Source of the DNA: Marsupella aquatica
Lineage: Eukaryota; Plantae; Marchantiophyta
Assembly (NCBI GenBank): GCA_973895155.1
Contig: OZ316896.1
Location: 11,794,830-11,858,829 of the forward strand
Reading direction: 5' to 3'
Length of the DNA stretch: 64,000 nucleotides
In this document: positions 1 to 64,000 of the stretch, piece after piece
Layout of the letters: the number at the start of each line of letters is the position of its first letter
How positions within the stretch are numbered: position 1 is the stretch's first letter
The notes under the pieces: model-generated
Told to the model about the DNA's origin: nothing
The model's input: only the letters and a program-made list of their open reading frames with translations
Database searches by the model: none
Program-made: the position numbers and the translations under genes

Positions 1-762
1 GTCTTTGGTAGTGTCTATTTCGACCTTCGGGTGGACGCTTCATGAGGCGTTCGGGCCTGTGGCGGACGCTTTAGTCAGCGTCAATGTTGATGTCGCCTTC
101 GGGGTAGCGGACAATTTGCTGTCGTGCCAACTCTAACTTTTTCACTTTTTGGAAGTCATTTATGGGGAAGGAAAATGGCAGAGACGGTTCCCTTGCAATG
201 GCAGATGCGGCAAGCAAGAATAAGGAGCCAAAGCTATTAAACTTGTCAGGCGCCGAGTCTTCCAAGTACTCAGGAGGATACTTTAGAAGTTGATGTTGCG
301 TTAAAACGCGTCACGTCTCTCTGGCTTCTCATGTGGACGCTTTAAGAAGCGTCGTGTTTTGCTGGCGTCAAGTATGGACGCTTTCGGCAGCGTCGAAGTT
401 TTCCTTCACTTGGGATTGGGGATGCTTCAGTTAGCGCTTGTATTGTGGTGCGCACTTCGTGAAGCATCAGATCCCATTATCATCAAACACGGATGCTTTG
501 TAAAGCGTCGAGCCTATTTTTACTTCGGAGCCAGGACACTGAAGTTGGCGTCTATCTCATGGTGGACGCTTCGCGAAGCGTCTTGGCTTGAGTTGCATCC
601 TCAGCAGGAATTACTTGAAATAGAGTAACTAGAGGCAAACACCTCATGAAGCGTCAGAATAGTGGGGACGTTGTGGAAAGCATTGTCTTTTGTTCCAAAA
701 AAGTTTGAAAAATTCCCAAATAAATTCTAATTGATAAATTTTGACAAAAATACTCTTCCACA
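1..762 (-). mobile_element. Putative 3' LTR (U3 portion, cut by window edge) of a minus-strand Gypsy element
   Basis: On the minus strand a PPT-like GGAGGGCTA is followed by TGTGGAAG starting at 762, downstream of a degenerate accessory ORF. The other LTR end is not visible. Confidence 0.35.
35..690. repeat. Dispersed array of an 18-bp palindrome GACGCTT-N4-AAGCGTC
   Basis: About 10 imperfect copies, e.g. gacgctttagtcagcgtc ~66, gacgctttaagaagcgtc ~337, gacgctttcggcagcgtc ~378, gatgctttgtaaagcgtc ~492, gacgcttcgcgaagcgtc ~565. Confidence 0.8.
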
Positions 763-1120
763 TAGCCCTCCAATCAAAATTTGTCGTGTCCGCACAAAAA
801 GTGAAATAATATACTAAATATTAATCATTTGAAGGTCTTTTGATGGAATAACAAAGTTGATCTTTACTGATTCGGAGTTATCAAATTACATAGGAGGCCA
901 AATGTCGAGCAGAGGTAATCGAGCAAGTCCTCTAATGGCTTGTGATCCTTGAGTACGGGAAGATGAATGAAGCTAGTTTCTCTTTAGTTGTTCTCTCAAT
1001 TTAATAAGGTTCTTCTCATACTTAAATTAAATTGCATATCCGTCATGAGAGACCCAGACATAATAGCTGTAAGGCCACGGATTGTGTGGAAGTATAGGAG
1101 GAAAGGGGCAGGAAGCTCTT

Positions 1121-2810
1121 CTAAGGGACGGTAGACTCCCAACACCAGATTTCATACGCAGAGAATTTAGTTTTCCTATCCTTATCAATTGGCAGAACAA
1201 TCTTTGGAAACATATATGTAAGTATCAAAGTACGTATACCTTGAGGACATATTCCTGGAAAAATCTGCTGCTGTTGTTTGATACTCTCAACCTCCAAATG
1301 CCTGAAAGCTATTTGGTAGTCCTTCTTGGTCCAACAGGTAATAGAAGCAAGATTGGGGACAGGAATAGGAGATGGCAACTCAACCAATCTTCCCAGTCAA
1401 GATGGAATTTGAATAATCTTGGGATCTACCTCATCTTCATTGCCATCACTGGGTGCTTCTATCCATCAAAAAATTACTACTGGAGTTGAGAAAGGAATCA
1501 CAGACTCCTTAGCAGGTGGGTGAGGTGGAGTCTCAGGAGAAGAAGTAGCAATGGTAGTCAGTACTAGTCTTGGTATCTCTGCACCTGTGAATTCTGCACA
1601 TGGAAGTTCCTGCTCTAGCTGTAACTCCTTTGAATAACCAGCTGTCTCACCTTGAACTTCAGCTGGTTCCACTTCATTGACATTCTACACCTGTGCTTCT
1701 CTCTGAGCCTTGTCAAAATCTTCAGCAACGTGCAATTCCATTGAATCCCGAGCTCTCTGTAATCTCTCTCATGGTCTACGACTATAAGTGACCGGGTACT
1801 CATCTGGAGCTCAAGATTTGGAAGCTATAGGTTGAGTGTCCACAGAAACAATTCTCTCAAAGTTGATTGAAGCAAATGTATTGTCAAGTGTAAGGTTCCA
1901 CTGGACTCTGGTTTGGATTATCATAATCCATTTGAACCGGTGATAATTCCTCATTATCGAAATACCGAGGAATTTGACTTAGTCCCTCAGCTAAATCCTC
2001 TAAAATATCTAGTGGTACGGTTACCACATTACTATTTCCTTGCTGGCTAGAATCATATTGTTCAGGCCTTCGTAAGAATGGCATATTATCTTCATCATCA
2101 ATCTCTACAATTTCATCCTCACGATCACTTCTTGACAATATTGTAATCTCAGGATCTGGTCTCTCTAAACCGAGAATGTCTTGAGGAGATCCAAGAATGT
2201 CTTGCAGAGGTGGTTGTGGGCTCCCATTGGAGAAGTCATCCGATTCATAGTCATGCAATGAAGCCAAAGCATCTTGCTCTACAGCAACTAAAGATGGAGA
2301 TGGATAGGGCAGTTCCTCCTAAACAATATCTTCTGCAATAGAGGGTAAAAATGGGGGTTCACCTGGTAATTCCTCAACTACCTCGGGTTCTTGAGTAACT
2401 TCCTCTTTATTATCCAAGGAACTGTATCTATCTGACTCAAATTGTGAATTGGTCTAGGTCTCTTCTATCAGCTCGTCTTCAATTCCAGGCATAATTGGTG
2501 TTCTAGTTCCCATAAATTGTTCGTATAGCTCCTTGTCGATTATAGGAGCTTCCTCCTCTAGAACTTGAGTCGTCTGCTCTTGTACTTCAATCAAACTATG
2601 GACCTTTGGTAGCAACTCTATCTCTTCGCAATCAAGTAAGGTACACAATTCATTCAAGGTAACCTGTGAATTGTTGAGCTGCTCCTCTGGTCTACAACTC
2701 ACATCCGCTTTCACCTTAATCATTAAATTTTGATAAATCTGCCTTTCTACCAGTAGCAGGCACCTCTTCTTGTAGTAAATATGCGCTAAGTAGTGAGTCA
2801 AGTGCAATCC
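1121..2810 (-). pseudogene. Fragmented accessory (post-pol position) ORF of an LTR retrotransposon
   Basis: Co-oriented ORF pieces 2454-2855, 1884-2267, 1466-1672, 1121-1387, acidic/Pro-rich. The motif THYLAHIYYKKRCLL resembles APMLFHLYKFEKKLL in the 10827-11276 accessory ORF. Confidence 0.4.
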
Positions 2811-3348
2811 GCAGCTTGTGTCTTCTATAAGATCTGGATCCCTCACTTCTTGCACCTGGCAGACGTGCTCTATGAGCTATTGAGGAAGAAGGTTAAGTGG
2901 AGATGGTTACTAGAGCATAGCGAAGTAGTGGCCAAGCTTAAGAGTGTTCTCATGAGTCCGCCAATTCTCCGAGTTGCGGCTATGAGAGTGGGCGACCACA
3001 GATAATGAATGTTGATGCAAGTCCATTCGCAGCTAGGTGGGCTATTGGGAAAGATGACAAGAATGGTGAAAGGTATGTCATCAGATTTGGGGCAAAAAGT
3101 TTTAAGGAAAGGCAAAGGAGGTATGCTCAAGTGAAAAGGGAGCTTTGGGGTGCCAAAGTGGCACTCCATCAGGAGAGGAACTATTTGATTGGGGCACCAG
3201 TGGTGGTTGAGACCGATTGCCAATCGTTGCTAGGAATGATAGCAAACTATGACACACCTAACATAGCGATGCTCAGGTGGATTGCTTTCATTTGGATGTT
3301 CGACCCTTAGCTAAGTCACATTGCGGGAAAGGATAATCCGGTTGCCAA

Positions 3349-6125
3349 CACTAGTAGAAACTGGGGTGTTATATGACTAGGTTTTATGACTGCCCATGAC
3401 TCCTTGTGACTAAAGTTTGGGGGGTATCAAGCCAGTCGTAATTTTGACATAGCGTCTTATTTAAAGTGACTGAAATCGAGTGGTCAGATTTGTGACTAGG
3501 CTTTAAGACACATTTTGTGACTAATAATGACCAAATCCATACTTGGGCATTTTCGGATGAGAAAGTGCTATAGTCTACTATGCACAACCAATTAACACTT
3601 CTGAACCTTCAACATCAGACTGAATGGAAGATAATACAAACCCACCAGTCATATACAACATAAAAAACAGGACAATAGAGTGAGATAAGTCAAGAGGTCT
3701 GCTTTATGTAACTCACAATTCAAAGCTTCCAACACAGGTGAATCTTCCAGGTTGAACCCTCTCTCATACACACACTACTTTTCTAGAGTTGGGACACTGC
3801 AGCTGCTGATAAGCTTGGCTTGAGTGAAAATGCACATAGCTTCCACCAGCCAACAACATACAAGCCCCTGAAACTGAAAATTTGCACAACTAAATAGCTG
3901 AAACTTGAGAGCTCACTCACTCTTAGGAGCTGCTCTCCTCCTTGTCTCTTCTCTACCTCCTATCACAGCATCCAATGCATCTAATTACTCTCTTGCAAAG
4001 CTTGAAACTGAAATTTACTTGGCTAACTTGTTGCTCATCTATTCTAAATGTCCTACTCACTACCTAGGTAAGTTCTCGCAAACCTCCATGCATCACTCCT
4101 GAACTGAATTCGCTTTTGGCCTCCATAGGTACCTCCTCCTAGCTCCTACCTTCAATTTTCACTCCAGTAGCTCCTCCCTGGTCTCTAGTAGTAACTCAGT
4201 AATTTCTGACATTGTATCCTAGGCACTCATTTTAGCCCTAAAATCTCTCTCGTGGATTCCAACAACACTCTGATCTCTCCAATACTCAACCTTGGGGTGC
4301 CCACTTGCCCTGGTATCACTCCTTGGATCCCTGAGCAGCACCCACGAGCCACCAGCAATGCACACAAATTTTCCACCTCAAATCAGTCAGTCTGTGCTCT
4401 CCCTGACCAGAACATTCAATCTTGCATCAATTCTCCTTGTCTCCTTGTCCTGCACCTCAATCTCCACTGAATGGCCACCAGGGACACCTCAACTACTCCC
4501 CTGGAATCCATCAACCAACAAGGAAAGCCATGAGCTCATTCAAGCAATAATTCAGATTTTGGCTTCTTCTCACTCAAATCGCTAATTTCCAGCTCCCAGA
4601 TCTAACTCCTATAGCATCCAACGATTCTTTTGAAGCCCTAATTCGAATGCATGTCCTCAAAGGGAATCCAAGGACGATCCCAACCCAGCTGTCCAATCCA
4701 AAAATGATGGTAGAATGCCAAAGATACAGCTCCCTAAACCATAGCACTAAATTTGGCCTTTGTTAATCCAAATCCTGAACTTTTGGGCTGAACTTTGAGC
4801 TCCTTCAGCTTTGAGCAGCTGATGGGAGGCTTGATTCCTGGCTCATAGCATGATCAAGGGTATCCAAAGGCGAATCCAATGCCCCAATCCAATCCAAAAA
4901 CGATCAAGAAATGGCTAAGATACATCTCCCGATCTGCTGCAGCTTTTACTAGGGAAATTTTTGGATTCCAGGTCAAATGATGACCTCTCTAGCTTTGAGG
5001 TGTACCAGGAAAGCCTAAATCAAAGTTGCCATGCGCGAGAGCATCCAAAGACAAATCCAACGCACCTATGTAATGCAAAAACGAGCAATCAAAGCTAAAG
5101 ATACAGTTCCCGATCTGCTGCTGCCTCCATAGCCACAAACCTTCGATGGTCTCTTGGATTCCTGCTCGACCCTTGTACTTTAGGCTCGACATTTTCTCCC
5201 CCTTGGACCTTTCTCCACCTCGTTACTGGCCAGTAGCAAGGCCCTCTAAGTCCCCCTCTAAGCTAGCTATTCGATTTAGCTGCACCGCCAAATTGGTGTA
5301 ACCCCAAATTTCACTAATTCCTCTCCATGATTGATCTCCAAGCAACTACAATAGTTTGACTAATTACTAGAACTACTCCTGGCTATTCCCTTACTAATCT
5401 AACACCAAGAAGAATATTTATCCCAAGTCCTAAGTAGCTTAGTTTATCTATCCCGACACTTATCTAAAACTTACATTTAGACTATCAAATGTCAATACTA
5501 ATATGGCCTGAAAAAAAATCTTTCTTTTTCTCTCAACTAATCTTCATGTCACCTATTGCTAACTAAAAGTCAAGGGCATAGAGCTTAATTCCTATTTCTA
5601 TTTAACCATTTTGTCACTTCTACCATTTCATACTTGCTCCAAAACAACGTCTCGACTATACTAATTACTCTCGGTGAAGCCTAAAAATCCTCTAACAGAC
5701 CTGTGGGCCACTTTCTGAGGGGTGCACACACCCTTCACAAAGTAGGAAGGAAACTTTTCATAGTGTTTTCCTAAACTCTGCTTCACTGAAGGTCTTTGTA
5801 GTGTTCATGTGAACCACACCGCCACGGTAAAATAGAAGTTGCCCAAGTGGGAGTAATGGGATTAATCTCACAATGAGAATGTTCAAGCCAATTTATGACT
5901 ATATTGGACGTGGTTGGACCAATTGCATTTATATTACTTAGACTAAGCGTGACTAGGACTATCCACTGTTCAGAATTTCAATGCTCTAGTGTCTTATGTA
6001 GACTCATTAGTGACTGTCAAGTCATGTGGGGTCACATCTGTAAGACTGATGTTATATTAAAGCACTCTGGTGGTCAAGCTTGTCATAACTGGTCTGGTCA
6101 TGAAATGCCCCAGTTTCTACTAGTG
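3349..6125. mobile_element. Non-autonomous CACTA (En/Spm) DNA transposon
   Basis: TIRs CACTAGTAGAAACTGGGG / CCCCAGTTTCTACTAGTG; 3-bp TSD CAA (3346-3348, 6126-6128); subterminal TGACT repeats. Removing it restores the Gypsy RNase H frame. Confidence 0.95.
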
Positions 6126-6384
6126 CAACATGCTGTCGAGGGCAAGGTTCAGAAATGAGGTAGCGACAAGAGTTGGTGAGGTGACCAGAACCAAAAGTGT
6201 TGGAAGTCTAGACTTCAAGGAAGAACTTTACTTGGGAGAGCTGTTGGATATTGGGTGATACATCAGTACTTTGGAGAAGCAACCAGAGTGGAGCTACCAG
6301 GAGTTTGTCAAGATCCGGAAGAGATCTTACAAGTTCTTATTGAGAGAGGTCTACTTGTGGTGAAGGCGGAAGGACCCAGGTCAA

Positions 6385-6882
6385 TTGTTGCAAAGGGTTG
6401 TGGATACCAAGGTTGAGAAGGATCGAATTCTCAAAGAGTGTCATGATGCTGACATGGGTGGACACAAAGGGGTGCATTTGACTTACGAGAGGGTCAGGAA
6501 GTTGTATTGGTGGCCAGGTTTATACTTGGCTGTTCGAGACTATGTGGAGACTTGTGAGATTTGCCAGTTTTACTCAAGTATCCGACATAGGGATGGATTG
6601 GTTCCGACTTACCCAGTGGCGCTACACTTTCAATGGGCTATTGATATGGTGTACATGCCAAGAGAGAGCAATGGGGCAAGATACTTGGTTTTGGCAAGAG
6701 AAGACTTGTCTTCTTATGTGGAAGGGAGAGCATTGGCTTTGAATACTACCGCTGCTATTTGTCAGTTCATACTCGAAGACATTATTGCAAGGCACAGATG
6801 CTTTACAAGGATCAGGGCTGATAGGGGGAGCTCAGCTCCAAGGAAGCGCAAGAGTTTTTTGACCAATACTGCATCAAACTGA
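6385..6882 (+). pseudogene. Gypsy integrase fragment (zinc-binding and core N-part)
   Basis: HHCC motif, YWWPGL, WAIDMVYMP, ADRG, followed by a frameshift. Confidence 0.85.
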
Positions 6883-7730
6883 AGCTGACTTTGAGTTACA
6901 ATCCGAAAGGCAATGGGAAATCTGAAAGAGGGCACATTCAGATTGTGAGCGCTTTGGCTAAGGCTTTTGATGGAGATCTGGGCAGGTGGTCGAGCCTTCT
7001 CCCACTTGCTCTATTAGCTAATTAGATGACTTGTAGCTCAGTGACCGGATATGTTTCGGCTGAGCTACTTATTGGGCACTTACCAATGATGCCACTCAAG
7101 GAAGATGTTTGTAGCTGGCGACTGTTGGAGAGACAAATTTTTGAGAGAGGAGTTGCTGGCCCAAAGGATTGAACACTTCAATCTGTTACCTGCTAAGATT
7201 GAGGTGGCTCGGAAGTAGTTGAAGATGGCAAGGCTAGGGAACAAGGCCAGGTTTGATAGGACTCATCAGTTGAGGCCTGTCTTGGTTAAGGAAGGGGATT
7301 GGATTCTGATTTACGAGAGTAAGTTGGACAAGCAACACTTGAGCCAAAACAAGTTTGCTCGAAGGTGCAAGGTCCGTCTGTGATGGTTGTTGTTCATTCA
7401 AATGCGACCTATACTATTCAAGAGCTGGATTGAATCGTTCACCAAGTACCTTACGCAGGGAAGAGGGTAAAGATCTTCAAGAGGAGGACCGAGAAAGGGA
7501 TGGACTCAAGTTATGACGTTAGTGAATTTGAAGATGAGGCACTGGTCCAAGCGCATTTGGGTGAGTGGGACTTTGAGTTTCTTGAAAGTGGAGTGACTAA
7601 GGCTCAATCTAAAGGCTTTGGTTTTCAGTTTCTTGAGGGGAAAGTGGTCTAGGCGCATGGTTTAAGTTCTGATTCTGACTTAGAAAAAATCTGATGGATT
7701 GGAGCAGACCAGAGACTGCTCAGGTTTTCT

Positions 7731-8135
7731 GGGGGAGGATGTCATGCCAAAACATTTCAGCAATGGAATATCCCTTTATAGTGGCTGATGGGCAAGCCAT
7801 CGTTGGTAAGTCGCGAGTATGCTGACTCAGACAGGTTGCTTGTTTGGTTGAGATAAGGTTTGGTGTTTGGGTGACTCATCGTCCCCAAGCTTGGTTTTTG
7901 GGTGAGCCTCGCTGATGGCAGCTGGCTGGGGCAAAAACGATGTTTCTGGATGCTATTTAAGGCTTGAGTTGCGGCTCATTGGGTTTCTATGGGTTTGGCT
8001 ATTGGTTGGGCTATTATTTGTGATGTTTTCTTGTTCGTTGCTCATTACGGGTTTTGGATTTGGTGGCGGTTTTGAGCTTTGAGTCTTGGGCCTTTGTGTG
8101 GTAAGCGTTTTAGATGAAACTTGTATAAAACGCAT
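7731..8135 (+). mobile_element. PPT (GGGGGAGGA) and start of the 3' LTR (TGTCATG at 7740) of the plus-strand Gypsy
   Basis: Purine tract directly followed by TG after the end of the integrase frame. The LTR end is not identifiable, so the end coordinate is approximate. Confidence 0.6.
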
Positions 8136-8647
8136 CTTAGAAACTCGAATTTGTTCCCGTAGGGAATAAAAAAAATCAACTTATGATTGTGTTAAGTTCT
8201 TTGAGATCTTTAGAAATCTCTTTCCTTACACAACTATTGTATATCACTCAAAATATTTATGATCAATCATTTTAATATGGAAACTCTCAGATTATCGCTC
8301 CTTCTCAATAGAAGTTTGATTTTCATTCCATTCCTAAATTCCTTATACTTAACAGAGATTGGCTTACATTAAGGATTTCACTACAATTCTCTAAACTCTA
8401 GATTTCAGAATTTTACTCATATTTTTCCATACAAAACTAAGATAGGTAATCTCATCAGTTATCAGTCATTTTCATCAGTGTACCTGATATCAGCTGCCAC
8501 CTCATCTTAGAGAGGCCACCAAGTTGCGATGCAAAAAAGAAAAAAATGAAGAAATTTATTTTTTTGAATTTTTCTTCAAAATTTGAAAGAAAACTTTTTT
8601 TTTCAAATTTTTTTTTGCCATGAGGCGTCCGTACTGTACGGACACCT

Positions 8648-8865
8648 ATCTCGGCGAGCCCAGCCGAGATGGGAAAAAAATTTCTGAAATTTTGTTTTTC
8701 TTTCCGAAATTTTTTTTTTCTGCAAAAATTTTGGTTTTAATTTTGGTTTTTTTTTCGGTCCGTACACCCATCTCGGCGAGGTCAGCTGAGATTGAGTCAA
8801 CCTCGATTGCCCAACTGAGATGCGCGGAAGTTTGAAGGCCCCATCTCAACTCCTCAACTGAGATT
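8648..8865. repeat. Four spaced palindromes ATCTCGGC-N6/7-GCCGAGAT
   Basis: Perfect copy at 8648; variants at ~8770, ~8800, ~8843, separated by T/A runs. Confidence 0.55.
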
Positions 8866-9899
8866 CTGAAATTTTTGAGATAACTGATGATGTTGTGTAC
8901 CCCTACAAAACCAAAGAAATGTTTTCTTAAAATGTATTCATTCATTCCAAGGTTTGCAAGAAAGGCACGAGGAAATCATGAATAACAATGGAATTTGGGT
9001 GGTGCATTTTCTCATTTCTGCGATTCTTCCTCCTAACCCCAACCTGGCATGAGGAAAAGACCCAAACTAGTAACAAATTATTTCCAGAGAAAATGACAAG
9101 ACAATTTTGCCTTGGAGTTCAATTGTAATACTCCCTCACAGATTAAGAGATCTAAAAAGGTTGCTAAACTACCTCCAAACTAACTATTAATTAAAGATCT
9201 GAAGAGGTGAGTAGTTTCAACTACTTTCCTAAGCTAAGACTCCTAATGATGGCTAAACTAGTTTAGCTAAGCTAAATTTTATCTAATGAACTCAATTTGG
9301 GGAAAAAGGAGAGAAAACGGTTGAAGAGATGTTGAATCAAAATTCAACTTAAAACGCCAGAGTGATCCTTCAGATGAAAAACAATTTGTTGGTTAAATTG
9401 GTCTTCTTATATCCTTAACTCCTTCGTCTTCTCTAAGTGACTTCATTCTGTCACTTAGGTTTTAGGGTTTAAGACAATCATAAAATGACAGATGCTTCAA
9501 AAGATTTCACCACTAAAATCCTGAAGTGGAAATTTTCCTCAACTTTTCCTCAACTCAAGGATTTTAGTTTTCTTCACTATTTGAACTTGAGGAAAAAGTG
9601 GACTTTGTATGTGATTCCGTGAGGCTTTTCAGGTTTGATTAAACTCAGGGTGAGAAGTGTAATGGAAAGAAACACATGGAATAGAAATGGTATTGAAGAA
9701 AGGTAAAATCTGTATCAAAGAAAGTGAAGTGCAAATAAATCTCCAACAATGTACAGTGAAGTGATAGACTGGAAGAAATTCTCCATCAAAATACTTCAAA
9801 ATTAAAATGAGATCTCTTCATCACCGTAGCAGAGGAGCAATAAATCCAAGGAAAATGCTCATAATGTCACTTCCACCAGAATTGGAAATCATTTCCACT

Positions 9900-11850
9900 A
9901 ACTGCATTGAAAACTTGAAAGCGGTCTCCTAGTGTTTTCGCTTCAGTTTCTTTTTCTTTGGAAGCAAAGCCTGATTCACTTCTTCAGACTTAGTGTCTGG
10001 TTCGACTACTTCAATCTCCATCTATAAATCAGCCTGTGCTAATAAATCTGTTGTTGGAGTAGTCATGGACCGTAGTAGGGCAGTGTTAGAAAAATTGTCA
10101 TAAGCATTAGAAATTGATGATTTTTGTTTAGGAGTAGGTACTCGAAGACAATTTGCATCAACTACTGGTAATGCCTTGTTCTGATCAAGAGAAACATTGT
10201 TTGGAGCAAGAAGAGAAGCAAATGGCTGATCCTCTGATGTTATGGCTAGGGTTGGAGCAACACAATTCGATTGTCTAGCAGCAACCTTCTCGCAGGGAGC
10301 AATGGCTTCATTTGCATTCGCTTTGTCCTCCTTTGAAACATGAGTTACCCCCTGTGGTACGTCTGATGGGGTACCCTGGACAAGTGTTAAGGCTGAACAT
10401 AATTCCAAATGATTCTCAATATACTTTTGCAAATCTCCAATCAATTTCAAAATCGTTTCATACTTCCTGTCCAACAAATTCTTCTGGTTGGTAATTGCTG
10501 AAGCAATTTTTGTCAAGTTCTTGGTATAGTTTTTCCATCCTTCAGACGTCAACGCAGCAAGATGAAGAGTATCAGTAACAGTGAGTGCAATTCCAGCTAC
10601 AGTAGTTGAGAGAGTATGAACCGATTGCTGGATTACTGGCAAGACTGAGCTGTGGAGCAACTCCTTCAATTGCTTCTCAAGCTCACGTTTCTCCACTCTC
10701 CACTGTTTCCTTTCTTGATCAATTCGCGTAGAAGATGAGTATAGGTCTTAGATCTTAGCAAGTAAAGCATCTCCTGAACAAGAAAATCTAGTTTGTAGCT
10801 GATTAATCAAACCAGCATTGATGGAATTAGCCCTCCAATGGACACAAGTCATCCGAATCCACCTGAATAACAGAGATTTCTTGAGGTTTCTTGATTGATG
10901 TTGAACCTCGTGGTTGACCCCTCAACACTCGCATAGGGGCTGCCTGAAACTCAGTTTTTACAGGAATCTCTACATCGTCCTCATCCTCTATCTCACTGTC
11001 TTCATCTTTGGAGGATGGGTCTTCAATGAGGGCTCTGTTTGCCTCTTCTTCTTCATAGAACTGTAACTCTGTTGTCAAAAGCTTCTTCTCGAACTTGTAC
11101 AAGTGGAACAACATGGGTGCCACAAACAAATCGATACCATCCTTCACCTTCTTGCACCTCAACTGAAAAGAATCTAAAAGCACACTAGCCCAATTGATTG
11201 GTTTACCTTTGTCATAGGCGGTGACAATCATGGCAGCCAACTTGCCTACAATTTGTCTGGGCTTATCGGGTGTCAAAATTGGTACAATGAAACGAAGGAT
11301 TGCTCAAAGTGCTGGATCCTTTGCTGAGTTCGGTGTATAGCCTTCCTTCGCAAACTCAACAGAGAATTGGTCCTCGCAAATATCATGGAACAATCGGGAG
11401 GAGGTGAAATCTTCTGCAATTAGGCCTACCGAAGAAACGCCATAGCAATCCGCCATCTTAGACTGCTCAGTAATCGTTGTGTAATCTGATCGGGCAGTCA
11501 CGTTCTTCACACGTTTATTCTGCAGGCGTATTTCGTCCACCATCTTCACATTGTTGATCAGCCAGAGAAAGTCGGCTAACGAATTGATGCCCACCTTCTT
11601 GTAATTCTCTCGATTACTGGCCATCTCGGATTCAGGAGGCATCACAATCGTCTTCTCCTTCACCATTGCTGCTTGAACTTTGCTTACAATGGGCGCCTCG
11701 ACCACACCAGAGAGCCGATCTTGCTCTTGGCCTCCTTCTGACCTGCGCGCTCAATGTTCAGGTCCGCTTTCTCTTCTCAATCTTTGCCACATGCATTCGC
11801 CGATCTTCTTTCAAGAACGATTTGTTATAGCCGGTATGAGGTATTCGTTT
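9900..11850 (-). pseudogene. Degenerate accessory ORF downstream of Gypsy pol (env position)
   Basis: ORF pieces 11304-11705, 10827-11276, 10022-10696 on the pol strand just 3' of integrase; motifs KPINWASVLL and APMLFHLY, an acidic tract, then a coiled-coil-like segment. Confidence 0.6.
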
Positions 11851-12178
11851 GCCCTGTGTACTCGCTTCCAGTACACGTATTCCTCTTTGCCGCCGAATCA
11901 AACCATTTCAAAGTTGAAACACAATTAAGCCTTCTCTTAATCATTTTCCCTTTTTCCCTAAAGGTATGTGGTTGAGAGAGCTCAAAAAATAAAAAATTTA
12001 ACAATTTTAACCTAAAATGGTTATCTTAACTTATATCATCATCTAATCTTTACGAAGCCATCCCCTCCTTATATAAGGGAGTGACCACACGACCCTACTC
12101 CAATGGCTGAGCCATGTATTTTTTTACTCTATGGCCATTTACTCTAGTAACTAATTCTTCTCCATCAGTAGTGGTAAG

Positions 12179-13617
12179 CTATAAGCTACCATTAGACCAA
12201 ACATTCTTAACTACATAGGGACCTCCCCACCTAGTGTGGAGTTTTCCTGGAAACTTCAAATAACGATTGTCATATAATAAAACTAAATCTCCTGCCTTAA
12301 TGGTTGTTGGCTTCAACTTCTTATCATAATTCTTCTTCCTACGTGCTTGCTGAACATGAGTATGTGTGAGTGCATAAAGACGATTTTCCTCCAAGTGTTC
12401 TAATTCTGCTAATCTAATTAATTGGCTTTCTTCAGGGGGTAAACGTTGGTCTTCCAAGACTCTTGCAGTGGGCAAACTGAATTCTATAGGAACAATAGAG
12501 TCCATCCCATAAACCATATAAAAAGGAGTTCGTTTTGTGGTGATCTTCTGTGCAGTTCTATATGCCCATAGTGCAGATGCTAACTTCATGTCCCAATCAC
12601 TCTTATGTGCAAAAACAATTTTTGTGAGGATTTTACAAATGATGCCATTAGCTCTCTCCATCAAACCATTTGCCTTAGAGTTATACGGAGTAGTTTTGCG
12701 GTGCTTGATCAGGTAAGTGGTGGTGAGCAGTTCTATGGTGCTATTTAGGAAGTGAGTGCCTCTATCACTAACCAACTCTAAGGGACACCCATAGCGAGTG
12801 ATAATATTATCAAAAAGAAAAAGTGTTGTAACAGCTGCATCATCCTTCCATACCGCTTCGGCTTCCACCCACTTGGTGGCATAATCGGTAGCCACAATGA
12901 TGTAGCGATTCCTCCTTCGTTGGGTAATAGGTTGTATGGGACGCACAAAATCAATGCCCCATTTTTCAAAGGGAGCAAGAGGCATTATAGGAACTAAGGG
13001 CCATCTCCCACTAAGTAAAGGTTTCCCCATGCGCTGACAAGGGTCACACCCTTTAATGAAGTCAAGTACATCATTATGCATGGAGGGCCACCAATAACCC
13101 GCATCACGAACTTTGGCCACCGTTGTATTCATAGTAAAATGTCCACCCGAATCCCCTTCATGCAATGCACTAATCACTATAGACACCTCATGCGTCTCCA
13201 AACATCGCTTAAGCTTAAGGTCAGACATGGCTTTATGTAACACACCTTTAATGAGGGTGTAAGGCCCCGCCTTATGTACAAAAATTGCCTGCTGCTCCGC
13301 ATTCATGTGTTGAGGAGGTCGACTAGTAATGAGAAAAGAAACAATCTTAGCATAAAGCGATTGTTCACCCTCCATGTGAAATAACTCCTCATCAAGAAAC
13401 ACATCGGGAATTGCCTCGGTATCACCTTCTCCTTCCAACCGAGATAAGTAATCAGCATTGACATGACTTTTTCTAGGGCGCACCTCCACTTTAAATCGGA
13501 ATTCTTGGAGAAGTAGAATCCAACGTGCAATTCGGCCTGACAAATCCGCCTTATTAAAAAGATACTTAAGAGAGTTATGATCAGTATGAAAAATAGTGTC
13601 ATAACCAAGGAGGTAGT
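12179..13617 (-). pseudogene. Gypsy RNase H C-part plus integrase with GPY/F module
   Basis: 513-aa ORF whose true homology starts at YLLGYDTIFHTDH. The first ~35 aa come from the inserted 4.6-kb element. Confidence 0.9.
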
Positions 13618-16600
13618 TGTGGTGCGTCCCATGGCTCCCTAAACCCAAGAAACCCCCCAGCTCAAGCCGATTCCCGCAGGTTTCGTGCTTGGCGAGGCCG
13701 TTTCCGCGGCTTAGCGGCATGGGACGCTGCTAACCTTCTACTACTACTATTAACATTTTACACTCATATACTGGACAGATCCTTCATCGGGTCATGAGAT
13801 ACGTAACCGGCCTAATATAGGCCTTCCCCTGTCTTCCCCTGTCTTCCCCTCCGTCTTGTTAGGTATGTTTGGATTCCGCCGCCGGAATGATCCCCAATAG
13901 GCTTGGTTAAGCCGCTAAGACCTCTCTCAGCTCGACACATCCAACTCTCACTCCCCTGCTTACTTTCCTTCCTTCTGTTGATGTGGGCACTCTTCACACA
14001 AGTTAATGCGACACACAAATAGCAAAATGACTCATTCTGACTGAGTCATACCATGCACTTGCCATACAAACAGTACATCTCATACACAAGTTCTGCGAAC
14101 TAAGCCGTGAGGCCAACTCTATTCAGCTCTTAGGCATGAGGAAACATGAATATACACAAGGGTCACTGTATGACTAACCGAGAGCTTCTCGTACTACTTG
14201 ATCCCAGCCCGGCTGGTGCAAACTAAAAACTTGCTAAAGAAGAGGCCCTGAGCTCCCCGCTGCCCAGGTACTTATCCTGGTAGTGGATCCGCCATTCTTT
14301 GCATCGTAAGCCTAATCTACTTAACAGTAATCTACTTGCCCGAATCTACCTATGTACAGCAAGGCAGGAGCACAAGTGTTGCTCCTACCAGTGGGACCGC
14401 AATCCCACTAAGCTAAGTGTCAGGGCCGCTCCTGGTTCTGATCCTAATCCTAAACGTGGAGATCCGCGCCCGCCCTGCCCACTCATGCCTCCTCCCTCCA
14501 CGTCCGCCCTCCCTAAAAGGAACGGCGCCCTTGCACCGTCACGACACCGGTGGTGGATCCTTAATGGACGCCCCCAACGCTTCCTCCTCAGCCACTGCCG
14601 TAGGTTCATTCTCTGACAGATTACCTGCCCTTGACTGAGTCAACTCTCCATCGGCCTGACTGGGTCCACCTTCGGCTTCAGCCTCGACACCGGCCTCGGC
14701 AATACCCACGGCTTCGGCCTCAGCCACTCCCTCGGCTTCGGCCTCCCCTTCCCCTAGGGTAGTTGGATCCCTAGCCGTGACCCTGTCTGGGGTCGATGCT
14801 GGGTCTACCTCCTTGATCACCACGGCCTGTGAAGTCGTATTACTCCTTGACCCTGAAGGTTTCCGCTTCTTCTTCGTTGGTGGCTCGGCAGCTGGTCCCT
14901 TCCCCTTCCCACTTACTTCCGGCACTGGTGCAGGTGGCGCGGCTTGTCCTTCGGCAATTACCACCCCTGGTAACTGGTTTGTCCCAACGGGAGATGGACC
15001 TGCTGTAGCTAAGCATTTAAATACTGCGGCTTGTTTCTTCAGCCGCTCTGTTTGGTTGTCGGCCCGCCGCTGTAGGTTTTCCATCTTCCTCGTGATTTCC
15101 TCCAACTCCTCTTGGGTTTCATCCAGGTCCTTACGTGCCCCCTCCAGCTCGTTTTTGGCCTCCTCCTGCTCCCTGTGGGCTTCCTCCAATTCCTTCTTCA
15201 AGGTAGCCCTCTCCTCCTGGGTTGCTCTTAGCTCCTTGTCGAGCTCTGCAATGATGACAGACTCCATCTGGTTCATCTTGGCGTAAGTCTGTTCGAGCAT
15301 CTCGTCCTTCTCCCTTAGGTCGGCCTTGAAGCTGGCCGTCAGGGACGCAAGCTCCTGCTGTAGCGCCATAATCCCTTGATAGGATTTCCCTAACTCGCCC
15401 TCCTTCTGCTCAAGGGCTCCGCGGATTTTCTCGAGCTCCCCTTTCAACGCCCATTCCTTTCTTTGGGTCTCCGCCATGGCCCGGCTGTTGGCTGTTATGT
15501 GGGCCTCCTCTGTATTCTTCAGCTCTTGCTTCCACTTCTCCCTCTCTTTGATCATGTCGGCCAACTCTTCCTGCGTCTGAGTCAGTTTATCCTTGATATT
15601 CTGATTATCAGCCTGCGCGGTGTCCAACTGCCCCTGCATGATGTTCAGCTCATGTCGTTTAATCCGCAGTTCATCTTGGGCTTTCTTGGCCGCCCTTAGA
15701 TCTTCAATCTCGGCTTCCATCCTCCTAAGCCGCCGAATGACCTCGTCCTTCTTGCTTCTCTCTAAAGCCACCGCTTCTTCTAATTGGTGCTTCTCCAACT
15801 GCTCCCTATGGAAAAAGGGTCCTACCTCCAACTCCTCTCCAAAGATGCCGAGCGCAAGTTCCCCACACATCTCACCATACTCCATGGCTCTATTCTTAGC
15901 GTAGGTGGAGTAAGTAGAAGTGATCGGCATCGCCCATCGTGGCCTCTGCTCCCAAGCCGTCCTACGGATCTCTTCAATCGTGGCTAGAGGTTTGCTTCCT
16001 TTTTCGGCTAGCCGCCTGATGTCCTCCGGCCAATCTCCTCCTGGTAAATCCTTTTCCTTAGCCAGGGCGGCCTCCTCCTCCTGCTTGATTCGCTCCTGAA
16101 ATTCCTGCACCGTCTGTTTTATGCCGTCGAAGCTTGGGGGAGCAACATCTGGTGGGGGAGACTCAGGGCTACTCTGCTGGTTGGGGTCCCCTCGCACTAC
16201 CCTTGGAAGTGTGGGGACAAACCGGCCACAGGTCCTTACTCCTGGAACGTGATGGTCCGACCCATAGCCGGAATTATCATGGCTGCAGTCCTCCACTGCC
16301 TCCTCTACCTCTTGGACGTCCGGCTTCTCCCTCTCCTCTTCGTCGGTAGGAGCTTCAGGCAATTCTGCCTCAGATTCGGAGCTTGAGGTTCCCACGTACA
16401 TTCGAACACCTGGCTTGGATTCCGGCCTGATTCTCTCCTTGTCTCCAGCAAAGGGGTTTTCTCTTGTGAGCCGGTGTAGGCCTACCTCTGTAGTAGTGTC
16501 CTGCATTGTTGCCGTTGCCGTTGTTGTTGCCGATGCCGATTTCTTTTCTTTCTCCAGTAGTTTCAGCAGACTCTGCATGCCTGGTTGCTGCATCGGCAAG

Positions 16601-18253
16601 TCTTCCTTCCTGGGCCTAAACACCTACTCGATCGTAGGACTAACAGGTGGTTGAGGCTTCTCAGCCAACGGCCTCGGCGTTGGAGCTTCCTCGGGTGCCC
16701 TTACCTGCAGGGGAAGTACCGGGGCAAAAGTCTGGCCTCTGGCATACCGGCACAACAGCGGCATGTGATAGCCAAGCCGCGACACGCTCCCCATGCCGAT
16801 TACCTGCTGCTCCTCCTTTAAGATCTTCTTCAATTGGTTGAGGAGGTACCCGTTGTAGTCCCGGCTTGGGTCTGGCCTTTCTGCCAGATAGACCTGTGCC
16901 TTGCCGATCTCTGCCCTCGGCAAGTTACAATGCATGGTCACCCGCAAGAAGTCGATCATCTCTCCTATGTGCGGGTTGGTGCAGGTGTTCCGGAAGAAGC
17001 CATTCTTCGTTGATGGCCCGGGGAACGACCGGAACTCCTTGTCAGGCAGGGTCTTCCTGGTATCAACTTTGGTCTTATTGCCTATCGGCAAGCCAAACAC
17101 TTCGGCAATTACCTTGGGAGTAAGATAGAAATCCTTCCCATATATCCTCGTGCAATTGGTCTCGGGTTCCCATGACCCCACGAATTCTAATAGGTCTGAC
17201 TCCGGTACCTCCGGCTTCAGCCATGGTAATCTTACAAAGGCCTCCAAGCCGGATCCGGCCATGAAGCCTTGGTACTTCTTGGTCTGCATGGCCGTAAAGC
17301 ATGCATCCTCCTCCCGTGCAAAATGTAGTTGCACCTCCACCGGTAGGGTTGCCGCCCAGCCCTTCCAGGTGTCATCCCTGGTTGGAATGGCCTTGATGGG
17401 ATCGACCTCCTCCTCTTCGGCTTCTCCCTGCCTCCTGCTCTGCTGCTCGGCTGGCCTCTTTGGTGCCGCCGACCTCGTTCTTTTTGCCGGGGTGGCTTCA
17501 TCGTTGACGGCCCCCTTCCTCTTCATCTCTGCTGCCGTGGAGGTTTCTCCTAGCACCGTTGCCTGGGTCCACCTTTCCGTGCTACCCTTTAATTCCCAGT
17601 GTATGTCGTTGCAATTCTTGATGGCCTCTCGGATGCCGACGACGCTGTCTTTGCAAAACAGAAGATCGTCGAGTTGATTGGAAGTAGGCGTCCACAGGAA
17701 CTCGTCCTTGATGAGTTCGCCTCCTAAGAAAGCCGTCTTCTGCAGCTCCCACAATCGAGCGAGCTCCTGCCGTTCTTGAGCTGCCCTTTCTGACTCCTCG
17801 TCCTCGTAAGTCTTGATGTACTCAGTTGCCCGTTCGAACAGGCATCCCTAGAAATGTGCCGCTTGATTGACGTTGCTCATATCCTCCTTAGGTCGATCGT
17901 CGGTTTCTACTCTCTCCCCGAGTGCTTGCCTAAGCAGCTGACAGTAGTTGGCCTCCCGTAGTCGTCTGCCTAGTTCGTGCTCGCAAATGAGCCACCATCT
18001 CCTGCAAGCGCTCCTTACCCCTCTCCTCTGCCGGTCCTTCTTCCCGTTGATCCTTCCTAGCCGCCGACGCTTAACGCGCCCTAACCCTAATCGGGTTTTC
18101 ACCCTCAGCCTTACCTCCGGCCTCTGCCCGGGTTCCATGGTTGCCCCTAATTGTTTATATTTTCCTTGTTTTGTCCCTATACTAAGGTGTTCCTAGGGTG
18201 CCTTCCTGCTTTACCCACTTAACCGGCCGAGTGATTCCTGTCTAGGCATCACA
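13618..18253 (-). mobile_element. 4.6-kb TG...CA element, copy 1 (protein-coding solo-LTR-like unit)
   Basis: Termini TGTGGTGC...GCATCACA; 5-bp TSD GTAGT (13613-13617, 18254-18258). It splits the Gypsy RNase H at HHY|LLG. No gag/pol and no terminal direct repeats. Confidence 0.92.
14539..18138 (-). pseudogene. ~1199-codon ORF: N-terminal plant-transposon/PMD-like region, long coiled coil, basic NLS-like KKKRK; two nonsense mutations
   Basis: ORFs 17848-18138, 16624-17754 and 14539-16623 lie in one frame. TAG at 17848 is TGG in copy 2; TAG at 16624 is CAA/CAG in copies 2/3. Motif FYLTPKVIAEVFGLP. Confidence 0.85.
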
Positions 18254-19014
18254 GTAGTGATGAAATTTTTTGCAAGAAAAAACAATGCCCAGAACTTCAC
18301 GTTCAGTGGTGGAATAATTTTGCTCGGCACTATTGAGTTGACGACTGGCAAAGTAAATAGGGTGGTGCTTATCACGCTCATCTTTCTAACTCAACTCAAT
18401 CCCTATGCAAAACTTAGAAGTATCCACAAAAACATGAAACTTTTTTGACCAATTAGGAGGGAGAAGGACTGGAGCTACAGTCAACGTATGTTTGAGGGTG
18501 AGGAAGACATTGTCTTGTGCCTCATTCCACTCATAAGGCACATCCTTTTTAAGAAGTTGATTAAGAGGTGTGGCGAGAACAGGATAACCCTCAATAAATT
18601 GTCTATAATACCCAACATAGCCCCAAAACCCCCTTAACTCACGCAAATTAGTGGGCACTTCTAAGGCAAGGATGACTGTAATTTTATCATGATCAACAAC
18701 AATGCCTCTCTGCAAAATTTTGTGACCCAATAAAATGCCCTCTGTCATCCCGAAGAAACATTTTTCAGGGTGCAAACACAAGCCAGCCTCACGACACTTA
18801 GCAAAGGTCTTCCTTAGTTTCTCCAAATGGTCCTTTTCACCACTGAAAACACAAAAATCATCGATAAAAATCTCCAAGAAATCACGCAGGTAATCCTGAA
18901 AAATAACAGCCATTAGCCTTTGAAAAGTTGTTGGGGCATTACACAACCCAAGGGCATGCGAGAAAATGCATAAGTACCCCAATCAGTTGTGAATGTAGTT
19001 TTAGACTGATCTGA
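18254..19014 (-). pseudogene. Gypsy RT core and RNase H start
   Basis: GLCNAPTTFQRLM, IFIDDFCV, KCFF, LRGF.G..GYYR.FI, FHVFVDTS. Confidence 0.9.
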
Positions 19015-19015
19015 T

Positions 19016-20498
19016 TACGGACCCCCATTAGGGGTCTCTTGCAAATTCTCTGCCATGAGGTTGCGCCACATCATCACAACTAGCCACAAACAGGAATGAT
19101 CCTACTTTTAACAATAACAAACGTGCACATTCCTGTTTGTGGCAAAAGCAACGTAATTTTTGGGGCGCCATGCCGTAAATACTAAACGTAAAAAAAACCA
19201 AACTACATAGGAAGAGATGTCATTTAGTAAAACAAAGTTACCATTTTGATGTTTGTCAAAGATATATCAATGTTTTATATCAAAATGTTTGTATTTTTTA
19301 ATTGTTTACAAGTTTGAAAAAATCAATCGATAGAAATGTACATAATTAAAACCCATTTGGCTTCACATTGTAAAACTAAATAGTAAATCTCCTTAGTACT
19401 TGATAAAATTTTCCAATGTTTGATTCATTGGAAATTCAAGATCAAGATTTAGAAACTCGTGATCTCTTTAGTAATGTCTTAATAAAATCTCTCAATGTCA
19501 CTCATTAGAAAGCTAGAGTAAAATTAAAAACTCATCATCTCCTTAATACTTGACAAAATCTATCAATGTTAGGTTCATTGGAAAGCTAGAGAAATTTGGA
19601 TAGTCATGATCTCCCTATTTCTTGACAAATAATCTCAATGTCACACATTAGAAAGCTAAAAAGATTGAAAACCTCCTGATCTTTTGAGCACCGTGACAAA
19701 ATCTGACATAAAATTTTGTAAATATCAGACTCAATGTTAGAAAGCCAAAAGAATTCATGAACTCATAATCAAAATTTCTTGTACTAACACTCATTGGAAA
19801 GGCAAAGATATTCAAAAACTCACATGGAACTTGACAAAATTTGTCAATTTGAGGCTCATTGGAAACCCTTTCTCGATTAAGAGATATCACAATCTCGTCA
19901 CCGTCACAAACTTAGCCGCTACAAATCTTCTTTGATTACGTCACCATCGCTTGTCCACAATGCTTGCTTCCCGGCTTGAATTGTTTGCATCTCTTAGATA
20001 GTCTTCAACTAAAGCTCACTCTGAACACAGGTTGACGCCAAATGCAGCCTCTATGTCAAAGAAACAATTGTTGGTCTTCCCCTCACACCATAGCTTTTTT
20101 AAATAAAAATAACCACAAATCCTTTGTTTGAAGTGACAACTCGTTTGTTTTGTGTGAACATGCTTCCCACCAAATTGACAAGCGCTCTTTTGCCAACAGC
20201 TGAGTGTTGTGCTCTAGTCTGTCTTGTGGCGGTAACGTTCAATGTAACTCACAAACAATCAATGAAGAATGGTTGAAAGATTATTTCTCCAATGTGTAAG
20301 CAAAACCTATAAGAAAACTCAATTCCTCCGCATTCAACCTTCTGTTTGATTAATCTCTATCTTTTGAGCATTTGTTTTTGTACGAGCACACACCAACACT
20401 ATCGGGAGACTCAAAACCGTTGGTTACCGCCTTGATGAAAATTGATTTCACTTAATCACACAAACATTCCTTGGATGAACATGGGGGTCCACGGATTA
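19016..20498. mobile_element. ~1.5-kb non-coding insertion in the RT gene with asymmetric subterminal inverted repeats (Helitron2/Helentron-like, tentative)
   Basis: Removal restores GYNQVFIRK|SDQSKTT. GGACCCCCAT at 19019-19028 and ATGGGGGTCC at 20481-20490; left-end hairpin GACCCC-CATTA-GGGGTC; internal CATTGGAAA/CTTGACAAAAT repeats. Confidence 0.6.
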
Positions 20499-21045
20499 AT
20501 TTTCTAATAAAAACCTGGTTATAACCTGAGAACCTGTCTAAAAAACTATACAATTCCTTACCGGCAACTTGATCTAGAATTGTATTTGTAAATGGTAAGG
20601 GATGAAAGTCCTTTTTAGTAGCCGCATTTAATTTCCTATAATCCTGACATACTCTAATTTTTACTTTCCCATCCGGTCCTGGTTTTTTAGGAACTATAAC
20701 TATAGGCGATACCCATTCACTACTTAGGACAGGGTAAATACAACCAGCCTCTTTTAATTTGTCTAATTCTATTTTAACCATGAGGGAATACTTGGGATTT
20801 AGTCTACACTGACGCTGCCTAATGAATATAGCACCTTCTACTAAATCTATATGGTGTTCACCTAAAGTAGAAGAAATTCCTTTTAGATCATGATGACTCC
20901 AGACAAAAATATCTTTATATTCGTATAAAAGATCCTTGTATGCTTGTTTGGTAACATCATCCAAATTTCTCCCTATGTTAAACGTTTTATCCCTTTCTAG
21001 TTCTAGCTTAGCATATTGATTATTTTTAACCATACCCTCAGTCAT
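20499..21045 (-). pseudogene. Gypsy RT N-terminal part
   Basis: YKDIFVWS..HHIDL..RLNP..EWVSPIVIVPKK..CQDYRKLN..FHPLP..FSGYNQ. Confidence 0.9.
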
Positions 21046-21531
21046 GCTAGCAGACTCTTGAAAATACGCAGAGCTTCAACATCTGGGGCACCAAAGTCCT
21101 CTATTTCAGCAAAATTAACGGCTACCGGAGGCATTTTATATTTTCTACGCCTAGAACTAAGAAGTGGTTTTAGTTGTTTTCTATACAAAGCATTATTTCT
21201 CCACAATTCTCCAAAAGTTACCATCGCTTGAGCATTAGCCACATCCTTAACTATGTCATAGCCTACTTTTTCATCTACTCTAACTCCCTGAAAATTTGGC
21301 TTATCCTCAAAAGAAACATGCTTGGGCTTCACTACAGTATTTTGTGCATTAGCTTTGAGCTCTTGCTTAATAGGATGTAGCTGTTAAGGTTTGTTTAACG
21401 CTCTTCCAGGAAATAGTTGTGCCTCCACTAAGAAAGACATATCCCGTTTGAGATTTTGCAGTGTTGGCATCTGAAAGATAACCAGCATCAGCATATCCTA
21501 CAATCTCGTGTGTAGAGTTAAATGGAAAAAA

Positions 21532-22764
21532 TTAACTCGTGTCTGTATATCCATGTAAGTAATGGAATATATGTTTAACACTGTTCCAATGGCGAGTAGT
21601 GGGGTTTGCGCTATGTCTTGCTAAGAGATTCACTACAAATGAAATGTCTGGTCGAGTTTGGTTAGCTAAGTACATGAGTGCACCTATAGCTGATAGGTAA
21701 GGGGTTTCAGGTCCTAAGGTTGGTTCATGTTCTTCGCATTTGCGAAAAACATCACTACTATTTTCTAAGGATCTGACTACCATTGGTGGGTGAGCTAAAT
21801 GCATGTTAAACTGTTTAAGGATTTTCTCTGTATATGCGGTTTGATGTAATAAAATGCCAGTGGGCAAGGTGTCGAGTTGTAGACCAAGGCAAAAGCTAGT
21901 TTTACCAAGGTCATTCATCTCGAAAGTGGACTTTAAGGTGTTGATGGTATATTCTGTAATTTTTGGAGTGCCAAAAATGTTTAAATCATCGACATAGATA
22001 GCAATGATGACAAATTTGTCATCAACATGCTTAATAAATAGGCATGGTGCAATAGCATCATGGGAGAATCCCATGGAAATCATCTCATCTATAAATCCTT
22101 GATACCATACTCTGCCACTTTGTTTAAGGCCATATAGAGCCTTCAACACGCGGATAGCTAGTCCGCGGCGAGTATGCCGTACGGTGGACACAGCGGTGTC
22201 AGAATGTGTATTAGACACATTAGTAGAAGGATGAGATGATGTTGTAATGAGCTTATGTAAATATGGAATATGGGATTTAGCTCCTTGAGCTAAAGCACGT
22301 TTACGTGCTTCTAGTTCCGGTGGTGCACGCATATAAATACACGTGTCCAATGTCCCATAAAGGTATCAATAGCGACATCCATTTGTTGCATTTTTAGTTT
22401 ATGAAAAATTTCAAAACTGATAAGGTATCAAAAAGTTATGGTATCCATTACTGGTGAGTAGGTCTCATCGTAATGGATGCCATGTTGTTGAGTAAAGCCT
22501 TTCCCGACTAAGCGGGCTTTATAATGGCTAAGCGGGCTTTATAACGGACAACTTGTCATTTTTTTTACGGATAAAGGTCCATTTATATCCAATTAAATGA
22601 ACATCCGGTGGTGTTAATTCCACCGGTCCAAAGGTGTTTCGACTTAGTAGAGAATCAAGTTCTCCATTAATAGCTTCTTGCCACTTAGGCCAGTCGAGTC
22701 TATTTTGGCATTCTAAAATGGTTAATGGTTCTGGTGTTTCATCCGTGATGGTTTTAGCAACCAT
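21532..22764 (-). pseudogene. Copia reverse transcriptase (frameshifted)
   Basis: DWPKWQEAI, IGYKW, LYGLKQSGR, YVDDL, PYLSAIGALMYL, RPDI; small tandem duplication at ~22508-22545. Confidence 0.9.
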
Positions 22765-24073
22765 GGATGCAAAACATTCATTTGGAATGGTGGTTTGTCG
22801 ATTCTATTCCAGACTTCACTAGAATGGGTGTAATGGATTGATATTTCGTCATTACTTGGAGAAGAATTCAAAGTAATGATTGGTGAATCAGGTACAGACG
22901 ATGGCCTTCTACGTGGTTGTTTATCTTTTGCACCAAGGGGTCGACCTCGTTTAGGTCAAGGTTGGTGAGTTCCAGCTATATCAACTGGAATTTGTATCCT
23001 TGCTGGTGCATTTGCCGCAGGGATATGAGAATGAGTTACCTGTGTGATATCCACAAAGGAATCAGGTAACTCCTCCACTATCTTGTGGAGTTGTAAGATG
23101 CGTTGTACTTCCTTCTCCCCCTGGTTTGTTCTGATGTCCTCCCAAAATGGAGAAGTACGTTCCCACTCCAAAAGTGGTGGTGGGTTTGTGTCAGGGTTAT
23201 GTAGTTTGGGAAAGATATTTTCATCAAAGTGGCAGTCTGCAAATCTAGCCTTGAAAAGATCACCTGTGGTAGGTTCTAACTATCGGATAATGGACGGAGA
23301 GTCGTATCCGACATAGATCCCCAACTATCGTTGAGGTCCCATCTTTGTTTGTTTGGGTGGAGAACTTATGGGAACCATAACTTGGCATCCAAACGATCGA
23401 AGATGAGATAGGTCAGGTTGCCTACCATTATTCAGGTGATAAGGGCTATAATCATTAAATGTAGATGGTCTATATTGGATTAAGGCATTAGCATGTAATA
23501 TAGCATGGCCCCATGCAGTAACAGGGAGTTGAGTTTGCATTAGTAAAGGACGTGCAATAAGCTGTAAGCACTTGATGATTGCTTCAGCCAATCCATTTTG
23601 AAAATGGACATGCGGGACTGGGTATTGAATATCAATACCAAGTGATGCGCAAAAATCATCAAAAGTAGATGATGTAAACTCCCCCGCATTATCTACGCGC
23701 AAAGTCTTAATGGGTTGGTCTGGAAATTGTGCTTTAAGTCACAGAATTTGTGTCAAAATTTGGGGAATGATTAAGTTGCGTGTGGAAAGGAGAGTCACAT
23801 TTGACCATTTTGTTGATGCATCAATTATCCCCATAAAGTAGCGGAATGGCTGGGTGGGTTAATAGGGCCGCAAATGTCAGCATGTAAAAAGGCTAGGAAT
23901 TCACGTATTTTGTTTGGCAATTTGGAAAATTAAGGTTTAGCAATTAGTTTGCCTTGTGAGCATGCTGAGCATGGCATGGTGATGGCTATGTGGCGAATAT
24001 TGGTTGGAATGCCTTGAGTATGCTTCTTTACTTTGTTCAGCATAGATTGGCCAGGGTGGCCTAGGCGTGTATG

Positions 24074-25312
24074 CTATAGCTTGTTTAAAGGGTTGGATTG
24101 AAGTGTATTATATAAGCATTCAATGTGTGTTAGATAAAACCCACATGAGTACGAGAATAAAGTTTCTTTAATGATTTTGCCTAGAGGTGTATCTTCAACA
24201 ATATGAAGAACCTCTTGGGAATTAGTATTTCCAGTTTGGACATGGAGTCCATTTGCTCGCAAATCTCTGAAACTTAAAAGGTTTCTAGTGGCTTGTGGTG
24301 CATATATGGCTGATTCTATATGTATTTTTGTTCCTTGAGGTAACCTCAAAGAGGCTGGACCGTAACCCTCTTCTATTTGGTTAGAACCATTTATAGTCAT
24401 AATTGAACGACTAGAGGGTGTGATTCTATGAAATAGTTTTCTATCCCGTAGGATAGAGTGTGTGGTACCGCTATCAATTATGCATGTGTTCAAGCCATCT
24501 AGCTCTATTGGTGTAGATGTGGATGCAACTAAGTGAGTTTCAGGGTTTGCTTCGAAATCCTGGAATGGATCGTGAGATTCCATGAAAGTACCATGGGTCT
24601 CGCGTGGTGTGACATCCAATTTTGTCTCCTTAAGGGAATGCTGATATAGTTCCCTAAGGCGTTTCGGGATTCTACAGTTATGACCAAGATGGTTGCTCAT
24701 ACCACATTGGTGGCATACCATCAGAGATGAGCGTTGAGATCTCCTAGGTTGGCTGTTTTGCCTATAGTTTCCGCCTTTGTGGTTTCTAGTTAATCTACCG
24801 CCTCTGGGGCGTTGTTGGTTATGTCCATTGAATGGACGGTGTTTAAAGTTTCGTTGTTGTCTATGGTTAAAATAACTCCCCCTATTGGAGTTATTGTTAT
24901 GTTTTCTGCCTTTACTTTGTTTGGTGGATTTACGGTTTGTCTGGCTTGAGGTAGAAGCTTCACCGTTTTGTACGGTGTGTGCTTCTATTAATTGTGTGGT
25001 TGCTAAGGTTCCTGCTGGGCGCTTCTTTGAGTTTATTAGCAGTAGCTGTTGCTGTTGTTCAACAACTAGTAGGTGTGATAAGAGTTCAGAGTATTGCGTA
25101 AACTTCATGTTGCGATATTGAGTCGCAAGCACTAGGTTTGTAGAATGAAAAGTGGATAAGGTCTTTTCTAATAGGTCATCATTGGATGTTGTCTCACCGC
25201 ATAGGGTAAGGGTAGAGGTTATCTTGAATAGTTCATTATTGTAGGTTGAGACGGAAGTGAAGTCTTGAACCCTGAGGTTCATCCAGTCTTGTTTGGCTCG
25301 AGGTAGCGCCAC
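24074..25312 (-). pseudogene. Copia gag/zinc knuckle/protease
   Basis: W.NLR.QDF.SV..YN, EKTLSTFH, CX2CX4HX4C-like knuckle, DSGTTH. Confidence 0.88.
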
Positions 25313-27347
25313 GAGTTTCTGGTGGTCATACCTCGTCTAGAGGGCTAACCATAGCTCTCGTGGTGAGGTTAAGTGCAAATATTGCATTTGTAGGAATTGG
25401 TGTAGGTGTCTTCGGATAAAGACTAATGCCTGAGCCTCTTCGGCGTCTGGCATGTGGGTTTCTATGGCTCACGAGAGGGATTTGGCTTTCAGATGGGTCT
25501 TTATGTCTAAAGACCAGGCAAGGTAGTTACTACCTTCTAATTCTAAAGCGAGAAATTGCAATTTTTCTAAGTTTGCCATCTCGGAGTGTCTTGAGTGCAG
25601 CAGTGGTGTGCGTATATAGGTAGTATATATATTCAAAAGGAAATGCACATTTGCCGCATGTAATGGTAGGAGAGGGTTGAGTAAGTGTATGCAAATCAAC
25701 CTAGGTCATCGGCAAGTAAAGCGAGAATGATTAGGTTTTTGTGTGATTTATGGTTTGCACTTGATGTGTTGGATTTCTTTGTATTTGGATAAGTGCATAC
25801 TATCCTTTGTATTTTGGATTTTCTGTGTATTCTTTGTGCAGTTATGCAGGTTTGTAGTTAACTCTTTAAGTGCACATAAATACACGGAAAGCAGGAACAC
25901 TTTGTTAAATGTTGCACTTAAGGAGGGTAGCGGAGTGGAACGTCTGGCCAGCCCATACTCACCAGGATGCCTACAACTTGGCCTTCAATTCTTTGAATCC
26001 CCTCAGTGGCTTAGATGCCACTTTAGGACCAAATTCCAGCATCACCAAAAACCCCTCTGGAATCCTTGATTGGGTCATCAAAGTATTAGAACTAATTAAA
26101 ACTTTTGAAAATCAATCTCTTTCATTATTCCTACTTGTCCTTCAACAAATATACACAATGATGAGTCATTCCTAAGTTGCTACTGCGTTTAGAGAGGCTG
26201 TGACCCTGTCACAAATATCTATGCATATCTTCAATGAAATGAACCAAAATGGTCCATGCAAAGTGCATCTCAAAATAAGATAATGGATGCTCATATCTAG
26301 AGTATATATCTTCAGTTATGGAGAAGAGGTATTTTTCAACAATTTGACACCACCGCAGATGATCAAATATGCTGATGTTTTGCACATTTCTCAACATGAG
26401 ATTGATCAGTTGGGGCCATGTACACTTGGATACAAATATTGGTGCTGTTGATAGAATGAGTTTTAAAGAGGTTTGCAAGATTGGAAAACATCTCGGAATG
26501 CACGGTTGGCATACTGATTATGCTTATGATAACAAGCAATTTTTATCATTGATTAAAATGACACGATCTCGACTGTTCTTCAAAGTTTACAAATTTGAGA
26601 GCTTGAGATGGGTGTAATAGTGATAGAATCCTAGACAGACACAAAAATTAAGAACATGCTCAAATAAACATTGTTCACCGATAGCTTTGTTCAATTTTAT
26701 TCAATCTGGGTTGGACATCATTGGATGATGCCAGACATTGTTCACTGGTAGCTTTGTTCAATTTTATTCAATTTTGGCCACCGAAGAAGTCCAATGTGCA
26801 ATTCCATATATAAATATAAATATTTGATTTGTTAAAATAATTTAAAATGTATGATTGACTGATTTAATTGGACCGTGTATTGAATAGTGACCCTGCATCA
26901 TAGTATTTCACGAGTGTATATTCGAAATTAATTTTAACGAATTCAAATTCAAGTTCTCTTCCCGATCGTTCGATACGCGCGATCATCGTCTTGCTTTCTC
27001 TCTCCGGGCGGTCGGTCGAGCTCTGCCGTTTTGGTGTTCGCTTCAGTTTCCGTTGTGGAGAAGTGCTGCTTCCGACGTTCCGGTACTTGTGTTACTGTTG
27101 TGCAGTGCAGATCGGTGAGGTTGTTGCCGTGCGAAGGAGATTTTGAAGCAGAGGATTTATTTATCGAAGGAGCGGAGCGGGGGAAGCAGGAACTGAACGA
27201 AGTGACCGTTCGACATTGGTTTCCGTCGCAGATCTGGAGCAGACATTGGGACGGAAGGAAGTGTTTGTTCGGAAAGAGGGAGCGTAAGAGAGTAGAGAGT
27301 GGTGCAGGAAGGCGAAGAGCGGCAGAGAGTAGCGTGAGTAAGGCGAT

Positions 27348-27997
27348 ATGGGGCGCGGTGTGAGCAGTGGAGGAGGCCAGAGTTCTTTGGGATATTTGTT
27401 CGGAAGCGATCCCAACCCGGTCAATGGAGTGAAGGCACCCTCGGCCGCAGCTCTCGAGCAACAACAAACTGCACGTAAAGCGAGTGCCGACGCGGCTGCT
27501 CATATCGCTAGGGAGGGTCCTCCTGCCGTGAGCCAAGCTCCTAAAGAGCTTCCTGCCGCAGGGAAGGCAGGAGATAGCGGAACGTCGCTCGATATGGGGG
27601 CTGCGAGACTTGGCAGGAACTCTAATAACTATCACCGCGCAGATGGCCAAAACACCGGCAACTTCATCACGGTGAGTTTTGCTCACATTGTGCACTGGAA
27701 TTTGTGCTTGCACTCTACCTGCGTAGAGATTTTGTCCGCTCTTGGGACAATGTAGCCCCTGCCAAAGCGGTTAAAGTTCCTTATCGGGTGTGGATCTTCC
27801 ATCCACGTCCTGACCAGTTCTTTTGTACTGCCGATTTGCGTTGCGTGCCGCGATCATCCTTCAAGCTTTTCTCCAGTCATGACCATTTGAACCTGACTGC
27901 CATTGCTCATTCGCTTTTTCAGGATCGTCCGTCCACGAAAGTTCACTCGGCTCCTGGAGGGGGGTCCTCACTGGGATACCTCTTTGGGGGGAATTAG
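27348..27997 (+). CDS. SPR1: SPIRAL1-like microtubule-associated protein, 132 aa; exons 27348-27671 and 27923-27997
   Basis: MGRGVSSGGGQSSLGYLFG N-terminus; NNYHRADGQNTGNFIT|DRPSTKVHSAPGGGSSLGYLFG C-terminus; phase-0 GT..AG intron 27672-27922. Confidence 0.96.
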
Positions 27998-29629
27998 GCT
28001 CGAACTTGTACGCGATGTGGATTTATTTGTACTCGCCCCACTTACGAGGTTTTATTTTCAGGTCCCTCTTCTTTAGAGGTTGTTACTGGGGTCCGTTTAC
28101 CTCTAGCACCTCTCTTGATCTTACGACAACCTTGCCATTTTAATCTCTAATCACTTAACTGTGGTGCCTGGGAGTTATTGTATTGACTCCCCAAAAAAAT
28201 TAGCTGTCAATTGTGGAGAGTTCGATCGTGTCCAACTTTGCGCTGAATGAAGATCCGTCGGGTATCATTTATTCCTATGAAATGAAACCATTTTCGATGG
28301 AATCTGTTCTATACACTTTGGAGAACAACTGTATTGCATTGTTATGAGAAATACAGTATATGTACAGGCTGTGATTATTCTAAATTCAAAAGTTGTTGTG
28401 AACCCTCAGTTTTATCTCGATATTCGGGCCCCACCGCCCTCTTCCGGGTTACCTGATAGGTGTCTTGTGTCCCGTTGTCATGTCTCTAAGTTCTATGCCA
28501 ATTGTCTCAGTATGGCAGATTCCAGTCATTGAGTTAAGTCTCTGAGTTAAGTCTCTGTGGTGGTATTTTTGGATTTCGTGATTGCTTTATGTGGCCCCCT
28601 CTGTGTTTCGATGTTTTTCTCGTCATGGCAATGTTGTGGCCTGAAAGAGGAGACAGCATTGTTGCAGTAATTGAGGTTCAGTACTTGTCGGGGTTTCTTT
28701 TTGGATGTAGTGAACTCGTGATGGCTTCATGTTGTCCCCTATGTTCTTCGATTATTTTCTGGTCACGGCAACGTGGTGGCCTTGAGGACGAAATAGCATC
28801 GGCCACTGTTGGCGTTGATGTTATCGAGCTTCGTTCAACTGTTGAACTTTGCTCCCTGTTCGACAGTCTAGGCTCGTTAGTCCTGTCGTGCAGAAGTCAA
28901 TTTTGCACTGCGATTCAGGGTCTTCGCTGAGTAGGTATATCGTAACACGAGGAAGCGCAGCAGGATAGGATTCAGGGTCTTCGCTGAGTAGGTGTGTCGT
29001 ACCGCAGGAAGCTCAGCAGGATACTTACTTACTTACTAGGAAGGACACTTCGCTGTCTTCTTTGAAAGGGAATGAAATTTTAAATCTACTCTCGTTAAGA
29101 GACATCGCACCCTGCCAAGCAATTCAGCAGCTCTCCAGGACGAGAATTATTAATTATTATGCTGACCCATTTTGTATATGGGTTAATTGTTAGGAGCATT
29201 GAACCCAAGGTATGCAATGTGACAAGGTGTTACTGGCCGTGCTGAACCCCATTCAATATTCCCCGTGCAGAACCCCATTCAATATTCCCCAGACAACTTC
29301 ATGTTGGAGTTCTATTGTCATTAGGACATTACGCCAACCTTCATGTGCTCAGATTACTCCACTGATTTAGGTGCATTTACTAGCCATATATGACAATGCT
29401 GTTAGCATTAGTAGTATGGGACAAGGTCTGAGTTGGCCCTTGTCACGTTTCATTGACCTTGTGTGTGATAGACCGCTTCTCTCGATGCTTATCTCGTTTT
29501 GGACTCATGCGGCATAGTGCCCATCTCTTTCATGTATTTATCTCCCTCTCCTTTGCAAGATTATTAAGTTGTCTGAGAGCTATACTGCCCACGTACCAAT
29601 ACTTGGCATCGTTGTAGGAATAATGTGAT

Positions 29630-32600
29630 CGTGTAGTCACGATTAGACAGGTTCTACATCAGCGAAAAAGGAGAATGGCTTGGCGAACTGGTAGGGTTGA
29701 TTCATGAGGGTGGTTCTGCGCTCTCGGATCATGACCCTGTGGTGTTACATCTTTGTTTGGGTGACTTGGAGGGTGGTTTATCACCCATCAGGGCGGTGTG
29801 GTTCAAAGCTAACCCTGCTGTGGTGAGGAACAGGGGATTTCTGGAAGAGCTTGAAGCGGCATGGAGACAAGGCAAGGGGGACTGCTTGGATCCCTTGATG
29901 GCATTCGATAGGGCTCACTCTAGCATGCGGAAGTTGTATAGGAAGAAGCAAAGCACTCCAAGAGATCGTTGGAAGAAATGCAATTTTTACGCAATAAGCT
30001 GCGCATACTCAAACTATCCCTGCCGGAGGAGCAATCTGAGGAAGACCTGAGTATGTACATTGACGCTGAGGACCAACTGCATGCAGCTGAGCTAGAAGAA
30101 ACACATATTGGGAGGAGGCTTGCCCGGATCAAATAACTCGGGGAAGGAAACGAGCCCTCTAAATTTTATTTTGCAACTGTAAAAGCAAAAAGAAACAGGG
30201 AGGCCATGAAGACTTTGATTGTTGAGGGAGGACTGGAAATCACGGATCCGGTGATGATTCTGAAAGAAGTAGTAAAACAGTGCAAGGATCTGTATGCCCC
30301 ACTTGCTCCCTCAGCGGCCGAGAATGGAGAGATGTTGCATGCGAGGAGAGAGTTGTTGGCTCATACTAGCCACTCTTTATCCACTGTAGAGTTGACTAAG
30401 ATGGAAAGACTCCCAGATTGCAAGGAAATACAAGAGACTGTATGGAGGCTGCCCCTAGATAAGACTCCTGGACCAGATGGGATGACTGCTGAGGTGTACC
30501 GGGCATGCTGGGAGTTCATTCAGGTGGATTTGACTGCCATGATACACGTTTCTGGCTGACTGGGGAGTTGGCGGCAGGGGTAAAGGATGGGATAATTAAA
30601 TTTATCCCCAAAAAACCAGACAAGCGATTTTTGAAGGATTGGCAACCTCGAACTATGTTGAATACAATCTACAAACTTATTGCCAAGATTGTAGCGAATA
30701 GGCTGAAGCTCATATTACCTAAATTGATAAACGCCCAGCAGACAGGGTTCATCCCGGGGAGGAACATTTTGGAAAACATATCTCTTGCCTGGTTAACCTG
30801 CGATTGGGTGAAGAATAGGAAACAGGAATATAGGAAACAGGAATCTTTGTTTCTCAAGTTGGATTTTGAGAAGGCATTTGATAGAGTTAACCACGAGTAT
30901 ATTTGGGAGACGATGCACTTATTAGGGATCTGTAGTCACTTTATTAAGCTGGTGCAAGCTTTGTTAACAGATGCCATGTCACGAGCAATGGTGAATGGCT
31001 TCCTTTCTAAGACCATTGGGCTGAATTGTGGAGTCAGACAAGGATGCCCACTATCCCCATTACTTTTCATCCTATCAACACAACCACTTATGAATCTCAT
31101 GGATGCAGAACTGAAGGTTGGGAGGTTACTTGGGATTAAAATCTCTAAGACACTTACAATCTGTTACAGATTATTTGGAGATGACCTAGGAATGATCCCC
31201 GCTACAGAGTGCAATTTTCAAATGGCAAGAACAGTGCTGAATTGTTACAAAACTACCACAGGAGCAAAACTTAATTGAGGAAATCTGTTGTGATCCCTTT
31301 AGCCATACTGTGTATCCCACAATGGCTGATAAACACTGGATGTCTGATCAACAGACGTGGGGAGACCCAAAAATACCTTGGTGCCCCTCTGGGAGTTGAT
31401 CTGAGGACCGATCAGCTGCATCGATTTGTTTTAGACAAGGTCAGAGCACGGCTATCCTCATGGGCAAACAAGTTATTATCCTTTTCTGGAAGGGTTCAGT
31501 TAGTTAGAATGTACTCTAGGCTATTCCTATCTACCACTCAATGTTCCTAAAGGCTTCAGAAAGTTTGGCTAAGAAACTGATTGCACTGTGCCGAGACATT
31601 CTATGGGGATATAACCCGGAGGGGGGAAAACGGGTATCGCTTGTCTCTTGGGCCAGGATGGCCAGGCATAGAGTGGAGGGAGGACTTGGTCTAAAGGACC
31701 TTCACTACCACTCCGATGCTTTCCTTTCAAAGTGGTTTACATGGGCTCTTGACTCTCCCCACACTGAATGGGCAGGAATTTTTGGTGAAAACTTGAAGTT
31801 GGTTGGATGGCAGAACTTCAAGCTGATTCGTAGGAACAAGTACTCTTTCCAAGATAAAATGCTTTTGTGTTGCCCTCGTTCGTTTAATGGTCTGACATAC
31901 ACAGGGGGACTTTGGAAAGCATGGATCTGGATTCGTGCGTACTTAATCTTTTTGCCGTCCCACGAGATGCCCGGGAGGTGGAATGTGAACAACACTCTGC
32001 AATGTTTCAAGGGCCTACAATCCTGGCCTAACCAGGACTACGCTGTGGTCACGATGTTGTGCGGTCGCATGGGCATCCGGTGCGTCCAGGACCTATGGGA
32101 CAGGGAGCTGAATGAATGGCGCATTCTAGATGGAGTACTGGAGCATACCAGGGGCTTCACAGTGAGAGAGAACTGTTGCAGAGATTTTTTGGGGAAGATA
32201 AGGACCATTGTGGGCTGCAGCATGTACCACGAGCCAGGTCCGGGAGACTGGTCTTGGGCTGATCGACCAACAGCACTGAAGTCTTTTGGTGGATTGCATG
32301 ATTGAGGACTACCATTTTAGTCCTTTTTTCTCCATAAGAAAGGACTCCATGAGCACTTAATAGGAGTCCATGAGCACTGAATGTGCCATATATCCCTTGA
32401 TGGCTAGGATTGAGTAGTTGAGATTGAAAGGTTAGATCTTGCATGCCAAGTCTTTTGGAAGTGTGTCCACACTTTTCGAAAGTCCTTACCTCTTGGAAGT
32501 GTGCCCAACATTTGTGGGAGTGTGTCATGAAGTATTTTTTACCTAAGATGTGCTAATCTTGGCCGTTGATAGTCCTTGGATTAGTGAAAGGACTGGAGAC

Positions 32601-33553
32601 TTTTTTGCCTCCTTTGGTAGTCCTCAATCATGCAATCCACCTTTTAGGATCAACAACCGGAGGGCCTATATTCTCATTTGCCCTGCGGTAGCTGACTACG
32701 CCACTCTGAACCAAACTTGGGATTGCATCAAAACGGAGGCTGATTGGAACACAAGTTGGGCAGGTTTGTGGGGTTCAGACTTGTCTTCTAGGGCCAAGAC
32801 CTTCATATGGAGGATCCTGGCCTCTGGGTTGTTCACTGGTGTGAGAGCCGCCCGCATTGGCAAGGGAGACGGCCACTGTAAATTGTGTATCGGGGTAGTT
32901 GAAACTACTCCTCACCTTTTTACCAAGTGTATGCATGCTAGAAAATGTTGGGCTCTGGGAGCTGGATGTTTCCAAGGCACCTTTATGGATTACTCAGACC
33001 ACATGCTGATGATGGACGATCTGACAGTCCGGAAAGATCATCTCAGGGTAGCTAAACTATTTGTATTTTACCAGATCCTTTGGTCTCTTTGGCTGGGGCA
33101 AAACACATAGTTGTTTCAGGCCAACGGCTGTAGGAAATTTGATCTTAGATTCATATTATCAGAAGCTGTTGATCATGTGACTGCTGTTGGTCTATGCTTG
33201 TCCCTGGGAAGGCGGCACACTAGATTGCTAAGGGTGAAAGAGCTCATTAACAGGAAAGAATAGCTTGGTTGCATAGACGGGATGTATGGATATCCTCTGA
33301 GTGAGACCCGGTCTTAACCTGATGGCCACTCCCAGAGGGATTGATGGGCTGCACTATCCCTTCCCTTTGGAGACTCCTGGTAAGACTCAGGGTGGCCCCG
33401 GGGTAGCATTGGTTACGATGACACTTTGCTGGTTGTGATGTTATTTGATACCTGTCTGTCCTTCCAGAGGCATTGCTGTTTGTTGGTTGTGATTGGCCTG
33501 GTTGTTTCCCCTCTGCCATGGGGTTTTCATGGCTAACTTATTAATGAAAAAAA
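29630..33553 (+). mobile_element. 5'-truncated L1-clade LINE remnant
   Basis: Endonuclease end SRLDRF..LSDHDPV; RT KTPGPDG, FIPGRNI, LDFEKAFDRV, GVRQGCPLSPLLF, LFGDD, KYLG; EGGLG; zf-RVT (FIWR..CKLC..HLF..C); short A-tail at ~33547. Probable insertion around 32300-32680. Confidence 0.9.
30505..31278 (+). pseudogene. LINE reverse transcriptase core
   Basis: Non-LTR RT motifs as listed for the element. Confidence 0.9.
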
Positions 33554-35593
33554 TGCATTTCAAGGAAAACCGCTAGGCTGCTAAGTCATTTTAGCCGTTT
33601 GTCATGAGTTAACCAGTGGGTACTGTGGTGCGTCGCATGGCTCCCTAAACCCAAGAAACCCCCCTGCACAAGCCGATCCCACAGGTTTCGCTCTCGGCGA
33701 GGCCGGTTCCGCGGCTTAATGGCATGGGACGCTGCTAACTCTCTTCTACTAACATTTTACACACATATACTGGACAGATCCTTCATCGGGTCATGAGATA
33801 CGTAGCCGGCCTATTCTATGCCTTCCTCTCCTTGTCTTCCTTTAGGTATGTTTGGATTCCGTCGCCGGAATGATCCCCAACTGGCTTGGGTTAGCCGCTT
33901 AGACCTCTCTCAGCTCAACACATTCAACTCTTACTACCTTGCTTACTCCCTTCTCTCTTGGTTGATGTGGGCAATCTTCAAACAAGTTAATGCGACACAC
34001 AAATAGCAAAATGACTCCTTCTGATTGAGTTATACCATGCACTTGCCATACAAACAGTACTTTTCATACACAAGATCTGCGAACTAAGCCGTGAGGCCAA
34101 CTCTATTCATCTCTTAGGCATGAGGAAACATGAATATACACAAGAGTCACTGTATAACTAACCGAGAGCTTCTTTTACTACTTGATCCCAGCCTTGCTAG
34201 TGCACTAAAAACTTGCTAAAGAAGAAGGACCTGAACTCCCCGCTGCCCAGGTACTTATCATGGCAGTGGATCTGCCTAATTCCTTGCAGCGTAAGCCTAA
34301 TCTATCATAACTATAATCTACCTATGTACAGCGAGGCAGGAGCACAAGTGTTGCTCTTACCAGTGGGTCCGCAATCCCACTAATCTAAGTGTCAGGGCTG
34401 ATCCTCAATGGACGCCCCCAACGCTTCCTCCGCAGCCACTGCCGTAGGTCCATCCTCTGACAGATTACCTGCCCCAGACCCAATCAACTCTCCCGCGGCC
34501 TGACCGGGTCCACCCTCGGCTTTGGCCTCAGCATCAGCCACGGCCTCCGATACGGCTATGGCCTCCCCGGTCTGCTCTAGTGGTGGATCCGGTACCCCAA
34601 CTTTATCACTGATTTTCCGGCCTCGGTTTTGCCATCCCCGCCTTCTAGGACAGTTGAATCCTCTATCGTGACCCCGCCTGAGGCTGGTGCCGCGTTCTCC
34701 TCCTTGGTCACGGTGGCTTGAGAAGCCGCATTGCTCCCTGACCCAGAAGGTTTCCGCTTCTTCTTCCCTGGTTTGGCAGCTGGTCCCTTCCACTTGCCAC
34801 TTACCTTCGGCACCGGTGCAAGTGTCGTGGCTTGTCCTTCGGCCAGTACTACCCCTGGCAACTTTGTTGCCACAATTGGAGTTTGAACTGATGAAGCTAA
34901 GCACTTAAATACTGCAGCTTGTTTCTTCAGCCGCCTTGTTTGATCGTCGGCCCTCCGCTGTAAATTCTCCATCTTCCTCGTGCTTTCCTCCAACTCCTCT
35001 TGTGTTTCATCCAGGTCCTTGCGCGCCACCTTCAACTCCTTCTGGGCTTCTTCCAATTCCTTCCTTAAGGTAGCCCTCTCTTCCCGGGTTGCTCTCAACT
35101 CCTTGTCGAGCTCCATTACAACCTCAGACTCCATCTGGTTCATCTTGGCGTAAGTCTGATCAAGCTGGTCGTCCTTCTCACGCAGGTTGGCCTTGAAGCT
35201 GGCCGTCAAGGATGCAAGCTCCTGTTGCAGCACAATAATCCCTTGACAAGATTTCCCTAACTCGACCTCCTTCTGCTCAAGGGCTCCGCGGAGATCCTTG
35301 AGCTCCCCTTTCAACGCCCTCTCTTTCCTCTGGGTCTCCGCCATGGCCCGATTGTTGGTTGCTATGTGGGCCTCCTCTGCGTCCCTCAGCTCCCGCTTCC
35401 ACTTTTCCTTTTCCTTGACCTCGTCGGCCAACTCCCCTTGGGTCCGAGTCAGTTTATCCTTGATAATCTGATTATCAAACTGAGCGGTATCCAGTTGCCC
35501 CTGCATGATGTTTAGCTCATGCCGCTTAATCCGCACCTCATCTTGGGCTTTCTTGGCCGCCTTCAGGTCTTCCGCCTTGGCTTCCTTCTCCCT

Positions 35594-35890
35594 CTCGGGG
35601 GTCTCACTATATGGGGACCTCCCCATCGCCTGCGACGTTTTTAGGGCTCGGACCCCCTAAAATATAAGAATTTATTTTTATTTTTTAACCCCTATAAAGT
35701 TGGAATATTCTTGGAATATTCTAAAAATTGGATTAAAAAGGCCCTAATGTTCTTATAAGTCTCAAAATTGAATTTGAAAGACCCTACTGTTCTTCTACAA
35801 AAATTCTGAAGTCTTCCCTTAGAACCAATAAAATGACCCTATCCTTCGTCGCACGTGATATGCCATTTTCGTGGAAGTGAAACCCCCGAG
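35594..35890. mobile_element. hAT-like MITE (297 bp)
   Basis: 15-bp TIR CTCGGGGGT(C/T)TCACT; 8-bp TSD TTCTCCCT (35586-35593, 35891-35898); absent from copies 1 and 3. Confidence 0.88.
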
Positions 35891-37455
35891 TTCTCCCTAA
35901 GCCGTCCGATGACCTTGTCCTTCTTTCTTCTTTCCAAAGCCACCACTTCTTCCAATCGGCGTTTTTCCAACATCTCCCTCTGGAAAAAGGGTCCCTGCTC
36001 CAACTCCTCCCCAAAGATGCTGAGCGCAAGTTCCCCACACATCTCCCTGTACTCCATGGCTCTTTCTTGCGCATAGATGGAGTGAGTAGTAGTCACTGGT
36101 ATCAACCACCGTAGCCTTTGTTCCCAAGCTGCCTTTCGGATTTCTTCTATCGTGGCTGGAGGTGTGCTTTGTGTTTCTACAAGCCGCCGGATGTCCTCTG
36201 GCCATTCTCCCCCAAGTAAATCCTTCTCTTTGGCCAGGGCTGTCTCCTCTTTTTCCCTGAGCCGCTCCTCAAACTCCTGTGCCGTTTGTTTTATCCCGTC
36301 AAATCTCTGGGGAGTGACATTTGATGGGGGAGACTTGGGGCTGTTTTGCTGTTCTGTCCCCTTGAACTACTCTAGGAAGCATGGGGATGAAACGGCCATA
36401 GGTCCTTACTCCTGGGACATGATGGTCCGACCCGTAGCCGGAGTCATCATTGTCGTAGTCCTCCACCGCCTCTCCTCGGCTTGGACTACTGGCTCCCCCC
36501 ACTGCTCTCCTGGTCTTGCTGTGAACACGGCCTCCTGCCAAACATAGCTCACGGGTCCTAGTTCCTCCTTCGGCTTGCAGGCTATCCTCTCCCTCTATTT
36601 ACCTCGACCAGGAGCTTTAGGCTGCTTTACCTCGGCTTCTGGACTCGAGGCTCCTACATACATTCGAACCCCCGACTCGTGTTCCGGCCTCCTTCTTTCC
36701 TTGGCTCCGGTAAAGGGGTTTTCCCTCCTGAGTCAGCTTAGGCCAACTTTTGGGGCAGTGTCCTGTACCGGTGTCGTTGCCATCGCAGCCCTCTTTTCCT
36801 TCTCCAGCAATTTTAGAAGATTCTGCATGCCTGGTTACTGCATCGGCAAGTCTTCCATCCTTGGCCTAAACACTTGCTCGATTGTAGGACTGCCAGGCTG
36901 GTTTGGTTTCTCTGCTGCCGGCCTCTATTCCGGAACTTCCTCTGGTGCCCTTGCCTGCAGGGGAAGTACTGGGGCAAAGATCTGACTCCGGGCATACCGG
37001 CACAACAGCGGCATGTGATAGCCAAGCCGAGACACACTTTCCTTGCCGATCACCTGCTGTTCCTCCTTCAAGATCTTCTTCAGTTGGGTGAGGAGGTACC
37101 CGTTGTAGTCTCGGCTTGGGTCTGGCCTCTCCGCCAGGTAGACTTGTGCCTTGCCAATCTCTGGCCTCGGCAAGTTGCAATGCATGGTTACCTGCAGGAA
37201 ATCAATTATCTCCCCAATGTGCGGGTTGGTGCAGGTGTTCTGGAAGAAGCCATTCTTTGTTGATGGCCCTGGGAACAATCGGAACTCCTTGTCCGGCAAG
37301 GTCTTCTTGGTATCTACTTTGGTCTTATTGCCCATCGGCAAGCCAAACACTTTGGCAATCACCTGGGGAGTGAGATAGAACTCTTTCCCATAGATCCTTG
37401 TGGAATTTGTCTTGGGCTCCCATGGGTATAACCACCGTGCTAGCAAATAGATATT

Positions 37456-37608
37456 CTCATACGAGCCAATTTTGCCTCATACAAGCAAAATTTTGTCTCG
37501 TACGAGTAAACAAGTTCCTCGTATGACCATATCTATTTACTCGTACGAGTTTCTGTTTTCTTGTATGAGTTTCTGTTTTCTTGTATGAGTATTTTTTTCT
37601 TGTATGCA
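37456..37608. repeat. Subterminal array of the 10-bp palindrome CTCGTACGAG, ~20-bp period
   Basis: Copies at 37456, 37476, 37497, 37518, 37540, 37560, 37580, 37599. Confidence 0.8.
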
Positions 37609-37896
37609 TTTTAGTTTCTTCTCTTCACGGTATGTAGCGTCCATATATGCAATAATTGTGTGGACAATATTATGGTGGGTCCCACCATTGTACAACATTA
37701 GAGGAAATTTCTCGATGATTTCACACAAGGACTCCAATATATTGCCACGAAATATGAAGTCAAAACAAAGTCATACAATACTAGCGCCCGACGCTAGTAT
37801 AGTATTATACAAAAAAACAACACTTTAAGAACTCACACTTCTGCCCGTTAGAAAAGACAAACTACAATTGTAGCTGTTCAACGATCAAGCAACAGT

Positions 37897-40800
37897 CTAC
37901 GTTCTCGTACCCAACTGCCTATCAAGTATGTAACGGACTTCTCCCAACGTTAGAATTGGCTGGCTACATAATGTCGATTCGAGCACATCCAGTTTGAACA
38001 TATTCTTGAACACCCAATACACATGTTTGCAAGGCATGTAAGGCTTCCGATAAGTATGTCGACGGTAGAAATCCTCGCAAGAGCAACATGGGAAACAACA
38101 TATCTTAACCCAATAAGAGGCGACTGATCTCTCATGTTCATGGGTCCAGATACAAAATTGTTTCCCCGACGCATTTCCACTCGTGATCACTCTCTCTCCA
38201 ATGACGCTCATCACTTCTTTTTCAAAGGCTTCAATTCTCTTCAAATGAGTTTGGGTTCCCGTTCCTTGAAGCGCACCTCACAGATGGGTCAGTTAGGTTG
38301 ATCCTCTCCGGGAAAAGATTGACATCAATTCGTAACGCAGAAGGCAACGGTGCTTCAATTTCATCTCCACGGCCTTCGGAGAGAATAAGTCCTTGTTCTT
38401 TCAAAAATTGAATCTCTGCTCCAGAAAGATTGGTCCCTCTAGCAATTGGGAGATGTGAAGGAACATTGGGAATGTTCGAGACTCCTCTCCTTGTTGTGCT
38501 TCGGTGACAGTGGTTGTTGGGGCAAAACCATATCTGATCGTTATAAGGTTGCCCCCTGAACATTCTGCATCCTCTCACAGAAATTGCAACAACACCATCT
38601 GGATTCGGAAGACCAACCTTCTTTACTCGATTTTGACATTCATCACGACTAACTCCCCGTCCAAGGGTTCCGTTACACATTGGACCCGCACCCCGTTTTG
38701 AGGTCCGACGCAACTGCCAGGCACCGGGAGGTACTTCACTTTCCATTGGGGAAACTGAATGACAATATGCAGTCTCGACAGGTCTTGCAGGCGTCACTGG
38801 TGGGACAGAGGATCTCGTTGCTCGACGCGTAGGTGTGTCAATGACCACAACTTCCTCAGAAGCATCGCTTTCTGACAAATTATGGACCGCATCAATTCCA
38901 CCGGCTGAAGGCGTAGAAGGCATTTTCTCGAAACCAGTGGAATGCAGGTTTCTCCTTTTCAAACCTTTTGTATTTGGTGAAGTAACAAGGATGGTATCAT
39001 GCCTGTGCGAGTCTTCTGCCGAGACGTTCCCAGTTGCATGTCCTTTTCGTTTCACCGATCGAGTTACAACATCACCATTCAATGGAACGCTTCTTTCCAA
39101 ATCAAACTCATCAGCGTTCGACAGGAGGAGATTGGTGGCTTCCTCAAAGAGACGCGGTGACCCCGCCAGGTCCGCCGATCTTAAGGCAAGCTCAAAAATA
39201 GTTGGGCCAGTTCCTCTGCTCAATCCCCTTTTGTATGCAGTATAAGCAGCAATTTGAGCAACCGCTCTATTTTGGTCCGTTTTACATCCTTCAAATAGAC
39301 CAACCTTTTTTTTTCTGTTGCCATGCTTTCATTCCAGCATGCCTAGATTCCGAACCAGTACTATTAGGAATCATCCCAGCCTCTTCGGCACTCTTGCTCT
39401 GAAACGTTGCACGCAAGGGTTTAGTACATGTAAGAAATTGCACACAAAAGTGGCAACACAATGGACATAACAGTAGCGCCAGACGCTAATAAACTGATGA
39501 TGATATTTCCATGTAAAGAACCGTTTAACACAGAATAAAGGTAGTCCTTACATCACTCATAGTCCAAATGGATTATTAGCGCTCGGCGCTACTATTGCAG
39601 ATAAGGAACCCTTCTATCTCACACATGCTTCACTAGCACCGAGCGCTATTAATGGGAACATGCATCCTAGAGAAGTGTATAACTCACCAGTCTTATGAAG
39701 TTCCCCCATTGTCTCTATCGGACAACCCACCAAGACAGCCACCCTTGCAGCATCCGAAGTTTGCCTGAGTGACAATTGCCAAACCTCCACCAGTCATCGA
39801 TTTCCCTAGAGATTCGATATGCTTTCAAGAAAGTTGGCGCGTTCCGAAGATGATCCCACATCTCCTTGTGCTCTCCGTGCTTTCCATCTTTTACACCTTC
39901 TCGGGAATGACGATGAAAAGATTGGAAAAAATGAAAGGCATCTGATCTTTCTCGCTCTGGGTCGGGTACACCGTCAAAGAACACGTTTCGAATAGCATTC
40001 CAACCAGCCTGAGCATTGTTCACCATGAATCCCCAAATTGTAACATCCTGTAAACCATTTTCATCGGCAACCTCTAACATCAAACGCCAGGCTCTCTCCA
40101 GAGATTTTGCATCTTCGGCCTTTAGCTCACAAGTGAATATGGTGCAAAGTGCCCGGTAATGATGATCATATACATGGGCACTGAAAGTAAGCCAATCTGC
40201 CGTGCTTCGATGCATCACGTCAAAACTTACCCATGAACCCTCTAACGACCCACCAGGTTTCATTCTTTGGAGCAGGTCCAGACCACTACCGTCACCTTTT
40301 ACGGTCATTTTAAAGATATGAGCACTCTCGTTCCGACAGCCTTGACCAGGGAGCAAGAACCTATGAAGAAAAGGCAGTCGGATACACTTTTGCATCCTCA
40401 CAAGAAATTCCAGTTCCCCTTTCCCCTTCTGATCTTGACGGACACTCCTTAACACGGATGCAAACTTCTGAGGAGATGCGACGACCATCAGGGACTCCCA
40501 GATTTCCTTCTCTTCTTCAAGAGAGATTTCTTCAACAGAGGCCTCGCAAAATGTATTCGTCAGTGTCTCAGTCGCAGAGTTTTTAATCCCTGCTGGGGAT
40601 GCCATCGGGTTTGCAGTGAATCCCTTCTCCAGATGAGACTTTGCAACCTTTTCTGCCTCCCTCGAAAAGACCCGTCAACTGGGATGATTGTGAAATCCCA
40701 TATGAACAGCTAGTAGCGACATGTGGGCCAAAGACTTAACGTCAACTTTTGCAGATGGATACATGTAGAACATTAGAGCAGGGCAGGCCTCAACGCACAT

Positions 40801-41688
40801 CGGAGGTTCGGAGCAATGGTGACAAACAACTCCACCTTCAGAGATCAATTCCCCAACTCAGAATGGGCCCGAAAGTTTTGGGGTTCTTGCCCACATCTCA
40901 TTATTTCAAAACTTGTTGTCTTTCCACCACGGACAAGCATTATTTCGACACTGCAGCGATCCCGTACACTGGACTTTCCCGAAATCCCACATTTTCTTCG
41001 GAAAAACATTTGAAGATGTTTTCACAATCCGAGTCCAATAATAACAATCCTTACCACGATCCATATCTTTCAAACGTTCACCTTTTGCGTTCACACAGTC
41101 TACCGGGGGTAACTCAAAAACCACATTCCCATTGTAAGACGTGGGAAGACTAGGCACTACATGATGAACAAAATCACTCCCCCTTATAAACCAAGACAAT
41201 TCACTATGACCTTTGGATTTCAAGATTGTATCCATTGCACTCTGCCGGTACACAGTCAAAGGCACAATCATTTCTCGATCCGCATTAGACTCCTTTTTAA
41301 CCTCGGATGGGTAAACTGGAATCTTCTCTCCGAGAGTAGTTGTCGCTTGCTTATCATCTCCAGAACTTTCCGAGAGTTCGATGACATCGAGTTCAGCCAC
41401 TGTGGGAGGACGAGTATAGGAGGCCCCAGAATCTCTCAAAACAAAAACCTCATATTCTTTCTGAGCCTCCAGAGTCCAATATCTTAGACCATGAACAACA
41501 TCGTAGAAAACTGGAGTCTCCCCCAAACAAACCGACACTAACGAGATCGCTAAAATAGACTCCTTGGCAACATCAAATCTCACTCCCAAATATTCCTCTG
41601 AAACATGCTTTGATTCAGATGATTTGAGGACGAGAATTGTGATTACATCCAGAGTGTCCTTCCTCGTGACAACGATATTTTGAGCCAT
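37897..41688 (-). pseudogene. MULE DDE transposase with GCM-like N-terminal Zn domain and C-terminal SWIM finger (frameshifted; intron ~39687-39400)
   Basis: DCYYW..CTGSLQCRNNACP; WVSFDVMHR, FMVNNAQAGWNAIRNVF, DAFHF (CxxH position), PNSTGSESRH; SWIM CSCEDF..PCKHVYWV. Confidence 0.8.
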
Positions 41689-42401
41689 GGCTTCAAAAGA
41701 GGGATATGCATTTGCCCCACGCGAAATGAAATATGTTTATCATGAGATTCGAGTACCAGAAGTAAATGTTCCATTCTCATTATAGAGTCGTTATAGATTT
41801 GGACGCACTCCATCAATGACGTTTTGTCGTCTTACCAACGGCAGGATTCAGGTTCATAGTTACTAGCGCCTGGCGCTACCTCTATGTGTAAAACACCCTT
41901 GGGTGAGGACTACGAATGCCAATAATAATAGCGCCTGGCGCTACCTATTTCAATGGACTTGAAAACATTCAATGGAAGGATAAGTACAATAACACGATAC
42001 AGTACGAGTCATTAAGTCCGCACGCTTTAAGATCTCCACTAGATCTTCGCGAATCCGATCTGTCCGGGTCCAAATGTGTCAGAGAGGAAGCGTCCACGAA
42101 AGTTATACCAGAGGGTCCTCTTCAAAGTGGGCAGCCAGGACCAAGTGCGAACTCTCCTTATATCTAGTCGTTCTCCTCCGATGTCCTCATTGTCAAGCCA
42201 TTCTTTACTGAGTCACAGTTGTGGCTCATCTTTCGGGCGCGTGGTTCCCGTTCTCGCATTCGGGCCCAGTTGCTCTTTTTGGCTTTCATGCACGTTCTTG
42301 TTCTCCTTCTCGTCCTCGTTTCTCATTCTCGTCCTAGTTCACGCTGTTGTCCTCCTTCACATTCTTGTTCGCGCTTCTTGTTCTCGTCCTAGTTCACTTT
42401 C

Positions 42402-42825
42402 AATGGCACCTCCACGGGGGAAGGCAAAGGAGGAGGCACTTATCCCGAGTGACACCGACCGGGAGACCCCCGCATCAAATAGCTTACCACCTCGGGACGA
42501 GAGGACGACTGTTCCAATCTCAAAGAAGGAGAAACTCATCTCAAAGACGAAGAATGCCCCAACTATGGGACGCAGCGAAGGATCCAATCGGCCAAATGCG
42601 AGCGGCCCGACTTCTGTTCCCGCTAGGGATATTGCCCATGCTTCAGTCGGCCGTCCAAGAGCCGACACTATCTGCACGGGAGTCTCCGTATCTTCTTCAT
42701 CCACTGAGAGTGATCATTCTTCGAGCGGGGACTCATCACTGAGCAGGCGAGGATTTGCGTGGTATGGATCGAGCGACTCGAATGACGACTCTGATGCGTA
42801 CAAGCCAAGTTGGTGGGAAGACTGA
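42402..42825 (+). CDS. Possible small Ser/Pro-rich ORF between the two MULE genes
   Basis: ATG-started part (MAPPRGKAKEE...) of the 249-aa ORF; low complexity, no recognised domain. Confidence 0.25.
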
Positions 42826-43973
42826 TTTCCCGGTGTCAGAGCGTCTCGTTCGAGTGCTGGAGAGACTTGGAGGATCCATCGAGGTTGATAGGATCTAATT
42901 CCACTCGTTTTTTTCCGTTACAAAACCCATACCGTTCCTTCCTCGTATGCCGGATTTCTAGTGTATTGTAACATTTTGTATATGAACGGCACAGCCGTTT
43001 ATTTTTACCCCGGTGTCAATGCTTTTGAATTCAGAAGACCAAGCTTTAATTTTGGGTTCTACTCCGGTGTTTGCATTGTATTTCTGAATGCGAAACTGAT
43101 CTATTTCTTTGAAATGGCCGTAAACACTCGTTTGCTGTCAATGTTTTTACTAGCGTTCGGCGCTATTATGACAAACAAAGTGTCCGTAACACTGTCGTGA
43201 CATGTCTTATCTCTGAAGTGTTTTTGATAGCGTTGGGCGCTATTAATGAAAGGAATCACAAGTCAGACCCGTTCGGAGTTATTTTTACTTTTATTTCAAC
43301 AAAGTCTATTCAATTGATGTGCATTTTAATAGCGCCAGGCGCTATTGTAATTCATTGGAATATTCGTTGAATGAATGGGTTCATGTGGTCATGTTTGTTG
43401 TCATTGGACTCCGATTTCATCATTTATTTGGATACTAGCGCCGAGCGCTACTAAAGTTGGCTTGTCGACTCCTGCACAAAATTGGAAAATTTATACACAC
43501 TTGTGTTGATAGTACTGTTCGAAGCTACATTAAGACGGTTTTTCAGATACATTTGAAAGTATGTTGTATAATAGCGCCTGGCGCTATCCACAACTACCGA
43601 CATTGATGTGGTTCCAACGGTCACTTTCCAACGGTAATATTATAGTAGATTGAGGTTCACTGAACCCTTTTTGCTTTTGTCTGGGATGAAAGTCCAATCG
43701 GAGAATGCCATCTGTACTTGGGACCGTTGTAATCGAATGGCTGGTTCCAATGTATCGGTGTCTTAATACGAGGTGGAGATCGCTCGTTTGGGATAATTTA
43801 GTCCGTCTACGCGCTCAGACCTCGGACTGTACGAGTTTGTCAAGTGCGTATGTGCGTCCTTTATTGGTCCTGTACATTTTGAGACGTGATCGTGACAAGA
43901 ATTGCACGGCGCGTCTGGCAGTGCCTTTGGTCGAGTCGCTCTCCACGGCAACTTTTGGCTGGGTGATACGAGA

Positions 43974-46900
43974 ATGGGGGAGGCTGATGGTGGTCATTCT
44001 GAGTCCTCTCAGTCTTCGTTCGCTGGTTCAGTATACACCCATCGCGTCACTCGATCGACTGCGTCCCTGTCGACTTCCGAAGCTGAATCTGCACAGCCCT
44101 TCCTGAGGTCGAGGAGAGGGAGAATGGACCCTAAGGACGTCTCCATGGATGAAGTCAGTGACATAGGCTTATCGATAGACGAGGTAATATCAAAGCACGC
44201 ATTGTCGTTCGGGAAGGATTTTTGAGGATTCGATAAGGAGCCACCTCGAATTCCTCTTTGTAGATTGCTCCTCATGGAGGTTGTTCGAACCTTACAGAAA
44301 GAAAGTGCATCGATCGAGAAGTTGAAAGAATCATTCCGTGTCACCGGGTACAACTCGCGCATTGGGATGCCTTTCTACGTTCAGCCTGCGAATGCCGATG
44401 GGGTTTCTCAGATATGCACCGGCAAGATCCAGGACTCTTGGGATCCAATCTGGGTCGCAGAGAACGACAAGTTTGAGGAAGAGTGTGATGTGGACCCAGC
44501 ATTCCATATTCTAAAAGATAAAATGTTTTGTGTGTTTGACGGAAATCATCGATTGTACTCCTGGTCAATCGTCACCAGGGAGAATCTGGACAACTTGAAG
44601 TATCATCCTCGTGTGATTTGCGTCATTTTCAGTGGTGACAGAGGTTCGCTAGTTGAGCTCGAGGCGGCAATGCACACCGTGAACCAGTAAGTTCTATTCG
44701 TTAACTGTTGTTACCCTTGTCATTCATTTTGGACCAAACATGCTTCGCGAAAGTGTTCGTTCCCCAATTTTTGCTAGCGCCCGGCGCTACTAATTCCTTT
44801 TCATTGCATCCAGGCTTGGACAAGCAGTCGTCGAGCCTTCCTGGATTCTTGACGCGGACAGAATTTCCCGAATTGTGTCGCGTGATCTTGATCACTATAA
44901 GCCACTCATCGACAGCGCGAACATGGCAAAGTTTGAGGTGATCCGAAATAAGACAAGAAATGGGTCTTGGTTTACACATAAAATGCCACAGGATGCTCTC
45001 ATCTACATTGTGTGTGGACAAAATCAAGTCTTACTCAAATCAATTTAAGTCTGATATGGCTTTAGCCAAAGCTCAATGGGCTTCTTGGTCAGAAGAGGAG
45101 ACCACAAAGAGGCATGAGGCAATGATGAAGGAGGCGACCAAAGATTGGTCGATCAAAGTGACGAAGATCACCCCTTTACTTCATCCAGATTTTGGAGATT
45201 ATTTGGGAACTTGTGCTGAGATGTATCCCGTAACTGAGAAGAACAAACGGGAGAAGAAGCCAGACACAGTTGTATGCACAATGGATCGAGCCAGGTTGTT
45301 TACTGTTGTTTCATACCTGGATCCAAAATTGAGGTGCACCCTTCTAGTAGCCCACTGCACTCCCGAGATTCGGAAACAGTTTTTCCATCCTGCAAGTGTC
45401 AACGACAAGCCTGTGAAGCAGTGGTGCCATACATGGCATACTTGGAATTCTGTGGAGGGAATTGCAACTGGAATGCTTCACACTTCTTTCAAACAGATTT
45501 CTGACCGAATGCCGGCTGACCGTCTCACAAAGTCTGGGTGTGAGTCAATGGAGGCCATGCTTAAGATCATTCTCGATGAATTTAGAAACTTTGGGGATCT
45601 TGTCAAGGCAAAATTCTTCAACAACTTATGGCCTTCCAAATATGCGGACAAGGAAGATTACACAGAGCGGAACCGGAAGAGAGCCAAACGATATCTATAC
45701 CGGTTTTACATGTGGATGGAGCTTAGATCTCCTGACACTCTGTGGGCATACCCGGCTGCATTTCAGAAATGGGTGTCTATTGAAGAGGGAGACGCTCTTG
45801 CCGACCTTTATTCGATGTACCTCGACACTGTCCGTGGTACCTCGACACAGACAAATGGGATTTACCGTTCGACGAAGCTGAGAAGGATGCCTTCATGAAG
45901 TTGCAGAAGTCCCAGATCCCTGCCAACTATGTGTCTGCAATGAAGCAAGGTCTCCAGTCTGATGTTGACGAATCTGCATCTGAGTTACAGAAGAATTGTG
46001 AGTCTCTTGTCATGCACGTTGACCGAAGCCGTAAGCCAAGAGCAAAGGTGAAGAATGAGTCGGCTGCACCAAGTGACTCCACAAGGTCCTTCAAGAAAAG
46101 TGAGTAGTCTAAGCGCTTTTTGGTTACTTGTTGGCGCTGCTTATGGAGGAGTTTCATTTGGAAATTCCTTTGATTAATAGCGCCTGGTGCTAGTCTGAAA
46201 GGTTGGACTCATTCAAGTTTCTGTGCCTAACAGGAGGTCGAAAGTCCGACACGGAGGTCCCGGCTGCCAAAGGGAAGAATGATGCAACTCCTCAGGCATC
46301 GGAGGCAAACACTGGAGCTCAAGAAACCCCGGATCAAGGGACCCCGGATGGTGCTGGCAAATCCATTGTCCCTCTTGACGCAACTAGCACAAAGAAAAAG
46401 AAAAAGAGAGGCGCCGGTGAGGACAGAGCAACATCATCTACTCGAGACGTTATTTCCTGTGGACTCTAGAGAGATGTCGGGAATTTTAAGCGAAGGTGTT
46501 CTAGACACTGTTTTGTGGAGTCCAATTTAAACAAATTTTACGATTCGGTATTTAACAAGGGGATAAGCCCATGTGGGTTACTAAAGTTGAGGCCTGGGGA
46601 AAGGAATTGGTAAAGTCAGGAGACAGAGAGAAGGGAGTAATGCGTGGCGGAAAAGAGAGGGGCTTTGGTGTGGATGCTGGTTTCATCTACATTCCCACTG
46701 GATTAAAACCAACACTTCTTGATCAGAAGGTTCCCAAGTGGAACCTTCAGGATTACACTATTCCCAGCTCTTTCTTCCGAGCCATGGAGCCGTTCCTTGC
46801 AGACGATGGCCTACTTGCAATTTTACATAGAGGAGACTATGATCAGGTATCTGAAGTGATTGCGGCTTGCCAGGATTCTAAGTGTTTCCAGTGTATTTCA

Positions 46901-47684
46901 ACCCACCATGTGGTCATGACTACACCAATGTATAGGCCCCGATCTGATACTCAGGTAACAATTCCTCTTGCACATACTAGCGCCCGACGCTACTATCAAC
47001 ATTCGTAATATCTACAATTCACTTATCTTTCGTAAGGATGAATGGTTGACTAGCGCCAAGCGCTAATATATGTCTATTTTCTTATACTGCCTTCATTGGG
47101 AAACTGTGTTGCAGATATTCACACTTACTCTTAATATATTTTGCCGCATTTCGACAAAGGGAAGGGTCCCGAAAGACCCCAAGTTCCGGCCACTATCGAA
47201 TGATGAAGACCCTTCCGTCACTAACATTATTGGGTTTTCGTTGCCGCGAGATGACCCGACTCCTGAGCTCCAATTTGCAGGAAATTCATGATTGCCTGTG
47301 GGTTTCATGCAAACTATTTTGGAATTGGTGACTCTTCCTGGAGATATCGTTATGGACTGGACAGTAGGTTCCGGTAGTACGTTTGTGGCTGGAGATTATT
47401 CTGGTCGCTTTGTTGTTGGGCTGGAAAATCGGCCAGAGTTTGTTGATACTTCCGGTAAGGTCTTCCTCGATCTTTTACAGAACAAAGAAGTGGTTGCACC
47501 AACTCCTCCTAAGAAGATTCCTGGAAGTAAGAAGCAGGACAGGCTCCGTGCTATTCTAAATTTTGATTCGGAAGACGAGGATGAGGGTGGAAATGCTTCT
47601 CAGCAATCTAAAGATGATGAGGTGTTGAAGAATGTGGTGGACCTTGGATCTGGAGATGAGGACAGTGAAGAGTCAAAAGAGTAA
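43974..47684 (+). pseudogene. Spliced MULE cargo gene: ParB/Srx-like domain plus beta-class N4C/N6A DNA-methyltransferase-like domain; exons ~43974-44686, 44814-46099, 46234-46954, 47115-47684
   Basis: ParB-like: RIPLCRL..VR..IEKLKESF..GY..FYV..FCVFDGNHRLYSW. MTase-like: VDAGFIYIPTG (motif IV position), FLADDGLLAI (LkpgG-like), LPVGFMQTILELVTLPGDIVMDWTVGSGSTFVAGDYSGRFVVGLE (motifs X/I/II). Canonical GT..AG introns; in-frame TGA at 44223 and 47289 plus frameshifts. Confidence 0.75.
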
Positions 47685-49248
47685 TTTTCTTTAGCTTTCT
47701 TTCTCTCATTGTATACTTTTTTCCAAAAAACTCCTCTACTCCCTTTTGTCTAGAAAATTCGCCCGATTTCCCGACTTCGACTAAAGAACTCCAGTTCAAA
47801 TTCTCAGGTCAGAGTGGAATCTTTGGAGGCGTTTTCAACTTTGAAGGAACGTCTCTAGGAACGTTGTACACACCCCGGAGAAGCCATTTGTTCTCCCCTC
47901 TTATGCTGAAAAGGCGGCACGACGGGCAGATTCAGTCAGGATGCTTACTTGGGAGAGTAAGGGTCTTAGACTCAGGAGAGGCTCAGATAGAAAGTTTGTG
48001 CAGAATCACTTCGTAGATGATATTGCAAAATCCAAGTATGTGGACGACGAAGCAGAGTCCACTGATAGATCAGAAAGTAGCAGTTCTGAATCGGGCTCAG
48101 AGTCGAGTGGTGGTTGTGGATCTGGTCTTTAGTTTTCCTTGTTTTATTTACCCGTTTATGGAGAACGACGACACTCAATAAGAACGCTGTGACGTGTCGG
48201 ATTGGAGTAGCGCCCGACGCTATTACTGTAGCCGGTAGTTCAAAGAGGTTTTTATTTGGTTGTTTTCCTTATAGCGCCCGACGCTAGTATAAATGTACTC
48301 AATGGCCGCTTCACGTCCAATATATGTGACAATATTTTCATACCCTTTGGTGTGTTTTTTGGGTGCACATTTGCTGGTATGATTTTTGCTGTTTGTTGTT
48401 TGTTGTTTACTGTTTGCTATTTGTTGTTTGCTGTCACGGAGAGATCCCCCGGCTCCCATGATCCCACGAATTCTAACAAGTCAGAATCCGGCACCTTCGG
48501 CTTTAGCCAATGTAATTTTACGAAGGCTTCCAAGCCGGATCCGGCCATGAAGCCCTGGTACTTCTGACTCTGCATAGCCATAAAGCATGCATCCTCCTCT
48601 TGTGCAAAGTGTAATTGCACTTCCTCAGGGAAGGTCGCCGCCCAGCCCTTCCAAGTATCATCCCTTGTTGGAAAGGCATTGATGGGGTCGACCTCCTCTT
48701 CTTTGGCTTCTCCCTGTCTCCTGCTTCCTTGCTCGGCTGGCTTCCTTGGTGCCGCTGTCCTGGGAATAGTGAGTTGTCAAGAACACGTCGGGTGTCTGGC
48801 TGCATGTGCTAATTATGCTACTTATCACTTGTAAGAGACCTCATGCTTAGAACCAATTCCCTTGAGAGCACTAGTAGAAACCGGGGCAATTTAGACCATA
48901 CCTTATAGGACTAAGCCCACTAAGTCCTTATTCCATACTTTAAACGACTCGCATCCATTGCCAAGGTTTTGGTAAAGACTATAAAAGACTTTGAATGTGC
49001 ACCCGGTTTAGTTAAAGACTATGAAAAGTATACTTGCTATTTTGTGAAGGGTGAACACTCTATACATCATAGATTTTATTCTTGGAATCCACAATAAAGG
49101 TCCACACAAAGACTAGGACACTTGATAGTCTTACAAGGGTTCATCATAAGAGTGTACTTCAAAAGGACCGGTCGACGTGCTACATTTTGGCCGCAGTGCT
49201 TAAGGAACATGCCTTGTATATATCACCAAGCAGAGGCCAAGGGCCACC

Positions 49249-49590
49249 ATGAAGCGTGATCCTGATGGGTTCTTGTTGGCCAATTTTAGGTCCAGAGTAC
49301 CAGAATGGTCTGAGCCTTTTGTTTTCCCTAGCCAAGTTGAACAGGCTTTCTTTCTAGATGTGGAGGGGTCACATGACTGGAGGGTGGTATGCCATAGCCA
49401 AGCACGGAATAGGCGGATGGATGGAAGTAAAGTAGAGTTCAGTTTGGACGACCATGCTGCATTCAAGCATCCTAGTCAGGAGACCGTAGTTCCAGCTTGG
49501 GCAGGGACCGACTACATCCCGTTAACATTGAGAGAGACATATGATGAACCTGGGGAGATGGAATATGATGAGGTTGATGATGTGCAATAG
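49249..49590 (+). pseudogene. CACTA TnpD C-terminal remnant (DUF4216-like)
   Basis: DPDGFLLANF..EPFVFPSQVEQAFFLD..DWRVV. Confidence 0.75.
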
Positions 49591-49767
49591 GCAACAGCTG
49601 GCAATTGGCAAGTATGAGGTTGAGGATGACTACCTGCACAGAGTCACAAAATGAGAATTGCTGCCTGGAATGATGTTTAGGATAGTTGGATATGCATGAA
49701 ATTGATTGATACTTTGAATCTAGTGTGTTGATTCTCCCTATTTGGTTGTGGGTGCTGTGCAGAAGCT

Positions 49768-52194
49768 ATGGGGGAAGAGGGTGATGACATGGAGATAGAC
49801 ATGGGGCTTGGAGAGTGGGGTGAAGAGGAAAGATTGGATATGGATGGAGATCCAGATGCAGGGCCCTCACAGAAAAATGCATCTGTGTAGGATGCACAGG
49901 GCCCTCATCAAGTGCCAGGTAGGTGGGCAGCTAGAGAGAAATCACATAATCCATACCCTAGAAGGAGCCAGAGTTATTGGCAAGGGACGCCTGATGATTA
50001 TGATGATGACTATGATGGAGCAGAAGATGGATGGGATGAATATGAACACCTAGAGCGTGGTAGAGACGGGTATAGAGGGCAATGGAACGGTGAGGAGGAT
50101 GATTGGACAAGTAAGTGCCTTGTGCTAGTGATTTTGTGATGGTAGTAGAGATTTAGCTCAATATGGACTTATCTGATGTCTAGCTAGGGCAAAGAGTTTA
50201 TCTTACAGGTCCATCAGTGTGGCATGTACCTGTTGGTATGCAGACTCTGATTGGGACAATCACGAAAACAACAAAGGCCATCCACGTTCAGATAGGAGGC
50301 AATCATTCATAGGCGGGAGAAACGACCCTAATTCATCAAGACAAAGCAATTGGACAGGTGGTCCAGAACCATCTATGCGCCAAGGGAGAGGTAACTTGGT
50401 CATTGTAGAATTGCTCTGAAGTCCAGTGTATATTTGGCAGCAAAATTTATGCTTCATACTTACCTAATGGATCCCGTAAATGTGCAGGGACTCCAGGGAG
50501 GTTTGGACAATGCAATCCACGCCGTGGGGGGAGATCAGGCCGTGGAGGGACCCCAGGCCATGGGGGGACATCAGGCCGTGGAGGGACACCTAGTAGCGCT
50601 TCAGGGAGTACCAAGGCAGGAGACAGTAACAAATTTGGTAAAGTAGAAGTGAATTCCGAAGGTTGGATAACTCCCACATGTGATGGTAAGAACCGTTGGC
50701 ATTCTGACCTAAGAGGAGAAGTATTGTGTTGGTTAGATTTGAGCATTACAGAGTTTAGGAGTCAGAACAAAGCTGATTGGGCTGCTATCTGCAAGGACAT
50801 TCTTGAACGGTGGGACTATGTTGGTAATGATGGTAAGGGCCTAGTTGAAGATTGCATATCAGATTATGCAATGAGGATTTTGAAACAAGAGAGGCATAGG
50901 TTGAAAAGGATGTGGATAGACAATGGTTCTAACAGGAGAATGCCACCACCCCCATCATTGGAACTGGATCAATGGACACGGTTAATCAAAGGGTTCATGT
51001 CGGAGGCTGGACAGAGCAAGAGTGAACTGATGTCAAATGCTCGAGGCAAAGTGAAACACCTTTCACAGGCTGGGAGAGGAAGTTATGCTCCAGTGAAAGA
51101 ACAATTGGTAAGGCAGTGACATGCCTGATAGTAAGCCTCAAACTTATCATCTTGCTACCATTATTACATTTTCATTGACAATCAACACTTGGTTTCATTC
51201 ATATGTATGTTGATGTGGACTGCAGAAGAAATTGACAGGTGAAGAACCATCAGCACAAGAAGTGAGAGAGGAGTTCATGAAACAAAGGAGTGAGGTGACA
51301 AGTGTGACTTCCAAACAGGTGATTATGTTGTAATTCTATATGTTCTGTGACTATTTGGCCTTGAGCATCAGAAAGAAATGTAGTAGGAAGTAAGCAACCA
51401 GTTCTTGGGGACAGTTATCTGAGATATGTAAGCTGTGTTATGATAGGGAACTGTTACAACTCTCATAGAGATGTGTGAACGGTTGAAGTCATTAGAGTGT
51501 GGACTCCCTCGAGTGGAAAGTAAATTGGCTGATCGTTTGGATATTGTGGAGGCATCTGTAGCAAACCTTCTTGCATCAGTGGAATCTAATTTCAAGCTTG
51601 TGATTGAAAAATTGGGTGGTTCCCAACCAAACAATGAGGGCAACATTGTACAAAGTGTGCCCTTGTTAACAAAACAGGGAATTGGCAAATCTGACACAGG
51701 TATGGAAATGACACCGGCCCATTGTTCATTGTGTCCTATGTTCAAATGTTAGAAGTAAGTTTTCATGAATTGAGTGAATGGTTTGAATGTAGGAAGAGTG
51801 GAGGCAGAGAAGGACCCTGTAATCAGTAAGCAGAAGGGAAAGAAGGTTGCTGAGACAGGTAACCTGCTATGATCCAGTACATTACATTTGAAAAGTGCAT
51901 GGAGTTTTGTGAAGCTTAAGCCGGTTGGAGATAATCTTTTCTGTAAGAACTGGTTGGATGAACTGGTTGGACTCGCAGGTATGTGTGGGTACAGGCATTT
52001 TGCGACCGGATCATGCTAAATTCCATGGCAAAGTGGTCCCGGATGACCATGTAGTAGTGTTGTTGACTACAGTGATTGTATCTGATTGTAATTTGCCATT
52101 TCCGAATAGAGACGATGATCCACCTCAGGAAATAATTGCAGATGCAGTAGGATCTCTTGTGCTCTGGCCATCAGAGTGTGTTAGTCTGCAGTGA
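49768..52194 (+). pseudogene. Multi-exon CACTA TnpA-like second gene
   Basis: Acidic N-terminal exons; RHRLKR..PPP..QWTRLI..SE.MSNAR..GRGSY (Ptta/En/Spm-like); last exon FHGKVVPDDHVVV..LPFPN..AVGSLVLWP; GT..AG introns. Confidence 0.65.
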
Positions 52195-53884
52195 CTGAAT
52201 GCAAGTGTAGATAGAATCATGTAAATTGTGTCACATTTTGACATTGCCTTGGAAAGATCCAAGAAATATCTGTACCAATTTTTCCATTTGGTAAAGAGGA
52301 TGAAGGAGCCGTTGTGTGTGACATTGATATTTCTGAATTCTGTGTGTATGAAACAAGTGATTGATATCAAACTATGATACTTGAATCTGTTTTGTATCAT
52401 TTCAGTATCAGTGTGTATGGTATAGAGGAATACTTTGTGACCTTCTTTGTAGTCTATAAAGTTTGAATCTGTGAATTCATATTAGTGTACATGGTATAGA
52501 AGATGGCTTTCTGAAACTCTATGTGTTCTAATGTTAACATGATGAATGGTGAGCTTATAGAGTGAGTTCATTCCAAGTACACAATAAAACATGAATGAAA
52601 TATGTTATTTGTGCACAAGAGTGGGTTCATTCCAAGTAGTATAGTGGGGTCTTCATCACTCATATCCAGTTGACATGAAAGACTTATACATACCCCACAA
52701 AGTATATTTAAAGACTACCCTCCATAACCTTTTTAGTCGTTCCCAACGACTCACCATCGTAGCCCATAAAAGACTGAAAACGACTCACCAAAGCTACCCA
52801 CACAAAGACTAAAATAGACTGAAAATCCAGTCTATTAAACGACTTATAAACCACTTCTATAAAGGACTCAGTTGATTATAGTAACAAAATATATGACTCG
52901 CAGTCCTATAAATGACTGGAGTCCTTCCCAGTCGTTTCCAAGTCCTATACGGTACTGAATAGTCGTTTAATGGGGTCTAAATACCCCCCGGTTTCTACTA
53001 GTGGAGCCTTGTCCCCTCCCGGCCATTTCTCAAGTTCCTTGGGTTCCCCTGTGTCTCTTGCGGTTTTCTCCAGATAAGTTGGGTGGGAAGGGCGTACCCT
53101 TTTCCGCAAGGACTCCTAAGCACTTTTGGTACCAAGAGACATGTGTGATCTACTCCAGATATTGACAATAACACCAGAGTAGTCAGGGCCAAGCCCACAC
53201 TCCACAAATCTCTCCTCCAAGTGATAATCTTCTCTACGTGCCTCTATCAACTCTCGGCTATGATCTCTCTTCTATTACACTATTATGAACACACTCACAT
53301 CCCCATCTGTGCATCTATATAGTATTAATGGATCCGACAACGCGATAATCGCAGTGTATCCTTCTTCCCCAAACTTCTATGTCAAAACCTGCCTAATATC
53401 TACCTTCCTCTTTACTATCAACTTAATGCTCACCATAGAACGTAAATTCAAAATCTGAGGACTCTCATTCAAATCGATATTGACATTCATACTTCCTATA
53501 TGCTTTCTAACTAAGAGAGGTTCAGCGACAGAGCCATCCCTACTTGATCACAGGTTCGTGAACATTATATCTATGGTATTGGCGGTATAGCCGACCTTGC
53601 TAGATTCAAAGTTCCATCTTCAAGGTACTCGAGTGGTGGCAATGCCTTCCATGACCAAGAATCAAGAAACTTAGAATCCTTCCACCATAGAAACCGGCAA
53701 CATAGCCATTCCGTTTAGTCCTATAACCGATGCTCAAGCATTCTTCCAATGCAAATGCACTCTATGCACTCTCTATTCTCACGCTCATACGCTGGAAATG
53801 CTGGAAAAATGGACTCCCCTAGGAGGGGGAGCCTCCCTCTTATTTATAGTTGAAGCCAGGCCACGCTGGTCCCTTTACAAGAGT

Positions 53885-54130
53885 ATCCTAGAAGATACTA
53901 GAATTAACTAGAACTTACTAGAAGTTACTATTTACCCACGGTAAATTCTAGAACTTACTTTTTACCATGGTAAATTCTAGAAGTTACCGGAATTTACCTT
54001 TTTACTATGGTAAATACTAGAAATTACTATTTACTATGGTAGATTCTAGAAGTTACTGGAATTTACCTTTTTACTAAGGTAAATTCTAGAAATTACTATT
54101 TACTATGGTAGATCTTGAAAATTACCAAGA
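53885..54130. repeat. Tandem repeats (ggtaaattctagaa[g/a]ttacta units) in the solo LTR
   Basis: Visible repeated ~30/65-bp units. Confidence 0.8.
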
Positions 54131-55036
54131 CTTATAATTTTATTTGGTAAAACCCAAAATCTCCTTTTTACCACAAAAACCTCTACTTTTACATTTTCAC
54201 ACAAAACCAAGCTATTCTCCATATAATTTAATTCCCTTACGACACCGTCGACCTCGTTCTCTTTGCAGGGGTGGCCTCTTCGTTGTTGTTCCTTTCCTCT
54301 TCATAGTGGCTGCCATGGATGTTTCTCCGAGCATGGTTGCCTTCGTCCACACCTTCTTGCTATCCTTCAACTCCCAGTGTATGTTGTTGCAGCGGTTGAT
54401 GGTTTCCTGGATGCCAACAACTCTGTTATCGCAAAATAGAAGGTCGTCAAGCTGATTGGCAATAGGAGTCCACATGAACTCGGCCTTGATAAGCTCTCCT
54501 CCTATGAAGGCAGACTTTTGTAGCTCCCATAGTCGAGCAAGCTCCTGTTGTTCTCGAGCTGCCCTTTCTGATTCTTTGTCCTCGTAGGTCCCAATGTACT
54601 CAGTTTCCCGTTTGAATTGGCATCCCCAAAAATGAGCAGCTTGATTGACGTTGCTCATTCCCTCCTTGAATTGATAGTCGGTATTTGCTCCCGCCCATAG
54701 TGCTTGCCTAAGCAGCTGATAGTAGTTGGCTTCTCGTACTCGTCTGCTTAGTTCGTGCTTCCAAATAAACCACCGTTCCTTGCGATCGGTCCTTACCCCC
54801 TTTGCCTGGTCTTCCTTCCTGTTGATTACCCATAGCCGCCGGTACTTAGCGCTTTAACCCTAATTGTGTTCCTTGCCGTGGCATCCTTACTTCCGGCCTC
54901 AGCTCGAGTTCCATAGTCACCCTTAATTGTTTATAATTTCCTTGTTTTTGTTACTATACTAATGTGTTTTCAGGGTACACTCCTGGTTTTACCATTTTAA
55001 CTGGCCTAGTGATTCCTGGCTAGGCATCACAGGTAC

Positions 55037-57842
55037 TCCTGAGTGAAAAGATGGTACTGTTGAGTAAAAAGATGATACTCTAAAATCTTTAATCAAGAGG
55101 AGGATACTCTTATGTGGAAAGAGGGTACTCTAATGTGGATGAGGGTATTCAAAAGAAGAGGAAAGAAGAGGCAAAGGGTAATCAAAGGAGTAAAGAAAAT
55201 ATAAAAAATATTTTGTCGGTGATCAGCGTGATTGAAGCATGGAATTAAGTAAGAATGAAGACTCAACCTCCCATTGATTGATGAGATACGGTAGTTGGGA
55301 AATTCACTGATTACAAGTAGCGTAATTGAAGTTCCAAGTTGAGTTGAAGGTGGCAATGTCAACATCACAAGTTGTCAAAGTTGAAATCGCGAAAAACTAG
55401 TGGTGGGAAAACTCATCAGCACCAAATATTTTTTGGAGCCAGATTTGCTAGAATTGGCTGATTTTTTTGTGGAGTTAGAAGGAAAATAGACGCATCTTTT
55501 GGCAAAGTATGAGCACCAACTGAGGTCTGGTTGGTGAGAGAAAAATCAAATGCTGGAGGGGGTATGTAATTTTTTATCTTTTGTTGCAAATCTGATTCTA
55601 CACATTTAATCATATGAATGCTGTTATAGTCCATTGATTGGTGAAAAGATAGTGGTTGTCATTAGTTCGGGTTGTGAAGCCCATGAGGAAGAAGGTGGTA
55701 GGTTGGAAGGGAAAGTCAAAATGGAGCTAGGAGTTCCAATGGCAAGTTGCTGAAACTGAAAATCACAGAAATGATGAATAGAAAAAATCAGCGACGGTAA
55801 ATATTTTCCATAGCAACATTTACTTAACCAAATTGATTGAAATTTGGTGTGAAAATAGAAGGGAAGTAGACGCACCTTTTGGCAAAATATTAGCACCAAT
55901 TAAGGTCTGGTTGGTGACATAAAAATCAGATGTTGGGAGGGGGTCTCCTGGTGATTTTTCTACGCAAATTGTTGCGAGTTTGCTTGAAGTTCTTGAAGCA
56001 CGTGGATAGTGTTATGGTGGAGGAAGACTTTTCTTGTGTGAAGGAGACCTTCAAGGTGAATTATGCTGATTGATTGTGAAAGAAGGTGAGCTGCTGTTGA
56101 TCATTGGAGGATGAGAGGGATGGAATTTTTGCAACTGATGTATAGCAGTAGACCAAGGGCAATCATCAATTGGATTGTAGTGGACAATTGATTTGAATGG
56201 AGGTTGATGGCTTGATTAGGAGCTACATTGGAAGAAAAGCACTTGAGCAACCCATTGTGAGGTTTGGATTGGAGTGGATTGGAGTGGCTGACAAGTATTT
56301 AAGGATTGTAGTTTCTTGTGTTGAGGGAAGATGTCTTGTTGCTTAGTGGAAACTTTGCCCACATGGAGTGAAAACTAAGATCAACAAGCATATGATCCCA
56401 AAGTTGGATAGTTGTAGAGAAGTGAGAACAAGGACCCTGGACGTAGGTTCTATTTGTACCAGAAAATTTATGATATTACATAAAGTGTATTTTTCTTGCA
56501 TACTTCTTTGCTATGACTCCAATTTTGTAGTTAGCATGAGAATTGAGCTTTAGAGGGATTGAGTTCCTGGATGATACCTTGTGCTCAAGTCCGTTGATTT
56601 CCTAGATGTTCGATATGCTTTTTGTGGTGTGTTTTGCTATTCATCTTTGGTGTCCCATTGGCTAGAGTTACCCTTGGGGGTGACACTCTAATTTCTAGAA
56701 TCAGCTTTTTATCAACCTGTCCCCCTAACTTGTTGAAATTCCTAAGCTATCCCCCAAATGATTTTATTTACTTCCCTGCCCCCCATTCCGTATACGGAAT
56801 AGTATTTTCTCATCTTTGGGGTTCCGGATGCCAGGTGGCAAGGCGTCATTGGCCCGGATGTTTCTGGCCAAGTACTGCTTCTCCCTGCCCGACTGCTGCT
56901 TGCCCCCTCCCCGCCGCGGCCCGTTTTGATGGAACGGGCTTTGCTTCAGACCCGGGAGGAGGCCAAACGCCCCCCCCCACAAACCTCCGCTCCCTCTAAG
57001 CCTTCGTGAATTCCGGACCTCCGCTCCCCCTAAGACCTCCTGAAGCCCTGACCTCCCATCGCAGCCCGAGTACACAGGAGAACGCAGCATTGAGCCCCGT
57101 TTTTACAAAGGAAAAAAAGTCCAGGCCAATGATGCCTTGCCACCTGGCATCCAGAACCCCAAAATGAGAGAATACTATTCCATATACGGAATGGGGGGCA
57201 GGGAAGTAAATAAAATGGTTTGGGGGACAGCTTACAAATTTCAACAAGTTAGGGGGACAGGTTAATAAAAAGCTGTTTCTAGAATTGGGAGATGATTTTT
57301 GACTAGGGGAGCTGGTAAAGTTTTATGCTTGAGATCGTGTTGTAGTCGGGACCTATGGGCTTAGCCCCTAGTCAACTTTATAAATCAATTGATGGTAAGA
57401 ATAGTAGCATAACAACAACATGAGCTTATGTGATATCTAGCAGAATTTTCTCAATGAGTTGTCAGTTTGTTGTTGGTATGTAAGATCAACTAGAAGTTGT
57501 GTTGTGATTTCACGTTTTCCTTGGTCCGGGCAATATACCTTGGTATCATATTGGCGATTCCTTGTAGTGGCTCGATGTGTAGTTGTGAGCTTTTAGTAGG
57601 GAATTGCTTGTAGGTTTTTCCTAGTCACCCTATTTTAAGCACATTAGTAAAGCTTGCACTCTCACAAAGGAGTCTTTGTGGAGAGTTAGGTCTTGTTGTT
57701 TTGTCGTTGTAGTTTGTGGGTCAAAGTGGAGAATGTTCTCCAGCCTCTTGTAGGATAGAGGTGGAGTTTTGTTGGTTCTAAGTCTAAATATTTTTATCCA
57801 TCTTTCACTTATGGTCTCACCCTAAGCTCTTCCATGGGAACA
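55037..57842 (+). mobile_element. LTR-like non-coding sequence, possibly starting TGTCATG at 33600 and split by copy 2
   Basis: TGTCATG start like the LTR at 7740; internal duplication ~55485-55560 vs ~55865-55945; ends ..GGGAACA followed by TGGTA. No TSD found. Confidence 0.3.
56702..57275. mobile_element. Mutator-like MITE (574 bp) with long TIRs
   Basis: ~155-bp TIRs starting CAGCTTTTTAT; 10-bp TSD TTTCTAGAAT (56692-56701, 57276-57285). Confidence 0.92.
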
Positions 57843-57879
57843 AACTGGTAGAAATAGAGATATTTTGCTTGGGTTGTGT

Positions 57880-58875
57880 GCTACTCGTGAGTTACCCACC
57901 ACGACAGTGGTGGCCCTCCTACCACGTGCCTGTCCAAACTCGTTTCTCAGCCTTGAAACAAGTCGAACCTTGCACTAACACAGAATGTTGGGGCAAGTTC
58001 TCTTCGACTATACTCCTTGTCGTTAGCAACCCCTCCCATACGAAGCCGCATTTGCCCTTGTCAGCACAACCGTCGCTCAACGGTCTTTGCTATCTGCAGA
58101 AGCAACCAACCAACCGGTAAGAACCCGTCTTGATCTCAGAACTTCCAAGACCATTGTCTTGCATCAAGCTCAACAGTCGTTAGTAAGTAGGTCAGCGGAT
58201 AGAGCCTCCCAGGCCCGCATGGCCTTGCCATAAGCTGAAACTAAGGTCGGCATCACTGTTCGTCCGGAATAGTCTATCAACCGGATGTCGCCCAAGCTTC
58301 CCCACTTTCTACCCATCAATGGTTGACCGCCCTGCCTCCAGGACATGCCCATGGCCCAAACTTAGTTTGTCACAAACTAGTAGTAACACGCCGGGACCAT
58401 TCGATTTCTAGATCTTAGCCACCTCTCGGCGAAACCGGGTCTCGCTCAACCTCTCACCATGCATCGGGACCAGATCTCAACGGCAGCCCCCAGAGTCTAC
58501 TTGGTTCTACCTCTCCAACCTCAGGTCCCCGTGGGAACCAAATGCGATTTGGTCACTATTCGACTTCGGATCGATAAGAGGGACTACCCCCATTGCAAGC
58601 CTCAAAACCAAAACCATCCAATTCACAATCAGAGAGCACCATGAGGTATCTTTCTTCATTAGCTTTCCAACGAGCCCAAGAACTCCCCCAATGGAGATCC
58701 GGTCGTCGAGTTATGCTTGTTTCCGCTTCAAAACTCAAAACGACGTATCTTCGTCGATCGCAATCAGCTCGAGCTCAAACTTGAGAGGACCACTACCCTC
58801 ATATATGCTTCTGGGGACCTGCCACCCCCGGACCAGCTTTGGTCCCCTATCTTTGGCTCCCTACCCGAGGGTCCG
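57880..58875 (-). mobile_element. Degenerate LINE ORF2 3' fragment
   Basis: Minus-strand pieces resembling the post-RT region (KYLGV-like, VAW..GGLG-like, Cys/His zf-RVT-like). Heavily decayed. Confidence 0.45.
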
Positions 58876-61800
58876 TGTTGTGCGTCCCATGGCTCTCCAA
58901 ACCCAAGAAACCCCCCTGCACAAGCCGATTCCCATAGGTTTCGTCCTCGGCGAGGCCGTTTCCGTGGCTTAGCGGCATCGGACGCTGCTAATTTCCTTCT
59001 ACTACTACCACCATTAACATTTTACACACATATACTAGACAGATCCTTCATTGGGTCATGAGATACGTAGCCGGCCTAAACCAGGGCTTACCTTGTCTTC
59101 CCTTCGTCTTCTTTAGGTATATTTGGATTCCGTCGTCGGAATGATCCTCAATTGGCTTGGTTAAGCTGTTAAGACCTCTCTCAGCTTGACACATCCAATT
59201 CTCACTCCCTTACTTACTTCCCTTCTATATTAGTCGATGTGGGCACTCTTCACACAAGTTTATGCGACACACAAATAGCAAAATCACTCTTTCTGACTGA
59301 GTTATACCATGCACTTGCCATACAAACAGTACGTCTCATACACAAGCTTTGCGAACTAAGTCGTGAGGCCAACTCTATTCAGCTCTTAGGCATGAGGAAA
59401 CATGAATATACACAAGGGTCACTGTATAAGTAACCGAGAGCTTCTCTTACTACTTGATCCCAGCCCTGCTGGTGCAACTAAAAACTTGCTAAAGAAGAGG
59501 CCCTGAACTCCCTATAGCCTAGGTACTTATCCTGGCTGTGGATCCGCCCAATTCCTTGCAGCATAAGCCTAATCTACCTAACTATAATCTACCTAACTGT
59601 AATCTACCTAATTGTAATCTACCTATGTACAGAGAGGCAGGAGCACAAGTGTCGCCCTTACCCGTGGATCTGCAATCCCACCAATCTAAGTGTCAGGGCC
59701 GCCTCCTGGTCCTGATCCTAAGTCTAAACTTGGAGATCAGCGCCCGCCCTGCCCACTCACGCCTCCTACCTCCACGTCCGCCCTTCCTAAAAGGAACGGC
59801 GCCCTTGCACCGTCACGACACCGGTGGTGGATCCTCAATGGACGCCCCCAAAGCTTCCCCCGCAGCCACTACCGTTGGTCCGTCCTCTGACAGATTACCT
59901 GCCCCGGACCGAGTCAACTCTTCATCGCCCTGACCGGGTCCACCCTCGGCTTCAACCTCAGTATCGGTCACGGCTTCTGATATGGCTACAGCCTCCCCGG
60001 CCTGTTCTAGTGGAGGATCCGGTACCTCGACTTCATTACTGGTTGTCCCGGCCTCGGCCTTGCCATCCCCACTTCCTAGGACCGGTGGATCCACCGCCGT
60101 ATCGATGCCGGAGTTTGGTGCCGGGTTTACCTTCTCGGTCACAACGGCTTGAGGAGTCGTATAATTCCCAAACCCAGAAGGTTTCCGCTTCTTCTTCTTC
60201 CCTGTTTTGGCAGTTGGTTCCTTCCCCTTGCCTTCTACCTCCAGCACCGGGGTGAGTGTCTCGGCTTGTCTTTTGGCCGGTACCACTCCTGGCAACTTGC
60301 TTCCCACAATTGGAGTTGGACCAGATGAAGCTAAGCACTTAAATACTGTAGCTTGTTTCTTCAGCCGCTCCGTTTGGTTGCTTGCCCGCCGTTGTAAGTT
60401 CTCCATCTTCCTTGTGATTTCCTCCAACTCCTCTTGGGTTTTGTCCAGGTCCTTCCGTACCTCCTCTCGCTCCTTCTGGGCCTCATGCAACTCCTTCTGG
60501 GCTTCTTGCAATTCTTTCTCTAAGGTAGCCCTCTTCCTTGTCAAGCTCCTTCACAACTTCAGACTCCATCTTATCAATCTTGGCGTAAGTCTGATCGAGC
60601 TGGTCGTCTTTCTCCTGCAGGTTGGCCTTGAAGCTGGCCGTCAGAGATGCAAGCTCCTGCTGTAGCGCAATGATCCCTTGATAGGCCTTCCTTAACTCGG
60701 CCTCCTTCTGCTCAAGGGCTCCGCGGATATCCTTGAGTTCCCCCTTTAATGCCCTCTCCCTTCTCTGGGCTCCGCCATGGCCCGATTGTTGGCTGCTAAG
60801 TGGGCCTCCTCTGCGTCCCTTAGCTCCCGCTTCCACTTCTCCCTTTCCTTGACTGCGCCGGCCAACTCTCCTTGGGTCCGAGTCAGTTTATCTTTGATAA
60901 TTTGATTGTCAGACTGAGCGGCATCCAATTGCCCTTGCATGATGTTTAGCTCATGCTGCTTAATCCGCAGCTCATCTTGGGCTTTCTTGGCCGCCTTCAG
61001 GTCTTCCACCTTGGCTTATTTTACCCTAAGCCGTCGGATGACCTCGTCCTTCTTGCTTCTCTCCACAGCCACCGCTTCTTCTAATCGGTGCTTCTCCAAC
61101 ATCTCCCTCTGGAAAAAGGGTCCCTGTTCCAACTCCTCCCCAAAGATACTGAGCGCAAGTTCCCCACACATCTCTTTGTACTCCATGGCTCTATCCTTAG
61201 CATAGGTGGAGTAAGTAGAAGCCATCGGCATCAACCACCGCGGCCTCTGCTCCCAAGCCGCCTTGCGGATCTCTTCAATCGTGGCTAGAGGGTTGGTTCT
61301 TTTTTCGGCAAGTCGCCTGATGTCCTCCGGCCAATCTCCTCCTGGTAAATCTTTTTCCCTAGCCAGGGCTGCCTCCTCTTCCTCCCTAAGTCGCTCCTGA
61401 AACTCTTGTGCCATCTGCTTTATGCTGTCAAAGCTCGGGGGAGAGACATCTGGTGGGGGAGACTTGGGGCTATTCTGCTGGGTGGGGTCCCCTCGAACTA
61501 CTCTTGGAAGCGTGGGGATAAACCGGCCACAGGTCCTTACTTCTGGAACATGATGATCCGACCCATAGCCGGCGTTATCATTGCTGTAGTCCTCCAACGC
61601 CTCCTCTATTGCTTGGACTCCTGACTTTCCCCTCTGTTCCCCTGGTCTTGCCGTGAAAACGGCCTCACAGATCACGGGCCCTGGTTCCTCCTCTAGCTTC
61701 CAGGCTATCTTCTCCCTCTGCTTTCCGCGGGTAGGAGCCTTAGGCTGCTCTGCCTCCGATTCGGGGCTGGAGGCTCCCACATATATTCGAACTCCAGGCT

Positions 61801-63054
61801 CGTGTTCTGGCCTCCTTCTCTCCTTGGCTCCGGTAAAGGGGTTTTCCCTCTTGAGTCGGCTTAGGCCGACCACTGTGGCAGTGTCCTGTACCGGTGCCAT
61901 TGTCGTTGCCGGTGCCGTCCTCTTCTCCTTCTCCAGCAATTTCAGCAGATTCTGCATTCCTGATTGCTGCATCGGCAAGTCTTCTTTCCTTGGCCAAAAC
62001 ACCTGCTCGATCGTAGGACTGGCGGGCTGGTTGGCTCTTTTGTTGCCGGCCTCTATTTTGCAACTTCCTCTGGTGCCCTTACCTGTAGGGGAAGTATTGG
62101 GGCAAAGATCTAACTTCGAGCATACCGACACAATAGTGGCATGTGATAGCAAAGCCGGGATACGCTTCCCATGCCGATCACCTGCTGCTCCTCCTTCAAG
62201 ATCTTCTTTAGTTGGTTGAGGAGGTACCTGTTGTAGTCCCGGCTTGGGTCTGGCCTCTCTGCCAGGTAGACTTGTGCCTTGCCGATCTCTGCCCTTGGCA
62301 AGTTGCAATGCATGGTCACCCGCAAGAAATCGATCATTTCTCCGATGTGCGGGTTGGTGCAGGTGTTCCGAAAGAAGCCATTCTTCGTCGATGGCCCTGG
62401 GAATGATTGGAACTCCTTGTCAGGCAAGGTCTTCCTGGTATCTACTTTGGTCTTATTGCCCATCGGCAAGCCAAACGCTTCGGCAATCACCTGGGGAGTG
62501 AGATAGTAATCCTTCCCATACACCCTCGTGGAATTGATCTCGGGCTCCCATGACCCCATGAATTCTAATAAGTCTAAATCCGGCACCTCCGGCTTCAGCC
62601 ATGGTAATTTCACGAAGGCTTCCAAGCCGGATCCAGCCATGAAGCCCTGGTACTTCTTGGTCTGCATGGCCGTAAAGCATGCATCCTCCTCTCGTGCAAA
62701 ATGTAGTTGCACTTCCTCTGATAGGGTTGCCGCCCAGCCTTTCCAGGTGTCATCCTTTGTTGGAATGGCATTGATGGGATCGACCTCCTCCTCTTTGGCT
62801 TCTCCTTGCCTCCTGCTCTGCTGGCTTCCTTGGTGCCGCCGACCTTGTTCTTTTTGCCGGGGTGGCCTCTTCGTTGTTGTTTCCTTTCCACTTCATCGCG
62901 GTTGCCATGGATGTTTCTCCTAGCACGGTTGCCTTTGTCCACCCCTCCGTGCTACCCTTCAACTCCCAGTGTACGTCGTTGCATCAGTTGATGGCTTCCC
63001 GAATGCTGACGATTCTGTTTTCACAAAACAGAAGGTCGTCGAGCTGATTGGCAA
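58876..63054 (-). mobile_element. 4.6-kb TG...CA element, copy 3 (right end lost or interrupted)
   Basis: TGTTGTGCGTCCCATGG start; colinear with copy 1 up to ..GCTGATTGGCAA at ~63054; frameshifted ORF pieces 59813-62962. Confidence 0.9.
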
Positions 63055-63144
63055 AGACTATTGATAAGGGTGTACAAAGACTATTGAGTATGACTCTAAG
63101 TTGTATTTGACTACAGTTGCAGGGACACTTACAAACAATTAAGG

Positions 63145-63938
63145 ATGGAGTTTGTTGATTGGCAACTCTTTCAAGTTGATTGTCATGGAGAAGAGAAAGA
63201 GTTCATCTCTCCTATATCTTTGAAGGATGGTCCTACAGTTGGGCAATTGAGTAGCATCCGACAATATCTTGAAGGCATCAACCTTTTAGATTTTGAGTTT
63301 GATTTTTGGAATGAGAAATTGAAGAGACCTTTCAATCAAAAGTGGGAGAAAGCAAACATACTACTGGTTTAGAGATCATCATTTTTGCACTTCAACATAC
63401 AGAGAACTCCCCAAAGAGAGCTCGACTAGAATCTCAACCAAATTCTAGTGGACCTTCAATGGAAGACTTGTTCTTAGAGGTACCAATGCAGATGGATGAT
63501 GATTTACAAGATTATGGGATTGAAGATACTTTTGGAGATGACAATGCCTCTACTCCTATAACAAATCCAGTGATAGTTAAGGTCCCAACTACTCGCGATC
63601 GCACTATTCCTCCAGAGTTGGGAGGTCCTCCAAGGATGAGAAGTAAGATCATGATGGATGATCAAAAAGCCAATTGGGAGAGGGCAACTCGTGGGATTGT
63701 TGACAAGCTTGAGATAGATGGAAAGGGTGACCATCTCTGGTGGGTTGAAACATGGGATGAGGAAGACCATGCAATTGCAAAGATATGGTGCCAAGAATGT
63801 GAAAAATGGATTGGCACAGGGAAGGTTGATCAGTACTCTAACACTGCATCAAATTTTTGGAAGCAACATATTGCAACCAAGTTACATCGGGCCGAGTATG
63901 ACGCAAATGCAGACAAAAGAAGAGTGCCCAAGAGGTAG
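63145..63938 (+). pseudogene. Frameshifted ORF with a C2H2-like Zn finger, probably transposon-borne
   Basis: IWCQECEKWI..ASNFWKQHIATKLH; preceded by AAGACT repeats like the CACTA subtermini. Confidence 0.4.
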
Positions 63939-64000
63939 AAGAGAGAGCTGATGTTGTGGCTTTGGCAATTGCCCATTCAAGAAAAATTTTGTTGGATAAT

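Follow-up and report, generated by a model that had tools for sequence, protein, structure and literature searches.

A repeated 4.6-kb unit in the liverwort Marsupella aquatica as the probable solo LTR of a Gypsy family with an accessory gene

What kind of element is a 4.6-kb unit that has TG...CA ends and a 5-bp target site duplication (TSD), holds one long reading frame and lacks gag and pol: a long terminal repeat (LTR) with a gene inside it, or a complete element that has no LTRs? The question is raised by a 64,000-nucleotide stretch of contig OZ316896.1 of Marsupella aquatica (the window, meaning the whole stretch analysed), in which three copies of such a unit lie. A preliminary description of this DNA left both readings standing. 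Here, we argue that the unit is probably the solo LTR of a Gypsy family with an accessory gene inside the LTR (in U3), and we grade separately what the product of that gene might do.

The unit, its insertion site and its copies

The three copies and the element around copy 1 were placed as follows (window positions).

13618..18253, minus strand: unit copy 1, likely a solo LTR in minus-strand reading; 4,636 bp, TG...CA, with depth steps at its ends
13613..13617, plus strand: left TSD, GTAGT, from an empty-site joint with 5 shared letters
18254..18258, plus strand: right TSD, GTAGT, from the sequence
10025..18982, minus strand: host Gypsy element around copy 1, from domain search, frame continuity and a profile match
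18389-18982, minus strand: host RT and RNase H, from domain search
12182-13729, minus strand: host RNase H-integrase, from domain search
about 10025-11750, minus strand: host extra ORF, sense and 3' of the integrase, whose core matches the domain profile of the unit
33624..55031, minus strand: unit copy 2, with TSD GGTAC on both sides, from alignment to copy 1
58876..63054, minus strand: unit copy 3, with about 570 bp missing at the ORF-start end

Copy 1, whose first letters are TGTGGTGC and last letters GCATCACA, interrupts pol of another Gypsy element. That it was inserted there follows from the restored host frame (removal of copy 1 and one TSD makes the RNase H frame continuous over the site) and from an empty-site joint (13612 to 18254, with 5 shared letters) found in two of four public runs. 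The 4.6-kb TG...CA unit of the preliminary description was thus confirmed, with GTAGT on both sides and an existing empty site. A 5-bp TSD flanked both complete copies and differed between them (GTAGT for copy 1; GGTAC for copy 2). In public runs, depth changed sharply at both unit ends (1,196 to 682,179 at the left end in run X1; 30,170 to 682 at the right end in run X5; the values are contig depths added up and do not give copy numbers) and was fairly even along the unit, with no separate high-copy short terminal piece. Joints in these runs fused unit ends to internal unit positions and were read as copies inserted in copies. The unit family is highly repeated.

Copy 2 is interrupted by two nested insertions (37425-48450 and 48762-54244) that divide its unit sequence into three pieces (33624-37424, 48451-48761 and 54245-55031); of the claim that two complete copies carry different TSDs, both TSDs stood, and copy 2 is whole only without the nested insertions. 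It carries further indels and stops, and the frame of copy 3 has frameshifts and stops. As had been described, the third copy is partial and all three share one orientation (within 49.4 kb); they are 78-87% identical in blastn segments. Intact ORFs, which the preliminary description had suggested looking for, were not found in the window, the frame being broken in all three copies.

A Pfam domain search found no gag or pol domain inside the unit, which bears out the original account. Comparison of the first with the last 600 bp found no terminal direct repeat within the unit (best local score 19; shuffled mean 21, maximum 29), and no end-to-end repeat was found either. MULE/VANDAL DNA transposons are marked by a TSD of ~9-10 bp and a MuDR transposase; this class was rejected, as the TSD of the unit is 5 bp and no transposase domain lies in it. 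The exact 23-nt end motif had no match in metagenome and viral contigs, and protein-based locus scans of viral contigs, metagenome contigs and prokaryote genomes retrieved no locus (one viral-contig scan gave a single confirmed stretch and no loci).

The reading frame, its relatives and its predicted fold

Features within copy 1 are listed below; the signals at its two ends frame a long reading frame on the minus strand.

14539..18138, minus strand: long reading frame of 1,199 codons and a TGA, interrupted in copy 1 by two premature stops
17848..17850, minus strand: codon 97, a premature stop private to copy 1
16624..16626, minus strand: codon 505, a premature stop private to copy 1
18154..18159, minus strand: TATAAA box, from the sequence, present in copy 2 too
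16699..17421, minus strand: core domain (aa 240-480), the best conserved part, from dN/dS, homologs, model and fold matches
15004..15771, minus strand: coiled-coil-like region (about aa 790-1045), from 21-nt spaced repeats and weak Pfam matches
14313..14351, minus strand: short array in the non-coding tail whose ~15-bp units have a TAGATT core, from a repeat search
13624..13728, minus strand: terminal stem-loop of ~105 nt, likely the R-U5 end

The first ATG is set 115 bp in from the 18253 end; counted through its TGA, the frame (1,200 codons) fills 77.7% of the unit. The ORF of about 1,200 codons near one end was thus found in the place and at the length described for it, with the amendments that copy 1 has stops at codons 97 and 505 and that translation probably starts further in. 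At both codons, at least 98% of depth in each of four public runs carried the sense-codon base, so the stops are private to copy 1. Differences between copies 1 and 2 in codons 1-86 showed no codon-position bias (7/7/7 and 12/10/8 by position; codons 87-200: 6/6/16 and 11/7/22), which suggests that the true start is likely Met87 (17880, which is 373 bp in from the end) and that the protein has about 1,110 aa. The TATAAA box is likely the promoter of this ORF; from its position, the transcript would be expected to start just beyond the first ATG.

Over the whole ORF, dN/dS was 0.27 (CI 0.22-0.33) and 0.30 (CI 0.24-0.35), with 0.22-0.26 for aa 701-1045 and 0.11-0.17 for the core (aa 246-480; the lowest value, 0.11, had a CI of 0.06-0.17), and the two shifted frames over the whole ORF gave 0.87-1.37. 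By these ratios, the ORF is under purifying selection, and a chance ORF was rejected; a dN/dS near 1, which according to the preliminary description would speak against a functional ORF, was not observed. The non-coding tail differs by 7-12% between copies, compared to 31-37% at synonymous sites.

The core-domain profile matched the host extra ORF at 11369-11139 (E 5e-6). This match was detected by profile only; BLASTP between the core and part of the host extra ORF gave no significant score (E 1.4). On the profile evidence, the core of the ORF is distantly related to the sense extra ORF of the neighbouring Gypsy element, and this kinship is the basis on which the unit family is likely assigned to Ty3/Gypsy. 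The LTR ends of the host element itself could not be placed; a purine run lies in it at 12070-12061. Homologs of the core were unnamed liverwort proteins and came only from a full HMMER search, as word-based homolog searches gave no match. The protein comprises the core domain, a coiled coil (Pfam matches in this region were below cut-off and were taken as coiled-coil matches) and basic clusters. Its highest 19-residue hydropathy was only 0.82, hence it has no membrane segment, and an env-like membrane protein was rejected.

The core model reached a pLDDT of 79 and a pTM of 0.76 (the other four of five models had pLDDT 55-59), and single-sequence fold prediction was unusable (pLDDT 35). The top match in both PDB structure searches was VANC21-DNA. 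VIA, over 48,161 chains, aligned 212 of 241 residues (rmsd 4.3; next match Z 3.2) at a Z of 8.6, only just above the 7-8 that is typical of its best Z when there is no clear match; Foldseek gave TM 0.51 and E 0.92, with TM at or below 0.20 for the others among the matches listed. Sequence identity between the core and VANC21 was 9-12%. Atlas leads pointed to DUF1985 (0.88) and PMD (0.86) clusters, with 142 and 129 shared features. None of 25 alignment members matched Pfam DUF1985 or PMD at E up to 1, a PDB sequence search with the protein found no match, and a viral-structure search had no match at E 0.001 or better. Moderate evidence thus points to a VANC21/DUF1985/PMD-like fold, as predicted for the core.

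Downstream of the frame, the ~15-bp array has three units in copy 1, two in copy 2 and four in copy 3, and may be a candidate binding site. The terminal stem-loop (MFE -65.6 kcal/mol, z -3.86; none of 200 shuffles was equally stable) is kept in all three copies, among which no compensatory change was seen (0 of 40 pairs altered on both sides).

The LTR reading and its rivals

The orientation of the unit and its identity as an LTR are inferred from a single PPT-like flank. In a contig of public run X6 that crosses 18253 and extends 106 nt, the minus strand reads AAGGGGGA-T directly before TG. Such a run was present at one of about 14 flanks (five at the right end and four at the left end in public data, five in the window) and at neither of the two right-type window flanks, by a criterion fixed after the run had been noticed. 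Eight purines with GGGGG ending within 3 nt occur at 0.12-0.13% of window positions, and any 8-purine run at 1.9-3.2%. The sequence beside the run matched the window once at three mismatches, which is chance level (0.77 expected). Because the PPT-like run abuts the start of the unit, a giant LTR that holds the gene in its U3 is favoured over an LTR-less element; plant non-chromovirus Gypsy LTRs reach about 5 kb (PMC6317226).

An LTR-less non-autonomous element, in which the unit would be the whole element and an integrase, or a transposase resembling one, would recognise its TG...CA ends and move it in trans, seems unlikely to us. It would fit the observations that each complete copy in the window has a TSD of its own and is not joined to an internal region, that depth varies little along the unit, that the joints in public runs read as copies inserted in copies, and that none of three window flanks has a PBS after the 13618-type end, although this last is also expected for solo copies. 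No paired unit copies around gag-pol, and no pol of a parent element, were seen in the window and public contigs, and the public sequence past the 13618-type end is a mixed consensus of four contigs (agreement 0.55). Against an LTR-less element stand the PPT-like run that abuts the unit in one contig and the kinship of the protein with an LTR-retrotransposon extra ORF. Further, the terminal inverted match is short and imperfect (7 of 8 bp, TGTGGTGC against TGTGATGC), whereas the TIRs of integrase-type DNA transposons are longer, and there are no terminal repeats within the unit, whereas reverse transcription requires two. Of the two alternatives left by the preliminary description, the giant LTR is now the better supported (by the PPT-like run, kinship and selection), and the LTR-less element is disfavoured.

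It is improbable that the giant LTR reads on the plus strand and that its gene is antisense, like an ORF of Retand type that the LTR has absorbed. Antisense extra ORFs are common in Retand-type elements, with a putative DNA-binding domain and once an SMC domain (PMC11963269, PMC7264820), and the current orientation is based on one contig. However, on the minus strand the purine run comes before the 18253 end, the related host extra ORF is sense to pol, and Retand elements were found in eudicots and monocots only (PMC11963269), whereas the homologs named here come from a liverwort. A Retand antisense ORF (TRP28), a class located between pol and the 3' LTR and marked by a Transposase_28 domain, was itself rejected, as there was no Transposase_28 Pfam match and the host relative is sense. 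In a further reading, deletion or recombination would have turned an ordinary element that had short LTRs and an internal extra ORF into the unit (LARD/TRIM-like), and the gene would lie outside the LTR; extra ORFs are normally internal, and the related ORF of the host sits after the integrase. Nevertheless, the comparison of the first and last 600 bp stayed at the level of shuffled sequence, window copies that are 78-87% alike share both ends, and depth shows no short terminal piece of higher copy number, making this reading very improbable; TRIM and LARD elements are largely excluded, as the unit has no two terminal direct repeats.

Function, mechanism and significance

Extra ORFs of plant Ty3/Gypsy elements include Athila-type eORF-3'F, PMD-bearing Ogre eORFs and Retand TRP28 ORFs (PMC7264820, PMC6317226, PMC11963269). 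The gene of the unit resembles them as a conserved accessory gene with a predicted globular core and coiled coil, its product likely nuclear. Those described are internal (PMC7264820, PMC6317226, PMC11963269), whereas the gene of the unit likely lies inside the LTR and is retained in solo copies; its protein has no Pfam PMD, Transposase_28 or Athila ORF-1 match and, without a membrane segment, is not env-like in that respect. An architectural analogy may be drawn with MMTV sag (PMC12548423), a U3 protein gene that persists in endogenous LTRs, although sag is an unrelated protein, of a mammalian retrovirus rather than a plant retrotransposon.

The best structural match to the modelled core, VANC21 of a VANDAL MULE (PDB 9LNK/9LNJ), is likewise transposon-encoded and has a coiled coil (PMC5735166, PMC10398659, PMC13547354), and VANC elements and the unit each have a short variable repeat in the non-coding part (PMC10398659). 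VANCs carry DUF1985 (PMC5735166), whereas the unit protein has no DUF1985 HMM match, little sequence identity to VANC21 and an activity that is only predicted. Moreover, VANCs reside on MULEs and are described as dicot-specific (PMC5735166, PMC10398659, PMC13547354), whereas the unit is a TG...CA sequence with a 5-bp TSD from a bryophyte. The PMD proteins MAIN/MAIL1 and Gypsy-encoded PMD-A belong to the VANC fold group (PMC13547354), to which the atlas lead to PMD would relate the unit protein; PMD-A clades were reported as Gypsy-encoded in a survey that covered angiosperms (PMC5418596). The unit protein differs in having no PF10536 match, and MAIN/MAIL1 silence rather than de-silence (PMC5418596). 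Since MAIN, a host protein of this fold group, promotes and does not oppose silencing (PMC5418596), the fold leaves the direction of effect open.

Given an LTR with a gene inside it, an anti-silencing role for the protein is possible, at somewhat less than an even chance. If the LTR architecture is right, it is slightly more probable that the protein serves in integration targeting, nuclear import or packaging, or transcriptional regulation: the roles of plant extra ORFs still await experiment (PMC7264820), the fold group includes silencing factors (PMC5418596), the VANC21 fold match is moderate, and the candidate target array has just two to four units. Weighing against these other roles, the sole well-matching solved structure is that of a DNA-bound anti-silencing protein, the non-coding tail is more conserved than synonymous sites, and it has a variable-number short repeat, like VANC targets (PMC10398659).

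Under the LTR reading, full-length elements (LTR-PBS-gag-pol-PPT-LTR) would replicate and integrate in the usual way, with a plus-strand primer site upstream of the accessory gene, so that the gene would be copied into both LTRs. Each of the solo units left by recombination between LTRs would keep the gene together with its likely TATA promoter and the 3' region. The protein would act in the nucleus, where it is predicted to bind the LTR of its own family, and such binding may favour transcription of the family against host silencing. That a bryophyte Gypsy lineage moved a VANC-like, sequence-specific anti-silencing gene and its target repeats into the LTR is a tentative proposal, and we consider it rather unlikely.

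In the literature covered, mostly open-access papers and their main texts, we found no ORF inside a plant LTR and no VANC-like fold in Gypsy ORFs. Accessory genes of plant retrotransposons are widespread, and they have been described as internal genes. A conserved gene of ~1,110 codons inside an LTR would, if true, survive solo-LTR formation, and gene-bearing LTRs would alter what 'dead' solo LTRs can do. The predicted fold link to VANC21 offers a class of orphan genes a function that can be tested (DNA binding and anti-silencing), and bears on whether PMD/MAIN/VANC proteins originated in Gypsy elements or as host genes. If the LTR does hold a VANC-like gene, each solo LTR would be a self-contained anti-silencing cassette, and the usual deletion of retrotransposons by the host would therefore spare a counter-defence gene. 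LTR retrotransposons outside flowering plants would in that case already carry the VANC/MAIN/PMD fold, which would support a retrotransposon-first origin of these proteins, and the end repeat of an element may itself spread a self-protecting gene.

Repeated unit, its insertion site and neighbouring elements

The 4,636-bp unit occurs three times in the window, copies 2 and 3 having the same orientation as copy 1 (window self-BLAST):

13618-18253, minus-strand gene: copy 1, starting with TG and ending with CA, GTAGT on both flanks
33624-55031: copy 2, TSD GGTAC, broken up by two insertions
58876-63054: copy 3, ~570 bp absent at one end

The preliminary description was borne out in part, and the unit is a real feature: the 4.6-kb TG...CA structure with a 5-bp TSD was recovered in copy 1, as was the third, partial copy in the same orientation, and the two copies described as complete do have different 5-bp TSDs (GTAGT, GGTAC), but copy 2 is split by its insertions. 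A different Gypsy element (here the host Gypsy) is interrupted by copy 1 in its RNase H region, with RT on one side and RNase H-integrase on the other; the host frame is unbroken across the empty site, and the empty-site joint was found in two of four public sequencing runs. At least part of the unit was present in 15 of 17 public runs and at least half of its words in 6; six runs were compared with it in detail, four of them for the empty site and stop codons. Summed contig depth (not equivalent to copy number) rose ~570-fold across the left end of the unit in run X1, and in X5 it dropped ~44-fold at the right end; these steps demonstrate exact unit boundaries and a highly repeated family. 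Runs under four different organism labels contained a fraction of 0.59-0.79 of the unit's words; for two of the labels (X1; X2 and X5) unit depth was high, for the other two (X3, X6) it was low.

The insertions in copy 2 are as follows:

37425-48450: 11-kb insertion with a 9-bp TSD
48762-54244: 5.5-kb TG...CA unit of another family, imperfect TSD

The former carries MULE-type transposase-like pieces on the minus strand (recognized by eye; Pfam match absent) and a plus-strand gene with a DGNHR motif (44226-44687), which we take to be ParB-like, and a match to N6/N4 DNA methyltransferases (47292-47681; PF01555, E = 5.8e-8); a bacterial-type methyltransferase in a plant transposon is worth separate attention. 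The latter is ~1.3 kb by itself and contains a CACTA element (~48869-53003; GAG duplication). Two more insertions break up the host Gypsy: a Copia element (21370-25700; RVT_2 and Pol_BBD matches) and, within the RT, an AT-rich segment carrying 72-bp repeats (19000-20450). A decayed plus-strand LINE (29637-33107; RVT_1, zf-RVT) directly precedes copy 2, and two 166-bp inverted repeats (56693-56858 and 57120-57284; 92% identical, short GC-rich core) are MITE-like. Transposons crowd the window, and a small intron-bearing plus-strand gene (27342-28000; Pfam match absent at E 0.01), which resembles plant SPIRAL1-type host genes, is the only one noticed that looks host-derived.

Coding frame, relatives and predicted fold

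18138-14539, minus strand: long frame of copy 1, stops at codons 97 and 505

Both codons were sense codons in ≥98% of depth in each of four public runs, so the family frame is open there and copy 1 has decayed; copies 2 and 3 have their own stops and frameshifts. The ~1200-codon ORF described earlier exists as a frame, but it is interrupted in copy 1, and we infer that the gene starts at Met87 (17880), giving a protein of ~1,113 aa. Codons 1-86 could be compared in one pair only, copy 1 with copy 2 (copy 2 being frameshifted in that part), and showed no third-position excess; a TATAAA ~20 nt upstream of the first ATG is conserved in both. Pairwise dN/dS among the window copies was 0.27-0.30 overall, 0.11-0.17 at aa 246-480 and 0.22-0.26 at aa 701-1045 (bootstrap intervals far below 1 for all three), compared with 0.87-1.37 for two shifted frames over the whole ORF, a signature of purifying selection on the gene; the last 150 codons gave 0.85-0.95. 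The non-coding tail diverges by 7-12% between copies versus 31-37% at synonymous sites, which argues that it too is constrained. It contains a ~15-bp repeat (2-4 units) and a terminal hairpin (z = -3.86), for which compensatory changes were absent among the three copies.

Pfam gave weak, sub-cut-off matches only, read as coiled-coil matches; basic clusters were present and hydropathy identified no membrane segment. A full HMMER search returned 23 matches; three cover the N-terminal part only. Of 10 looked up, four come from the liverwort Calypogeia fissa, where the proteins are unnamed; with identities of 25-32%, they hint at a bryophyte host. A 2,214-aa match with bacterial Ig-like domains was spurious and was removed. 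The query, 19 of the 23 matches and five cluster members made up the alignment A3. A profile of its core (aa 240-480) detected the three unit copies in the window and one further site, 11369-11139 (E = 5e-6), which is the extra ORF of the host Gypsy, sense and 3' of the integrase; by this match, the unit's gene is a member of a family of Gypsy accessory ORFs.

A3-based folding of the core gave one confident model in five (pLDDT 79, pTM 0.76; the others 55-59). Its best match in both PDB searches was DNA-bound VANC21, an anti-silencing protein of VANDAL DNA transposons (Foldseek: TM 0.51, E 0.92; VIA-align: Z 8.6, rmsd 4.3, 212 of 241 residues). Although VIA-align commonly gives a top Z of 7-8 to models that lack a clear match, the second-best match among 48,161 chains reached only 3.2, and this gap, with the coverage, favors a true relation between the modeled core and VANC21. 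The atlas, a separate method, gave leads only (DUF1985 cluster 0.88, PMD cluster 0.86). Evidence against the relation is that neither DUF1985 nor PMD was matched by any of the 25 A3 members, with E values up to 1 allowed, and that the A3 profile found no match among PDB sequences. In the passages cited, DUF1985 is present in VANCs, which bind to motifs arranged in tandem (PMC5735166, PMC10398659), VANC is a dicot-specific structural homologue of MAIN (PMC13547354), and PMD-A is encoded by Gypsy, its ancestry left open (PMC5418596).

Giant LTR or LTR-less element

Two readings had been offered, a giant LTR embedding the gene or an LTR-less element moved by an integrase. Within the unit no terminal direct repeats were found and the terminal inverted match is 7/8 bp only; given the known products of integrases, these features and the 5-bp TSD are consistent with a single LTR. 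No unit or protein locus came from viral contigs, metagenome contigs or prokaryote genomes. In X6, the sole contig across 18253 extends 106 nt beyond the unit and on the minus strand has AAGGGGGA-T immediately 5' of the unit's TG, a run that is PPT-like in place and form; the other four contigs listed at this end (X3) are visible only as two mixed consensus rows, and X7 stops short of it. Runs of eight purines with GGGGG occupy 0.12-0.13% of window positions, while 8-purine runs of any kind occupy 1.9-3.2%, so that the chance of a PPT-like run over ~14 flanks is roughly 2% (strict) or ~1/3 (loose), under a criterion chosen after the sequence was seen. No PBS was found in the window flanks or in the mixed-consensus public-run row at the unit's end. 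On balance, the unit is probably a giant LTR with the gene sense in U3.

In the sections cited, the location of additional ORFs is internal and their function unknown (PMC7264820; for sunflower aORFs, see PMC11728184), plant eORFs are heterogeneous and non-chromovirus LTRs reach ~5 kb (PMC6317226), Retand TRP28 ORFs were found only in eudicots and monocots (PMC11963269) and MMTV sag is located in U3 (PMC12548423). In contrast to these internal ORFs, the unit's gene likely lies inside the LTR; the main texts searched yielded neither a plant retrotransposon with an ORF inside its LTR nor a Gypsy ORF tied to the VANC fold.

Proposed mechanism

Plus-strand priming 5' of the accessory gene would place it in U3, from where it would be copied to both LTRs and persist in solo LTRs. 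The host Gypsy, its LTR ends unplaced, may be a parallel case: ten purines in a row and then TG (12070-12061) lie just past the integrase stop and before the related extra ORF (10025-11750), which may also be inside an LTR. The unit's protein would bind DNA via its core, oligomerize via its coiled coil and, in a VANC-like action, target repeats in its own LTR. Even given the giant-LTR architecture, we consider this last step plausible but on the doubtful side, because the fold group also includes the silencing factors MAIN/MAIL1. The unit's gene is a Gypsy accessory gene that has likely moved into a giant LTR, and its core is predicted from modeling to be VANC/PMD-like.

Follow-up and report, generated by a model that had tools for sequence, protein, structure and literature searches.

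A liverwort Mutator-like element carries a long palindrome throughout its non-coding DNA and a cargo gene whose product may recognise it

An 11,026-bp Mutator-like element in Marsupella aquatica carries 17 copies of a 15-bp spaced palindrome, TAGCRYYNRRYGCTA, and, divergent from its transposase gene, a cargo gene whose product appears to join a ParB/Srx-like domain to an amino-methyltransferase fold. Judging from sequence, we consider it about an even question whether palindrome and cargo form a self-recognition and anti-silencing system like that of VANC, built from bacterial-type parts and probably working without methyl transfer. Within the window (the whole stretch of DNA analysed, 64,000 bases), the features on which this reading draws are laid out as follows, with strand in brackets where one applies.

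37415–37424 (+): left target site duplication, GGCTCCCATG, 10 bp
37425–48450: Mutator-like element; a host repeat is split exactly at 37424/48451
37456–37589: left subterminal array, seven copies of a 10-bp palindrome (CTCGTACGAG type) with a period of ~20 bp
37782–37796: palindrome 1, past the transposase 3' end
37897–41691 (−): transposase gene, two exons, intron ~39399–39687
39474–39648: palindromes 2–4 (39474, 39577, 39634), transposase intron
41864–41943: palindromes 5–6 (41864, 41929), upstream side of the transposase
42412–42825 (+): Ser-rich open reading frame, ~138 codons, between the divergent genes and free of palindromes
43151–43586: palindromes 7–11 (43151, 43228, 43330, 43436, 43572), upstream side of the cargo gene
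43974–47684 (+): cargo gene, four exons (~43974–44686, 44814–46099, 46234–46954, 47115–47684)
44775–44789: palindrome 12, cargo intron 1
46178–46192: palindrome 13, cargo intron 2
46978–47065: palindromes 14–15 (46978, 47051), cargo intron 3
48208–48286: palindromes 16–17 (48208, 48272), close to the right end
48370–48433 (−): right subterminal heptamer repeats (YARYAAA), with a counterpart TAGCAAA at 37441
48451–48460 (+): right target site duplication, GGCTCCCATG

All 17 matches lie at 37782–48286, with none elsewhere in the window, and 100 dinucleotide shuffles gave a mean of 0.01 matches and a maximum of 1, which rules out a chance origin. Five copies equal the consensus exactly, 14 differ by at most one mismatch and all 17 by at most two (degenerate form TAGCRYY-N-RRYGCTA); no copies with three mismatches were found inside the element. 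The arms alone (TAGC-N7-GCTA) match 19 times in the window, 17 of them inside the element, where other spacers between the same arms (3–6 and 8–11 bases) have no matches. An unbiased scan for spaced palindromes ranked this one first (n = 17; best in 30 shuffles, 2–4). None of the 17 overlaps an inferred exon, an outcome with a chance of ~8e-8 given a coding share of 0.62, and the outermost 357 and 164 bases of the element are free of them. An earlier note on this DNA, made from the sequence alone, had described just this confinement to non-coding DNA of the element and the same distribution (one copy past the transposase 3' end, three in its intron, seven intergenic, one, one and two in the cargo introns, and two near the right end), and both descriptions are confirmed.

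The anatomy of the copies suggests what kind of site they are. Outer positions of the palindrome are changed in 0/136 cases and inner positions in 15/102; each of the 15 deviations is a C>T or G>A change at half-site positions 5–7, in agreement with the invariant TAGC/GCTA arms and core transitions that had been noted before. The 7-base spacer between the arms is constant, no lone TAGCGC half-sites were found, and the site extends outward as WTA-N-TAGCGCC-N-GGCGCTA-N-TAW, with TA at −2/−1 on at least one side in 17/17 copies and on both sides in 5/17. Flanks share a mean of 17.7/60 identical bases (best pair, 30/60), and an origin by tandem duplication was rejected because the surrounding flanks are unrelated. 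Invariant arms, fixed spacing, unrelated flanks and the TA-N extension together are the pattern of a putative protein-dimer site. CpG decay is lower at the sites (2/68 versus 5/36, p = 0.047), a contrast that vanishes when just the two CGA-confirmed stops are counted (p = 0.40), and no gradient of CpG observed/expected with distance from the palindromes was seen.

The element itself is well delimited. Its 10-bp target duplication falls in the 8–11 bp range of Mutator-like elements (PMC6446971), its termini read GG...CC and its inverted ends are short and degenerate (CCGTG..AGCAAA), so that the earlier assignment to this class is borne out. The left subterminal 10-bp palindromes have mostly decayed through C>T/G>A changes; the right subterminal heptamers are likely transposase sites, and the element thus has terminal repeats, separate from the 17 palindromes, that would suit the transposase. 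CpG observed/expected is 0.79 in the element and 1.04–1.15 between the genes, versus 0.32–0.68 in five neighbouring repeats; the high value between the divergent genes may reflect a promoter effect or young age.

The transposase intron was placed from GT/AG sites alone. Motifs judged by eye include a Cys/His-rich N-terminal region, a D-(D>N)-DxxH-E pattern and a C-terminal SWIM-like finger (FDVMH, FMVN, DAFH, SESRH, CxC..CKH), which may correspond to the DDE, C/DxxH and SWIM-finger definitions; the protein has no Pfam, NCBIfam or PDB match, and this copy is broken by four premature stops and frameshifts. The Ser-rich frame, for which no protein family was found, is possibly a third gene.

The cargo gene would encode ~1,200 aa, although this copy is likewise broken by three stops and several frameshifts; its exon limits are consistent with tblastn alignments of homologues. 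The protein seems to consist of three parts: a putative domain of ParB/Srx type with the signature DGNHR, a helical domain, and a fold of the beta-class amino-methyltransferases. Modelling and family matches indicate that the C-terminal part has this last fold: the cargo matches PF01555 at 5.8e-8, and a model of the domain from Riccia (pLDDT 40) had bacterial-type amino-methyltransferases as its top 11 structure matches (Z 6.2–8.8); a phmmer search of the Riccia part against PDB gave no match. The order of motifs is permuted as in the beta class, with catalytic motif IV first and AdoMet motif I last. The AdoMet-binding motif is intact (DWTVGSG in the cargo, DFAGGWG in Riccia). Relative to the DPPY/SPPY-type catalytic motif that serves as the reference for amino-methyltransferases (PMC8885841), motif IV reads YIPTG/YLPTG in the cargo family and DLPTG, DMPSG or DLPTH in five Riccia proteins (D-x-P-[ST]-[GH], with the Asp kept), and the aromatic residue is absent from 7/7 sequences that cover it.

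Assignment of the DGNHR domain to ParB/Srx is weakly supported, by a ParB-like PHROG match (E 0.016), an Atlas cluster in which 11% of the members carry ParB_N (score 0.95) and a DGNH[RQ] signature in five cargo homologues; the structure model has low confidence over this part, which has no Pfam or PDB match. The confident helical domain (~residues 330–740 of homologue P0029) reached a best Z of 5.2 without a clear structural match, and Foldseek and VIA searches with a 901-aa model likewise gave no clear match. In ParB/parS systems the palindrome, roughly 16 bp long, is recognised through a helix-turn-helix, and a ParA partner is encoded alongside; structure searches with the 901-aa model found no helix-turn-helix in the cargo, and the frames of the element held no ParA-like open reading frame or family. 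Of the ParB–methyltransferase-like protein envisaged in the earlier note, the methyltransferase fold is thus well founded and the ParB/Srx-type signature finds weaker backing.

Two other liverworts, Riccia and Calypogeia, have cargo relatives in multiple copies. One diverged relative, P0044 (47% identity over 72 aa), reads into the same intron as palindrome 13 with the residues LAPGAS, which are the palindrome's translation and align with it (~0.015 expected by chance). In this relative the palindrome thus seems to have stayed in that intron. Beyond the present family, the association of cargo with palindrome consists of this one peptide run-on at the protein level; as far as it goes, it weakly contradicts the expectation that sister families would have different palindromes. 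A further relative, P0050, shows a palindrome look-alike. Protein-pattern scans of viral and metagenome contigs found no relative, and scans for paired motifs returned 8 viral, at least 116 metagenome and 7 GTDB loci. Among the 131 listed, with flanks examined for 80 of the metagenome loci, there was no cargo or transposase relative; 70 of the 131 belong to one bacterial inverted-repeat class and were set aside as look-alikes, with the TA-N extension in 18/330 of their sites. A homologue search among proteins of 2,114–5,000 aa found none, in a size range that gives the result little weight, and a sigma-70 scan, irrelevant here, stayed at chance level.

We propose that a dimer of the cargo protein, which we infer to be the binder, would recognise the 17 palindromes and label the element as self, likely protecting it against silencing by host DNA methylation in the way that VANC protects VANDAL elements. 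The DGNHR domain would be a nucleotide-controlled switch of ParB/Srx type, through which the protein may form dimers and spread outward from its sites. The methyltransferase fold would serve as a DNA-binding or base-flipping module rather than as a writer, since it lacks the catalytic aromatic residue and here the acidic one as well. C>T changes are tolerated only at inner positions, and since T has the 5-methyl group of 5mC, this tolerance might enable the protein to recognise sites even after their methylation. The predicted outcome is less 5mC and expression of both divergent genes.

Other proteins could occupy the palindromes. The transposase might bind them through its Cys/His-rich N-terminal region for activation or synapsis, leaving the cargo some other role; TAGC is common to the terminal heptamer TAGCAAA and the palindrome half-site, and the AtMu1 transposase alone is reported to hypomethylate and activate its own copies (bioRxiv 10.64898/2026.08.24.746577). 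However, the same work places AtMu1 transposase peaks at terminal repeats, whereas the palindromes are internal, the element has terminal arrays of its own besides them, and the inner half-site bases differ (GCC in the palindrome, AAA in the heptamer), so that we regard this as unlikely though deserving some weight. A host dimeric factor recruited by the sites, such as a germline activator or chromatin opener, with the cargo unrelated, strikes us as improbable. Geometry and non-coding placement suit any dimeric binder, and a host protein that evolves slowly would account for conservation of the site in a diverged family no less well than the cargo would; yet the remaining 53 kb of the window, with several other transposons, has no match, and a large gene with DNA-acting folds is a cost that the element bears.

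Two readings give the cargo more than the proposed role, and one denies the palindromes a binder. The cargo could be a working amino-methyltransferase whose product, 4mC or 6mA on or near the sites, labels the element as self and blocks or overrides 5mC: the cargo has a beta-class fold with an intact AdoMet-binding motif, Riccia copies retain the motif IV Asp, and horizontally acquired 4mC writers are known in Marchantia and bdelloid rotifers (bioRxiv 2021.02.12.428880; PMC8885841). But the motif IV aromatic residue is missing from all seven sequences that cover it, replacing Ser or Tyr by Ala abolishes N4CMT activity (PMC8885841), and the CCNGG core, once suggested as what an active N4C methylase would recognise, is the variable part of the palindrome, intact in 6/17 sites. 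We reject CCNGG as an enzyme target on that count, and consider an active writer just as improbable as a host factor. A nucleotide-gated ParB-type clamp, derived in liverwort Mutator elements from a captured bacterial ParB–methyltransferase module, that loads at the palindromes, spreads over the element and then either deposits a non-canonical amino-methyl mark or drives off the 5mC machinery, a parS-like arrangement inside plant nuclei, is a speculative possibility, a little less remote than a plain writer; if true, both a ParB-type sliding clamp at work on eukaryotic chromatin and a transposon-borne self-marking system so constructed would be without precedent. Finally, the palindromes might bind no protein and be instead hairpins of RNA or single-stranded DNA, or relics of short insertions or of tandem duplications. 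Three of the four introns do form more stable folds than their shuffled versions (z −2.0 to −2.5), but deviations that make G–T wobbles on a given strand make mismatches on its complement, and the mismatched strand varies from site to site (eight sites mismatched on +, four on −), compensating changes are absent, 10/17 sites lie outside introns, the flanks are unrelated and there is no Rfam match. With strand-inconsistent mismatches, no compensation and so many extra-intronic sites, we rejected a hairpin function, and this whole class of explanation is very improbable. As for the folding signal itself, in two of the better-folding introns it comes from pairing between neighbouring palindrome copies.

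Returning to the proposed VANC-like system, its closest known counterpart is VANDAL/VANC, which shares the Mutator-type carrier, short ends, an accessory gene and many short motifs limited to non-coding DNA (PMC5735166). VANC21 binds introns, intergenic and terminal non-coding DNA (PMC5735166), and the VANC-like layout proposed in the earlier note holds here for 17/17 palindromes. VANC motifs are described as 9 bases long, non-palindromic as written, multiplied by tandem repeats and different between close families (PMC5735166), whereas the present palindrome spans 15–21 bp in unrelated flanks and may be common to diverged families; the cargo, compared by family matches, matches amino-methyltransferase and weakly ParB-like families instead. 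VirB/virS and BisD/bisS also combine a ParB-type domain with palindromic sites on a mobile element and relieve silencing or activate its own genes, but are bacterial, with a helix-turn-helix and a GxxR CTP pocket (PMC10770331; PMC12409273). The cargo is eukaryotic and intron-bearing, with a fused methyltransferase fold, no ParA and no helix-turn-helix found, and its DGNHR signature is nearer to ParB/Srx-fold proteins of the DGQHR/DGQQR branch (PMC4619093). MpDN4MT1 and bdelloid N4CMT, one of them in a liverwort, likewise represent a bacterial-type beta-class amino-methyltransferase fold in eukaryotes, as host genes with intact SPPY (bioRxiv 2021.02.12.428880; PMC8885841); N4CMT helps to silence transposons (PMC8885841), whereas the cargo is transposon-carried, ~1,200 aa long and degenerate in motif IV. 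DIRS1 retrotransposons similarly carry a methyltransferase domain that is likely inactive, and some algal methyltransferases trace back to phage ParB–terminase loci or occur as fusions with a ParB-type HTH (PMC4738411). Those proteins belong to other lineages, methyltransferase groups and carriers; in the main text of PMC4738411 we found neither a Mutator carrier nor a family from liverworts nor a cognate palindrome, and its supplement could list such proteins. No description of a palindrome–cargo system was found in the literature searched.

Sequence-specific anti-silencing by plant transposons is documented in few cases, chiefly VANDAL/VANC. The site described here is long, exact and known, making binding, nucleotide dependence and effects on 5mC directly testable in Marchantia or Riccia, and the cargo could yield an epigenome-targeting protein with a long recognition site. 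The cargo family adds an unannotated, transposon-borne reservoir of amino-methyltransferase folds in liverworts, a lineage where 4mC has been found. If the proposed system is real, a second, unrelated protein with the same layout would point to convergence on a site-seeding strategy, reached from bacterial-type ParB/Srx and amino-methyltransferase parts.

A pattern search of the whole 64-kb window for the 15-bp palindrome TAGCRYYNRRYGCTA returned 17 matches, all within 37782-48286 and none in the rest of the window, against a mean of 0.01 in 100 shuffles, so the count in the earlier note was reproduced. An unbiased palindrome scan ranked it first. Window copies within 0, 1, 2, 3 and 4 mismatches of TAGCGCCNGGCGCTA number 5, 14, 17, 18 and 24, and no copy with exactly three mismatches lies inside the element, which makes the set sharply bounded rather than the tip of a decaying series. 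The arms alone (TAGC-N7-GCTA) occur 17 times inside the element and twice elsewhere in the window; neither the same arms with other spacer lengths nor a lone TAGCGC half-site was found inside the element. The same note had described invariant outer arms and a core deviating only by C>T or G>A, and this held: outer positions were changed in 0/136 cases and inner positions in 15/102, every change being of that kind (Fisher p 1.6e-6, for an outer/inner split picked after data inspection). All 17 sites carry a WTA-N extension on at least one side, and their flanks are otherwise unrelated. Confinement to non-coding DNA was likewise borne out: no site overlaps an exon (0/17; chance about 8e-8), although the site sequence itself would permit an open reading frame.

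The sites lie in a Mutator-like element that interrupts one of three window copies of a host repeat at 37424/48451 and is flanked by the 10-bp duplication GGCTCCCATG, within the 8-11 bp range reported for Mutator elements (PMC6446971). Its contents are as follows.

37456-37589, left end only: a second palindrome, of 10 bp (CTCGTACGAG type), in seven copies with a period of about 20 bp
37897-41691, minus strand: transposase in two exons, in which patterns resembling DDE and SWIM motifs were recognised by eye
42412-42825, plus strand: Ser-rich ORF in the space separating the two divergent genes; it contains no palindromes and has no family match
43974-47684, plus strand: four-exon cargo gene, exon limits agreeing with homologue coverage
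47845-48129, plus strand: acidic, Ser-rich open frame downstream of the cargo stop; its FVDDIA resembles the C-terminus of the Riccia protein P0025 (possibly an extra exon or small gene)

In contrast to the 15-bp sites, five of the seven CTCGTACGAG-type copies are decayed, mostly via C>T/G>A. Heptamer repeats mark the right end (YARYAAA) and TAGCAAA the left. Domain-library (Pfam, NCBIfam) and PDB searches gave no confirming match for the transposase. With seven premature stops in 12 segments, and additional frameshifts relative to other copies, the window copy is dead. Contigs of four of the six listed sequencing runs (three organisms) cover 29-30 of 30 bins of the element at mixed identities, indicating a multi-copy family; depth in these runs is not copy number.

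The window is a nest of transposons. The host-repeat copies (13618-18254; 33612-55032, split; 58863-63054; 78-87% identity) hold long coiled-coil-like ORFs of no clear Pfam family and are very deep in the sequencing runs. Two elements with CACTAGTAGAAA inverted ends occupy 3349-6125 and 48869-53003, the latter also inside the split host repeat, and LTR retrotransposon and LINE fragments (RVT_1, RVT_2, rve, zf-RVT) fill 6364-33110.

The N-terminal cargo domain carries DGNHR, which resembles DGQHR/DGQQR, a ParB/Srx-fold signature (PMC4619093). It matches a ParB-like PHROG at E 0.016, and an Atlas lead for this exon found ParB_N in 11% of one cluster and DUF3723 in 31% of another; a ParB/Srx assignment is suggestive, not proven. 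The Atlas clusters tying this exon (44226-44687) to DUF3723 are fungal. DUF3723 is common Starship cargo; no literature joining it with ParB was found. The helical middle domain is predicted mostly above pLDDT 90, and structure searches gave no clear match for it. The last exon matches N6_N4_Mtase (5.8e-8) and beta-class methyltransferases in PDB. The top 11 structure matches of the Riccia methyltransferase model, poorly predicted at pLDDT 40, are all bacterial-type amino-methyltransferases (Z 6.2-8.8).

At the 50% cluster level, 54 relatives of the middle region were found; nine of the 28 looked up carry an organism label, six Riccia sorocarpa and three Calypogeia fissa. Several Riccia loci encode near-identical copies, one of which is full-length at 1,207 aa and has the same three-part build. 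In a 24-row tree (midpoint root; relative P0037 called Riccia by similarity only), the window protein groups with Calypogeia proteins (100/99), separate from the Riccia clade, which makes it likely that the window comes from a liverwort. Relative P0044, 47% identical to the cargo over 72 aa, has a gene call running into the intron after exon 2, where the peptide reads LAPGAS, aligned with the window site at 46178 (IAPGAS); about 0.015 such peptides are expected among 19,521 residues. At that position relative P0050 reads LASALA, a variant or chance. Diverged families may thus have the site in common, in contrast to VANC motifs, which change fast, and this one run-on peptide weakly contradicts the earlier expectation of different palindromes in sister families. 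In motif-pair scans of DNA, 70 of 131 loci among the matches listed (L009-L124) contain a pair of bacterial inverted repeats (GCGGTAGCGCCGGATGCTA type; about 60-90 bp long) unrelated to the element.

Post hoc CpG tests of methylation history were weak and mixed. With sites left out, the element has a CpG observed/expected ratio of 0.79, rising to 1.04-1.15 in the DNA between its genes; five neighbouring repeats have 0.32-0.68. Within sites 2/68 CpG cytosines are changed, compared with five TGA set against 31 CGA codons that stayed intact (p 0.047); relatives show a CGA-type origin for only two of the five stops (p 0.40 on those alone). The stops are more distant from sites than the surviving CGA codons are (p 0.018, n 5), and no CpG gradient with distance from sites was found.

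The arms are exact, the spacer is fixed, the flanks are unrelated and the deviations are indifferent to strand; together these make hairpins very improbable and point to the palindrome as a candidate double-stranded site, which a protein dimer would bind. We give about even chances to the cargo protein as the best candidate binder, in a VANC-like self-recognition. Two points favour it: the element's ends already have repeats of their own for the transposase, and ParB-like proteins load at palindromes, countering silencing in the case of VirB and activating a mobile element in that of BisD. The AtMu1 transposase by itself can activate its own copies (bioRxiv 10.64898/2026.08.24.746577), but those same end repeats speak against binding of the palindromes by the transposase, which we consider unlikely; a host factor as binder is improbable.

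That the cargo is an active self-marking enzyme is also improbable: it shares the amino-methyltransferase fold but fails the catalytic-motif test. Motif IV reads YIPTG/YLPTG in the window element's family and D-L-P-T-G in the Riccia model, and its aromatic residue is kept in 0/7 sequences covering the motif; in N4CMT, an SPPY to APPA change abolishes activity (PMC8885841). A clamp or marking reading of cargo and palindromes is rather unlikely. For the cargo as binder, the palindromes match the site layout of VANC21 (PMC5735166); the mode of working would be alike, but the cargo is not a VANC, and the system resembles ParB/parS without clearly passing the tests for that class.

In full-text searches of openly available papers, we found no paper on a Mutator-borne ParB-methyltransferase gene or the window palindrome; related systems are described in PMC4738411 and bioRxiv 2021.02.12.428880. 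According to PMC12973397, support for anti-silencing is limited to few cases. We conclude that the palindrome set is genuine and would represent a previously undescribed variation on transposon self-recognition.

Follow-up and report, generated by a model that had tools for sequence, protein, structure and literature searches.

What does a spliced gene that joins a ParB-like region to a DNA amino-methyltransferase-like domain do inside a plant transposon? The question is raised by a 64,000-nucleotide stretch of the genome of the liverwort Marsupella aquatica (hereafter the window, meaning that whole stretch), which contains a Mutator-like plant transposon with two genes, in a copy that is decayed and dead. 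The original prediction had placed a four-exon, plus-strand cargo gene within a Mutator-like element bounded by a target-site duplication, and this description holds: the introns are of the GT-AG type with compatible phases, the duplication is 9 bp long, and empty sites are present. The alignment of the host repeat with its other window copies runs to 37,424 and restarts at 48,451. Contigs join across the whole element in 4/4 runs, and no contig from these four runs spans both the cargo and the transposase genes. A bacterial contaminant was ruled out by the spliceosomal-type introns, the insertion into a plant repeat and the multi-copy contigs. The element and its parts outside the cargo gene are as follows.

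37424..48450, no strand assigned: whole element, Mutator-like, 11,027 bp
37415..37423, no strand assigned: left copy of the 9-bp target-site duplication, from the sequence and from host-repeat copies near 17,165 and 62,543 in which the site is empty
48451..48459, no strand assigned: right copy of the duplication, from the sequence and the host-repeat alignment
37456..37620, plus strand: tandem array of 20-21-bp units, subterminal on the left (TRF scores 68-101)
37897..41688, minus strand: broken transposase gene of two exons, from translations, with an intron at about 39,399-39,687
42403..42825, plus strand: 140-codon low-complexity open reading frame between the two genes, from the ORF list, with contig coverage like that of the rest of the element

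The 9-bp direct repeats can also be read as 10 bp, and the duplication fits the range of 8-11 bp that is characteristic of MULEs. Long terminal inverted repeats are absent, the element ends matching at only 9/16 bases; this makes a canonical MuDR less likely and leaves the Mutator-like designation unaffected, because MULEs devoid of terminal inverted repeats exist, e.g. VANDAL. The left-end tandem array probably supplies candidate transposase-binding sites, and its 10-bp core, taken alone, is not enriched window-wide (9 found vs 4.5 expected). The transposase gene, oriented head-to-head with the cargo gene, has four stops in its exon 1. By eye, its product displays a GCM-like Cys/His N-terminal region, a D..(N)..DxxH..E pattern and a C-terminal SWIM-like CxC..CxH finger; searches of Pfam (E up to 10), NCBIfam, PHROG, PDB and plasmid sequences yielded no match, PF10551 included. 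The open reading frame between the two genes has no Pfam match, a search of Rfam gave 0 matches, and a sigma-70 scan, whose promoter model is bacterial and irrelevant to a plant, found nothing above shuffles.

The cargo gene extends over 43,974-47,684 of the plus strand, its four exons separated by three GT-AG introns in phases 2/1/0. Read in one frame through three stops and three frameshifts, it specifies a product of 1,090 aa.

43974..44686, plus strand: exon 1, a disordered start, then the ParB-like region with DGNHR; stop at 44,223
44814..46099, plus strand: exon 2, a region of ~420 aa of no known family; two frameshifts
46234..46954, plus strand: exon 3, a linker leading into the opening half of the methylase fold; interrupted by a stop at 46,467 and a frameshift near 46,564
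47115..47684, plus strand: exon 4, the SAM-binding end (motifs X, I and II) and an acidic tail; stop at 47,289

The peptides quoted earlier are indeed encoded where they had been placed, namely IPLCRL..VR and VFDGNHRL in exon 1, VDAGFIYIPTG at 46,670-46,702, FLADDGLLAI, and LPVGFMQ...FVVGLE, the last read from 47,292 onward in exon 4; the stops and frameshifts also noted at that time number three of each. Contigs of other copies lack the frameshifts near 45,008 and 46,564 and also the stop at 46,467, which is a C-to-T change at a CHG site. The third frameshift, in exon 2, consists of a tandem duplication of 20 nt around 45,818-45,849. The window copy of the cargo is decaying neutrally, 15/20 of its coding differences from the contig majority being non-synonymous. 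Homologue P0001 is 70% identical to exon 1 and ends at the same intron position. Exon 2, a candidate DNA-binding part of the protein, has no match in Pfam, nothing in the ESM Atlas, and a resemblance to the N-terminus of Calypogeia P0045 that is weak (7/1000 shuffles as high). No HTH was detected in the cargo with Pfam or, for exon 2, also with the ESM Atlas. The linker of exon 3 contains, by eye, an NLS-like KKKKKR. Pfam scans of the cargo exons gave PF01555 as the sole match, a PDB sequence search returned galectin-8 noise only, and a phage tblastn match, gp32, was dropped at E 0.2.

The C-terminal part of the cargo has a beta-class amino-methyltransferase fold, with a match far above chance. 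Exon 4 matches PF01555 at E 5.8e-8 (33.4 bits vs a cut-off of 26.7, profile positions 166-219) and phrog_3008 at E 6.4e-9, while a model of the Calypogeia homologue matches CcrM with a Foldseek E of 8.6e-13 and, across 202 residues, a VIA Z of 18.1; for this model the 11 best VIA rows are without exception permuted DNA amino-methylases. Motif IV lies N-terminal to X-I, the permuted beta-class order, and the SAM-binding motifs X, I and II (T.PGD.VLD..xGxG...A....R..IG.E) are present, so that both the motif order and the SAM-binding end originally described are borne out. CcrM, M.MboIIA, M.PvuII, rotifer N4CMT and Marchantia DN4MT1 share this permuted fold, with motif IV ahead of X-I, but these are active bacterial or host enzymes with DPPY or SPPY; DN4MT1, set against the cargo by description only, has TSPPY and no extra domains.

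Motif IV is where the cargo departs from these enzymes. It reads YIPT (46,688-46,699, exon 3) in the window copy and, in the comparison across copies that the original prediction had proposed, in the dominant contigs of 4/4 runs; a sister group has YLPT. The five homologues that cover the motif read FLPN, FLPN, CLPN, ALPT and DPPT, 5/5 lacking both (D/S)PPY and the aromatic residue, vs a D/S-x-P-aromatic motif in 21/21 prokaryotic rows of the alignment. The Riccia homologue keeps DPP, the QKP-type motif ahead of motif I is replaced in the cargo, and the SAM-side D, G and E are conserved in the plant family. YIPT as a lesion of the window copy was ruled out, since sister copies share it, and the earlier caveat that this motif may leave the protein catalytically altered or dead applies family-wide. 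In rotifer N4CMT, replacing the S and Y of SPPY abolishes activity (PMC8885841). With a non-catalytic motif IV in the dominant contigs from all four runs and in all five homologues, the plant cargo family, and not only the window copy, looks catalytically dead, and the DNA-modifying enzyme originally proposed is not supported. Selection, likewise suggested for comparison across copies, is purifying on exon 3: the 30 variants listed comprise 21 synonymous vs 9 non-synonymous changes (omega about 0.13-0.19, binomial p < 1e-5). With YIPT shared by sister copies, purifying selection, and (D/S)PPY missing from every homologue covering the motif, the cargo is best read as a conserved pseudo-methylase.

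The N-terminal region had been assigned a ParB signature, and here the motif pattern stands and confirmation by profile or fold does not. VFDGNHRL is encoded both in window exon 1 and in P0001; its DGNHR, at residue 189 of the read-through product, follows a hydrophobic strand at what we take to be the place of the GxxR nucleotide-binding motif of ParB. The ESM features of exon 1 give 0.95 to a cluster with 11% PF02195, 0.93 to DUF3723 (31%) and 0.91 to DUF6551, and phrog_1033 (ParB-like) matches the exon at E 0.016. Neither Pfam nor a profile of 29 phage ParB domains found ParB in exon 1, 73/100 shuffles scored as high in hhalign against ParB, an AlphaFold model of the exon (pLDDT 36, alignment of 2 sequences) gave no ParB support, and the putative domain holds an insertion of about 45 residues. 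The ParB likeness of exon 1 is therefore best called suggestive.

The strongest clue to cargo function, absent from the original prediction, is a 15-bp palindrome, TAGCG-N5-CGCTA, which occurs 17 times in the element vs 0.56 expected (0/100 shuffles reach 17) and 0 times in the other 53 kb of the window. The palindromes are non-coding in 17/17 cases and are present in 4/4 introns.

37782..37796, no strand assigned: one palindrome, left subterminal, from the motif count
39474..39648, no strand assigned: three palindromes within the intron of the transposase gene (39,474; 39,577; 39,634)
41864..43586, no strand assigned: seven palindromes between the two genes (41,864; 41,929; 43,151; 43,228; 43,330; 43,436; 43,572)
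44775..47065, no strand assigned: four palindromes spread over the three introns of the cargo gene (44,775; 46,178; 46,978; 47,051)
48208..48286, no strand assigned: two palindromes, right subterminal (48,208; 48,272)

The CpGs of the palindrome arms are each kept in 16/17 copies, and all departures from the perfect palindrome (15/15) are C>T or G>A. With element limits offset by one base in these composition figures, CpG o/e is 0.83 for the element and 1.10 between the genes, vs 0.32-0.67 for 8 stretches of other transposons in the window, and 0.64 and 0.56 in cargo exons 2 and 3, as poor as in the neighbouring transposons. The CpG-poor exons, the C-to-T stop at a CHG site and the uniform C>T or G>A departures together point to past methylation of the element. 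Youth of the element, or a promoter, may also account for the CpG excess.

In the tree, the plant cargo proteins fall into a single group on a long branch, and none of the 21 prokaryotic rows stands out as its sister; the horizontal acquisition originally proposed was probably ancient and indirect. A shared intron position is found in 44 related clusters of <50% identity, and the species-named homologues are liverworts in 4/4 cases. Weak searches among longer proteins found no fused full-length homologue (one exon-1 relative in 236 candidates, 0/934, 0/6,832), and no relatives were found in viral and metagenome contigs. Phage ParB-methylase fusions (P0083, loci L002-L035) share the domain order of the cargo, and their profile matches its SAM-binding end at E 5e-8, but they are about 430 aa long with an intact motif IV and no introns. 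Direct descent from such fusions was rejected: their ParB profile misses exon 1, and these fusions are not the sister group in the tree.

The novelty of the gene had been overstated, as accessory genes of the ParB-like and methylase kinds have been described before in transposons of algae, namely Ectocarpus Sola1-1_Ec32 and the red algal Plavaka and Mutator elements, where they were proposed, without tests, as a second self-binding class (PMC12477816; bioRxiv 2025.02.11.637652). The Sola1-1_Ec32 accessory gene specifies ParB-like and N4C/N6A-methyltransferase domains in one protein of 1,104 aa, which was proposed to bind and modify its own element (PMC12477816). As in the cargo (1,090 aa), both domains reside in one ~1,100-aa protein encoded on the strand opposite the transposase in a large DNA transposon, a likeness of architecture in which the ParB part here is a motif-level one; the host, however, is a brown alga and the element a Sola-1 with a 4-bp target-site duplication and a 282-bp terminal inverted repeat, vs a land-plant Mutator-like element. 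The available parts of that article report neither a dead catalytic motif nor dispersed palindromes (PMC12477816). In red algal Plavaka (EnSpm) and the Chondrus Mutator, PAG2 and PAG3 are separate genes, methylase+SET and ParB+2OG oxygenase (bioRxiv 2025.02.11.637652). These resemble the cargo in pairing a PF01555 methylase with a ParB-like domain as accessory genes, the ParB likeness being weak there too (HHpred E 0.29), whereas their inverted-repeat arrays stand in tandem beside the ParB-like gene and the single fused gene described here has sites scattered through introns. VANDAL/VANC of Arabidopsis, called the sole known case of a transposon system that binds its own sequence and modifies it (bioRxiv 2025.02.11.637652), likewise combines a Mutator-like element, an accessory protein and short motifs built up in introns and upstream regions (PMC5735166). 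The VANC motifs are 8-9-bp, non-palindromic and tandemly amplified, unlike the 15-bp palindrome, and the available parts of the source describe neither a ParB nor a methylase domain (PMC5735166); anti-silencing is proven for VANC, and for the cargo we infer it. No land-plant case of a ParB and methylase accessory gene was found in print within a partial coverage of the literature.

The reading that we favor, with a confidence somewhat short of even, is that the cargo is a self-targeting accessory pseudo-methylase that does not methylate DNA but binds the 17 palindromes and so maintains the element in an open, expressed state. Beta-class methylases act as dimers, and the cargo protein would work as a dimer on the two-fold symmetric palindromes, the ParB-like and central regions gripping DNA and the dead methylase domain serving as a dimerisation, SAM-binding or base-reading module. 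The outcome would be a sequence-specific anti-silencing that shields the element in the manner of VANC. This reading is backed by the fold, the dead motif IV, purifying selection, the non-coding placement of the palindromes, the CpG o/e values, the VANC-like layout and the red algal arrays. A bolder and rather improbable elaboration is a ParB/parS-like system, in which a nucleotide-gated clamp would load at the 17 palindromes and spread over 11 kb, the dead methylase domain would dimerise, perhaps with the 4mC enzyme that is active in the sperm of the liverwort host, and host silencing marks would be excluded or rewritten.

Counted against a self-targeting pseudo-methylase are the unconfirmed ParB fold, an exon 2 with no match, the CpG-poor exons 2 and 3 with the other signs of past methylation, the lack of a contig over both genes and the failure of weak searches to find a fused full-length homologue; the transposase, moreover, could be what binds the palindromes. 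Were the palindromes transposase binding sites for end pairing or self-activation, the cargo would act otherwise, e.g. through a chromatin or protein partner. The N-terminal Cys/His region of the transposase is, by eye, typical of DNA-binding domains, and a 2026 preprint reports that the AtMu1 transposase alone activates cognate copies (10.64898/2026.08.24.746577), but the subterminal tandem array on the left, distinct from the palindromes, occupies the usual place for transposase sites and 14/17 palindromes lie far inside the element, and we regard this explanation as unlikely. It is doubtful that the cargo is an active, unusual methyltransferase that marks its own element with 4mC or 6mA, in line with the proposal for the Ectocarpus and red algal accessory genes (PMC12477816; bioRxiv 2025.02.11.637652), or that methylates RNA or protein: the fold is complete, the SAM-side motifs are kept, there is purifying selection and the Riccia homologue retains DPP, but the family consensus of motif IV lacks the polar first and aromatic fourth residues, the aromatic is missing in 5/5 homologues, and the QKP-type motif is replaced. 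Equally doubtful is a clamp of the ParB type, loaded at parS-like palindromes, that would aid excision and insertion by compacting or bridging the 11 kb of the element and would have no silencing role. The presumed GxxR position of DGNHR, the ESM and PHROG leads, and sites spread along a whole element without long terminal repeats would suit such a clamp, which would leave the CpG pattern unexplained and would require a ParB fold that is unconfirmed, holds a ~45-residue insertion and has no HTH detected beside it. Passive capture of the Pack-MULE type, with a cargo functionless for the element, accords with the neutral decay of the window copy (15/20 non-synonymous) but is largely refuted, and very improbable, given purifying selection among copies, 44 related clusters of <50% identity with a shared intron position, and introns that carry the element's own motif.

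The element extends the ParB and methylase accessory class to land plants. Its methylase has been kept by selection though the catalytic motif is gone, which questions the assumption that such genes write 4mC or 6mA, and the palindrome offers a precise candidate target site that makes the accessory-gene proposal directly testable. Should a clamp indeed load at the palindromes and exclude or rewrite silencing marks, it would be the second anti-silencing machine of a transposon, independent of VANC, assembled from bacterial components and open to testing in liverwort models.

The window lies in repeat-dense plant DNA, in which Pfam matches fragments of Gypsy, Copia and LINE elements, and the feature of interest within it is an 11,027-bp transposon (here, the element) in which a transposase gene stands head-to-head with a second gene of predicted spliced structure, the cargo.

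Principal features of the window (positions in nucleotides; strand in brackets)
37,424-48,450: the element, an 11,027-bp insertion interrupting a ~4.3-kb high-copy repeat
Within the element (-): transposase gene, two exons, broken, motifs read by eye
42,403-42,825 (+): Ser-rich ORF of 140 codons in the gap separating the two genes, with PSWWED as its last residues; no Pfam match; candidate third gene for the element
43,974-44,686, 44,814-46,099, 46,234-46,954, 47,115-47,684 (+): cargo exons 1-4
13,618-17,900 (flanked by Gypsy RT and integrase fragments), 33,612-37,424 + 48,451-48,761 (host copy), 54,245-55,032, 58,863-63,054: four copies of the ~4.3-kb repeat, 78-87% alike, with long coiled-coil minus-strand ORFs (694 and 407 aa)
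48,869-53,003 and 3,349-6,125: two elements sharing CACTAGTAGAAA ends; the first CACTA-like, with weak DUF4216 and Transposase_24 matches and strong CpG depletion (o/e 0.32)
27,342-28,000 (+): short spliced gene, presumably SPIRAL1-like, without a Pfam match; CpG o/e 0.95; no other apparent host gene was seen
56,686-57,291: MITE-like foldback element, arms of ~166 bp, 92% complementary
32,288-32,641: perfect 27-bp inverted repeat, 300 bp spacing, within a LINE-like stretch

Alignment of the host repeat to its other window copies runs to 37,424 and restarts at 48,451, with an overlap of 10 bases; when the duplication is taken as 9 bp, the element ends are symmetric, with 9/16 bases in agreement. 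Empty-site contigs, which skip ~11.06 kb at the insertion point, were found in all four sequencing runs searched. Contigs 80-99% alike cover 30/30 bins of the element in each run, several per position (depth here does not give copy number), and the element is thus a member of a multi-copy family; none of the contigs listed from the four runs spans both transposase and cargo. By eye, the transposase displays an N-terminal Cys/His region, an acidic triad (with N at the second position in the window copy), a DxxH motif and a SWIM-like finger, which we take to be Mutator-like features; because no library recognised this protein, the designation rests on the target-site duplication (TSD) and these motifs.

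Joined across three predicted GT-AG introns, the four cargo exons form a single frame of 1,090 aa, interrupted by three stops and by three frameshifts. The original prediction of a four-exon gene inside a TSD-bounded element was anatomically right. The predicted intron positions are supported by external sequences: an exon-1 homologue, P0001 (70% identical), terminates exactly at the exon 1 end; annotated Calypogeia proteins cross the exon 3-4 junction in register; among 44 family matches, chosen by eye out of 111, the alignment starts no earlier than exon 4 in 37 and takes in exon 3 as well in seven; and contigs from two of the four runs have intron 1 replaced with its flanks kept. The gene is real and its window copy is dead. 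One stop and two frameshifts are missing from other copies, and the window copy is in neutral decay, since 15 of the 20 coding positions at which it departs from most contigs alter the amino acid. Species names were attached to four of 30 proteins consulted, and all four come from liverworts (three from Calypogeia fissa, one from Riccia sorocarpa), which points to a liverwort as the likely source of the window.

The amino-methyltransferase fold proposed for the cargo holds up well. Exon 4 scores 33.4 bits against PF01555 (E 5.8e-8), above its cut-off, and a profile of the cargo family matches M1.HpyAVI and CcrM at the sequence level. AlphaFold was applied to P0017, a Calypogeia homologue, rather than to the window's own protein; the model has domain pLDDT mostly of 60-93 and matches CcrM (Foldseek E 8.6e-13; VIA Z 18.1 over 202 residues), followed by MboIIA, BceJIV, rotifer N4CMT and PvuII at Z 16-18. 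Separately, four prokaryotic proteins (P0038, P0041, P0049, P0033) carry two or three tandem PF01555 domains, with SPPY and DLPY mixed in some.

What the family has lost is the catalytic motif IV, canonically (D/S)PPY. Aligned column for column, it reads YIPT in the window, FLPN, FLPN, ALPT and DPPT in four homologues, and CLPN in a fifth, and in all 21 prokaryotic rows the first residue is D or S and the last aromatic. In each of the four runs the dominant contig spanning the motif shows 0-2 differences from the window, and variants within the motif are synonymous or I to L. Across exon 3, 21 of 30 listed contig variants (share >15%, pooled and not independent lineages) are synonymous vs 23-30% expected (omega ~0.13-0.19, p < 1e-5), a mark of purifying selection. 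In a 26-row tree whose root is not known, the five plant rows fall together on one side (support 100/99) and no prokaryotic sister stands out; the Riccia DPPT protein (P0053, R1sor_010341), whose motif is halfway from bacterial DPPY to full degeneration, falls outside the four degenerate plant rows (100/99), as fits stepwise loss, and is the family's best candidate for residual activity. In rotifer N4CMT, a change of SPPY to APPA does away with activity (PMC8885841). We conclude that the cargo encodes a conserved, presumably inactive pseudo-methylase; since motif IV is non-catalytic in the window, the dominant contigs and five homologues, the DNA-modification module originally envisaged is probably wrong.

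A candidate target is at hand. The palindrome TAGCG-N5-CGCTA, a pattern picked after inspection of the sequence, occurs 17 times in the window at <=1 mismatch vs 0.56 expected, a count reached in 0/100 shuffles. All 17 copies lie within the element, with none in the remaining 53 kb, and all are non-coding (seven in four introns, seven between genes, three near the element ends), although coding sequence makes up about 66% of the element. In the extended consensus, TA-N-TAGCGCC-N-GGCGCTA-N-TA, the outer eight bases are invariant, each CpG is kept in 16/17 copies, and 13 of 15 changes fall in the inner C/G pairs, all being C>T or G>A, from which we infer a protein-binding site maintained by selection in methylated DNA. 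CpG o/e is 0.83 in the element (0.79 with sites masked), 1.10 between its genes (1.06 masked) and 0.32-0.67 in eight other transposon stretches, and is not raised in cargo exons 2 and 3.

Because beta-class methylases act as dimers (PMC10406627), the cargo protein may be a nuclear dimer, which would bind the two-fold symmetric palindromes via its N-terminal or central part and hold its bidirectional promoter and introns open, the role played by VANC in VANDAL elements, whose motifs likewise lie in introns and upstream regions (PMC5735166). We favour this reading over the others, at slightly less than even odds. The palindromes could instead be ligands of the transposase encoded beside them, which we consider unlikely. 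An active, if unusual, methylase is improbable, and a ParB-type clamp serving transposition is improbable as well. A passive passenger, given the constraint on exon 3, is very improbable.

Exon 1 is a probable ParB-like candidate: the pattern can be read by eye, with a ~45-residue insertion ahead of VFDGNHRL, comparison by ESM features scores 0.95 for a cluster of which 11% are ParB_N members (0.91-0.93 for DUF6551 and DUF3723 clusters), and phrog_1033 (ParB-like) matches at E 0.016, but Pfam and a profile from 29 phage ParB domains lend no support, the hhalign score to ParB is as high in 73/100 shuffles, and AlphaFold (pLDDT 36) does not support the fold.

Comparable accessory proteins are described from algae. 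PMC12477816 describes Ectocarpus Sola1-1_Ec32, with a 1,104-aa ParB-like and N4C/N6A-methylase protein opposite its transposase, cites green and red algal cases and terms such proteins a possible new accessory class; a Bostrychia preprint reports PAG2 (PF01555+SET) and, adjoining inverted-repeat arrays, PAG3 (ParB-like+2OG oxygenase), both occurring in Chondrus Mutator elements too. The novelty first assigned to the cargo was therefore overrated, and it is a fresh variant within this proposed kind of accessory protein. Among eukaryotic amino-methylases, Iyer et al. (PMC4738411) list some whose motif IV is unusual and, from DIRS1 elements, some that are inactive; a land-plant transposon clade is absent from the available part of their account. 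DN4MT1 of Marchantia carries TSPPY, according to a preprint. A literature search of incomplete coverage turned up no publication that describes a land-plant example or a dead motif. With a conserved dead site and a defined candidate target site, the question of what such a protein does for its transposon becomes testable.
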